Source: Actinomadura sp. OS1-43 (GTDB lineage: Bacteria > Actinomycetota > Actinomycetes > Streptosporangiales > Streptosporangiaceae). From it: a stretch of 32,000 bases of DNA. Shown here piece after piece: positions 1-32,000 of this stretch (positions are counted from its first letter, which is position 1; each line of letters begins with the position of its first letter). The stretch is from NCBI RefSeq assembly GCF_030283205.1, contig NZ_JASNWF010000016.1:82018-114017 (forward strand). The letters run 5' to 3'. Under the pieces are notes generated by a model that worked only from the letters and a program-made list of their open reading frames with translations, ran no database searches and was not told the DNA's origin. The translations under genes and the position numbers were made by a program.

Positions 1-448
1 GCGCTGACGCCTGGACGGTCTGCGCGCGCCACGTCCGTCCCGCGTCGGACGACACGGCGACGACGTTGCCCGCGCCCGTCGCCACCACGGTGTCGCCGCG
101 CGCCACGACATGGGTGAAGGGACCTTGTGCCTGCGGCGGCTGTACCGACGTCCACTTCGCGCCGTCGTCGGACGTCCACACGGCGGGCGCGCCATTGCGC
201 TCGCCGACCGCGACATAGCCCTTCGTCACGGAGACGACGTCGTGCATCTTCCCGTCCTGGAGATCACCGGATCCGGCGGTCCACTGGGCGAGGTCGTTAG
301 AACGCCATGCGATAGGTGATTTGTCCGTCGACCCCACGACGACGTAGCCCGCCTGTCCGTAGGCGGCGCCGCCTAGCTCGCCGTCGTCATCCGCTGGGGC
401 CGTCGCGGGGTTCCACGCGTTCGCGTCGTTCGAGGTGAGGAGGAGCAG
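1..448 (-). CDS. Continuation of the same BNR/Asp-box protein in another frame (partial, runs off the window start)
   Basis: My own translation of the minus strand, in the frame whose codons have highest coordinate = 1 mod 3, is open from 448 down to 1. It reads LLLLTSNDANAWNPATAPADDDGELGGAAYGQAGYVVVGSTDKSPIAWRSNDLAQWTAGSGDLQDGKMHDVVSVTKGYVAVGERNGAPAVWTSDDGAKWTSVQPPQAQGPFTHVVARGDTVVATGAGNVVAVSSDAGRTWRAQTVQ. This adds 4 more Asp-box-like motifs and repeats the GAAYG module seen just upstream in the 373..2475 frame. Confidence 0.6.
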   Translation of the reverse strand, partial: MLLLTSNDANAWNPATAPADDDGELGGAAYGQAGYVVVGSTDKSPIAWRSNDLAQWTAGSGDLQDGKMHDVVSVTKGYVAVGERNGAPAVWTSDDGAKWTSVQPPQAQGPFTHVVARGDTVVATGAGNVVAVSSDAGRTWRAQTVQASA

Positions 449-2475
449 CCCTTCGGCCCGTAGGCCGCACCCGCCAGCCGTTGCACGCCCGGCCCTGCGA
501 GGCCCGTGCCGCCGGCGCGCGTCCACGTTTTACCGTCCCTTGTCGTCCAGACGGCTGCCTCGCCTGCGCCGCTACCGACCGCCAGCGTCGTGCCATTGGC
601 GGACGTCAAACGCCTGATGGTCCGGTCCGGTGTGACCGCGTCGGGGATGGAGAGCAGGTCGATGTCCCCGTGGCGCGCGCCCGGAGCCGTCAGGTAGGCG
701 CCGGTGTTCTGGTGTCCCGCCACAAGAACGCCCTTGGGGAGCGCCGCCGTCGACTCGGCCTTGCGCCCCTGGTCCGTCGCGAGCCTCTCCACGGGCTGCC
801 AGTTGACGCCGTCCGTGCTCCGCTGCACGGCCACGCGCCCGTCGCTGAGCGGCGTGAGCGCGGCCAGCCCCGCGTCGGAACCGCCCAACGCGGCCAAGCT
901 GGAATAGGTGCGCCGGTCGATGGTGCTGGCACGCGTCCAGCCGACGCCGTCGGACGACCGGAAGAACACCGCGAGAGCGCGCTTCTTCGGGTTCTTCGAC
1001 GACCCGCCCGTACGGCGCCCCTCCCGCGCCGCGAAGAAACCGCCGGGCCCGGACGTCAACGCCACCACCGGCCCGTACGAACCGTCGCTCTGCGGAACCT
1101 CCGCACGGGCCCACGTCCGTCCGCCGTCGGCGGACCGCCACAGGTCGCCCTTGTCGTTCCTCACGACGAGCGTGTTCCCGCTCGTCGCGATGCTCTGCGG
1201 GCCGCCCTGGAGAGCGGGCTGTTGCCGCTGCCACGTGGTGCCGTCCGAGGACGTCCACAGGACGGGCGCATTCTGGCTGGTCCCGATCGCGGCGAAGCCC
1301 GCCGAGGTGGCGGCCAGCCCGGTCACGTGGTCGCCCGGATTGAACACGCCCTTGCCGGCGGTCCGATGCGACCACGTCCGGCCGTCCGCGCTCGTCCACG
1401 CGGCCACGCCTCCGGGGCCCTCGCCCAACGCTGCCCACGACCGGCTCCCCGCCGCGACGACCTGGGGCACGTCGCCGCTCGTCCCGCCCTCGTCCTTCAC
1501 CTTCGCGGCGTTCCACGCCTTGCCGCCGTCGGACGACACAAGGATCTGCCCGCGCGGCGCGTCCACGGTCTCGCTGCCGACCGTCACCGCCGTGTCACCG
1601 CGCACCGCGACCGCCGTGATCGACTGCTCGTGCCCGTCGTACAACGCCGGAGGCACCGCGAACACCTTGTCGGCCGCCTCCGCGCCCTCGGCGCCGCCGC
1701 CTCCGCTGCCACCGCCGTCCCGCACCAGGTACGCCACGCCCCCCGCCACCAGCGCCGCGACCGCCGCGACCGCGATCCCCGACCGCAGCCCGGGCCGGAA
1801 CACCCGCGTCGCCCCGCCCTCCGGCGGCGTGGGCGCCCCCCGGGGCCGATCGAACACCGGCCCGTCCGCCTCCGCCCCCGCCCCGTCCCGAATCCGCACC
1901 CGCTCTTGCGCGCCACTCGCAACCGCCGCCGCACCCGCACGCGGCCCCGCCGACGGCCATGTGTGCAGGCCTGGACGCGCCGCGGAGGGCGTTCCTTGAG
2001 GTGGCGCCGCAGACGCACCGTGTGCGCCGGTACCCGTGTTCGCCTGCGGTTGGGCGTGTGGCTCCGGGGCTGGTCTTTGGCGTGGGCTGGACGGTGTTGC
2101 TTGGGGTGGCGCGGGGGTGGCGCCGGGTGCTTCGGCGTTTGTGGTCGTTTGGGGCGGCGTGTGTTTCTGCGGACGGGTGTGCGCTGCCGGCGTAGGCCCT
2201 GGACGGGGCGCGGGCGATGGTGCTGCTGCTGCCAGGGGGCTGGTGGGTGGGGCGGTCGGGGCGGTGGGGGTGCGTGGGGGGCGGCTGTGGGGTCTCGCCT
2301 GCTCGGCGGGTTCGTCCGCTGTGGGTTTCCGGGCGGACTTGGTGCGCCAGCTCGCCACGAGCTTGTCGCCCTCGGCGGGGGGCGGTTTGGGGTGGTCGGC
2401 GCGGCCCCAGTTCGGGGGCGGGGGAGTGGGGGAGCCGGGCGAGTCCTGGTCGTCAGGCCGGTCGGCCGTGCTCAT
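373..2475 (-). CDS. Membrane-anchored BNR/Asp-box repeat (beta-propeller) protein with a long Pro/Ala/Thr-rich N-terminal region; 3' end apparently frameshifted
   Basis: 700-aa ORF with ATG at 2475 preceded by GAGGGGGG. The first ~235 aa are Pro/Ala/Thr-rich low complexity, followed by one hydrophobic helix (IAVAAVAALVAGGVAYLV). At least 7 Asp-box motifs S-x-D-x-G-x-x-W follow (SSDGGKAW, SADGRTW, SSDGTTW, SADGGRTW, SSDGVGW, STDGVNW, TRDGKTW). The last ~24 aa (CSSSPRTTRTRGTPRRPQRMTTAS) look like out-of-frame GC-rich translation. Confidence 0.8.
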   Translation of the reverse strand: MSTADRPDDQDSPGSPTPPPPNWGRADHPKPPPAEGDKLVASWRTKSARKPTADEPAEQARPHSRPPRTPTAPTAPPTSPLAAAAPSPAPRPGPTPAAHTRPQKHTPPQTTTNAEAPGATPAPPQATPSSPRQRPAPEPHAQPQANTGTGAHGASAAPPQGTPSAARPGLHTWPSAGPRAGAAAVASGAQERVRIRDGAGAEADGPVFDRPRGAPTPPEGGATRVFRPGLRSGIAVAAVAALVAGGVAYLVRDGGGSGGGGAEGAEAADKVFAVPPALYDGHEQSITAVAVRGDTAVTVGSETVDAPRGQILVSSDGGKAWNAAKVKDEGGTSGDVPQVVAAGSRSWAALGEGPGGVAAWTSADGRTWSHRTAGKGVFNPGDHVTGLAATSAGFAAIGTSQNAPVLWTSSDGTTWQRQQPALQGGPQSIATSGNTLVVRNDKGDLWRSADGGRTWARAEVPQSDGSYGPVVALTSGPGGFFAAREGRRTGGSSKNPKKRALAVFFRSSDGVGWTRASTIDRRTYSSLAALGGSDAGLAALTPLSDGRVAVQRSTDGVNWQPVERLATDQGRKAESTAALPKGVLVAGHQNTGAYLTAPGARHGDIDLLSIPDAVTPDRTIRRLTSANGTTLAVGSGAGEAAVWTTRDGKTWTRAGGTGLAGPGVQRLAGAAYGPKGCSSSPRTTRTRGTPRRPQRMTTAS

Positions 2476-2556
2476 ATTCGCCCCCCTCGCGACAGCACAG
2501 AAGCGAAGTGTACGGAATTGCGGTGGATCGGAGGAAGGGCGGCGGGCGGGGAATGA

Positions 2557-2573
2557 ATACCCCCTAGGCGTAT
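2557..2573. promoter_or_regulatory. CsoR/RicR-like operator half-palindrome box 1 (ATACCCCCTAGGCGTAT)
   Basis: Imperfect dyad TACCC-CCTAG-GCGTA in the divergent 156-bp region between the BNR gene (start 2475) and the MFS gene (start 2632). It is a near copy of box 2, which lies 34 bp downstream. Confidence 0.45.
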
Positions 2574-2590
2574 GTTACGGTCCGACGCAC

Positions 2591-2607
2591 ATACCCCCTA
2601 GGGGTAC
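2591..2607. promoter_or_regulatory. CsoR/RicR-like operator box 2 (ATACCCCCTAGGGGTAC)
   Basis: Inverted repeat TACCCC-CTA-GGGGTA (form TACCC-N5-GGGTA). It ends 9 nt before the GGAGGGA Shine-Dalgarno of the MFS gene. Confidence 0.5.
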
Positions 2608-2631
2608 AGCCGAGTGGAGGGACGGACCGTC

Positions 2632-4050
2632 ATGTCCGCAGACCCGAGGCGGTGGTGGGCGCTGGCCGTGCTCGCCACCGCGCAGTTCATGGTGATCATG
2701 GACACGTCGATCATCGGGGTGGCGCTCCCCGACCTGCAGCGCGATCTGGGCTTCGGCCCGAGCGGGTTGCAGTGGGTGTTCAACGCCTACGTCGTCGCGT
2801 TCGGCGGGCTGCTGCTGCTCGGCGGCCGCCTGTCGGACCTGCTCGGCGCGCGGCGGGTGTTCGCGGCCGGCTGGGTGGTGCTGGTCGCCGGGTCGGTGGT
2901 CGCGGCGGCCGCCGGCGGGGCCGGGATCGAGATCGCCGGGCGCGCCGTGCAGGGCGTCGGGTCGGCGCTGATCGCGCCGTCCTCGTTGACGCTGCTGATG
3001 GCGCTGTTCTCCGCGCGGCCCAAGGAGCTGGCCAGGGCGATGGCGTTCTACGGCGCCGCCGCACCGGCGGGCGGGACGGCCGGGGTGTTCCTCGGCGGTG
3101 TCATCACCGAGTGGCTGAGCTGGCCGTGGGTGTTCATCATCTACATCCCGATCGGGCTGGCGACCCTGGCGCTGGTGCCGGGGTTGCTGCCGGACGTCCC
3201 CGGACGCCGCGCCGGGCTGGACGTGCTGGGCGCGGCGGCGGTGACCGGCGGGCTCGCCCTGGCCGTCTACGCGATCGTCCAGGCGCCCGAGCGCGGATGG
3301 GGTGCGACGGCCACCGTCCTGCAACTCGGCGGCGCGGTGCTGCTGCTGGCCTTGTTCGTGGCGTGGCAGCGGATCGTCCGCAGCCCGCTGATGCCGCTGT
3401 CGGTGTGGCGCACGCGCGGCCTGGCCGGTGCGAACGCGGCGATGGCGCTGCTGGGCGCCGCGTGGATCCCGATGTGGTACTTCCTCAACCTCTACCTGCA
3501 GCAGGTGCTCGGGTACGGGGCGTTCCCCAGCGGGGCGGCGCTGCTGCCGATGACCGCGCTGATGATGGTGCTGATGGTCGGCGTCACCGGACGGCTCATC
3601 GGGCGGTTCGGCACCGGGCCGCTCATCGTCACCGGGCTGCTGGTGCTGGCCGCGGGGCTGTTCGTGCTGTCGACGATCGACGCGGGCGGCGGCTTCTTCA
3701 CCGATGTGCTCCCGGGCTCGCTGGTCTCGGCCGTCGGGATGTCGCTGGTGTTCATCCCGGCCACCATGGCCGCGATCGGCGGTGTCGCCCCGGAGCAGGG
3801 CGGGCTGGCGTCCGGCATCGTCAACACCACCTACCAGGTCGGTTCCGCGATCGGGCTGGCGGCGATGACCGCCATCGCCACCTCGCACGGCGGCGGAGAG
3901 CTCGGCAACCTGGGCGCTCTCACCGACGGGTTCCAGGCCGCGTTCGTCGGCGCCGCCGTCGTGGCGCTGGCCGGTTCCGGTCTCGCGCTGGTGACGCTGC
4001 GGGCCCGGTCGGCGCGCGCGGTCCCCGAGAAGGAGACGGTCGGCGCGTGA
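2632..4050 (+). CDS. MFS transporter, DHA2 (EmrB/QacA-like, 14-TMS) drug/cation:H+ antiporter family
   Basis: The ORF frame runs 2614..4050. ATG 2632 follows GGAGGGA (2616-2622) at good spacing and is preferred over GTG 2614. The N-terminus MSADPRRWWALAVLATAQFMVIMDTSIIGVALPDLQRDLGF and the many hydrophobic helices over ~470 aa are typical of DHA2 MFS exporters. Confidence 0.9.
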   Translation: MSADPRRWWALAVLATAQFMVIMDTSIIGVALPDLQRDLGFGPSGLQWVFNAYVVAFGGLLLLGGRLSDLLGARRVFAAGWVVLVAGSVVAAAAGGAGIEIAGRAVQGVGSALIAPSSLTLLMALFSARPKELARAMAFYGAAAPAGGTAGVFLGGVITEWLSWPWVFIIYIPIGLATLALVPGLLPDVPGRRAGLDVLGAAAVTGGLALAVYAIVQAPERGWGATATVLQLGGAVLLLALFVAWQRIVRSPLMPLSVWRTRGLAGANAAMALLGAAWIPMWYFLNLYLQQVLGYGAFPSGAALLPMTALMMVLMVGVTGRLIGRFGTGPLIVTGLLVLAAGLFVLSTIDAGGGFFTDVLPGSLVSAVGMSLVFIPATMAAIGGVAPEQGGLASGIVNTTYQVGSAIGLAAMTAIATSHGGGELGNLGALTDGFQAAFVGAAVVALAGSGLALVTLRARSARAVPEKETVGA

Positions 4051-4086
4051 GCGGTGTCCGCGAGGCCGTCCCGCCGTGTGCGGGGC

Positions 4087-4113
4087 GGCCTCCGGATTAC
4101 CCCCCGGAGGTTT
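4087..4113 (+). terminator. Possible intrinsic terminator after the MFS gene
   Basis: Stem CCTCCGG (4089-4095), loop ATTACCCC, stem CCGGAGG (4104-4110), followed by TTT. It starts 37 nt after the MFS stop. Confidence 0.4.
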
Positions 4114-4171
4114 CCGGCGGCGGTGATCAGGTACATCGACTGGTGATGGACGCCGGGAACCGGGAGGGGCG

Positions 4172-4513
4172 ATGCCGCCGTACGCCGTGGTCCTGTCGGT
4201 CCTGGGGCTGGTGGGGGCGGTCATCGCGGCCGTCTACGCGGTGTCGTACATGGTCGCGCCGGAGATGGAGGGCGGGCCGTTCCTGTCGGGCGGGCGTCCG
4301 CGCGAGCAAGCGATGTCGCGCTACCACGTCCGCTGGTACGCGGTGACGATGGTGTTCCTCGCCTTCGACATGGAGATGGTCTTCATGTACCCGTGGGCGC
4401 TCGTGGTGGCGTCGGTAGGCGTCAAGGCCGTCGTCGAGATGTTCGCGTTCCTGGTGTTGCTGCTGGTCGGTGTCCTGTACGCGTGGCGCGAAGGGGCGCT
4501 GCGGTGGGTCTGA
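4172..4513 (+). CDS. nuoA: NuoA/ND3-like subunit of a complex I-like membrane module
   Basis: 113 aa with three hydrophobic helices. Signature RYHVRWYAVTMVFLAFDMEMVFMYPW matches the NuoA F-D-x-E...Y-P-W motif. SD-like GGGAGGGG lies just upstream. It is the first gene of a coupled operon. Confidence 0.9.
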   Translation: MPPYAVVLSVLGLVGAVIAAVYAVSYMVAPEMEGGPFLSGGRPREQAMSRYHVRWYAVTMVFLAFDMEMVFMYPWALVVASVGVKAVVEMFAFLVLLLVGVLYAWREGALRWV

Positions 4514-5439
4514 GACGGCGGTTGGAGCGGCCGGCGAAGCACAGCCCGCGCCCGTTCGTGGTGTCGGCGGCCGACGGGACGGGGGAGCGGCTCGCGGTCG
4601 AGGCCGGGTTGCGGCGGCGGGGGTGGCGGGCGGCGGTGTCACCGGCGGAGACGGGTGTGCTCGTCGTGTGCGGGCGTCCGGGGGAGGCGCTGGCGGAGGC
4701 GATCGACGAGGTCTGGTCGGGCATGCCGGGGCCGCGGGCGCGGGTCCGGCCGGACGCGCTGGACGACATCGTGTGGGACGGAACCCGGACGTCTCGCCCA
4801 TCGGGCGAAGTGGAGACGGCCGGTCGAGCGGACGACCGGGACGGTCTGCGGCTCGACGTCCTGCACGTCCCGCTCGGTCCAGTGCTGGCGGACTGGCCCG
4901 CGGGCCTGCGGCTCGACCTGGCGTTGCAAGGGGACGTCGTGCAGGCCGCGGAGGCCGTGATGGTCGACACGGGCGGCGGGTCGTTCTGGGAGGGGCGGCC
5001 GGGGGCGCGCGGGCTCGACGGGCTCGCCCGCTTCTTGCGGGTCGCGGGCTGGGACGACGCGGCGCGGCGCGCCGCCGTTCTGCGGGACGACCTCCTCAGC
5101 GGCAAGGAGATCGGGGAGCGGTTCGACACGTTCGACCGGATGGTCCGGCGTTCGCGGTTGCTGCGGTGGATGACCAGAGGGATCGGGAACCTCACACCGG
5201 AGGCGGCGGAGCGGCACGGCGTCGCGCCGCAGCATGTCGGTGACGTCAACGACCGGTTGCGCGGGCGGCTCCGCGAGATCCGGCTCGCCCTCGACGGCGA
5301 CGACTCGCACGGCCATGCCAGGGCCGAGGCGCTCGTGGCGGTGCTGCCCGAGCTGGTGAAGGGCACCGAGCTGGCGCAGGCCCGGCTGATCGTCGCGAGC
5401 CTGGATCCGGACCTCGCGGCGGTGCCGGCCGATGGTTGA
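4504..5439 (+). CDS. Vestigial NuoB-like + NuoD-like fusion protein (cofactor-less Q-module relic)
   Basis: GTG 4504 overlaps the nuoA stop (GTGGGTCTGA). The listed ATG 4393 would overlap nuoA by 120 nt. Residues 44-81 (AVSPAETGVLVVCGRPGEALAEAIDEVWSGMPGPRARV) resemble the NuoB stretch ..SPRQSDVMIVAGT....MAP..R..YDQMPEPRWVI. Residues 124-152 (LGPVLADWPAGLRLDLALQGDVVQAAEAV) resemble the NuoD N-terminus GPQHPAAHGVLRLxLELDGExVxxAxP. IGNLTPEAAERHGV, GDVNDRLRGRLREIRLAL and the C-terminal LIVASLDPDLAAV resemble the NuoD motifs IGxLSxExAxxxGxxGP, GDxYDRYxVRxEEMRxSL and GSxDIVxGEVDR. These are by-eye alignments only. Confidence 0.7.
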   Translation: MGLRRRLERPAKHSPRPFVVSAADGTGERLAVEAGLRRRGWRAAVSPAETGVLVVCGRPGEALAEAIDEVWSGMPGPRARVRPDALDDIVWDGTRTSRPSGEVETAGRADDRDGLRLDVLHVPLGPVLADWPAGLRLDLALQGDVVQAAEAVMVDTGGGSFWEGRPGARGLDGLARFLRVAGWDDAARRAAVLRDDLLSGKEIGERFDTFDRMVRRSRLLRWMTRGIGNLTPEAAERHGVAPQHVGDVNDRLRGRLREIRLALDGDDSHGHARAEALVAVLPELVKGTELAQARLIVASLDPDLAAVPADG

Positions 5440-6295
5440 GGTGCTCGTCCTCGGGCTGATCGCCGTCGCGGCGGCGTCGTTGGACGCGGTGCTCGCGGGC
5501 GGTCCCGGCCCGGTCCGGGAGGCCGCGCGGTTGCTGGTGACCGAGCGGCGCGCGACGCCCAGCGCGGACCGGCTGCTGACGCGGGCCGGTGCGATCTCGC
5601 TGCCGGTGGCGGCGGCGCTGGCCGCGCTCGTCGTGCCGTTCGGCGGCCACGCCGCGCTGGACACGCGGGTCGGCGTCGTGTGGTTCAACGCGATGGAGGT
5701 CGTCGCGTGGGCGTCGGTCTGGCTGGCGGGATGGGGCGTCAACTCCGCGTACGCGCTGGTCGGCGGGTACCGGTTCCTCGCGCAGGGCCTTGCGTACGAG
5801 CTGCCGCACATGTTCGCCCTCATCACGGCGGCGCTGGCGGCGCACTCGCTGGACCTGCGGGCGATCGGTGCGGCGCAGGACGGGCTGTGGTTCGGGGTCT
5901 GGATGCCGGGGGCGTTCGCGGTGTACCTGGTGTCCGCGCTCGCGATGGCGTTCTGGGGGCCGTTCGAGGCGCCGCTGGGCGCCGACATCGCGGGCGGAGC
6001 GGCGCTCGAACTGTCCGGCCCCGACCGCCTGGTCTTCCTGGCCGGACGGTACGGGCTTCTCACCGTGGCGTCGGCCGTGGCCGTCCCGCTGTTCCTCGGC
6101 GGCGGCGCGGGTCCGCTGCTACCCGCGTGGCTGTGGTCGGCGGTGAAGACCTGCGCCGTCCTGGCGCTGCTGGTGTGGGCGAGAAGGCGGCTGCCCGTCC
6201 TGCGGATGGACCGGTTCATGCAGGTGGCGTGGACGGTCCTCATCCCCGCCGTGCTGCTGCAGATGCTCGTGGTCGCGATCGTCGTCGTGGACTGA
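5432..6295 (+). CDS. nuoH: NuoH/ND1-like subunit (short, divergent N-terminus)
   Basis: The ATG overlaps the upstream stop (ATGGTTGA). GWGVNSAYALVGGYRFLAQGLAYELPHMF, PFEAPLGADIAGGAALELSGPDRLVFLAGRY and RRRLPVLRMDRFMQVAWTVLIP correspond to the NuoH motifs GSNSKYALLGGLRAxAQxISYE, PFDLPEAExELVxGxxxEYSGxxFALFFLAEY and RATLPRxRYDQLMxxxWKxLLP. Confidence 0.85.
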   Translation: MVEVLVLGLIAVAAASLDAVLAGGPGPVREAARLLVTERRATPSADRLLTRAGAISLPVAAALAALVVPFGGHAALDTRVGVVWFNAMEVVAWASVWLAGWGVNSAYALVGGYRFLAQGLAYELPHMFALITAALAAHSLDLRAIGAAQDGLWFGVWMPGAFAVYLVSALAMAFWGPFEAPLGADIAGGAALELSGPDRLVFLAGRYGLLTVASAVAVPLFLGGGAGPLLPAWLWSAVKTCAVLALLVWARRRLPVLRMDRFMQVAWTVLIPAVLLQMLVVAIVVVD

Positions 6296-6305
6296 GGAGG
6301 TTCCC

Positions 6306-6815
6306 GTGACCGTCCTGTTCTGGGTGCTGGCCGTCGCGGCGGTCGCCTTCGGTGCGGCGGTGTTCGCCGTCGGGTCGATGGCGCGCGCGACGTTCGCGCT
6401 GCTCGCGTCGTTCCTGTGCGTCGGCGGCGAGCTGCTGCTGGTGGGCCTGCACTACCTCGGCGTGCTGGTCGTGCTCATGATGATCATGGAGATGCTGGTG
6501 ATGGCGGTCTTCATGATCATGTACATGATGGACCCGGGCGGGCTGATGCCGATGTCGATGGTGCACAACCGGCGCGGCGCGCTGGCCGTCGCGGGGACGG
6601 TGTTCGCGGCGCTGGCCGCCGGGGTGTTCGCGATCCCGTGGCCGCAGCGGCGCGGCGCCGCGCCGCACGACCCGACCTTCGCGCTCGGCCAGTCGATCAT
6701 GGGGCCGAAGATGCTGGTGATGATGGTGATCGGCATCGCGATCCTGGCCACGATGATCGCCACGGTCGTGCTGGCGACCCGGACGGGACGCTACGGCGAG
6801 GACGGTGTGCGATGA
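6306..6815 (+). CDS. nuoJ: NuoJ/ND6-like subunit (unusually Met-rich)
   Basis: GTG 6306 lies 5 nt after GAGGAGG. 169 aa with 5 hydrophobic helices. Assigned from its position between NuoH-like and NuoK-like genes and from general NuoJ topology. Confidence 0.75.
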   Translation: MTVLFWVLAVAAVAFGAAVFAVGSMARATFALLASFLCVGGELLLVGLHYLGVLVVLMMIMEMLVMAVFMIMYMMDPGGLMPMSMVHNRRGALAVAGTVFAALAAGVFAIPWPQRRGAAPHDPTFALGQSIMGPKMLVMMVIGIAILATMIATVVLATRTGRYGEDGVR

Positions 6816-7117
6816 CCCTCCAGGCGTTCCTGCTGCTCGCCGCCGCCCTGTTCAGCGTCGGCCTGTACGGCGCGCTGTCGCAGCAGTCGATCGTGATGCT
6901 GATGATGGGCCTGGAACTGATGATCAACGGCATCGTCGTCGCGGCGGGCGGGTTCTGGCACTGGGTGTCGCCGGGCGCGCCGGACGGCCAGGTCCTCGTG
7001 CTCGTCGCGATCACCGTGATGGCGCTGGAGATGGCGATGGGGTTCGCCGTCGTCACCGCCCTGTTCCGCGCCCGGGACGTGGACATGACCGACGACGCCG
7101 GAGACCTCCGAGGATGA
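6812..7117 (+). CDS. nuoK: NuoK/ND4L-like subunit
   Basis: ATGA start/stop overlap with nuoJ. 101 aa, MTLQAFLLLAAALFSVGLYGALSQQSIVMLMMGLELMINGIVVAAG...AITVMALEMAMGFAVVTALFR. Both conserved membrane glutamates (GLELM, ALEMA) are present. The ORF track lists this frame only as part of 6416..7117. Confidence 0.9.
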   Translation: MTLQAFLLLAAALFSVGLYGALSQQSIVMLMMGLELMINGIVVAAGGFWHWVSPGAPDGQVLVLVAITVMALEMAMGFAVVTALFRARDVDMTDDAGDLRG

Positions 7118-8901
7118 TCGTCGCGCTGGCCGTGACGCCGGCCGCCGCGGGTGCGCTTCTGCTGCTCGCGGGGCGGCGGGCCGATCGCGTGGCACCGGCC
7201 GCCGGGGTCCTGGCCGCGGTCGCGGTGCTGGCACTGGCGGTCGCGGCGGCGGTGACGCGTCCCGTCGCGCGTTTCGCGCTGCTGCCGGGGTGGCCCGGCG
7301 GGCTGGCCGTGGACGGGCTGTCCGGCGTGCTCGTGGTGACGGTCGCGTCCGTCCTGACCGCGATCCTGGTCTTCGCGGCCGCAGGCGGGTACGGCGCGCG
7401 GTTCTTCGGCCTGATGCTGCTGTTCGCGGGCGCGATGCTGGTGACGGTCACCGCGTCCGACCTAGTCCTGCTGCTGATGGGGTGGGAGGTCATGGGCGCG
7501 ATGTCGTACGCGCTCATCGGCTACGAGTGGCGGGAGGCCGAGCCGGTGCGCTCGGCGGACGTCGCGTTCCTCACCACCCGCGCCGCCGACCTGGGCCTGT
7601 ACGCCGCGGCGGGCTTCGCCATCGCCGGGACGCACTCGCTCACGCTCTCCTCACTGACCGGCGCAGCCGAACCATGGCGGGATCTCGCGGCGGGCGGGAT
7701 CGTGCTCGCCGCGCTGGGGAAGTCGGCGCAGCTTCCGTTCTCGTTCTGGTTGTCCAGGGCGATGGCGGGTCCGAGTCCGGTCTCGGCGCTGCTGCACTCG
7801 GCCACCATGGTCGCCGCCGGCGCCTACCTGCTGCTGCGCCTGCATCCTCTGCTCGCGGCGACCGGATGGGCCGGCACGCTCGTCGCCTGGGTCGGCGCCG
7901 TGACCGCGCTCGCAATGGGCGCCGTGGCACTGGCGCAGAGGGACCTGAAACAGCTTCTCGCCGCGTCGACCTGCGCGCAGATCGGGTTCATGGTGCTGGG
8001 CGCCGGCGTCGGTTCCGTCTCCGGTGGGACGGCGCATCTCGTGGCGCACGCGACGGTGAAGAGCCTGCTGTTCCTGTGCGCGGGTGCCTGGCTGACGGCT
8101 CTGGGCACCAAGCGGTTGGACGAGCTGCACGGCGCCGCACGCCGATACCGGGTCGTCGGCGTCGCGTTCGGGGCTGCCGCGCTGGCGCTGGCGGGGCTGC
8201 CGCCGCTGTCGCTGTGGGTGACGAAGGACGAGGTGCTGACGGCGGCCGCAGAACGCTCGCCCGCGCTCCTCGCCGCCGGGATGGCCGCCTCCGTGCTGGC
8301 CGCCGCGTATTCGGCCAAAGCGCTGTTCGCGGTGTGGCGCGGTACGCGCAGCGACGGTCAGGTCGTGCCGTGGCTCGAGCGCCTTCCGCTGGTCGCCCTG
8401 GCGGTCGCGGCCTGCGTCCTCGGCGTGCTCGGGCTGCGCGGCGTCGCCGAAGCCCTGGGGATTCCAGGGGAGACGAAGGTGAGCGTCCTTGACCTGGTGG
8501 TTTCCGGTGTTCTGGCGGTGGTGGCGATCGTCGTGGTCCGGTTCGTGCGGGCCGTGTCGGCGCCCGCGTGGGTGGCCGACTGGCTGTTCCTCGAACGGGC
8601 CGCGAGGGCCGGGATCGTCCGTCCGGTGTTCGCGGTGTCGCGGGCGCTCGCCAGGTTCGACGACCGGGTCGTCGACGGCGCGGTCCGGTCCGTCGCGCGG
8701 GCCGGGCTGCGGACGGCCGACCTGGCCGCACGCGGCGCCGAACTTCGCGTGGACGGAATGGTCGACGGGGTCGGGCGCTGCGCGCGGCGGCTCGCCGGGC
8801 TCGCTCGCCGCCCGCAGACCGGGCTGGTCCACACCTACTACGCGCAGGCGGCGGTGCTGCTCGCGGTGCTCGTCGTCGTCGCCGTGTTGGCCGGGTGGTG
8901 A
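7114..8901 (+). CDS. nuoL: NuoL/ND5-like antiporter-type subunit with C-terminal lateral-helix region
   Basis: ATGA overlap with nuoK; 595 aa. Motifs: LLLMGWEVMGAMSYALIGY, LGKSAQLPFSFWLSRAMAGPSPVSALLHSATMVAAGAYLL, HLVAHATVKSLLFLCAG. The C-terminal FDDRVVDGAVRSVA...RRPQTGLVHTYYA resembles the NuoL HL-helix segment. Confidence 0.9.
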   Translation: MIVALAVTPAAAGALLLLAGRRADRVAPAAGVLAAVAVLALAVAAAVTRPVARFALLPGWPGGLAVDGLSGVLVVTVASVLTAILVFAAAGGYGARFFGLMLLFAGAMLVTVTASDLVLLLMGWEVMGAMSYALIGYEWREAEPVRSADVAFLTTRAADLGLYAAAGFAIAGTHSLTLSSLTGAAEPWRDLAAGGIVLAALGKSAQLPFSFWLSRAMAGPSPVSALLHSATMVAAGAYLLLRLHPLLAATGWAGTLVAWVGAVTALAMGAVALAQRDLKQLLAASTCAQIGFMVLGAGVGSVSGGTAHLVAHATVKSLLFLCAGAWLTALGTKRLDELHGAARRYRVVGVAFGAAALALAGLPPLSLWVTKDEVLTAAAERSPALLAAGMAASVLAAAYSAKALFAVWRGTRSDGQVVPWLERLPLVALAVAACVLGVLGLRGVAEALGIPGETKVSVLDLVVSGVLAVVAIVVVRFVRAVSAPAWVADWLFLERAARAGIVRPVFAVSRALARFDDRVVDGAVRSVARAGLRTADLAARGAELRVDGMVDGVGRCARRLAGLARRPQTGLVHTYYAQAAVLLAVLVVVAVLAGW

Positions 8902-8904
8902 GGC

Positions 8905-10392
8905 GTGCTCTCGCTGGTCGTCTTCCTGCCGCTGGCCGTCGCGCTCGTCCTGCCGGTCGCGCCGCGCCGCGCCGTGCCGTGGACGTGGATCGCGGTCACG
9001 GTCGCCGACCTCGCCCTCATCGTGAGCATGTGGCTCGCGCACGGCACCGGGCCCGGCGTCGCCTACGAGGCGGATGTGCGCTGGATACCGTCCGTCCGGG
9101 CGGGCTACCACGTGGGCTTGGACGGGCTGTCCTTCCCACTCGTCACGCTGACGGCGGTACTGTTCGCCGCCTGCGCCGTCTACTCGATCCGGCAGCTGCA
9201 CCGGGTTCGGGCGTTCGCGATCCTTTTCCTGTTCTTGGAGACGGTCTGTCTGGGATTGTTCGCCGCCCTGGACCTGCTGCTTTTCTTCGTCTTCTTCGAC
9301 CTGTCGATCGTCGGCATGTACTTCGTGATCCTGCTGTGGGGGCACGGCGATCGGGCGGCGTCGGCGCTGAAGTTCTTCCTCTACACATTCCTCGGCTCGC
9401 TGGTCCTGCTGCTCGGATTCATCGGCCTGTACCTGGGCGCGGACCCGCACACGTTCGACATGGTGGAACTGACCAGGCACCCGCCGCTCGCCGGGTCGCC
9501 GGGGCTCGCCGGGCTGACGCTGCTGGCCGTCGGCATCGGCCTCGGTATCAAGACGCCGGTCGTCCCGTTCCACACGTGGCTGCCGCCCGCGCACACCGAC
9601 GCGCCCGCCGCCGGGTCCGCGATCCTTGCCGGGGTCATGCTGAAGATGGGCACCTACGGGTTTGTCCGGATCGCCATGCCGATGCTTCCGGACGCATGGC
9701 GGCGCTACGCACTCGTCTTCCTCATCGTGGGCCTGATAAGCGTCCTGTACGGGGCGCTCGTCGCGCTGGCGCAGGACAATGCGAAACGGCTCGTCGCGTA
9801 CACGTCCGTCAATCACATGGGCTACATCGTCCTCGCACTGGGTGCGGCCGGATACGCGTCCGGCGACGTGGACGCGCGGCGGCTCGCCGTCACCGGGGCC
9901 GTCACGCAGATGGTCTCGCACGGGCTCGTCACCGGCGCGCTGTTCCTGCTGTGCGGCGTCCTGTACGACCGCGCCGGAAGCTACGACATCGGGCGGTTCG
10001 GCGGCATCGCGCGGACCGCGCCCGTCTACTCCGGGATGCTGGCGCTCGCCGCGTTCGCGTCCCTCGGACTGCCCGGCCTGTCGGGATTCGTCGCGGAGTT
10101 CCAGATCTTCGCCGGGACGATCGGCAGCGGCACCACGGCGGCGGCCGTGACCGGCGCGCTCGCCGTCCTCGGCATCCTCGTCACGGCGGCGCTGTTCCTG
10201 CGCGTCCTGCACCGGGCAGTGCTGGGCGCGCCCGGTGAGCTGTCCGGGCAGGTAGCGGACGTGCGGCGGGCCGAACTCGCGGCGATCGTCCCGCTGCTGG
10301 CGCTGTCGGTGCTGATCGGCGTCGCGCCGCGCGTCCTGCTCGACACGATCGAGCCGCTGTCGGCGGCCGTGACCGCGCTGGTCGGCCGATGA
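8905..10392 (+). CDS. nuoM: NuoM/ND4-like antiporter-type subunit
   Basis: GTG start 3 nt after the nuoL stop; 495 aa. Motifs: SALKFFLYTFLGSLVLLLGFIGLY, IKTPVVPFHTWLPPAHTDAPAAGSAILAGVMLKMGTYGF, VAYTSVNHMGYIVLALGA, QMVSHGLVTGALFLLCGVLYDR. Confidence 0.9.
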   Translation: MLSLVVFLPLAVALVLPVAPRRAVPWTWIAVTVADLALIVSMWLAHGTGPGVAYEADVRWIPSVRAGYHVGLDGLSFPLVTLTAVLFAACAVYSIRQLHRVRAFAILFLFLETVCLGLFAALDLLLFFVFFDLSIVGMYFVILLWGHGDRAASALKFFLYTFLGSLVLLLGFIGLYLGADPHTFDMVELTRHPPLAGSPGLAGLTLLAVGIGLGIKTPVVPFHTWLPPAHTDAPAAGSAILAGVMLKMGTYGFVRIAMPMLPDAWRRYALVFLIVGLISVLYGALVALAQDNAKRLVAYTSVNHMGYIVLALGAAGYASGDVDARRLAVTGAVTQMVSHGLVTGALFLLCGVLYDRAGSYDIGRFGGIARTAPVYSGMLALAAFASLGLPGLSGFVAEFQIFAGTIGSGTTAAAVTGALAVLGILVTAALFLRVLHRAVLGAPGELSGQVADVRRAELAAIVPLLALSVLIGVAPRVLLDTIEPLSAAVTALVGR

Positions 10393-11765
10393 ACGAGAAC
10401 CCCGCCGACGTCGCGCCCGAGCTGTGCGTGCTGATCGCCGCCGTCCTCGGCCTGGTCAACGGGCTGTTCCTGCCCCGCACCCGGCAGTGGCGGGTCGCCG
10501 CGATCTGCGCGGCCGGGCTGGTCGCGGCCCTCGTGGTCGCCGCCGTCGACGCGACCCGGCCGGACCTGGTCGTGTTCGACGCGTTCTTCGTCGACCCGAT
10601 CACCCACGTCACCCGGATCGCGGTACTCGGCTCGACGCTGCTGGTCCTCGGCCTCGCCGCCGGACCGGTCCGCGACCATCCGCGGGAGAGCGAGCACTAC
10701 GTCCTGATCCTGCTGTCGGCGCTCGGCGCGATGGTGCTCGGCGCCTCGTCCGACCTGCTCGTCGTCGTCGCCGCGTACCTGCTGGCGAGCATCCCCGCGT
10801 ACGCGCTCGCGGGGTTCGGCAAGGACGCGCCCGGCACGGAAGCGGCGTTGAAGTACTACCTGATGGGCGCGTTCCTCGGCGTCGTGATGCTCGCGGGCGT
10901 CACGCTCCTCTACGGGGTCGGGCGCGGCACCGCTTACGGGACGCTCCGCGCCGGCCTCGCCGACGCGCCGTCGGCGGCGGTGTCCGCAGGCGTCGTCGCG
11001 TTGCTGGCCGGGCTGCTGTTCAAGGCGGGCGCCGTACCGGGACACTTCTGGATCCCCGACGTCACCGAGGGCGCGCCCCCGGCGGTCGCCGCGTTCGTCA
11101 CGACCGTCCCGAAGATCGGTGCGTTCGCCGCGCTGCTGCGGTTCGGTGCCGAGGCCTTGCCGCCGGACGCCGCCGGATGGCCGACGGTCGTCGCGGTGAT
11201 CGCGGCGGCCACGATGACGCTCGGCAACCTCGCCGCGTTCGGGCAGGACAACGTCCGCCGGCTGCTCGCCTACTCCACCGTCAGCCAGGCCGGATACCTG
11301 CTGGTCCCGGTCGCGATGGCGGGCCGGACCGACCTCGCGCAGACCGCGCTGCTGTTCTACGTCGCGGCCTACGCGGTGACGAACCTCGGCGCCTTCGCCG
11401 TCGTCCTGGCGGTCGGCCGCGACGACCTCGCCTCCTACACCGGCCTGCTGCGCGCCTCCCCGCCCCTCGGGCTCGCGCTGGTCGTGTGCCTGCTCGGCTT
11501 CATCGGGACGCCGCCGACCGCTGTCTTCGTCGGAAAGGTCCTGATGTTCGGCGCGGCTCTCGATGGCCACTACGTCTGGCTCGCGGTCGTCGCCGCCGTC
11601 AACACGGTCGCGAGCGTCTTCTATTACCTGCGCTGGATCGTCCCGCTGTTCCGGCGGCCGGACGGCGAGTTCACACCGGCCCGGGGAGCGTCGGCGGTCG
11701 CCATGGTGGCCGCGCTGTTCTCGCTGGTCCTTGGCATCGGCGCCGGGGTCGCGCTCACCGCATGA
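10389..11765 (+). CDS. nuoN: NuoN/ND2-like antiporter-type subunit
   Basis: ATGA overlap with nuoM; 458 aa. Motifs: EAALKYYLMGAFLGVVMLAG, LLFKAGAVPGHFWIPDVTEGAPPAVAAFVTTVPK, NVRRLLAYSTVSQAGYLL. Confidence 0.9.
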   Translation: MNENPADVAPELCVLIAAVLGLVNGLFLPRTRQWRVAAICAAGLVAALVVAAVDATRPDLVVFDAFFVDPITHVTRIAVLGSTLLVLGLAAGPVRDHPRESEHYVLILLSALGAMVLGASSDLLVVVAAYLLASIPAYALAGFGKDAPGTEAALKYYLMGAFLGVVMLAGVTLLYGVGRGTAYGTLRAGLADAPSAAVSAGVVALLAGLLFKAGAVPGHFWIPDVTEGAPPAVAAFVTTVPKIGAFAALLRFGAEALPPDAAGWPTVVAVIAAATMTLGNLAAFGQDNVRRLLAYSTVSQAGYLLVPVAMAGRTDLAQTALLFYVAAYAVTNLGAFAVVLAVGRDDLASYTGLLRASPPLGLALVVCLLGFIGTPPTAVFVGKVLMFGAALDGHYVWLAVVAAVNTVASVFYYLRWIVPLFRRPDGEFTPARGASAVAMVAALFSLVLGIGAGVALTA

Positions 11766-13335
11766 CCGGCAGCTCGATCCAGGACGGGCGTCCGGCGTCG
11801 TGGAAGACGGTCTGCTCCGCGCGCACCATCGACGGGTGGCGGTCGAACCGGGGGAAGTTCGACGAGGCGACCTGCACCCGGATGCGGTGCCCGGCCCGGA
11901 ACGTCTGGCTGGTGGCGGCCAGGTCGATCTCGTGCCGGGTCGCGTCGCCGGGGGAGCGGACGATGCCGTCCAGCACGTTCATCGCCCGCCCGTCCGGCCA
12001 CACGTCGACCAGCTTGGCCGTCCAGTCGGCGCCGGGCGCGGAGGTCGCCGCGTGCAGGACCGCCCGGACCGGCCCGGTGACCTCCACGTCCCGGTCGAGC
12101 ACGGGCGTGGTGAAGACGAGGACGTCCGAGCGCGCCTCCACGGCCCGCTGGTCGCGCGGCCCGACGTTGACCGGGTCGTTCAGCAGCAGGTTGCCGCCGT
12201 GCGTGGGGACGGGGTCGTCCGGGTCGTGCACGAAGCGGGACGGCGACGCGTCGCACTCCGGCGCGTCAGCGGACAGAGAACCGCCAGAGTGCAGGTAGTA
12301 CCGGGTGGTGGTGGCGCCGGGCGGCGGCCATGACTCGGCGTCCCGCCACACGTCGGCGCCCATCGTGAAGTACCGGACCGCCGGCCCGCCGGTGTCGCCG
12401 CGCAGGAACGCGATCTGCGCGGCCTCCAGCTGTGCCATCTGGGCGGACGCCGCGTGCCCGAAGTACAGCTCGCCGACGCCGCCCGTCTGGGACAGGTGGG
12501 ACCACGGTCCGATGACGAGGCGCCCGCCAGGAATGCGCCGGTAGTTCTCCAAGGTGCCGCGCAGGAAGACGTCGAACCATCCGGCGACGTGCAGGACCGG
12601 GACGCCGATCCGGTCGTGCCGCAGCGTCTCCGCGAGATCCGTCCAGTACGAGTCGCGTTCCGGATGGTCGACCCAGTCGCGCCAGAACGGGAACGCGTCG
12701 GCGACGGCGGGGATCTCGCGCAGCGGCAGCGACCGCATCGCCGCGTCGGGATCGGCCAGCACCTTCATCAATGGCCCGAGGCGGGCCGCGCCGCCGTTCT
12801 CGATGTCGTGCACCGCGCCGAGCAGCCCTTGGAGCGCGCCCCAGAAGAACGCCGACCCGAGCGCGAACGCGCCGCCGTGGTACTTCAGCCCATCGTAGAA
12901 GTCGTGCGGGGTCATCGCCGCGACGACGGCCTTCAGCGCGTCCGGGCGCTCGGACGCGAGCTGGAGCGCGCATCCGGCGAGGTAGGAGTTGCCGGCGGCG
13001 ACGACCTCGCCGTTCGACCACGGCTGCACGGTGATCCACTCGACGGTGTCGGCGCCGTCGCGCCCCTCGTCCACCCAGGGCGTGAACTCGCCGTCGCTGT
13101 TGCCCCGGCCCCGGCAGTGCTGCAACACCACGGCCATCCCGGCCCGCAGGCAGCCGGTGACCGGAGCGGCCCGGAACACCGGCTCGCCGTAGGGGCCGCG
13201 CATCAGCACGGTGCGGTGCCGCCCGTCGCCGGCGGGCCGGTGCACGTCCGCGCGCAGGACCGTCCCGTCGCGCATCTCGATCGGCTGGTCCAGGACGGTG
13301 ACGGCCGCGAGCGCGGGACGGTCGAGCTTCGTCAC
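11755..13335 (-). CDS. CocE/NonD family hydrolase (S15 X-Pro dipeptidyl-peptidase-like alpha/beta hydrolase)
   Basis: 526 aa with GTG 13335 preceded by GGAGGGA. Features: IEMRDGTVLRADVHRP...VLMRGPYG, CRGRGNSDGEF, nucleophile-elbow-like GNSYLAG, and a C-terminal beta-sandwich region ending HRIRVQVASSNFPRFDRH, typical of this family. It converges on and overlaps the nuoN 3' end by 11 nt. Confidence 0.85.
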   Translation of the reverse strand: MTKLDRPALAAVTVLDQPIEMRDGTVLRADVHRPAGDGRHRTVLMRGPYGEPVFRAAPVTGCLRAGMAVVLQHCRGRGNSDGEFTPWVDEGRDGADTVEWITVQPWSNGEVVAAGNSYLAGCALQLASERPDALKAVVAAMTPHDFYDGLKYHGGAFALGSAFFWGALQGLLGAVHDIENGGAARLGPLMKVLADPDAAMRSLPLREIPAVADAFPFWRDWVDHPERDSYWTDLAETLRHDRIGVPVLHVAGWFDVFLRGTLENYRRIPGGRLVIGPWSHLSQTGGVGELYFGHAASAQMAQLEAAQIAFLRGDTGGPAVRYFTMGADVWRDAESWPPPGATTTRYYLHSGGSLSADAPECDASPSRFVHDPDDPVPTHGGNLLLNDPVNVGPRDQRAVEARSDVLVFTTPVLDRDVEVTGPVRAVLHAATSAPGADWTAKLVDVWPDGRAMNVLDGIVRSPGDATRHEIDLAATSQTFRAGHRIRVQVASSNFPRFDRHPSMVRAEQTVFHDAGRPSWIELPVMR

Positions 13336-13455
13336 GGAGGTCCCTCCGGGTGGACGGCGGCGCCCGGCGGTGTGCGCCGCCGCAGACGCTAGGCAGTCCG
13401 ATGGTGGCCGTCAAGAATCCGCCTAGCTTCCTGGGCGGGCGCCCAGCGAGCCGTC

Positions 13456-14319
13456 CTAGCGGCTTGGGCCGCCGCCGAACCACTCGCCCGCGGTGCGGGC
13501 CGGGGGCGGGGCGTCGCCGGGACGCGGCGCCGCGCGCGACCCGCCCTCCTGCAGCGAGCGCAGCCGTTCCTGCAGGGCGCGGTCGGCGTGGATCTCGTCC
13601 TCGCTCGGCGCCATCGCGATGATGATCAGCAGGGTCGTCGACACGACGGCGATGCCGCCGATGAGCGGCAGCAGGAAGTCGATCGGGTCGGCGCCGCCGG
13701 TCGCGCCCGCGTTCCCGTCCATGGTCACCCGCATGGCCGCCATGCCCGTGTAGTGCATGCCGGTGACCGCGACGCCCATGATCAGCGCGGCCCCGGCCGT
13801 CTCCCAGCTGCCCTTGGCACGCAGGCAGAACCACAGCGCCACCGTGGACGCCACCACCGCGATCACCACCGACAGCGCGACCAGCCCGGGCTGGTAGCCG
13901 ATGTGGCCGGACATCCGCATCGCCGCCATGCCGCTGTAGTGCATGCTCACCACGCCGATGCCCATGATGACGCCGGCCGTGACGATGACCGGCGTCCCGG
14001 AGCCGCCGAAGCCGACGATGAACAGCCCGACCGCGACGACCACCACGGCCGCGAGGCAGCTCAGCAGCGTGATCGGGACGTCGTAGCGGATCTGCATGCC
14101 CGAGATGCTGAAGCCGAGGATGGCGATGAAGTGCATCACCCAGATCCCGGTGCCGCCGATCGCCAGCGCCGCGAGCGCCAGCCACGAGGCGCGCGAGCGG
14201 CCCGTGGACGCGCGGGCGCGCGACGTGCACAGCAGCCCGAGGAACGAGCCGACGAACGACATGAGGTAGGCGCACACGGGGGTCAGCAACCCGTATGAGA
14301 AATGGTGCACGTGGGCCAT
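13456..14319 (-). CDS. Stand-alone MHYT-domain integral membrane sensor protein
   Basis: Three MHYT-type repeats (WVMHFIAILGF, MHYSGMAAM, MHYTGMAAM) across about 7 helices. ATG 14319 is preceded by GGGGGA and is preferred over GTG 14346. A short soluble tail follows, with no recognisable output domain. Confidence 0.85.
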   Translation of the reverse strand: MAHVHHFSYGLLTPVCAYLMSFVGSFLGLLCTSRARASTGRSRASWLALAALAIGGTGIWVMHFIAILGFSISGMQIRYDVPITLLSCLAAVVVVAVGLFIVGFGGSGTPVIVTAGVIMGIGVVSMHYSGMAAMRMSGHIGYQPGLVALSVVIAVVASTVALWFCLRAKGSWETAGAALIMGVAVTGMHYTGMAAMRVTMDGNAGATGGADPIDFLLPLIGGIAVVSTTLLIIIAMAPSEDEIHADRALQERLRSLQEGGSRAAPRPGDAPPPARTAGEWFGGGPSR

Positions 14320-14485
14320 GCGATCCCCCGTGAAGCACGAGACCACTGGTGAGGTGGCCGCATCATAACCGCACTTATCCGGGCAAATTGGGAACCATGC
14401 AGGTATTGGTCCGAAAATCGACCGCCCGTGCGCGGGCGCTCACCCCCCGGAGCGGCCACCGGACGGGCCGCGTGCGGGAGGACGG

Positions 14486-14893
14486 TCAGGACAGCAGGCC
14501 GTGCTCCATCGCCAGGTCGAGCGCGGACCGGGACGCCGGGGCGAGCAGGTGCCGGTCGGCCGGCGCGACGTAGCGGTACTCGTCGACCTCGCCCGACGCC
14601 GCGATCGACCCCCGGCACGACGCGGTGAAGCACGCCATCCGGGCGTGCGTGAAGTCGGGCTGGTCGTGCGCGGGCGCGCGGATCACGCCGAGGCCGCGCA
14701 ACGACGCCCGGTCCAGCTCGACGCCCAGCTCCTCGCGGACCTCCCGCGACAGCGCCGCCCAGTCGTCCTCGCCCGGCTCCCGCTTGCCGCCGGGAAGGTA
14801 CAGCAGGTCACGGCCCCGCGACCGGACGGTCAGCAGCCGCCCGTCCACCACCCGCACCCATGCCACCACGTCCAGATCCGCCACGACGCCCAC
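14486..14893 (-). CDS. NUDIX hydrolase
   Basis: 135 aa with a complete Nudix box, G-KREPG-E-DDWAALS-REVREELGV (GX5EX7REUXEEXGU). The GTG start lies 1 nt after the stop of the upstream ABC ATPase. Confidence 0.85.
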   Translation of the reverse strand: MGVVADLDVVAWVRVVDGRLLTVRSRGRDLLYLPGGKREPGEDDWAALSREVREELGVELDRASLRGLGVIRAPAHDQPDFTHARMACFTASCRGSIAASGEVDEYRYVAPADRHLLAPASRSALDLAMEHGLLS

Positions 14894-14894
14894 C

Positions 14895-15644
14895 CTAGAT
14901 GCGGCGCGACTCCAGGACGCGGCGCAGGAACTCGCGGGTGCGCGGCTCGGCCGGCTCCTCGAAGATCTGCTCGGCCGTGCCGCGCTCCAGCAGCACGCCG
15001 TCGGACAGGAAGCAGACCGTGTCGGCGATGTCGCGGGCGAACCCCATCTCGTGGGTCGCCAGGACCATCGTCATCCCGGACTCCTTCAGCTCCCGGATGA
15101 TCCCCATCACCTCGGTGACCAGCTCCGGGTCGAGCGCGGAGGTCACCTCGTCCAGCAGCAGCAGGCTCGGCCGCGTCGCCATCGCCCGGATGATCGCGAC
15201 GCGCTGCTGCTGGCCGCCCGACAGCCGGTCGGGGTACTCGCCGGCCTTGTCGGCCAGGCCGAACCGCTTCAGCAGCTCGTGCGCCTGGTCGACGGCCTCC
15301 GCCTTCGGCCGCCTGTGCACCCGGACGGGCGCGAGCGTGATGTTGTCCAGCACCGACATGTGCGGGAACAGGTTGTAGGCCTGGAACACCATCCCGATCC
15401 GCTTGCGGACCTCGTCGGGGTCGGCGCCGGGGTCGGTGATGTCGTCGCCCTCCAGGAAGATCGCGCCGTCGTCCACCGTCTCCAGCACGTTCACGCAGCG
15501 CAGCAGCGTCGACTTGCCCGACCCGGAGGCGCCGATGAGGCAGACGACCTCGTGCGGCGCCACGTCAAGGTCGACGCCGCGCAGCACCGGATGCGCGTGG
15601 TAGGTCTTCCAGACGCCTTCGACGCGCAGCAGCGGTCCGCTCAT
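14895..15644 (-). CDS. Polar amino-acid ABC transporter, ATP-binding protein
   Basis: ATG 15644 overlaps the permease stop (ATGA); 249 aa. Walker A GASGSGKST, Q-loop, signature LSGGQQQRVAIIRA, Walker B LLLLDEVTSALD. GlnQ/HisP-like. The listed 498-aa ORF is an upstream read-through of the same frame. Confidence 0.9.
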   Translation of the reverse strand: MSGPLLRVEGVWKTYHAHPVLRGVDLDVAPHEVVCLIGASGSGKSTLLRCVNVLETVDDGAIFLEGDDITDPGADPDEVRKRIGMVFQAYNLFPHMSVLDNITLAPVRVHRRPKAEAVDQAHELLKRFGLADKAGEYPDRLSGGQQQRVAIIRAMATRPSLLLLDEVTSALDPELVTEVMGIIRELKESGMTMVLATHEMGFARDIADTVCFLSDGVLLERGTAEQIFEEPAEPRTREFLRRVLESRRI

Positions 15645-16513
15645 GTGCCGCCTCCGGGGGCGCGGCGGCGTTCGGCGCGCACCGCGAGATGGTCGGTGAA
15701 CCGGGCCAGCGGCACGGTCAGCGCGATGAACAGCACCGCCGTGGCCAGGTAGGGCGTGTAGTTGAAGTTGGCGGCCGAGTGGATCTGCGCCTGCCGCAGC
15801 GCCTCCAGCGGTCCGAGCACCGCGACGAGCGCGGTGTCCTTCTGCAGCGAGGCGAAGTCGTTCAGCAGCGGCGGGACGACCCGGCGCACCGCCTGCGGCA
15901 GCACCACGAACCGCAGGCTCTGTGTCTTGCTCAGCCCGAGCGACCGGGCCGCCGCGCGCTGGCTCGGGTGGATCGAGTCGATGCCCGCGCGGAACACCTC
16001 CGCCACGTACGCGCCGTAGGACAGCACGAGCGCGAACCCGCCGAGCACGGCCGGGCTGTCCGGGACGCCCTGCAACCGCAGCGCGGGCAGGCCGAACCCG
16101 ACCAGGTACACCAGCAGGATCGTCGGGATGCCGCGGAACACGTCGGTGTAGGCGACGGCCAGGGCCCGCAGCGGGAAGAACAGCGGATTGCGCAGCCCGC
16201 GCGCGAGCGCGACCAGCATCCCGAGCACCAGGATCACCGGCTCGGCGATCAGGAAGATCCGCACGTTCAGCCAGAAGCCGCGCAGCACGTCCGGGAACGC
16301 GTTCGTGAACTCGCCCCAGTTGAAGAACGTCTCGTGCACGCGCGGCCAGCCCGGCGACGTCACCACCACGGCCAGCACGACCGCGACGCACACCGCGGTC
16401 GACGCGGCGGCGAGCGACCCGCGTCGGACGCCGGCGCGGCGGCGCCGCCGCTCCCGCTCCAGCTGCCGCTCGCTCTTGACCCAGGCGGTCTCGCCGCCCG
16501 CCTGCGCGGTCAT
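15641..16513 (-). CDS. Polar amino-acid ABC transporter permease (His/Glu/Gln/Arg/opine family)
   Basis: 290 aa. Multi-helix protein with the EAA-like region SIHPSQRAAARSLGLSKTQSLRFVVLPQAVRRVVPPLLNDF typical of HisM/GlnP-type permeases. Confidence 0.85.
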   Translation of the reverse strand: MTAQAGGETAWVKSERQLERERRRRRAGVRRGSLAAASTAVCVAVVLAVVVTSPGWPRVHETFFNWGEFTNAFPDVLRGFWLNVRIFLIAEPVILVLGMLVALARGLRNPLFFPLRALAVAYTDVFRGIPTILLVYLVGFGLPALRLQGVPDSPAVLGGFALVLSYGAYVAEVFRAGIDSIHPSQRAAARSLGLSKTQSLRFVVLPQAVRRVVPPLLNDFASLQKDTALVAVLGPLEALRQAQIHSAANFNYTPYLATAVLFIALTVPLARFTDHLAVRAERRRAPGGGT

Positions 16514-16520
16514 CGCCCGG

Positions 16521-17393
16521 TCACTTCAGGACGGGCGCGCCGGCCGAGGAGGTCAGCCATTGCTGCTGGATCCTCGCGAGCTCGCCGGACGACTTCAGCT
16601 GCCCGATCGCCTGGTTCAGGCAGCCGACCAGCGTGCTGCCCTTCTCCATCAGCAGCCCGAAGTGCTCGGTGGAGCCGCCCTCGGTCTGCGGCAGCTGCCC
16701 GACGATCTTCGAGCCGTCGATCTGCGCGGCGGTGACATAGAACGCGGTCGGCAGGTCCACCAGCAGCAGGTCGACCTGCTTGTTCTTCAGCGCGTTCACC
16801 GCGTCGATCTGGGTGTTGAAGATCTTCGGCTGGCCGTCCGGCTTGATCTGGTTCTGCACCGCCTGCAGCGCGGTCGTCCCGACCTGCACGGCGATGCGCG
16901 CCTTCTTCAGCTCCGCGATGCTCGTCGCGTCGGCGAACTTGCCGCTCTTGAGCGCCACGACGCCCTGCTGGACGTCGTAGTAGCCGTCGCTGAACGTCAC
17001 GGCCTTCTCGCGGGCCGGGGTGGCCGAGATCTGGTTGATGTCGAAGTCGAAGTTCTTCGGGCCGGGTGCGTACGACGACTCGAAGGACTGGGTCGTCCAG
17101 CTCACCTGGTCCTTGGTGAAGCCCAGCTTCCCGGCGACGGCGTAGGCGACGGCGCTCTCGAAGCCCTGCCCGTTGGACGGGGCGTCGTTCTTGAACCACG
17201 GCTCGAACGCGGGCTTGTCGGTCGCGACCGTCAGCTTGCCGGGCGACTTCAGCGGCAGCTTGTCCTTGGTGCAGGACGCGGGGCTCTTGCTCGCCGAGGC
17301 GGTGGAGTCGTCGTCCTGCGGAGCGCAGGCGGTGACGGCGAGGGTCAGCGCGGCGACGCCGGTCAGGGCGGCCACGAGGGGACGGCGGGTCAC
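16521..17393 (-). CDS. Amino-acid ABC transporter substrate-binding lipoprotein (SBP family 3)
   Basis: GTG 17393 is preceded by GGAGG. Lipoprotein signal VTRRPLVAALTGVAALTLAVTAC. The body resembles polar amino-acid binding proteins (KLTVATDKPAFEPW, DFDINQISATPAREKAVTFSDGYY). Confidence 0.85.
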   Translation of the reverse strand: MTRRPLVAALTGVAALTLAVTACAPQDDDSTASASKSPASCTKDKLPLKSPGKLTVATDKPAFEPWFKNDAPSNGQGFESAVAYAVAGKLGFTKDQVSWTTQSFESSYAPGPKNFDFDINQISATPAREKAVTFSDGYYDVQQGVVALKSGKFADATSIAELKKARIAVQVGTTALQAVQNQIKPDGQPKIFNTQIDAVNALKNKQVDLLLVDLPTAFYVTAAQIDGSKIVGQLPQTEGGSTEHFGLLMEKGSTLVGCLNQAIGQLKSSGELARIQQQWLTSSAGAPVLK

Positions 17394-17425
17394 GGAGGTG
17401 CCTCCAGCGTTGCGGGGGTTGCGAA

Positions 17426-18286
17426 TCAGGACTGCGGGGCGGTGCGCCCGTTGGTGGAGCGCCCGGTGGCGGCGCGCAGGGTGACGGCTCGCGCGCCGGT
17501 CAGGCCGAGGACGTCGGCGGCGCGTCCCTGGTTGACGCCGAGGCCGAGCCAGCCGGAGGAGTCGATCCACAGCAGCGGTTCGCCTACGGCGACGCTGCCG
17601 AAGGTCCCCTCGAACGGGACGCGGGCGGTGCGGGACGTCCCGTCTGGAACGCTCCATTCGAGATCGAGGGGAGTGCCCGGCTCCAGCGCCCCGAACGCGG
17701 CCGCGAGGTCGTCGCGCTCCGCGCCCAGCACCAGGCTGCCGAACCGGTCGGTGTACAGCACGGGGACGGTCAGCTCCCCCTCGCGGGCGGCCGCGGCCGG
17801 CAGGTCCAGCGGCAGCGGCTCGACCCGCGCGCCGAGGCCGGCGACGTCGACTCCGGTCGCGACGTGCGCGGCGGCGGGGGAGAAGATGTCGCGGCCGTGG
17901 AACGACGTGGACACCTCCGGCAGCCGGTACGCCGGTTTCTCCAGCGCGTGCGCCCGGACGATGCCGCCGAGGGCCTCCGCCGCCGGCACCAGCAGCCCGT
18001 TGTCCGGCCCGACCAGCACGTCTCCGCGCCCGGTCTCGATCGCCACGGGGCGGCGCGGGGTGCCGACGCCCGGGTCCACGATGCCGACGTGCACGCCGAC
18101 CGGCAGGTAGGGCAGCGCCTGCCGCAGCAGCATCGCGCCCTCCACCACGTCGAACGGCGTGATCTCGTCGCTGAGCACCAACACGGTCGCGTCCGGGGCG
18201 ATCGTGTACACGACCCCGGCGCAGATCGAGGTGTAGGCGGCGCCGAAGTCCGTGGCGATGCTGACGAACGGGCGGCTTCCGGACAT
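17426..18286 (-). CDS. SAM hydrolase / SAM-dependent halogenase family protein (DUF62, SAM hydroxide adenosyltransferase type)
   Basis: ATG 18286 gives MSGSRPFVSIATDFG. Motifs TDFG, VDPGVGTPRRPVA, GPDNGLL and TSFHGRDIFSPAAAH match the DUF62 family. It ends 32 nt upstream of the SBP gene on the same strand. Confidence 0.85.
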   Translation of the reverse strand: MSGSRPFVSIATDFGAAYTSICAGVVYTIAPDATVLVLSDEITPFDVVEGAMLLRQALPYLPVGVHVGIVDPGVGTPRRPVAIETGRGDVLVGPDNGLLVPAAEALGGIVRAHALEKPAYRLPEVSTSFHGRDIFSPAAAHVATGVDVAGLGARVEPLPLDLPAAAAREGELTVPVLYTDRFGSLVLGAERDDLAAAFGALEPGTPLDLEWSVPDGTSRTARVPFEGTFGSVAVGEPLLWIDSSGWLGLGVNQGRAADVLGLTGARAVTLRAATGRSTNGRTAPQS

Positions 18287-18375
18287 GGGCGACCTCGGCG
18301 GGACCTGCGGGAATGAAGGAGAGCAGAAGCCTACCAAGCCGATCTGGTGCCCGAACCTGCGCTTATCCTCCGGGG

Positions 18376-19284
18376 ATGCGCGCCGATTCGCTCGATCCGC
18401 TCCTGCTGCGGACCTTCGTCGCCGTCGCCGACCTCGGCTCGTTCACGGCCGCCGCGGCGGCGGGCGGCTACACCCAGTCGGCGGTGTCCCGGCAGATCGC
18501 GGCGCTGGAGGACGCCTGCGGCGTCGAGCTGTTCGCGCGCGGCGCCCGCGGCGTGCGGCCCACCCCCGCCGGCGAGCACCTGCTCCCGCACGCCCGCGCC
18601 CTGCTGGACCGGCTCGCCGACACGGCCCGCGCGATGGAGGGGCTGCGCCGCCTCGACACCGGGACGCTGCGGCTCGGCGCGTTCCCCACCGCGAACGCGG
18701 CGCTGGTGCCGCGCGCCCTCGCCCGGTTCCGCGAAGCGCACCCCGGCGTGCGCATCGCGCTGCGCGAGGGCACCACCGACCGGCTGCTTACGCTGCTGGA
18801 CGCCGGCGACCTCGACGTCGCGGTCGTCAGCACCCACATCGTCCCTGCGCTGCCCGCCGGCGACCTGGTCGCGCTGCTGGACGACGCGCTGCTCGTCGCC
18901 CTGCCCTCGGGACACCCGCTCGCGGCGCTGCGCCGCGTCCCGCTGGGCGAGCTGGCGGGCGAGGCGTGGATCGTCGCCGACACGCCCGACGCCGTCGCCG
19001 CGCTGCGCGCCCGCTGCGAGGCCGCCGGGTTCGAGCCGCGCACGCCGCTGCGGGTCGCCGAGTGGATCTCCAAGCTGGGCCTGGTCGCCGCGGGCTTCGG
19101 CGTCACCCTCGTGCCCGCGCTCGCGGCGGCGGCGATGGCGCGCGAGGACGTCGCGATGCGCCCGCTGGACCCCGGCCCGCCGGGCCGGACCGTGCACGCC
19201 GCCGTCGGGCGGCACGCGCGCAGGTCCCCGGCGGTCACCGCGTTCCTGGCCGACCTGCGCGCCGCCGCCGCCGAGCTGGGTTAG
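18376..19284 (+). CDS. LysR-family transcriptional regulator
   Basis: ATG 18376 gives MRADSLDPLLLRTFVAVADLGSFTAAAAAGGYTQSAVSRQIAALEDACGVELFAR (LysR HTH) plus a C-terminal substrate-binding domain. It is divergent from the DUF62 gene across an 89-bp spacer. Confidence 0.9.
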   Translation: MRADSLDPLLLRTFVAVADLGSFTAAAAAGGYTQSAVSRQIAALEDACGVELFARGARGVRPTPAGEHLLPHARALLDRLADTARAMEGLRRLDTGTLRLGAFPTANAALVPRALARFREAHPGVRIALREGTTDRLLTLLDAGDLDVAVVSTHIVPALPAGDLVALLDDALLVALPSGHPLAALRRVPLGELAGEAWIVADTPDAVAALRARCEAAGFEPRTPLRVAEWISKLGLVAAGFGVTLVPALAAAAMAREDVAMRPLDPGPPGRTVHAAVGRHARRSPAVTAFLADLRAAAAELG

Positions 19285-20519
19285 GGGACCGCGGCGACCA
19301 CCTCGACCTCCAGCAGGGCGTCGGGGTGGAACAGCCGGGAGACCTCGACGGTCGTGCTGGTGGGCGCCGCGCCGGAGAAGTACCGCCGCCGGACGGCCCC
19401 GTACTCGGCGACCCGGTCCAGGTCGGTGACGAACGTCCGGACGTTGACGACGTCGGCGAACCCGGCGCCGTGCGCCGCAAGGATCCGCTCCAGCAGCCCG
19501 AAGATCACCTCGGACTGCCGGCCCATGTCGCCGGGAGCGTCGATCTTCCCGTCCTCGCCGAACGCGACCTGCCCCGACACGTACAGCATCGGCCCGGCCG
19601 TCACGTGCGCGGCGTGCGAGTAGAAGGGGTTCGGCGGCGGCGGGACGGTGGCGGGGTTGCCGAGCGCGACGCGCATGGGGGAGTCCTTTCGGGCGTGGTC
19701 CGCGAGTGCGATGAGGTCGTGGGGGCCGAGGCCGTCCGCCAGCGCGGCGGACGCGCGGGCGCGGGCGGCGGAGAGGACGCCCGACGCGGGCGCGCCCGGG
19801 GCGTCCAGCGCGAGGCCGAGGTCCTTGGCGGCGAGTGCGAGGGTGAAGCGCGGCGGCGCGCCGGGCGCCGCGTCGCGCAGCCTCCTCGCCTGCGCGCTGG
19901 TGCGGGCGAGCACGTCGAGCGCGAGGCCGCGGTCGACGCCGAGGCGGCCGGCGAGCGCGAGCGCCTCGCCGAGCACCGCGAAGTTCGCGACCAGCACGCC
20001 GTTCGCGACGAGCTTCAACGCGGCACCGGACCCGGGCGGCCCCACGTGCCGGACCCGTCCGAGCGCCTCCAGCGCGCCACCGGCGCGGGCGATGTCGTCG
20101 GCGGTGCCGCCCGCCAGCACCTCCAGCTCGCCCGCCTCCGCCTGCGGGACGCTCCCGACGACGGGCGCGTCGAGGTAGCCGACACCGTCCGGCAACCGGT
20201 CGCGGACGCGGCGCGCCGCGTCCGGGCCGATCGTCGAGGTGTCGGCGATCACGGCGCCGGGTGCCAGCGCGTCGGCGGCCCCGCCGGGACCGAACAGCAC
20301 GTCCTCGACGGCGTTCCCGTCGGTGAGCATCGTGATGACGAGGTCCCGGCCGGCGGCGGCCTGCGCGGGCGACGCCGCGAGCGTCGCACCGGCCTCCACC
20401 GCCGGTGCGGCTTTGGCGGCGGTCCGGTTCCAGACCGCCACGTCGTGACCGGCCGCGATCAGCCGTCCGGCCATCAGGACGCCCATACGTCCCAGTCCGA
20501 GAAAAGCGATTCGTGTCAT
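19281..20519 (-). CDS. NAD(P)-dependent beta-hydroxyacid (HIBADH/6PGDH-type) dehydrogenase fused in frame to a RidA/YjgF domain
   Basis: ATG 20519 gives MTRIAFLGLGRMGVLMAGRLIAAGHDVAVWNRT (Rossmann fold), with a ~281-aa dehydrogenase body. With no stop codon it continues into MRVALGNP...LYVSGQVAF...VNVRTFVTD...PTSTTVEVSRL...LLEVEVVA, a full ~131-aa RidA domain. Confidence 0.8.
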   Translation of the reverse strand: MTRIAFLGLGRMGVLMAGRLIAAGHDVAVWNRTAAKAAPAVEAGATLAASPAQAAAGRDLVITMLTDGNAVEDVLFGPGGAADALAPGAVIADTSTIGPDAARRVRDRLPDGVGYLDAPVVGSVPQAEAGELEVLAGGTADDIARAGGALEALGRVRHVGPPGSGAALKLVANGVLVANFAVLGEALALAGRLGVDRGLALDVLARTSAQARRLRDAAPGAPPRFTLALAAKDLGLALDAPGAPASGVLSAARARASAALADGLGPHDLIALADHARKDSPMRVALGNPATVPPPPNPFYSHAAHVTAGPMLYVSGQVAFGEDGKIDAPGDMGRQSEVIFGLLERILAAHGAGFADVVNVRTFVTDLDRVAEYGAVRRRYFSGAAPTSTTVEVSRLFHPDALLEVEVVAAVP

Positions 20520-20610
20520 GGTGCGACCGACGCTAGGGGCCGCCGGGCCATGCCACCAGCGCAGCTTTCGCACAGTAGGCATGCGGCTGCCGCATGGCTC
20601 GGAACCCGTC

Positions 20611-21234
20611 TCAGCCGAAGCGGCGCGCGGAGGCGTTCTCCTGGGCCAGCCGGTGCAGGGCCGTCAGGACCTGCTCGTACAGGACGGTGGACACCAGCAG
20701 CGTGTGGACCGTCCGGGCGCGCGGCGCGCCGTCGGCGACGCGGCCGATCTCGTGCTCGGCGACCTCGGCGGCGGCCTTCACGTAGGGGCGCAGGTCGGTG
20801 AGCGTGATCGGGAAGCCGAGCCGGCGCAGCGCGACGAAGGTGTGCGCGAGCAGGTCGCGGGCGGGGGAGCGCTCGCCGACCGTCCAGCCGAGCTCGCGGA
20901 CGAGCGCGTCGACGTCCTGGCGGGCGGCGCGCCAGTGCGGGTCGTGCGGCGCGGCGACGTGCGGGCCGATGGCGTACTGGGCGGTGCCGAACAGCTCGTG
21001 CAGGCTGACCCGCTCGTCCTCGATCGCCTCGACGATCCGCTGGATCGCCGCGACCGGCAGGTCGCCGACCTCGCGCAGCGCGCTGATCAGCCGGAGCCGC
21101 TCGAGGTGGCGGTGGTCGTACTCCGCGCGGGTCGCGCTCACCACCGAGCCCTTCGGGAGGAGGCCCTCCCGGATGTAGAACTTGATCGTCTGGACCGTCA
21201 GGCCGCTGCGATCGCTGAGCTCGGAGATCTGCAC
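20611..21234 (-). CDS. MerR-family transcriptional regulator
   Basis: GTG 21234 lies 6 nt after AAGGAGG. The N-terminal HTH is VQISELSDRSGLTVQTIKFYIREGLLP. 207 aa. The listed 254-aa ORF start is an upstream extension. Confidence 0.85.
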   Translation of the reverse strand: MQISELSDRSGLTVQTIKFYIREGLLPKGSVVSATRAEYDHRHLERLRLISALREVGDLPVAAIQRIVEAIEDERVSLHELFGTAQYAIGPHVAAPHDPHWRAARQDVDALVRELGWTVGERSPARDLLAHTFVALRRLGFPITLTDLRPYVKAAAEVAEHEIGRVADGAPRARTVHTLLVSTVLYEQVLTALHRLAQENASARRFG

Positions 21235-21382
21235 CGCGCACCTCCTTGTCCGGAGGTCAACGCTATCCAGGGCGCGCGGGCGGATACGGGCACTCGTCAA
21301 AGGTGGTCCGACTTGCGGTGCTTTGTCGTACCTGGTCCGGGCCGTGCCGGGCCCCTGCCCCGGCACGGCCCGCACCCCGGCG

Positions 21383-23716
21383 TCAGGCGGTCAGCCGGAG
21401 GTCGGCGACGGAGCGCCCGGCGCGCAGCGCGCACCCGCCGGGCAGCCGCTCGTCCAGCGCGACCCGGACGGTCGCCCGCTCGCCCGCCCCGGCCTCCGCG
21501 ACCGCGAACCCGGCGAGCCGCAGCGGCAGGGCGTCCGACGAGGCGTAGCACTGGACGACCTCGCGCCCCGGCCGCTCACCGGTGTTGCGGACGGTCACCT
21601 CCGCCACCCCGTCCGACACCGTCAGCGACTCGTACTCCCAGGTCGTGTAGCCCAGGCCGTGTCCGAACGGGTACGCGACCCGGTCGGGTGCGTAGTGCCG
21701 GTAGCCGATCGCGGTGCCCTCGGCGTACGGCAGCGACCCGTCCTCGGCGGGGACCGGCGACAGGATGCCGTCCTCGGTCGCCGGGAACGTGGTGGGCAGC
21801 CGCCCGCCCGGCTCGGCGGCGCCGGTGAGCACGTCCGCGATGGCGTCGCCACCCTCCTGGCCGGGCAGCCACGCCCACAGCACCGCGGCGACCTCGTCCC
21901 GCCACGGCATCAGCACGGGCGCGCCCGCGTTCACCACCACGACGGTGCGCGGGTTGGTCGCGGCGACGGCGGAGACCAGCTCGTCCTGGCGGCCGGGCAG
22001 CGCGAGCGTCGTCCGGTCGAAGCCCTCGCTCTCCACGTCGTCGTTCGTGCCGACGACCACGACGGCCACGTCGGCGGCGCGGGCGGCCTCGACCGCCGCC
22101 GCCAGCTCCTCGTCCTCGGGCAGGTGCGGCTCGTGGTAGCCGATTCCGAACGCGGTCAGGAACGACCCGGGCCGGTAGGCGCGCCGCAGCTCCACCGGGA
22201 CGGGTCGCCCGGCCGCGAGCCGCACCTCGACGCGGTGCTCCGGCGGGCGCATCATCGCCTCGACCGGGTCGCCACCGTCCAGCGACAGGTTCAGCGTCGC
22301 CGTCGTGTCCGCGATGCGCACGTCGTACTCGCCGACGCCGGCGACCGCGAAGGTGTGCACGCCGTCCGCGGCGGGCGTCACCTCGGCGCGCACGACGATC
22401 TGCGCCGTGGCGTCCGGAACGCCCTCGAAGAACATGAAGCGCGCGGCCCTGCGGTGCTCGGAGTCGAGGATCGCGCCGTCGGCGTCGATGAACTCCAGGC
22501 GCACCCCCGGCTCGCCCGTCTCCGGGTCGGCGGCCATGTCCAGCGGCAGCGCCGCCAGCCGCTCGTGCGGGTACACGCCCGCGCGCACGACCAGCTCGGT
22601 GTCGGCGCCGAGCGCCCGCCGCAGCCCCTCGACCGGCGAGACGACGTGCTCGGGGTTCACGTGCGCGCTGCCGCCGCCCTGCGCGCTGAACCGCACGGCG
22701 TTCGGGCCGATCAGCGCCAGCTTGCGGGGCACGTTCAGCGGGAGCACGCCGCCCTCGTTGCGCAGCAGCACGCACGCGCGCGCCGCCAGGGCGCGCAGCC
22801 GTGCGGGTGCGTCGGCGGGCGTCGTCACGGGCGCCGGCTCGGGGAAGCCCTCGAGTGCGCCGACCCGCGCGGCCAGCCGCAGGATCCGCAGCACCTTGTC
22901 GTCGATCAGGTCCTCGGCGACCTCGCCGTCGCGGACGGCGGTGACGAGCTTGTCCCGCCACGCGTTGCCGGGCATGCCCGGCATCTCCAGGTCCATTCCG
23001 GCGTTGGCGCTGGCCGCGGTCGAGCGGATCGCCGTCCAGTCCGACATCAGCACGCCGTCGAAACCCCAGCGCTCCTTCAGCACACCGGTCAGCAGCGCGT
23101 GGTTCTCCGTCATCGTCGTGCCGTTGACCTTGTTGTAGGCGGCCATCACGGCCCACGCGCCGGCCTTCACCGCGTCCTCGAACGGGCGCATGTACAGCGC
23201 GTCCAGCGCCTCGTCGCCGATGCGGGCGTCGTAGGACATCCGGGCGGTCTCGGAGTCGTTGCCGACGAAGTGCTTCACCGTCGCCGCCACCCCGGCCGAC
23301 TGAACGCCCCGGACGAACCCGACGCCGATCCGGGCGGTGAGCAGCGGGTCCTCGGAGTAGTTCTCGAAATGCCGTCCGCCGAGCGGGGTCCGGTGCAGGT
23401 TGATCGTCGGCGCGAGCTGGACGTGCACGCCCTTGTCCCTGGCCTGCGCGCCGTTCAGCCGTCCCGCCTGCTCGGCGAGGTCCGGGTCCCACGTCGCGGC
23501 CAGCGCCGTCGGGCTCGGGAACAGCAGGCTCGTGCTCCGCTCGTCCCACGCGGTGCCGCGGACGCCGCTCGGGCCGTCCGACAGCACCACCTTCCGCAGC
23601 CCGATCCGGGGGATCGGGCGCAGCGACCAGAAGTCGGCCCCGGTCAGCAGATGGACCTTCTCCTCGAGCGTCAGTTCCGCGAGCCGCTTGCGCAGGCCGG
23701 ACTCGTCGACGGTCAT
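21383..23716 (-). CDS. Glycoside hydrolase family 3 beta-glucosidase
   Basis: ATG 23716 is preceded by GGAGGAGG; 777 aa. Motifs: LTLEEKVHLLTGADFW, VLSDGPSGVRG, GFDGVLMSDW (nucleophile Asp context), and a C-terminal Fn3-like region. Confidence 0.9.
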   Translation of the reverse strand: MTVDESGLRKRLAELTLEEKVHLLTGADFWSLRPIPRIGLRKVVLSDGPSGVRGTAWDERSTSLLFPSPTALAATWDPDLAEQAGRLNGAQARDKGVHVQLAPTINLHRTPLGGRHFENYSEDPLLTARIGVGFVRGVQSAGVAATVKHFVGNDSETARMSYDARIGDEALDALYMRPFEDAVKAGAWAVMAAYNKVNGTTMTENHALLTGVLKERWGFDGVLMSDWTAIRSTAASANAGMDLEMPGMPGNAWRDKLVTAVRDGEVAEDLIDDKVLRILRLAARVGALEGFPEPAPVTTPADAPARLRALAARACVLLRNEGGVLPLNVPRKLALIGPNAVRFSAQGGGSAHVNPEHVVSPVEGLRRALGADTELVVRAGVYPHERLAALPLDMAADPETGEPGVRLEFIDADGAILDSEHRRAARFMFFEGVPDATAQIVVRAEVTPAADGVHTFAVAGVGEYDVRIADTTATLNLSLDGGDPVEAMMRPPEHRVEVRLAAGRPVPVELRRAYRPGSFLTAFGIGYHEPHLPEDEELAAAVEAARAADVAVVVVGTNDDVESEGFDRTTLALPGRQDELVSAVAATNPRTVVVVNAGAPVLMPWRDEVAAVLWAWLPGQEGGDAIADVLTGAAEPGGRLPTTFPATEDGILSPVPAEDGSLPYAEGTAIGYRHYAPDRVAYPFGHGLGYTTWEYESLTVSDGVAEVTVRNTGERPGREVVQCYASSDALPLRLAGFAVAEAGAGERATVRVALDERLPGGCALRAGRSVADLRLTA

Positions 23717-23764
23717 CGAACCTCCTCCTGGACGTTTCCGAACGAACCTCACCATATTTCGCGA

Positions 23765-23780
23765 TACCGAGTACTCGGTA
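23765..23780. promoter_or_regulatory. Perfect 16-bp palindrome TACCGAGTACTCGGTA, probable TetR operator
   Basis: It lies in the 112-bp divergent spacer between the GH3 gene (start 23716) and the TetR gene (start 23829). The sequence equals its own reverse complement. Confidence 0.6.
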
Positions 23781-23828
23781 GGTTTGTTACCTGTACGTTA
23801 TGGAGGTATCTGCGTAGAGTGAGGTGAC

Positions 23829-24449
23829 GTGACGACCAGCACGGACCGGCGGCGCGGCTACGCCGCCGGCGACGCCAGACGCGAGCGCATCCTGCACATC
23901 GCGACGCAGGAGTTCGCCGAGCACGGCTACCGCGGCACCTCGCTGGCGCGCGTCGCCGAACGCGCCGGGCTGTCCCAGCCGGGCCTGCTGCACCACTTCC
24001 GCACCAAGGAGCAGCTGCTCGTCGCGGTCCTCGAACTGCGCGACCGGCGCGACATGGAACGCTTCTTCGCCGGCGACGAGGCGGCCGGCGGCCTGGACGT
24101 GCTCGCCGCGCTGGTCCGGGTCGTGGAGCACAACAGCCGCACGCCCGAGCTCGTCCGGCTGTTCGTGGTGCTGACGAGCGAGGCCGTCACCGCGGACCAT
24201 CCCGCCCGCGCGTGGGCCCGCGCCCGCTACGTCCGGCTGCGCGGCTGGGTCGCCGACGCGCTGCGCCGCGCCGCCGACGCCGGGGACCTGCGCGCCGACC
24301 TCGACGCCGACGCCACCGCCGCCCGCCTCATCGCGATCATGGACGGCCTGCAGACCCAGTGGCTGCTCGACCAGGACGGCATAGACATGCCCGCCCTCTT
24401 TCAAGCCCACGTAGACGACCTGATGCAAACCCTCCGCCCCAGGGCCTGA
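23829..24449 (+). CDS. TetR-family transcriptional regulator
   Basis: 206 aa. N-terminal HTH RRERILHIATQEFAEHGYRGTSLARVAERAGLSQPGLLHHFRTKEQLL. Confidence 0.9.
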   Translation: MTTSTDRRRGYAAGDARRERILHIATQEFAEHGYRGTSLARVAERAGLSQPGLLHHFRTKEQLLVAVLELRDRRDMERFFAGDEAAGGLDVLAALVRVVEHNSRTPELVRLFVVLTSEAVTADHPARAWARARYVRLRGWVADALRRAADAGDLRADLDADATAARLIAIMDGLQTQWLLDQDGIDMPALFQAHVDDLMQTLRPRA

Positions 24450-24465
24450 ACCTCGACCACCGGTC

Positions 24466-24634
24466 CACGGGACAGCCCGCGGAGCGAGCGCCAGCGAGCG
24501 CAACGGGATCCCCGGCGCGCCGCGCCCGGAAGGTCGGAGCCCCGCCACCGGTCTCGGGCAGGCGCGCGGAGCGAGTGCAGCGAGCGCAGCGCGCATGCCC
24601 GTCGTGACGGGGGGTTTGGGGGGGCGCCCCCCAA
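24466..24634. repeat. Composite intergenic repeat element, copy A (inverted relative to copy B at 27443)
   Basis: It contains two GGAGCGAGYGC(C)AGCGAGCG cores (24480-24502, 24568-24592). The second core is flanked by CGGGCAGGC (24555-24563) and GCATGCCCG (24593-24601). It also has one reversed 22-nt unit (24525-24546) and a G-run/C-run hairpin abutting the IclR stop codon. Its reverse complement aligns by eye with 27443-27640. Confidence 0.75.
24616..24634 (-). terminator. GC hairpin immediately 3' of the IclR gene (part of repeat copy A)
   Basis: TTGGGGGGG-CG-CCCCCCAA directly adjoins the stop codon at 24635-24637. There is no U-tract. Confidence 0.4.
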
Positions 24635-25348
24635 TCAACTCCTGCGCATGCCCTCGCTGATCTTTTCGGCGGCGGCGACGACGGGGGCGGCGTGCAGGCG
24701 GCCGGGGGAGCGGGTGAGGCGTTCGAGGGGACCGGAGACGGAGACGGCGGCGATGACGCGGCCGCCGGCGCCGCGGATGGGAGCGGACACCGAGCCGACG
24801 CCCTGCTCGCGCTCGCCCACGGACTGGGCCCAGCCGCGGCGGCGGACGGAGGCCAGGGCGGTGGCCTCGAACTTGGCGCCGCGCAGGCCGCGGTGCATCC
24901 GGTCGGGCTCCTCCCAGGCGAGCAGGATCTGCGCGGCGGACCCGGCGGTCATCGGCAGGGCCGCGCCGACGGGGATGGTGTCGCGCAGGCCGCTGGTGCG
25001 CTCGGCGGCGGCGACGCAGACGCGGACGTCGCCCTGGCGGCGGAACAGGGAGGCGCTCTCGCCGGTGTGGTCGCGCAGCTGGGCGAGGATCGGCTGGGCG
25101 ATGGCGAGCAGGCGGTCCTCGCCGGCGGCGACGGCCAGCTCGGCGAGGCGCGGGCCGAGGATGAACCGGCCCTGGGTGTCGCGGTGGACGAGGCGGTGGT
25201 GCTCCAGCGCGACGGCGAGCCGGTGGGCCGTGGGGCGGGCGAGGCCGGTGGTCTGCACGAGCTGCGCGAGCGAGGCGGGACCGGCCTCGAGCGCGTTCAG
25301 CACCAGAACCGCTTTGTCAAGTACGCCGACTCCGCTAGAGTTGTCCAT
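24635..25348 (-). CDS. ndgR: IclR-family regulator, leuCD-divergent type (NdgR/LtbR-like)
   Basis: 237 aa. [52 protein letters not shown] plus an IclR effector domain. It is transcribed divergently from leuC, as described for LtbR (Corynebacterium) and NdgR (Streptomyces). Confidence 0.85.
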
Positions 25349-25351
25349 GTC

Positions 25352-25388
25352 TTGATATTGCCGTCTCGTAATTTGAGATGCAAATCAA
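25352..25388. promoter_or_regulatory. AT-rich imperfect dyad in the IclR-leuC divergent spacer (candidate operator/promoter core)
   Basis: TTGATATTGCCGTCTCGTAATTTGAGATGCAAATCAA. The outer arms are TTGAT(A)TTGC / GCAAATCAA and the inner arms are TCTC / GAGA. It is the only AT-rich stretch in the 99-bp spacer. Confidence 0.45.
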
Positions 25389-25447
25389 CCGGACCGGACC
25401 CCGGCGCGACGGCGCGCCGGACGATCATGACAGGTGAGGTGGGTGTG

Positions 25448-26845
25448 ATGGGCCGTACATTGGCCGAGAAGGTGTACGACGCGCACGTCGTGCGGCGTGC
25501 CGAGGGTGAGCCCGACCTCCTCTACATCGACCTGCACCTGGTGCACGAGGTCACCAGCCCCCAGGCGTTCGACGGGCTGCGGATGGCCGGCCGCCAGGTG
25601 CGCCGCCCCGACCTGACGATCGCCACCGAGGACCACAACGTCCCGACCACGGACCTGCTCAAGCCGATCGCCGACCCGGTGTCGCGCACCCAGGTCGAGA
25701 CGCTCCGCAAGAACTGCTCCGACTTCGGCGTCCGGCTGCACCCCATGGGCGACGACGGGCAGGGCATCGTCCACGTCATCGGCCCGCAGCTGGGCCTGAC
25801 CCAGCCCGGCATGACCGTGGTCTGCGGCGACTCGCACACCTCCACGCACGGCGCGTTCGGCGCGCTGGCGTTCGGCATCGGCACCAGCGAGGTCGAGCAC
25901 GTCCTCGCCACGCAGACGCTGCCGCAGATCCAGCCGAAGACCATGGCCGTCACGGTCGAAGGCGCGCTGCCCGAGGGCGTCACCGCCAAGGACCTGATCC
26001 TGGCGATCATCGCGCGGATCGGCACCGGCGGCGGCCAGGGCCACATCATCGAGTACCGCGGCGAAGCCATCCGCTCGCTGTCGATGGAAGGCCGCATGAC
26101 GGTCTGCAACATGTCCATCGAGGCCGGCGCCCGCGCCGGGATGATCGCCCCCGACGAGACCACGTTCGCCTACCTCAAGGGCCGCCCGAACGCCCCGAAG
26201 GGCGCCGACTGGGACGAGGCCGTCGAGTACTGGACGTCCCTGCGCACCGACGACGACGCGGTCTTCGACAAGGAGGTCGTGATCGACGCGGCCGAGCTGA
26301 CCCCGTTCGTCACCTGGGGCACCAACCCCGGCCAGGGCCTGCCGCTCGGCGAGTCCGTGCCCGACCCCGCGGCCATCGACGACCCGGTGAAGCGGCAGAA
26401 CGCCGAGCGGGCCCTGGAGTACATGGGCCTCACCGCCGGGACGCCGCTGCGCGAGATCAGGGTCGACACCGTCTTCGTCGGCTCCTGCACCAACGGCCGC
26501 ATCGAGGACCTGCGGGCCGTCGCGGGCGTGCTGGAGGGCCGCAAGGTCGCCGACGGCGTCCGGATGCTGGTCGTCCCCGGCTCGATGGAGGTCAAGAAGC
26601 AGGCCGAGGCGGAGGGCCTCGACCGGGTCATCTCCGCCTCCGGCGCCGAATGGCGCGAGGCCGGCTGCTCGATGTGCCTGGCGATGAACCCCGACAAGCT
26701 CACCCCCGGCGAGCGCAGCGCCTCCACGTCCAACCGCAACTTCGAGGGCCGGCAGGGCCCCGGCGGCCGCACCCACCTGGTGTCGCCCGCCGTCGCCGCC
26801 GCCACCGCCGTCACCGGCCGCCTGGCCGCCCCCGCCGACCTGTAA
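25448..26845 (+). CDS. leuC: 3-isopropylmalate dehydratase large subunit
   Basis: ATG 25448 lies 6 nt after [21 protein letters not shown]...[21 protein letters not shown]...[24 protein letters not shown]...[12 protein letters not shown]...[11 protein letters not shown] shows the aconitase-family FeS cysteines. 465 aa. Confidence 0.95.
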
Positions 26846-26854
26846 GGAGCCGAC

Positions 26855-27442
26855 ATGGAAGCGTTCACCACCTACACCGGGCGCGCCGTCCCGCTGCGGC
26901 GCAGCAACGTCGACACCGACCAGATCATCCCGGCCGTCTGGCTCAAGCAGGTCAGCCGCACCGGATTCGACAAGGGCCTGTTCTCCGCCTGGCGCGAGGA
27001 CCCCGGTTTCGTCCTGAACCAGCCGCAGTACGCGGGCGCCGGCATCCTGGTGGCCGGCCCCGACTTCGGCACCGGCTCGTCCCGCGAGCACGCCGTCTGG
27101 GCCCTGCAGCAGTACGGCTTCCGCGTCGTCATCGCGCCGCGCTTCGGTGACATCTTCCGCAACAACTCCACCAAGATGGGGCTGCTGCCGGTCGTGCTGA
27201 CCGACGAGCAGGTCGAGAACCTGCAAAGCGCTATTGAGAAGGACCCCGCCCTCGAGATCACCGTCGACCTGGAGAAGCGCGAGGTCCGCTGGGGCGCCGA
27301 CGTCGCCACCTTCGAGATCGACGACTACACCCGCTGGCGGCTCATGGAAGGCCTGGACGACATCGGCCTGACCCTCCGCCACGGCGACGCCATCAACGAC
27401 TACGAAGCCGCCCGGCGCCCCTGGCTCCCAGTGACTGTGTAG
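26855..27442 (+). CDS. leuD: 3-isopropylmalate dehydratase small subunit
   Basis: 195 aa. [27 protein letters not shown]...[37 protein letters not shown]. Confidence 0.95.
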
Positions 27443-27443
27443 C

Positions 27444-27464
27444 CCAGGGGGACGACCCCCCTGG
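27444..27464 (+). terminator. GC hairpin immediately 3' of leuD (part of repeat copy B)
   Basis: CCAGGGGG-ACGAC-CCCCCTGG starts 2 nt after the leuD TAG. It is followed by AACCCCCC and has no U-tract. Confidence 0.4.
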
Positions 27465-27476
27465 AACCCCCCGTTG

Positions 27477-27536
27477 CGGCCGAGAGGCTGTTTCAACACT
27501 CCGCTAGCGCTCCGCGTTGAAACAGCCTCTCGGCCG
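27477..27536. repeat. 60-nt perfect hairpin (21-bp arms, 18-nt loop)
   Basis: Arm 1, CGGCCGAGAGGCTGTTTCAAC (27477-27497), is the exact reverse complement of arm 2, GTTGAAACAGCCTCTCGGCCG (27516-27536). The loop is ACTCCGCTAGCGCTCCGC. It is absent from the homologous position of copy A. Confidence 0.9.
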
Positions 27537-27591
27537 TCGGGCAGGCCCGCTCCGCTCGCTGCGCTCGCTCCACGTGCCTGCCCGTGGCGGT

Positions 27592-27693
27592 GGCTGAGGT
27601 TCAACCTGCTCGGGGTTGGGCTTCGACCTTTCCGGAGGTCGGGCTTCAACCTTCCCGGGGGTTGGGCTTCGACTCTCCCGCGGTTGGGCTTCG
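27592..27693. repeat. Tandem 22-23-bp repeat, about 4.5 units (GTTGGGCTTCGACCTTTCCGGAG-like)
   Basis: A degenerate unit at ~27592-27614 (..GAGGTTCAACCTGCTCGGGG), GTTGGGCTTCGACCTTTCCGGAG (27615-27637), GTCGGGCTTCAACCTTCCCGGGG (27638-27660), GTTGGGCTTCGACTCTCCCGCG (27661-27682), and a partial unit GTTGGGCTTCG (27683-27693). Confidence 0.85.
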
Positions 27694-27770
27694 GGGCTGT
27701 GCGCGGGGTGTTGGCGGGACCCGGTGTGGGGGTCGCGTAGCCTCGCGCGGGAGAATTCGTCCAGGGGACG

Positions 27771-28031
27771 ATGATGCCCGAGCGTTGGGGGGCTTTCGTG
27801 AACGCCACGCCGTGGACCGGACCGGAGTGGGACGACCCGGCTCTGACCCGGCTCGCCCGGCAGCTGCGCGACGCGCATCGGGCCGTGGCGCCGCTCCCGC
27901 CGCAGACCCGGCGGCGGCTGATCCGCCACCTCCTGGCGATCACCGATCTGGCCAAAAGGGACTCCGACCTCGCCGCCCGCAGGCTGGAGGCGTTCCTGGC
28001 CGATTTCCACGAGGCGCCCGGCGTCCGTTAG
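27771..28031 (+). CDS. Small hypothetical protein (86 aa)
   Basis: ATGATG start preceded by AGGGGA. Third codon positions are strongly G/C, like the neighbouring genes. The composition is non-repetitive and helix-prone (LTRLARQLRDAHRAV...RRLIRHLLAITDLAKRDSDLAARRLEAFLADF). No family was recognised. Confidence 0.5.
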   Translation: MMPERWGAFVNATPWTGPEWDDPALTRLARQLRDAHRAVAPLPPQTRRRLIRHLLAITDLAKRDSDLAARRLEAFLADFHEAPGVR

Positions 28032-28189
28032 CGTGCGCAGTGGCCGGATCCGGTCCGGTCACCCGGCGAGACGGGGGCGAGGCCGACAAAAACGCCAGCG
28101 ACACGGCAACTCTTGCGTGCAGGTGATTGTGTCCATGCTGAGGGTCCCTTAGTTTCGTTCGGGCAAGGGGGGAACTAGAGGAGTAACCC

Positions 28190-28468
28190 ATGAACAAGCG
28201 TGAGCTGGTCGACGCCATCTCTGACCGGCTGGGCAGCAAGAAGGCCGCAGCCGAGGCCGTCGACGCGATCCTGGAGGCGATCCAGTCCGCGGTCGCCAAG
28301 GGCGACAAGGTGGCGATCACCGGGTTCGGTTCGTTCGAGAAGGCCGACCGGCCTGCCCGGACGGCCCGCAACCCCGCAACGGGCAAGACCATCGAGGTTC
28401 CCGCGACGTCCGTGCCGAAGTTCAAGGCCGGTGCGGACTTCAAGAACCTGGTGGCCGGCAAGAAGTAG
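28190..28468 (+). CDS. hup: HU-family nucleoid-associated DNA-binding protein (short form, 92 aa)
   Basis: MNKRELVDAISDRLGSKKAAAEAVDAILEAIQSAVAKGDKVAITGFGSFEKADRPARTARNPATGKTIEVPATSVPKFKAGADFKNLV is a canonical HU fold sequence. AGAGGAG SD. Confidence 0.95.
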   Translation: MNKRELVDAISDRLGSKKAAAEAVDAILEAIQSAVAKGDKVAITGFGSFEKADRPARTARNPATGKTIEVPATSVPKFKAGADFKNLVAGKK

Positions 28469-28475
28469 CCGCACG

Positions 28476-28514
28476 CGACAGCGCCCGGGACCGCATCGGT
28501 CCCGGGCGCTGTCG
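28476..28514. terminator. Strong bidirectional terminator hairpin between hup and the convergent small gene
   Basis: CGACAGCGCCCGGGACC (28476-28492), loop GCATC, GGTCCCGGGCGCTGTCG (28498-28514): a 17-bp perfect stem followed by TGTTCT. It sits 8 nt after the hup stop and 6 nt before the stop of the minus-strand gene. Confidence 0.8.
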
Positions 28515-28519
28515 TGTTC

Positions 28520-28732
28520 TCACGCCTCCCGGGGCGGCAGCGGGAACGTCGACAGCGTCACCACCGAGACCCGGCCGCCGTCCATCGCCAGGTTCACCCG
28601 CTGCCCGAAGCGCAGCAGCCGCAGGCCGCCCGCCGCGAACGCCTCGGCGTCGAACGGCAGCTCGGTCCCGTCGTCCAGCAGCACGCTCCCCGTCCGCGTG
28701 CCCGCGTCGAAGTCCTTCACCGTCGCCTGCAT
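28520..28732 (-). CDS. Small conserved-looking hypothetical protein (70 aa, possibly OB/cold-shock-like fold)
   Basis: MQATVKDFDAGTRTGSVLLDDGTELPFDAEAFAAGGLRLLRFGQRVNLAMDGGRVSVV. High GC3. It lies 10 nt downstream of cofC on the same strand. The fold suggestion is only pattern resemblance to CSD proteins. Confidence 0.55.
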   Translation of the reverse strand: MQATVKDFDAGTRTGSVLLDDGTELPFDAEAFAAGGLRLLRFGQRVNLAMDGGRVSVVTLSTFPLPPREA

Positions 28733-28741
28733 GCGCGAACC

Positions 28742-29428
28742 CTATCCCCGGCCGTGGCCGGCGGACGGTGCGAACTCGGGGAGGAGGGCGGCGACGGCGG
28801 CGGTCCTCGGGCCGGTGCCGAGGGCGAGGGCGGCGCGCAGGTCGTCGGGGGTGTCGACGTCGCGGCGCACGCTGTCGGTGCCGGGCAGCAGCAGTTCGCG
28901 GGCGCCGCGCGCGCGGTGGGCGGCGCGGGAGTCGCCGCCGAAGGCGGGGGAGAAGGGGACGCCGGGACGCGCCGTGTAGAGGGTGGTGCCGACGCCCGCC
29001 GCGTCCGGGACGAACGCCTCGGGCGCCCGCGCGGCCGCGTCGAGGACGCGCGCGAGCTCGTCCGGCCGCAGCGCGGGCAGGTCGGCCGACAGTGCGCCGA
29101 CGCCCGCGTCCGGGGACAGCTCGCGGCCGCGTCCGGCCCCGTGCACCAGGGCCGGGTTCAGCCCCGCGTCCGGCTCGTCCGGGACGATCCGCGCGCCGAG
29201 CGCGGCCAGCTCGGCGGCCGGGACGGGATCGTCGGTGACCACTATCACATCGCGGACGCGGGGGCAGCGCAGCGCCGCCGCGACGGTGTCCGCGGCGACC
29301 GCCAGGGCGAGCGCCTCGCGGTGCGGCCCCGCCGCCGCGGACATGCGGGTCTTGGCCCTGGCCAGCACCTTGACCGGCACGACGAGCGACCACTGCTGAT
29401 GAGGCGCGCTGGGCGCTGGGGTAGACAT
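28742..29428 (-). CDS. cofC: 2-phospho-L-lactate / phosphoenolpyruvate guanylyltransferase (F420 biosynthesis CofC/FbiD)
   Basis: 228 aa. WSLVVPVKVLARAKTRM, ALSADLPALRPDELA, VPDAAGVGTTLY, FGGDSRAAHRARGA and VRRDVDTPDDL match CofC/FbiD motifs. Its position next to plsC-gpsA-ddl is as in other actinomycetes. Confidence 0.85.
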   Translation of the reverse strand: MSTPAPSAPHQQWSLVVPVKVLARAKTRMSAAAGPHREALALAVAADTVAAALRCPRVRDVIVVTDDPVPAAELAALGARIVPDEPDAGLNPALVHGAGRGRELSPDAGVGALSADLPALRPDELARVLDAAARAPEAFVPDAAGVGTTLYTARPGVPFSPAFGGDSRAAHRARGARELLLPGTDSVRRDVDTPDDLRAALALGTGPRTAAVAALLPEFAPSAGHGRG

Positions 29429-29513
29429 GGCAACTCGACACTATGCGCAGACAACCGCGACACTTGAGGACACCCCGCGTTCACGCCGGGTACGGATCGA
29501 GGAGGGACGGGCC

Positions 29514-30461
29514 ATGAGCCACGGGTACTCGCCTGGCTGGCGCAAGCTCACGATCGTCATCCTGCGGCCCCTGCTGTTCGGGCTGCTGAGACGGGACTGG
29601 CGCGGCCGGGGCAACGTGCCCAGGACGGGCGGCGTGATCATCGCCGCCAACCACATCTCCGAGTCCGACCCGCTCGCCCTTGCGCACTTCGTCTACGAGG
29701 CCGGCCGGTACCCGGTGTACCTGGCCAAGGACGCGCTGTTCAGCACGCCGATCGTGGGGACGGTGATGCGCGGCACCGGCCAGATCCCGGTGTACCGCGA
29801 CAGCGCCGACGCCGCGCTGGCGCTCAGGGACGCCGAGAAGGCGCTGGTGGACGGCGAGTGCCTGATGTTCTACCCGGAGGGCAGCTGCACCCGCGACCCC
29901 GAGCTGTGGCCGATGACCGGCCAGACGGGCGTGGCGCGGATGGCGCTGCAGACCGGCGCGAAGGTCGTCCCGGTCGCGACGTGGGGCGCGCACGAGCTGC
30001 TGCCGTACAAGAAGGCCGAGCAGCGCGGGCTCGCCGGGAGCCTGAAGAAGGGGTTCCACCCGTTCCCGCGCAAGACGATGCAGGTGATCGCGGGCCCGCC
30101 GATCGACCTGTCGAAGTACGAGGGGCGCCCGCTCGACAAGGAGACGCTGCGCGCCGCCACCGACGACATCATGACCGTGATCAGCGAGCTGCTCGGTGAA
30201 CTGCGCGGCGAGCGGCCGCCCGCCGAGCGCTACGACCACCACAAGGTGCTGGAGGAGCGGCGCCGCGCCGCGGCCGCCGCGGTGCCCGGCCCGGCCGAGC
30301 CGGTCGAGCCGGTCGAGCCGGCGGACCGCGACGCCGTCGCCGCCCCGGACGCCGCCGTCTCCGACGCCGCCGAGGCGCAGGCCGGCACGCCCGCCGCCGC
30401 GGGCGGCGACGCCCCCGGGACCGCCGGCCCCACCGGGACCGCGAAGGCGGGTGACTCGTGA
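29514..30461 (+). CDS. 1-acyl-sn-glycerol-3-phosphate acyltransferase family protein (PlsC-like) with Ala/Pro-rich C-terminal tail
   Basis: ATG 29514 lies 7 nt after GAGGAGGGA. HXXXXD motif NHISESD, plus FYPEGSCTRD and VPVATWG blocks. The listed ATG 29427 is an upstream extension. Confidence 0.85.
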   Translation: MSHGYSPGWRKLTIVILRPLLFGLLRRDWRGRGNVPRTGGVIIAANHISESDPLALAHFVYEAGRYPVYLAKDALFSTPIVGTVMRGTGQIPVYRDSADAALALRDAEKALVDGECLMFYPEGSCTRDPELWPMTGQTGVARMALQTGAKVVPVATWGAHELLPYKKAEQRGLAGSLKKGFHPFPRKTMQVIAGPPIDLSKYEGRPLDKETLRAATDDIMTVISELLGELRGERPPAERYDHHKVLEERRRAAAAAVPGPAEPVEPVEPADRDAVAAPDAAVSDAAEAQAGTPAAAGGDAPGTAGPTGTAKAGDS

Positions 30462-31468
30462 CCTGCCGCACCGCGGTGATGGGCGCCGGGTCCTGGGGGA
30501 CCACGTTCGCCAAGCTGGTGCACGACGCGGGCGGGGAGGTCACCCTGTGGGCGCGCCGCCCCGAGCTCGTCGAGGCGATCAACGAGCGGCACGAGAACAC
30601 CGACTACCTGCCCGGCGCCCCGCTGCCCGAGCCGATCCGGGCGACCCTGGACCCGGCCGAGGCGCTGGAGGGCGCCGACTTCGTGGCGCTGGCCGTCCCG
30701 GCGCAGACGCTCCGCGACAACCTGTCGGCGTGGGTGCCGCTGCTGCCGCCCGGCGCCGTCCTGGTCAGCCTGATGAAGGGCGTGGAGCTCGGCACCACCC
30801 GGCGGATGTCGGAGGTGGTCCGCGAGGTCGCCGACGTCCCCGAGGAGCGGGTCGCGGTGTTCAGCGGCCCGAACGTGGCGCGCGAGATCGTGACCGGCGA
30901 GCCGAGCGCCGCGGTCGCCGCGTGCGTGGACGAGGAGGCCGCGCGGCAGCTGCAGGCCGCGACCATGACCCCCTACTTCCGCGTCTACACCTCCACCGAC
31001 GTGATCGGCGTCGAGCTCGGCGGGGCGATCAAGAACGTCGTCGCGCTGTGCGTCGGGATGTCGGTCGGGCTCGGCTTCGGGTCCAACACCCAGGCGGTGC
31101 TGATGACCCGCGGGCTCGCCGAGATCACCCGGCTCGGGATCGCGCTCGGCGCCGACGAGCACACCTTCGCCGGGCTCGCCGGGATGGGCGACCTGGTCGC
31201 CTCCTGCGTGTCGCCGCTGGCCCGGAACCGGACCTTCGGCGAGAACCTCGGCCGCGGGATGACCCTCGAGCAGGTCATCGCCGTCACCAAGCAGACCGCC
31301 GAGGGCGTGAAGTCCTCGGAGGCGGTGCTGGAGCTGGCCCGCAAGCACAACGTGGAGATGCCGATCACCGAGGCGGTCGTCTCGGTGCTGTACCGCGGCA
31401 CCCCGATCCGGGAGGCGGCGATCGCGCTGATCTCCCGCTCGCCGAAGCCGGAACGGTACGGGGTGTGA
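30458..31468 (+). CDS. gpsA: NAD(P)H-dependent glycerol-3-phosphate dehydrogenase
   Basis: The GTG overlaps the plsC stop (GTGA). AVMGAGSWGTTFAKLV, NERHENTDYLPG, GPNVAREI, AIKNVVALCVGM, RNRTFGENLGRG. Confidence 0.95.
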   Translation: MTCRTAVMGAGSWGTTFAKLVHDAGGEVTLWARRPELVEAINERHENTDYLPGAPLPEPIRATLDPAEALEGADFVALAVPAQTLRDNLSAWVPLLPPGAVLVSLMKGVELGTTRRMSEVVREVADVPEERVAVFSGPNVAREIVTGEPSAAVAACVDEEAARQLQAATMTPYFRVYTSTDVIGVELGGAIKNVVALCVGMSVGLGFGSNTQAVLMTRGLAEITRLGIALGADEHTFAGLAGMGDLVASCVSPLARNRTFGENLGRGMTLEQVIAVTKQTAEGVKSSEAVLELARKHNVEMPITEAVVSVLYRGTPIREAAIALISRSPKPERYGV

Positions 31469-31555
31469 CGCGCCCGCGGCGGGCCGGCGGGCGGCCGGGG
31501 CGCGCCCGGATCGTTCGTGGCCGGTCCGTACCGATCACCGATAGGGTCGGGAATC

Positions 31556-32000
31556 ATGTCCGAGGTTTCTAAGACGCGCGTGGCCGTGGTGTTCGGCGGG
31601 CGCAGCTCCGAGCACGCGATCTCCTGCGTCACCGCGGGCGCCGTGATGGCCGCGATCGACCGGGACCGCTACGACGTGCTGCCGATCGGCATCGCCCGCG
31701 ACGGCCGCTGGGTGCTCGCCCCGGAGGACCAGCGGCTCGCGATCGAGGACGGCCGGCTCCCCGAGGTGTCCGGCGCCGGCAGCGCCCTCGCGCTGCCGTT
31801 CGACCCCGACGACCGCGGCCTGATGGTCGTCGAGCCCGGGAAGGTCCCCGCCACGCTCGGCGAGGTCGACGTCGTCCTGCCGCTGCTGCACGGCCCGTAC
31901 GGCGAGGACGGCACCATCCAGGGGCTGCTCGACCTGGCCGGCGTCCGCTATGTCGGCGCCGGGGTGCTCGCCAGCGCGGTCGGCATGGACAAGGGGTTCA
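31556..32000 (+). CDS. ddl: D-alanine--D-alanine ligase (5' part; runs off the window end)
   Basis: My own translation from ATG 31556 reads [54 protein letters not shown]...[45 protein letters not shown]. It is not in the ORF track because it is open-ended. Confidence 0.9.

Follow-up and report, generated by a model that had tools for sequence, protein, structure and literature searches.

A redox-free complex I-like operon of Actinomycetota as a candidate proton-gradient-driven cation exporter

A gene cluster known as the 'partial nuoAHJKLMN operon' or 'partial NDH-1 operon 2' of marine actinomycetes was described by Penn & Jensen 2012 (PMC3314556) and appeared again in later papers (Ian 2014, PMC4018334; Sun 2018, PMC6002675; Almeida 2019, PMC6676996; PMC8622039). 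Its genes have been proposed since 2012 as marine-adaptation genes, from comparative genomics only and in connection with seawater. The published order is nuoA, a hypothetical protein, nuoH, J, K, L, M and N (PMC6676996); the product is called a complex I proton pump, and the second gene is said to have 'no homologs in UniProt or PDB'. In Streptomyces and Salinispora the cluster accompanies a complete nuoA-N as an additional copy (PMC8622039, PMC3314556).

The operon analyzed here, located in a 32-kb window (the whole stretch of DNA that was analyzed), matched this partial operon in gene order, with the other nuo genes absent in both, as far as the likeness can be drawn from the published description. 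The published copies are marine-linked, whereas the present host is a soil actinomycete (Actinomadura). The partial operon is patchy in Actinomycetota, and the family of its second gene, called X below, included many Streptomyces and Micromonosporaceae; the published Salinispora, Kocuria and Streptomyces SM17/SM18 strains were not among the X matches listed. The architecture is not new, since the gene cluster has been reported repeatedly since 2012. A preliminary description of this DNA had stated that it fits nothing known, which held for characterized systems but not for the cluster itself, already in papers as a putative marine-adaptation operon. No biochemical characterization of the architecture was present in the papers found.

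Layout and conservation of the operon

Positions 4172-11765 of the forward strand encompassed eight intact, translationally coupled genes, encoding NuoA, X, NuoH, J, K, L, M and N (Table 1). Overlaps joined nuoA to X at 4504-4513 (GTGGGTCTGA) and X to nuoH at 5432-5439 (ATGGTTGA), ATGA overlaps were found at 6812-6815, 7114-7117 and 10389-10392, and the sole intergenic gaps measured 10 nt (6296-6305) and 3 nt (8902-8904). These coordinates and junctions were exactly those of the preliminary description, and its NuoA/H/J/K/L/M/N identities in canonical order agreed with Pfam and NCBIfam profile searches, NCBIfam labeling the three PF00361 proteins L, M and N, respectively.

Table 1 Features of the operon and its upstream region in the window
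Feature	Position	Strand	Evidence or remark
CsoR/RicR-type operator-like palindrome TACCCCCTAGGCGTA	2558-2572	+	motif scan
Operator-like palindrome TACCCCCTAGGGGTA, perfect TACCC-N5-GGGTA	2592-2606	+	8 nt before MFS gene
DHA2-like MFS efflux transporter	2614..4050	+	Pfam MFS_1, E=5e-49; recurrent operon neighbor
Degenerate CsoR-type box TACCCCCCGGAGGTT, 2 mismatches	4098-4112	+	~60 nt upstream of nuoA
NuoA-like, 113 aa	4172..4513	+	PF00507, E=3.5e-25
X, fused cofactor-less relic, 311 aa	4504..5439	+	profile, AF2 model, Foldseek
X NuoB-like domain (residues ~15-85)	4546-4758	+	
X variable linker (residues 86-110)	4759-4833	+	
X NuoD-fold domain (residues ~111-305)	4834-5418	+	
NuoH-like, 287 aa, TM1-TM2 loop deleted	5432..6295	+	PF00146, E=6.9e-48
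NuoJ-like, 169 aa	6306..6815	+	PF00499, E=3e-11
NuoK-like, 101 aa	6812..7117	+	PF00420, E=8e-16
NuoL-like antiporter subunit, 595 aa	7114..8901	+	PF00361, E=2e-53
NuoM-like antiporter subunit, 495 aa	8905..10392	+	PF00361, E=1.7e-62
NuoN-like antiporter subunit, 458 aa	10389..11765	+	PF00361, E=7.9e-49

A neighborhood survey of X orthologues displayed the identical eight-gene order in 80 of the 80 related loci lying on contigs long enough to be counted, which came from at least six orders of Actinomycetota; such constancy places the grouping far beyond chance. X was carried by at least 312 species, and a search of 1.84 billion representative proteins gave matches in 1253 clusters (50% identity). 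The family was plentiful in soil genera (Actinomadura, Nonomuraea, Streptomyces, Micromonospora), with numerous X homologues in Streptomyces and in Micromonosporaceae (Micromonospora, Actinoplanes).

If the operon were a complex I duplicate in decay or without function, this could account for the position of X as the fastest-evolving of the eight genes (dN/dS 0.37-0.45), for the IS110-like transposase interrupting the nuoH-nuoJ junction in one locus (L068), and for scores below NCBIfam equivalog cut-offs (though NuoM, with 463.8 bits to TIGR01972, exceeded its own). However, all frames were intact and coupled, synteny was identical across orders, dN/dS stayed between 0.13 and 0.45 over all eight genes (below 0.5 in each), functional residues were invariant and family-specific substitutions were fixed in 100% of members. 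Decay is thus effectively refuted by the conservation data.

Protein X and the missing redox subunits

Searches with E. coli NuoB, CD, E, F, G and I (tblastn, E<=1e-3) gave no match in the 32-kb window or in the 80 related loci with their ±10 kb flanks. The NADH-oxidizing N-module (NuoE/F/G, with FMN and FeS) was absent from all of these, as were nuoI and nuoC. Q-module features, namely the N2 cluster of NuoB with its four Cys, the NuoI clusters and the quinone ligands of NuoD, were also lacking in the operon. The absence of complex I FMN/FeS subunits from the operon, claimed in the preliminary description, was therefore borne out by the blank searches and by the lack of cluster ligands in X, and the slot between nuoA and nuoH indeed held one cofactor-less stub, a fused NuoB/NuoD relic, with nuoI missing.

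Profile searches of X returned zero Pfam or NCBIfam matches, and no intact NuoB, NuoD or NuoI domain. Its GTG start at 4504 was backed by an MGLRxRL N-terminus conserved among homologues. A 26-homologue profile of the NuoB-like domain retrieved NuoB/PSST from the PDB (E=5.4e-6), and the domain aligned with residues 87-128 of E. coli NuoB (hhalign), stopping short of the third and fourth ligand positions. The NuoD domain was modeled with AF2 (pLDDT 86.9, pTM 0.85), and the Foldseek matches listed for the model were all NuoD-type (49-kDa/NuoD, NdhH, HycE, MbsL; best E=7.5e-5). X harbored a single Cys here, as did most homologues, while 6 of 71 had none; no cysteine was conserved over the 71 homologues, and the family displayed no conserved Cys, His or Met able to hold a cofactor. 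The quinone-ligand His (E. coli NuoCD H224) aligned to the invariant P132, and the best-conserved stretch of X was the NuoH-facing beta1-loop-beta2 element of NuoD. This identity of X was absent from the literature searched. With X being a NuoB/NuoD relic, the complex cannot act as NADH dehydrogenase, and from its sequence the operon product is most likely a complex I descendant with all redox chemistry lost. We infer that X is a cap subunit, derived from NuoB/NuoD, on the former quinone cavity.

The arm with X could alternatively recruit a redox module encoded elsewhere (NuoB-G/I or an unrelated dehydrogenase) and serve as an alternative proton-pumping arm, a scheme likened to the cyanobacterial alternative NdhD/NdhF sets. 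Actinomycetes with this operon also have a full nuoA-N, often with nuoABCHIJKLMN (PMC8622039, PMC3314556, PMC3765725), the Streptomyces nuo2 operon has been proposed to swap subunits (PMC3765725), and the conserved NuoH-facing element of X could still pass a signal. Yet X fills the NuoB/NuoD position, so that a canonical Q-module would dock only by displacing it. The TM1-2 loop of NuoH, the part contacting NuoB/D, was lost (the Pfam match began at profile position 45/298, the counterpart of E. coli residues 30-60 being missing), and the NuoA loop residues contacting NuoB/D were deleted or changed. The 80 loci had no conserved redox gene near the operon, and X had no conserved Cys, His or Met able to hold a cofactor. 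Recruitment appears quite improbable. Of the two hypotheses in the preliminary description, the spare arm docking another peripheral arm is disfavored, since the docking surface already has a cap encoded within the operon and NuoH has lost its contact loop; the redox-independent cation/proton transporter is favored.

Putative ion path, candidate cations and copper-gene linkage

The seven core complex I membrane subunits were present with a conserved charged axis, residue conservation being scored in 66-78 orthologues per subunit. The membrane arm and NuoH, earlier described as intact, were complete and under purifying selection (profile matches, residue conservation, dN/dS). NuoA carried D66/E68, within a DMEM motif, at the E. 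coli D79/E81 positions; the counterparts of E. coli E157, E228, R148, R293 and K274 were invariant in NuoH, and both channel glutamates were present in NuoK (E35 and E73; E. coli E36/E72). NuoL was full length (NF005141 covered residues 2-592, profile positions 5-611 of 615), the alignment including the C-terminal region where E. coli NuoL has its lateral helix. The Lys/Glu/His chain of NuoL/M/N was nearly all invariant: the E. coli E144, K229, H254, H338, K342 and K399 positions of NuoL were 100% conserved and D400 was kept in 68/71, NuoM retained K234, K265 and E407, and NuoN (TIGR01770, 315 bits) retained K217, K247 and K395. Family-fixed exceptions to the axis were Asp at NuoM E144 in every member, Leu at the TM5 glutamate of NuoN (E133) in 75/75, and Met at NuoJ Tyr59, where an invariant Glu62 was gained in TM3 three residues further. 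The NuoN loss may weaken the coupling of a transporter.

Family-invariant Met numbered 29 in NuoA/H/J/K (670 aa) vs 12 in NuoL/M/N (1548 aa). Of the 16 in NuoJ, only 2 were common to E. coli, and Met was abundant in TM3 and the TM3-4 loop (nt 6468-6569, VLMMIMEMLVMAVFMIMYMMDPGGLMPMSMVHN). This loop, Met/His-rich here, sits at the arm interface (PMC10212512). The invariant methionines are predicted to line the NuoH/A/J/K module around its carboxylates; a Met-lined NuoA/H/J/K channel with a new NuoJ TM3 Glu was absent from the literature searched. The enrichment could also have a purely structural cause, which counts against copper as the substrate.

As every electron-carrying part was lost while the proton-moving arm was kept, the complex probably serves transport and not respiration, and the proton gradient is probably used to move another cation, possibly copper. 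The operon would then encode a redox-dead, proton-gradient-driven cation exporter, to which we give somewhat better than an even chance, with Cu(I) as the leading ion candidate and Na+ as its rival. Protons would run down their gradient via NuoL/M/N, and the central charged axis would couple this flow to outward cation movement via NuoH/A/J/K, the region equivalent to the Mrp Na+ path. X would merely cap and seal what was once the quinone cavity, and it may also provide the entry on the cytoplasmic side. The complex I E-channel is reported to be dry on either side and to lack an exit (PMC10212512), so that the cation outlet is not evident.

Boxes resembling the RicR operator (TACCCCGCTGGGTA; PMC3944814), the operators of the CsoR/RicR copper regulon having the form TACCC-N4/5-GGGTA, were in excess in the window, with 3 at <=2 mismatches vs 0.06 expected and one perfect, for which 32 kb would give 0.01 by expectation. 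The nuoA-adjacent box fell within the motif GGAGGTTTCC-N10-GATCAGGTA, whose GATCAGGT core was found upstream of nuoA in 37/81 loci. Against the copper reading, this box is degenerate, and it is the MFS gene further upstream that has the perfect one. The product of the MFS gene scored 215.9 bits to TIGR00711, slightly under the cut-off; its orthologues (81-91% identity), every one of them accompanied by a perfect box, flanked the operon in three loci (L001, L037, L070) and in three different arrangements. By association, the MFS gene is a probable member of a copper-responsive unit with the operon.

Genes for csoR/copZ/copA or DUF305 proteins lay within 10 kb of the operon in 10/80 loci (6 genera). 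In Prauserella, csoR-copZ-copA was directly divergent from nuoA and shared one box with it, and TACCC-N5-GGGTA was also found at csoR/copZ/P1B-ATPase promoters of related loci. Perfect boxes numbered 17 in 1.6 Mb vs ~0.5 expected from shuffles, although one control palindrome, TCACC, equaled TACCC in frequency over whole loci. Boxes with <=1 mismatch and <=300 nt upstream of nuoA occurred in 19/81 loci vs 0-8 (median 0) for 19 control palindromes; 14 of these 19 were one Actinomadura sequence overlapping the ribosome-binding site, and are thus not independent. Perfect boxes stood upstream of nuoA in L062 and L071, while about 65 of the 81 loci had neither copper gene nor perfect box nearby. 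Repressors of the CsoR family also respond to persulfide, Ni/Co or aldehydes. A recurrent link of the operon to csoR/copZ/copA and CsoR-type operators, the boxes of the present window among them, was absent from the literature searched.

The Met-lined NuoH/A/J/K module, the csoR/copZ/copA linkage and the CsoR-type operators together make Cu(I), possibly Ag(I), the leading candidate cation, with Na+/K+ as the alternative; the assignment is tentative. More speculative still would be a new metal-transporter class, a CsoR-controlled, proton-gradient-driven Cu(I)/Ag(I) exporter derived from the complex I membrane arm. In such an exporter the X-capped quinone chamber and the Met/His-rich NuoJ loop would form the cytoplasmic metal entry, the metal would pass along the Met-lined NuoH/A/J/K 'E-channel', and NuoL/M/N would provide the driving H+ flux.

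The same redox-dead machine could carry Na+ (or K+) as an Mrp-like Na+/H+ antiporter for salt or alkaline-pH adaptation, close to the 'marine adaptation gene' idea of the literature, whose tie of the operon to marine/osmotic habitats points to Na+ and away from copper. Its subunits are homologous to Mrp, and the carboxylate gained in NuoJ TM3 is near the Tyr59-equivalent position where Mrp and MBH have an essential cation-binding Glu (PMC7419157). The operon was reported in marine/hyperosmotic Salinispora, Streptomyces and Kocuria and absent from close terrestrial relatives, Nocardiopsis sp. TSRI0078 has two copies, and in L071 a CPA-type Na+/H+ exchanger lies immediately upstream. Soil genera, however, are rich in the family, which is therefore not marine-specific, and the putative path is specifically enriched in Met, a poor Na+ ligand. 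The TM5 Glu replaced by Leu in NuoN has an MrpD counterpart that helps bind Na+ (PMC7419157), and the copper-gene linkage and CsoR boxes would be left unexplained. Sodium or potassium transport is considered unlikely.

Significance and comparison with known systems

A working redox-free complex I arm would be a natural 'uncoupled' version of the enzyme, in which the disputed link between quinone site, E-channel and antiporters could be examined with no electron transfer involved. Complex I would thereby be shown to be able to revert to a secondary transporter, against the direction of the accepted Mrp-to-complex-I route. Should the copper reading hold, Gram-positive actinomycetes, including antibiotic producers, would have a second, ATP-independent copper export route, and the meaning would change for a gene set that now carries NADH dehydrogenase annotations and is cited as a marine-adaptation marker. 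At the least, thousands of 'hypothetical proteins' become annotatable as a NuoB/NuoD-derived cap subunit.

The operon shared with complex I all seven membrane subunits in canonical order and the central Lys/Glu/His axis, and its best profile matches were NuoL/M/N/H, not Mrp or hydrogenase subunits. It differed by lacking the N-module, NuoC and NuoI, by the shrinkage of NuoB and NuoD to one cofactor-less protein, and by the deleted NuoH loop, the NuoJ Met/Glu, the NuoN Leu and the Met-rich NuoA/H/J/K. The 11-subunit NDH-1/Fpo types and Streptomyces nuo2 (nuoA2,B2,H2,I2,J2-N2, with nuoD2 elsewhere) are likewise extra nuo copies without N-module in the same organisms, but they retain a NuoD copy as well as NuoB and NuoI, which are FeS subunits in complex I. 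The operon has none of the three, whereas those systems, by virtue of them, are still electron-transfer enzymes. The reduced complex I relatives MBH, MBS, MBX, FHL and Ech also have a NuoH-like subunit together with NuoB/D homologues, and MbsL and HycE were among the fold matches of X; these systems keep FeS clusters, a catalytic NuoD-type subunit and NuoC/NuoI homologues, and differ in the arrangement of their antiporter modules.

CusA (RND) is a Cu(I)/Ag(I):H+ antiporter that exports its thiophilic cation through a methionine relay and a charged proton relay at the expense of the proton-motive force. Its likeness to the operon would be one of function only, without homology, CusA belonging to a tripartite Gram-negative system. 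The closest functional analogue is Mrp (CPA3), which is redox-independent, has NuoL/M/N-, NuoK- and NuoJ-like modules, and places its cation site at a carboxylate in the NuoJ-like TM3 (PMC7419157). Mrp has no NuoH, NuoA or NuoB/D remnant, with MrpB/E/F/G instead, and no Met lining, and MrpC has His where the NuoK of the operon has Glu; the MrpA-G set was not found in the operon, Mrp models scoring far below NuoL/M/N/H/A/J/K models. From the missing cofactor sites and the intact proton axis, the operon would, like Mrp, perform cation/H+ antiport without redox input.

The nuo operon and its second gene product

The operon lay in a window of 73% G+C and had intergenic gaps of 10 nt and 3 nt; inspection of its ORFs and junctions returned exactly the eight-ORF span and the junctions of the preliminary description. 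Pfam search of the operon products identified NuoA, NuoH, NuoJ, NuoK and three PF00361 antiporter-like proteins, the latter being NuoL, NuoM and NuoN by NCBIfam, in agreement with the subunits first named. The NuoL alignment spanned the whole 615-position NCBIfam profile, including the lateral-helix region. All NCBIfam scores but one were under the 'equivalog' cut-offs, so the genes are a divergent paralogous set rather than those of the housekeeping enzyme. Searches with E. coli NuoB, CD, E, F, G and I had no match in the window.

Features of the window and of related loci (L-numbers; loci taken with ±10 kb flanks)
Feature	Location	Strand	Remark
Operon	window 4172-11765	+	eight same-strand ORFs
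nuoA/X junction	window 4504	+	overlap GTGGGTCTGA
X/nuoH junction	window 5432	+	overlap ATGGTTGA
ATGA overlaps	window 6812, 7114, 10389	+	start/stop couplings
Conserved upstream element	window 4098-4145; L001, L010, L002, L004, others		GGAGGTTTCC-N10-GATCAGGTA, 30-75 nt before nuoA
Near-palindrome	L002, L003, L006, L008, L009, L011, L013, L015, L019, L029, L053 and others		TACCCCGGAGGGGCA, -15 from nuoA
MHYT-domain membrane protein	window 13456-14346	-	three MHYT repeats; near operon 3' end
SAM hydroxide adenosyltransferase (SAM_HAT)	window 17426-18442	-	
SAM_HAT counterpart	L024 12072-13094		
Dehydrogenase-RidA fusion	window 19281-20663	-	one ORF
Aconitase-family (LeuC-like) ORF	window 24608-26845	+	745 aa
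High-GC3 ORF	window 24635-25384	-	opposite 5' part of LeuC-like ORF
P1B ATPase, Nocardiopsis	L058 7139-9298; L063 7094-9436	-	divergent from nuoA
Met/His-rich secreted protein	L067 6352-7260; L078 5656-6576; L057 834-1772; L058 5877-6989		
Transposase-like ORF, Streptomyces lycopersici	L068 12155-12841	-	between nuoH and nuoJ

The second gene product, protein X (window 4504-5439, 311 aa), had no match in Pfam or NCBIfam. Its sequence agreed at 100% identity with that of an Actinomadura opuntiae hypothetical protein, and its relatives, a large family, bore no annotation other than 'hypothetical protein' (1901 matches in a single-sequence search; in a profile search of 1.84 billion representatives, 1253 clusters at 50% identity, 581 of them at E<=1e-30). 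Residues 35-85 matched the NuoB/PSST chains of solved complex I (E=5.4e-6, 26-member profile), and hhalign aligned residues 44-83 with E. coli NuoB 87-128, stopping just before the third N2-cluster cysteine. Aligned by eye, the 'AA' of X would stand opposite the NuoB 'CC' motif.

The NuoD-fold domain of X was predicted by AlphaFold2 with a pLDDT of 86.9 and a pTM of 0.85, and the Foldseek matches listed against the PDB were all NuoD-type (49-kDa/NuoD, NdhH, HycE and MbsL; best E=7.5e-5). When the X family was aligned with a single E. coli NuoCD by hhalign, the expected beta1-beta2 region was recovered without significance (E=0.18), so that the NuoD assignment rests on the fold match. In the X family an invariant proline occupied the position of E. 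coli NuoCD H224, the quinone-ligand histidine. The best-conserved stretch of X (DRDGLxLDxLHxPLGPxLxxWPAGL) fell on the NuoD beta1-loop-beta2 element, one of the Q-cavity loops (PMC10212512). Cysteines were mostly limited to one per member, and 6 of 71 members had none. Given these domain matches, the conserved stretch, the replaced histidine and the cysteine counts, X is a relic of fused NuoB and NuoD, unable to hold an FeS cluster; domain, fold and cysteine evidence thus bore out the initial interpretation of the single ORF in the nuoB-G slot as a B/D relic.

A variable linker directly followed the NuoB-like domain and was His/Asp/Gly-rich in some long X homologues. It was considered as a metal-binding tail and rejected: its His count ranged from 0 to 11 across the family and the window's X had almost no such linker, so it cannot be essential. 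One of the two X proteins of A. luteofluorescens (P0018 and P0089) was short (292 aa, like that of the window) and the other long (450 aa), which suggests two subtypes. One homologue (P0426) was labelled 'Ni,Fe-hydrogenase III small subunit' in a JGI metagenome annotation, the NuoB-like domain therefore being occasionally picked up by an automated pipeline.

Conserved residues and methionine lining of the membrane arm

Residues were compared in E. coli numbering across 66-78 orthologues per subunit. All or nearly all members kept NuoL E144, D178, K229, H254, H338, K342, K399 and D400, NuoM K234, H241, K265, H322, H348 and E407, NuoN K217, K247 and K395, NuoK E36 and E72, NuoA D79 and E81, and NuoH E157, E228, R148, R293 and K274. 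Substitutions fixed family-wide were NuoM E144 to Asp, NuoN E133 to Leu, NuoJ Y59 to Met (with a new invariant Glu three residues further), and NuoH E216 and Y229 to hydrophobic residues. The NuoH TM1-TM2 loop carrying the ERRxxxxxQxRxGPN motif, which touches NuoB/D and forms part of the quinone cavity wall, was deleted family-wide. Judged by these residues, the proton-handling axis is intact and the quinone chamber dismantled.

Methionine made up 10.7% of NuoJ, vs 3.3% of E. coli NuoJ, and about 2% of NuoL/M/N. Met positions kept in >=90% of members numbered 29 in NuoA/H/J/K (670 aa) vs 12 in NuoL/M/N (1548 aa), and NuoJ alone had 16 conserved Met, only 2 of them common to E. coli. Conserved Met stood beside the channel carboxylates in NuoA (DMEM), NuoJ TM3 (MMIMEM), NuoK (ALEMAMG) and NuoH (NAME). 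The NuoJ TM3-4 loop, located where the two arms meet (PMC10212512), was packed with Met (MYMMNPxGLMPMxMxHN), compared with about one Met for the same stretch in canonical sequences from solved structures.

Distribution, flanking genes and CsoR-type boxes

Protein X was found in at least 312 species in a scan of one genome per species. The best 80 loci, used for locus comparison, included Actinomadura, Spirillospora, Nonomuraea, Actinocorallia, Nocardiopsis, Streptomyces, Amycolatopsis, Prauserella, Actinophytocola and Plantactinospora, as well as MAGs of Micromonosporaceae, Propionibacteriales and Gaiellales; Micromonospora, Actinoplanes, Dactylosporangium and Skermania emerged as carriers of X in additional searches. 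Two operon copies occurred in Nocardiopsis sp. TSRI0078 (L052, L058), Actinomadura sp. CNU-125 (L057, L075) and A. luteofluorescens.

The order A-X-H-J-K-L-M-N was present in every one of the 80 loci with enough sequence. The sole disrupted operon seen was that of S. lycopersici, whose 1.2-kb insert was considered as nuoI and rejected as an IS110-like transposase, a type read from its sequence. Against three Actinomadura orthologues, the seven Nuo genes had a dN/dS of 0.13-0.33 and X had one of 0.37-0.45, values that clearly point to maintenance by selection; decay of the operon is very improbable. No NuoB/CD/E/F/G/I homologue was found within 10 kb of any of the 80 loci. The operon encodes a complete membrane arm under selection and a NuoB/D cap without cofactors, and no redox partner lies nearby; a still-redox hybrid enzyme is an unlikely reading of it.

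Family-wide flank comparison found no conserved ninth gene, making the eight genes a self-contained unit. Flanks were kept only within genera (XRE-like HTH, ArsR/HTH_20 and MMPL in Actinomadura), and MFS was the commonest flank gene overall. Copper genes were linked to the operon in several genera. In two Nocardiopsis loci, a gene for a copper-type P1B ATPase scoring above the TIGR01511 cut-off was directly divergent from nuoA; in Prauserella, the genes divergent from nuoA were those of a complete csoR-copZ-copA operon, and two Amycolatopsis loci had csoR-copZ-copA 2-5 kb upstream. Actinomadura sp. CNU-125 had copZ/copA/DUF305 at the locus, and csoR or DUF305 alone occurred in Nonomuraea, A. 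soli, S. salinarius and a Pseudonocardiales MAG.

The Nocardiopsis ATPases displayed a His-rich N-terminus (HSGHSGHEHHGAHHGDG...) in place of the CxxC metal-binding domain, and a second, CopA-like ATPase with csoR was encoded further upstream in L058. Four loci had, adjoining copZ and copA, a gene for a conserved secreted protein (~300-370 aa) whose N-terminal region was rich in Met and His; three of the four genes had a signal-peptide-like start (MNT(A/T)...), and Pfam gave no clear family beyond a weak YtkA-like match.

The promoters of these cop genes contained the palindrome TACCC-N5-GGGTA, which agrees with the CsoR/RicR operator type (ricR promoter, TACCCCGCTGGGTA; PMC3944814). Perfect boxes numbered 17 in 1.6 Mb (loci and window) vs about 0.5 expected from shuffles, although TACCC was not unique in whole-locus counts since one control palindrome (TCACC) was as frequent. 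In a more specific test, the count in nuoA upstream regions, 19 of 81 loci had boxes with <=1 mismatch in the 300 nt preceding nuoA vs 0-8 (median 0) for 19 control palindromes, 14 of the 19 near-perfect boxes being one shared Actinomadura sequence. Perfect boxes preceded nuoA in L062 and L071, the latter without a nearby cop gene. Three box matches were present in the window vs 0.06 expected: two preceded the DHA2-like MFS gene just upstream of the operon (one perfect, 8 nt from its start) and the third, with 2 mismatches, was 60 nt before nuoA. An MFS orthologue with its own box accompanied the operon in three different arrangements (L001, L037, L070).

The left part of the conserved element upstream of nuoA overlapped a degenerate CsoR-like box, and the GATCAGGT core preceded nuoA in 37 of 81 loci; the element is possibly a non-sigma-70 promoter. 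Scanning for sigma-70 promoters and terminators was uninformative, and an Rfam search of the window returned no RNA family. The near-palindrome of many Actinomadura loci, absent from the window, overlapped the ribosome-binding site and could act as an operator or form an RNA hairpin hiding the Shine-Dalgarno sequence.

Among the other genes of the window, the MHYT-domain gene also occurred near the operon in about 10 other Actinomadura loci. The MHYT domain is a proposed copper-coordinating gas sensor, and this neighbour could be another weak copper tie. SAM_HAT was found in synteny downstream of the operon at 19 loci, almost all of them from Actinomadura, with no obvious functional link. An unusual fusion joined a 3-hydroxyisobutyrate/6-phosphogluconate dehydrogenase-type NAD-binding domain to a C-terminal RidA/L-PSP domain. 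The Pfam match of the LeuC-like ORF began at residue 287, so its real start is probably much further downstream, and the ORF opposite its spurious 5' extension may be a real gene.

Proposed function and relation to known systems

The operon complex would act as a secondary transporter driven by the proton gradient, a general mechanism that we consider somewhat more likely than not on the basis of Mrp homology and logic, the NuoJ TM3 carboxylate, an unbroken proton axis and the absence of energy inputs besides the gradient. The transported ion would take its path through the NuoH/A/J/K module. Identifying this ion is the least secure part of the proposal. Copper, as Cu(I), is a tentative choice, suggested by the channel's methionines, by the boxes of CsoR type and by the linkage to cop genes. 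Transport of Na+ or K+ is somewhat less likely; Na+ is suggested by the marine and osmotic habitats tied to the operon in published work and by a Na+/H+ exchanger that adjoined it in one locus.

The architecture had been presented as undescribed, which was overstated: this type of operon has stood in the literature for more than ten years. It was reported in Kocuria flava (Sun 2018). Almeida 2019 gave the synteny 'nuoA, hypothetical protein, nuoH...nuoN' for Streptomyces from sponges and for Salinispora and Kocuria, found no UniProt or PDB homologue of the hypothetical protein, and recorded the operon from rhizosphere strains and one strain from copper-rich mine fluids as well. A 2021 paper listed nuoA-N, nuoABCHIJKLMN and sometimes nuoAHJKLMN in Streptomyces. 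Complex I diversity surveys did not single out the operon type, and the literature searched held no experiment on it, no identity for X, no Met-lined channel and no operon-copper link. Its products are mis-annotated as NADH dehydrogenase.

The published Salinispora, Kocuria and SM17/SM18 operons are likened to that of the window by their described gene order. The Streptomyces nuo2 operon (SCO4599-4608), suspected at first, is a different system and, unlike the window operon, keeps nuoB2 and nuoI2, encoding NuoB2 and NuoI2. In Mrp and MBH, the position of complex I Tyr59 in the NuoJ-like TM3 is an essential cation-binding Glu (PMC7419157). The family resembles Mrp in gaining a carboxylate in NuoJ TM3, and in addition it shows an unusual thioether lining.

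Follow-up and report, generated by a model that had tools for sequence, protein, structure and literature searches.

Evidence for a collapsed NuoB-NuoD fusion without N2 cysteines or quinone-site histidines in the partial nuo operon of Actinomadura sp. OS1-43

Studies of actinobacterial genomes have described a 'partial nuo operon', nuoAHJKLMN, also termed 'NDH-1 partial 2' and listed among proposed marine adaptation genes, in which nuoA is followed by a hypothetical gene and then by nuoH-J-K-L-M-N (PMC6676996, PMC3314556), and its acquisition by marine or halotolerant actinomycetes has been pointed out repeatedly (PMC3314556, PMC6676996, PMC8622039). According to the published description, the hypothetical gene has no homologues in either UniProt or PDB (PMC6676996). 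Since the same operon (Penn & Jensen 2012, Sun 2018, Almeida 2019) is carried by the window studied here, the whole stretch of 32,000 nucleotides from Actinomadura sp. OS1-43 that was analysed, we asked what the product of the hypothetical gene is and what an assembly containing it may do.

The hypothetical gene is located at positions 4504..5439 of the forward strand, between the nuoA-like and nuoH-like genes, and encodes a protein of 311 aa that is 100% identical to a hypothetical protein of Actinomadura opuntiae. The reading frame starts with a GTG at 4504, ends with a TGA at 5437-5439, and its start overlaps the stop of the nuoA-like gene by 10 nt. A second GTG upstream, at 4393, was considered as the start and rejected since it lies inside nuoA and since the homologues begin at the same MGLR as the protein of the window. 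An earlier note, made from the sequence alone, had proposed that this frame encodes a collapsed NuoB-NuoD fusion; re-reading of the window confirmed all the coordinates and sequence statements that it had made on the frame 4504-5439. Nucleotides 4633-4746 translate to AVSPAETGVLVVCGRPGEALAEAIDEVWSGMPGPRARV and nucleotides 4873-4959 to LGPVLADWPAGLRLDLALQGDVVQAAEAV. The AlphaFold model of the full-length protein (pLDDT 89, pTM 0.87) predicted a confident two-domain fold on the forward-strand frame, with a NuoB-like half-domain at 4504..4767 (residues 1-88; an N-terminal helix, then beta1-alpha1-beta2-alpha2-beta3-alpha3), an inter-domain linker at 4768..4818 (residues 89-105) of low model confidence (pLDDT 59-61 in blocks 91-110), and a NuoD-like domain at 4819..5436 (residues 106-311; an N-terminal beta-sheet, a remodelled beta1-beta2 loop, a helical bundle and a C-terminal helix with an ASLDPD motif).

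The search of PDB sequences with the profile of the protein family (hmmsearch) matched only NuoB-family chains, e.g. Nqo6 with E=3.9e-7. Profile-profile alignment (hhalign) of the family against a 9-sequence NuoB alignment gave E=1.6e-7, and the N-terminal domain alone gave E=6.3e-9 with a probability of 95.9%. Residues 20-84 were paired with E. coli NuoB 66-127, and P75-x-P77-R78 corresponds to the NuoB 'PEPR' motif. When the AlphaFold model of residues 1-92 (pLDDT 83) was submitted to Foldseek, NuoB/PSST/Nqo6/NdhK/MbhJ/HycG chains made up 46 of the best 50 matches, and NuoB/PSST chains aligned with TM 0.65-0.69, rmsd 2.2-2.7 A and 22-26% identity. By profile search, hhalign and Foldseek, the NuoB parallel that had been drawn by eye at nucleotides 4633-4746 is far beyond chance. 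The NCBIfam NuoB models gave weak matches only (E=0.13-0.19), at the expected place and below threshold, with 11.7 bits for TIGR01957 (cutoff 142.7) and 11.8 bits for NF005012 (cutoff 116). Compared with NuoB/Nqo6/PSST/NDUFS7 (PF01058), what the protein keeps of the flavodoxin-like fold is its first half (beta1-alpha1-beta2-alpha2-beta3), and the segment SPxxxD-hhhVxG...VW/Y.QMPxPR is retained as well, but only ~88 of roughly 150 core residues are left, they are covalently fused to a NuoD-like domain, and the four cluster ligands are all missing.

Foldseek with the model of the full-length protein returned NuoD/NDUFS2/Nqo4/NdhH/HycE/MbsL chains as all of the best 50 matches (E 7e-5 to 2e-3, probability 1.0). 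Global profile-profile alignment (hhalign) of residues 104-311 against an 11-sequence NuoD alignment (E=2.5e-6, probability 77%) was collinear over NuoD 6-407 with three large deletions. It placed LGPVLADWPAGLRL opposite LGPxHPxxHGxxRI, RGIGNLTPEAAERHGV opposite the GVG...A...G block, GDVNDRLRGRLREIR opposite GDxYxR...R..EM and LIVASLDPD opposite the C-terminal ..lgS.D motif, and thus paired, in the same order, the NuoD blocks that had been recognised by eye, a parallel which likewise goes far beyond chance. The NCBIfam model FpoD gave a weak partial match at the corresponding place (E=0.01, 14.9 bits, cutoff 600). NuoD was never found in the hmmsearch of PDB sequences with the family profile, and when hhalign compared a family profile with E. 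coli NuoCD as a single sequence, significance was not reached (E=0.14-0.17); the best local match, likewise not significant, was at the predicted GPxHP site with the 32-sequence profile and elsewhere in NuoCD with the 134-sequence profile. The significant profile-profile results were those obtained with the small NuoD and NuoB alignments, drawn from E. coli and plasmid-borne operons. The NuoD signal at the sequence level is modest (hhalign probability 49-77%), and the identity of this half rests largely on the predicted fold. Compared with NuoD/Nqo4/49-kDa/NDUFS2 (PF00346), the protein has retained the N-terminal beta-sheet, in which the beta1-beta2 loop is exactly as long, and also the helical bundle, the helix with GDVxDR...R.EI and, at the C-terminus, the ASLDP motif, but is reduced to ~205 of roughly 400 residues.

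The earlier note had named the profiles PF01058 and PF00346, and profile or structural similarity to NuoB or NuoD in general, as the ground on which its proposal should be judged. A Pfam scan of the protein recovered no family at E<=1, neither PF01058 nor PF00346, so that a direct Pfam match is absent; the similarity to both NuoB and NuoD by family profile, profile-profile alignment and predicted structure was nevertheless significant, and the objection that such similarity might be lacking falls away.

None of the four cysteine ligands of cluster N2 (CCxxE, GxCA, GCPP) was found in the protein. Its sole cysteine, residue 56 (codon 4669-4671), occupies the Ala position of NuoB 'VAG' and is not a ligand; among 134 family representatives this column holds Cys in 75, Ala in 43 and another residue in 16, and 16 of the representatives contain no cysteine at all. 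The single non-ligand cysteine and the family-wide census agree with the claim that no N2 site exists. The hhalign alignments indicated that the region bearing the third and fourth N2 ligands is deleted. A match by eye of the NuoB tandem CC to R29-L30 was dropped, as a low-confidence part of the global hhalign alignment places CC elsewhere.

Direct reading and hhalign both revealed that GPVLADWPAGLRL and GPQHPSTHGVLRL are equally long and that Leu and Pro of the protein stand at the two His positions. The beta1-beta2 loop reads GPVLADWPAG and contains no His, in accordance with the statement that the quinone-site histidines of the GPQHP..HG loop have been replaced. Leu128 and Pro132 would correspond to His34 and His38 of T. 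thermophilus Nqo4. In the family alignment W131 of this loop does not vary, and P126 and P132 scarcely do. Alignment with NuoD (hhalign) further revealed three deletions: HIGYxHRGxEK...RxDY, the loop TGPxLRASG...PY and ~75 aa of a beta region. The NuoD segment bearing Tyr87, which belongs to the site of the quinone head group, thus has no counterpart. Profile-sequence search, profile-profile alignment and predicted fold support the identification of the protein as a collapsed NuoB-NuoD fusion without the N2 cysteines or the quinone-site histidines.

The fusion protein is the sole hydrophilic subunit encoded by the eight-gene operon, and the full membrane arm is present, as all seven subunits NuoA, H, J, K, L, M and N were matched by Pfam and NCBIfam models on the forward strand. 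The first gene, nuoA-like (4172..4513, 113 aa; PF00507, E=3.5e-25), encodes a protein which keeps D79 and E81 (E. coli numbering) and in which the 'PFESG' of the TM1-2 loop has become PFLSG, with loss of the Glu. The nuoH-like gene (5432..6295, 287 aa; PF00146, E=6.9e-48, from profile position 45) encodes a protein with a truncated TM1-2 loop, where ~25 residues are gone in comparison with E. coli NuoH, and a remodelled TM5-6 loop; E157 and E228 are kept, E216 and E218 are lost, E220 is replaced by Asp and the Glu of 'GEY' by Arg. The quinone-cavity loops of both NuoH and NuoA are degenerate. The nuoJ-like gene (6306..6815, 169 aa; PF00499, E=3e-11) is followed by the nuoK-like gene (6812..7117, 101 aa; PF00420, E=8e-16), with E36 and E72 conserved, and by the nuoL-like gene (7114..8901, 595 aa; NF005141, E=2e-89, model positions 5-611 of 615), with E144, D178, K229, H254, D303, H338, K342, K399 and D400 all kept. 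The nuoM-like gene (8905..10392, 495 aa; TIGR01972, 463.8 bits, above cutoff) keeps the codons for K234, K265, H322, H348 and E407, and the nuoN-like gene (10389..11765, 458 aa; TIGR01770, E=1e-93), the last of the operon, those for K158, K217, K247 and K395. The channel Lys, Glu and His residues are thus kept in L, M, K and A, and the exceptions in the arm are NuoM E144, which is Asp, the TM5 Glu of NuoN (E133), which is Leu in 19/19 orthologues, and NuoJ Y59, which is Met in 20/20 orthologues, with a conserved Glu two residues later. Since the NuoN TM5 Glu and NuoJ Tyr59 are lost, the lateral proton relay may differ from that of complex I.

The gene order A-X-H-J-K-L-M-N, where X denotes the fusion gene, was the same in 81 of 81 loci across Actinomycetota, from Actinomadura to Arthrobacter, Streptomyces, Amycolatopsis and Gaiellales. 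With E. coli NuoB, CD, I, E, F and G as queries, tblastn found nothing at E<1e-5 within +-10 kb of any of these 81 loci, and in the 32-kb window it gave noise only. The operon does not contain the MrpA-G set, as its content is NuoA/H/J/K/L/M/N plus the fusion protein and the best models are Nuo and not Mrp. It also occurs on plasmids of mycobacteria, Rhodococcus, Gordonia and Arthrobacter. Promoter, terminator and Rfam scans of the operon and the window returned nothing informative. The flanking genes of the window code for an MFS transporter, a BNR-like protein, an S15 peptidase and an MHYT protein, and these are not conserved neighbours in other genomes.

As the operon encodes only the ion-pumping membrane arm and a redox-dead protein, it probably specifies an ion transporter and not a NADH dehydrogenase. 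The explanation that we favour as a whole, with a probability of roughly 0.6, is that the redox-dead fusion protein would cap NuoH in a complex-I-derived, redox-independent cation/proton antiporter. The protein is a fused and shrunken descendant of NuoB and NuoD that has lost every residue of the redox chemistry, and we infer, from homology only, that it would dock on the cytoplasmic face of NuoH/NuoA, the seat of the Q module in complex I. Of the parts that form this junction, the protein keeps the NuoB alpha2-'PxPR' segment and, from NuoD, the N-terminal beta-sheet (with a beta1-beta2 loop unchanged in length but free of His), the helical bundle and the helix at the C-terminus. The docked protein may close or gate the former quinone cavity and the entrance of the E-channel. 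As no electrons can enter, the assembly cannot be a redox pump; most likely it would be a secondary antiporter that exchanges monovalent cations for protons at the expense of the pmf and resembles Mrp in its function. The earlier note proposed for the protein a purely structural or conformational role, that of a plug on NuoH. This view is plausible, given that residues of the quinone-cavity loops were lost in parallel from NuoH and from NuoA; it may be incomplete because most homologues have a long His/Met/Asp-rich linker and many copies lie in copper-resistance islands, which hints at a sensing or gating role beyond that of a passive plug.

Could the protein instead be a decaying, functionless remnant that was left after the loss of the peripheral arm, or could its similarity to NuoB and NuoD be spurious? 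Its gene is the fastest-evolving of the operon, 2-3 times faster than its partners, with the highest dN/dS (0.29-0.38 vs 0.13-0.27 for the membrane subunits) and an identity between loci of 36-60% (55-90% for the membrane subunits), and no curated family model recognises the product. Such dN/dS values are nevertheless well below 1, and the reading frame is intact in every locus across the phylum except for one IS3 insertion. Alignment of 134 representatives, 38-78% identical to the protein of the window, revealed 13 invariant and ~30 nearly invariant columns, with D111-R112-D113, D118, G125, W131, G143-D144, G182, R294 and A298 invariant in the NuoD-like domain; clustered at 50% identity, the family comprises 1,273 clusters at E<=1e-3, or 1,042 if E<=1e-10 is required, and the motifs are invariant across >1,000 clusters. 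Purifying selection of this kind answers the possibility, raised in the earlier note, that orthologues might expose a pseudogene. Together with a confidently folded model and independent sequence and fold evidence for both halves, it leaves the remnant or spurious-similarity reading strongly disfavoured and, in our estimate, very improbable. Improbable too, if less extremely so, is an alternative membrane arm that borrows NuoB, C, D, I, E, F and G in trans, in which the fusion protein would be an assembly factor or a placeholder and would be displaced once the enzyme is mature. The Streptomyces genomes with the operon do also have a complete nuoA-N operon (PMC8622039), and the two subunits which the protein resembles are precisely those docking on NuoH. 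However, the conserved loops that, together with NuoB and NuoD, form the quinone cavity are lost from the NuoH and NuoA of the operon, and the fusion gene is strictly co-inherited and translationally coupled, its start and stop codons overlapping those of the neighbours on both sides. The operon also travels alone on plasmids and between IS3 copies, and marine Kocuria are reported to have no other nuo cluster, the operon being missing from their terrestrial relatives (Sun et al. 2018, PMC6002675), so that in these strains there is no canonical peripheral arm to borrow.

A reading which we consider unlikely, although it has more in its favour than either of these, is that the fusion protein is a metal-responsive cytoplasmic gate or sensor in a complex that exports Cu+ or another metal cation against protons, or that guards pmf or pH under metal stress, and that is not a general Na+/H+ antiporter. 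The inter-domain linker measures 28-214 aa (median 84) in the 134 representatives and is rich in G/A/D/H/E/M, with at least five His in 78 of them; 'HGDMDHGDHGDM' and 'MDMDMDMELPGG' are examples of His/Met/Asp/Gly-rich linkers. Four of the seven plasmid copies, those of Arthrobacter FB24 plasmid 1, M. avium pMAH135, Pseudonocardia pPaSha1 and Curtobacterium pC1a, lie in copper islands that hold a CsoR-type regulator, an HMA chaperone, a CopA-type P-type ATPase, a multicopper oxidase and DUF305, and 10 of 81 chromosomal loci, from six or more genera, have such copper genes within 10 kb. The acidic DRDG.LD motif is invariant in the family. However, the linker of the window protein is the shortest of the family (28 aa, residue 83 to 110) and contains no His, and no copper genes are found near the operon of the window or near any close Actinomadura locus. 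The His/Met content of the linkers does not differ clearly between loci in a copper context and other non-Actinomadura loci, and plasmid resistance islands gather many unrelated cargo genes. To our knowledge, transition-metal transport is not known for complex I or Mrp-type modules. The redox-independent antiporter capped by the fusion protein is the reading that we retain, with the provision that its function may not be simple Na+/H+ exchange because of the copper-island contexts and the His/Met-rich linkers of many homologues. A tentative extension, possible rather than probable, is that the operon specifies a new transporter class, in which the membrane arm has reverted to antiport, the fusion protein gates the E-channel through the beta1-beta2 loop and DRDG.LD, and the His/Met/Asp linker makes the gate metal-responsive in most lineages. 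This extended reading would explain the spread of the operon in plasmid copper-resistance islands and in halotolerant or marine actinomycetes. The 'marine adaptation' link is itself correlative; the window comes from a soil-type Actinomadura lineage, and the operon, which occurs in soil Actinomadura and on mycobacterial plasmids, is not restricted to marine strains.

Comparison with known systems places the operon next to respiratory complex I (14- or 11-subunit), with which it shares a complete membrane arm and from which it differs in having no peripheral-arm genes. The Mrp (MrpA-G) Na+/H+ antiporter, whose mode of action is proposed here for the operon, is redox-independent and likewise has NuoL/M/N-type subunits and small NuoK- and NuoJ-like ones, whereas the operon has bona fide NuoH, NuoA and NuoJ together with a vestigial Q module, and is without MrpB, MrpE, MrpF and MrpG. 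Mrp is regarded as ancestral to complex I, and the operon appears to be derived from a complete complex I. The group-4 [NiFe]-hydrogenase modules (MbhJ/MbhL, HycG/HycE, MbsJ/MbsL) are NuoB/NuoD homologues and are also among the fold matches of the fusion protein, but they keep the proximal cluster and a catalytic site, both of which the fusion protein lacks, and it is the subunits of complex I that it matches best. A precedent for redox-uncoupled antiport is given by deactive mitochondrial complex I, which shows Na+/H+ exchange (Roberts & Hirst 2012, PMC3464577). In that state the Q-site loops are disengaged, and the same three loops are remodelled in the proteins of the operon; the deactive state is a reversible one of a redox enzyme, whereas the loss in the operon is permanent and genome-encoded.

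The operon itself is already known, and the NuoB-NuoD identity of its hypothetical gene is new with respect to the published description; a literature search, in which subscription journals were thinly covered, found no earlier identification of the gene as NuoB/NuoD-like. The result gives an identity to >1,000 clusters (50% identity) annotated as 'hypothetical protein', and it corrects a recurring reading in the literature on marine actinomycetes: with neither a cluster nor a quinone site in its one hydrophilic subunit, the 'extra nuo operon' cannot encode a NADH dehydrogenase that pumps protons. It also provides a natural experiment on the coupling mechanism of complex I, in which the interface elements were kept and all the chemistry was discarded. 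The loops remodelled in parallel, namely NuoD beta1-beta2, NuoH TM5-6 and NuoA TM1-2, are those implicated in the active/deactive transition, and a structure would reveal the minimal 'lid' that the membrane arm needs. Carriage of the operon by plasmids, frequently within copper islands, suggests that it is a mobile determinant of stress tolerance which has gone unrecognised. If the antiporter reading is true, the operon would represent evolution in reverse, from a redox pump to a secondary transporter.

Analysis of the window, the G+C content of which is about 73% as in high-GC actinomycete DNA, indicated that X, the 311-aa protein encoded at 4504-5439 (plus strand, GTG start) and identical (100%) to an Actinomadura opuntiae 'hypothetical protein', is the second product of a tightly packed plus-strand operon. 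The other genes are nuoA-like (4172-4513), nuoH-like (5432-6295), nuoJ (6306-6815), nuoK (6812-7117), nuoL (7114-8901), nuoM (8905-10392) and nuoN (10389-11765), and all seven membrane subunits were recognised by Pfam and NCBIfam. The nuoA stop overlaps the GTG start of X, and the nuoH start overlaps the X stop. The flanking genes code for a 14-TM-type MFS transporter immediately upstream of the operon (2614-4050, plus strand), a Pro-rich protein with a BNR-like domain (373-2475, minus strand), an S15 (CocE/NonD-type) peptidase (11755-13335, minus strand) and an MHYT-domain membrane protein (13456-14346, minus strand); none of them is a conserved operon neighbour at other loci. The operon itself is already known (Almeida et al.), and in the journals covered, Pfam and NCBIfam no paper or model identifying the X gene was found.

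A Pfam scan of X matched no family, and NCBIfam gave weak partial matches only, to FpoD (E=0.01, residues 202-243) and NuoB (E=0.13-0.19, residues 36-78). These fall exactly at the places predicted by the earlier note, which had read X as a collapsed NuoB-NuoD fusion; its coordinates for the X peptides, the single cysteine (codon 4669-4671) and the GPVLADWPAG loop were correct when checked against the sequence. Profiles of X homologues (alignments A1, 32 sequences, and A2, 134 sequences) searched against all PDB chain sequences recovered at E<0.1 NuoB-family chains only (Nqo6, E=3.9e-7; also PSST/NDUFS7, NdhK, MbhJ and HycG), aligned over the stretch SPxxxD-LVVxG...VW.QMPxPR. Reference alignments of NuoB (9 sequences) and NuoD (11 sequences) drew on the operon of E. 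coli and on operons that bacteria and haloarchaea carry on plasmids. Profile-profile comparison matched X to NuoB with E=1.6e-7 (N-domain alone, E=6.3e-9, probability 95.9%), X212-305 locally to NuoD 203-403 (E=1.8e-4) and X104-311 globally to NuoD (E=2.5e-6, probability 77%), the last being collinear over the entire NuoD. The AlphaFold model of full-length X (pLDDT 89, pTM 0.87) is weak at the inter-domain linker only, and its best 50 Foldseek matches in the PDB were all NuoD-type (NDUFS2, Nqo4, NdhH, HycE, MbsL). Residues 1-92 modelled alone (pLDDT 83) gave NuoB-type chains in 46 of the top 50 matches (TM 0.65-0.69, rmsd 2.2-2.7 A, ~79 columns). Because profile comparisons and predicted structures agree, the NuoB and NuoD identity of the two halves is supported by sequence and fold, and the proposed likeness was thus borne out by profile search, profile-profile alignment and predicted-fold search.

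The NuoB part of X (residues 1-88) comprises an N-terminal helix followed by beta1-alpha1-beta2-alpha2-beta3-alpha3, while the remainder of the domain is missing, including the GxCA and GCPP segments that carry ligands of the [4Fe-4S] cluster N2. No Cys is present in the CCxxE region, and the only Cys of the window protein falls where the 'VAG' strand of NuoB has Ala; in this column 75 of the 134 representatives have Cys, 43 have Ala and the remaining 16 have other residues. With the ligand segments deleted and 16/134 representatives free of any Cys, the claim that X lacks the N2 cysteines held, and N2 binding is not possible in this family. Residues 106-311, the NuoD part, retain the beta-sheet at the N-terminus, the helical bundle, the GDVxDR...R.EI helix and a C-terminal helix with ASLDPD, which resembles ASLDPV of T. 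thermophilus Nqo4. The beta1-beta2 loop reads GPVLADWPAGLRL in X against GPQHPSTHGVLRL in NuoD at equal length; the two histidines are replaced, as the earlier note had stated, and Leu and Pro stand in their positions; W131 is invariant in the family, and P126 and P132 are kept in at least 90% of representatives. Three parts of NuoD are without counterpart in the alignment: the HIGYxHRGxEK...RxDY segment bearing the quinone-binding Tyr, the TGPxLRASG...PY loop and ~75 residues of beta structure ahead of the last helix.

The X family comprises 1,273 clusters at 50% identity with E<=1e-3, 1,042 of them with E<=1e-10, and is encoded in at least 310 GTDB species representatives; 13 columns are invariant among representatives only 38-78% identical to the window protein. 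Against three close orthologues dN/dS was 0.29-0.38 for X and 0.13-0.27 for the membrane subunits, so that X, despite its higher values, is clearly under purifying selection. Family size, invariant columns and this selection rule out a pseudogene. Public labels of X vary: 'hypothetical protein', 'pentapeptide repeat-containing protein' (a single Actinomadura record) and 'DUF4779 domain-containing protein' (plasmids of M. avium), the last probably an artefact of the low-complexity linker. In the Pseudonocardia plasmid annotation (L097) X is broken into pieces, and spurious ORFs are called on the reverse strand.

The order A-X-H-J-K-L-M-N was found in 81/81 loci examined, as far as contigs reach, from Actinomadura, Spirillospora, Nonomuraea, Nocardiopsis, Streptomyces, Amycolatopsis, Prauserella, Arthrobacter and Gaiellales, Propionibacteriales and Mycobacteriales MAGs. 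No homologues of NuoB, NuoCD, NuoI, NuoE, NuoF or NuoG were found within 10 kb of these loci or in the 32-kb window. From its residues, the membrane arm looks functional: NuoL retains E144, D178, K229, H254, D303, H338, K342, K399 and D400, NuoM K234, K265, H322, H348 and E407, NuoN all four lysines, NuoK E36 and E72, and NuoA D79 and E81. Family-wide substitutions affect membrane-arm positions of mechanistic importance in NuoM (E144 to Asp, 19/19 orthologues), NuoN (TM5 Glu, E. coli E133, to Leu, 19/19) and NuoJ (Tyr59 to Met, 20/20, with a conserved Glu two residues on, 'LMMxMEM'), and therefore the lateral charge relay beside the E-channel differs from canonical complex I. The loops that form the quinone cavity jointly with NuoB and NuoD are degenerate throughout the operon family: the NuoH TM1-2 loop is short by ~25 residues, the acidic TM5-6 loop of NuoH is remodelled (E216 and E218 lost), Arg replaces a conserved Glu of the NuoH 'GEY' motif, and the NuoA encoded in the window lacks the Glu of its TM1-2 loop motif (PFESG to PFLSG), at a position variable across the family. 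These NuoH and NuoA loops border the quinone cavity and shift during the active/deactive transition. Since X is stripped of ligands and the loops are degenerate, the membrane subunits and X have lost quinone chemistry jointly.

Plasmids carry the operon as well, in Mycobacterium avium and M. intracellulare (pMAH135-type plasmids), Gordonia, Rhodococcus, Pseudonocardia, Arthrobacter, Curtobacterium and others. Gordonia hongkongensis p2 (L095) and a Rhodococcus pyridinivorans plasmid (L096) encode identical NuoA, NuoH and NuoM (same WP_ accessions); IS3-family transposases directly flank the L096 operon on both sides, and one IS3 copy lies ~5 kb upstream in L095. The identical proteins and IS3 flanks point to recent horizontal transfer of the entire operon as a mobile unit. 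In Pseudarthrobacter defluvii pA (L099, 12001-13821) an IS3 transposase interrupts X with the membrane-subunit genes still present; this copy is a natural X knockout.

Lacking a cluster, quinone ligands and genes for electron input, the assembly cannot work as a redox pump. The simplest interpretation is that X would sit at the NuoB/NuoD position on NuoH/NuoA and close or gate the former quinone cavity, and that the eight-subunit complex would act as a pmf-driven cation/proton antiporter. A parallel is offered by deactive mitochondrial complex I, which shows Na+/H+ antiport with three loops disengaged (PMC3464577), the same three that are remodelled here. That the membrane arm instead borrows a canonical peripheral arm is disfavoured, given the degenerate interface loops, the operon's ability to move on its own and its reported presence in marine Kocuria as the sole nuo cluster (PMC6002675).

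A metal-linked role is suggested by the linker joining the halves of X, which in most homologues is long, of low complexity and rich in His, Met, Asp and Gly (median 84 aa; range 28-214 aa in A2), and by copper-homeostasis islands around the operon. Linker repeats such as HGDMDHGDHGDM and MDMDMDM resemble metal-binding motifs. Such copper/heavy-metal islands were found in 4/7 plasmids inspected (L093, Arthrobacter FB24 plasmid 1; L094, M. avium pMAH135; L097, Pseudonocardia pPaSha1; L098, Curtobacterium pC1a), with genes for a CsoR-type regulator, HMA protein, CopA-type P-type ATPase, multicopper oxidase, DUF305 and F510_1955. The same neighbours occur at 10/81 chromosomal loci of several genera (L035, L060, L064, L065, L069, L070, L071, L075, L077, L079), and in several cases copper/heavy-metal genes lie directly upstream of nuoA. 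Against this role, neither the window nor the loci of close Actinomadura relatives have copper neighbours, and linker composition does not cleanly track copper context; the window linker (residues 83-110, nt 4750-4833) is the shortest in the family and contains no His. A metal-linked role is therefore kept only as a rival or extension of the antiporter reading.

The proposed antiport fits the record of this operon, repeatedly named among acquired 'marine adaptation genes' on purely correlative grounds (PMC3314556, PMC6002675, PMC6676996, PMC8622039). The X operon is a complex I relative in which all that survives of the Q module is a fused relic devoid of cofactors; the assembly is therefore not an NADH dehydrogenase.
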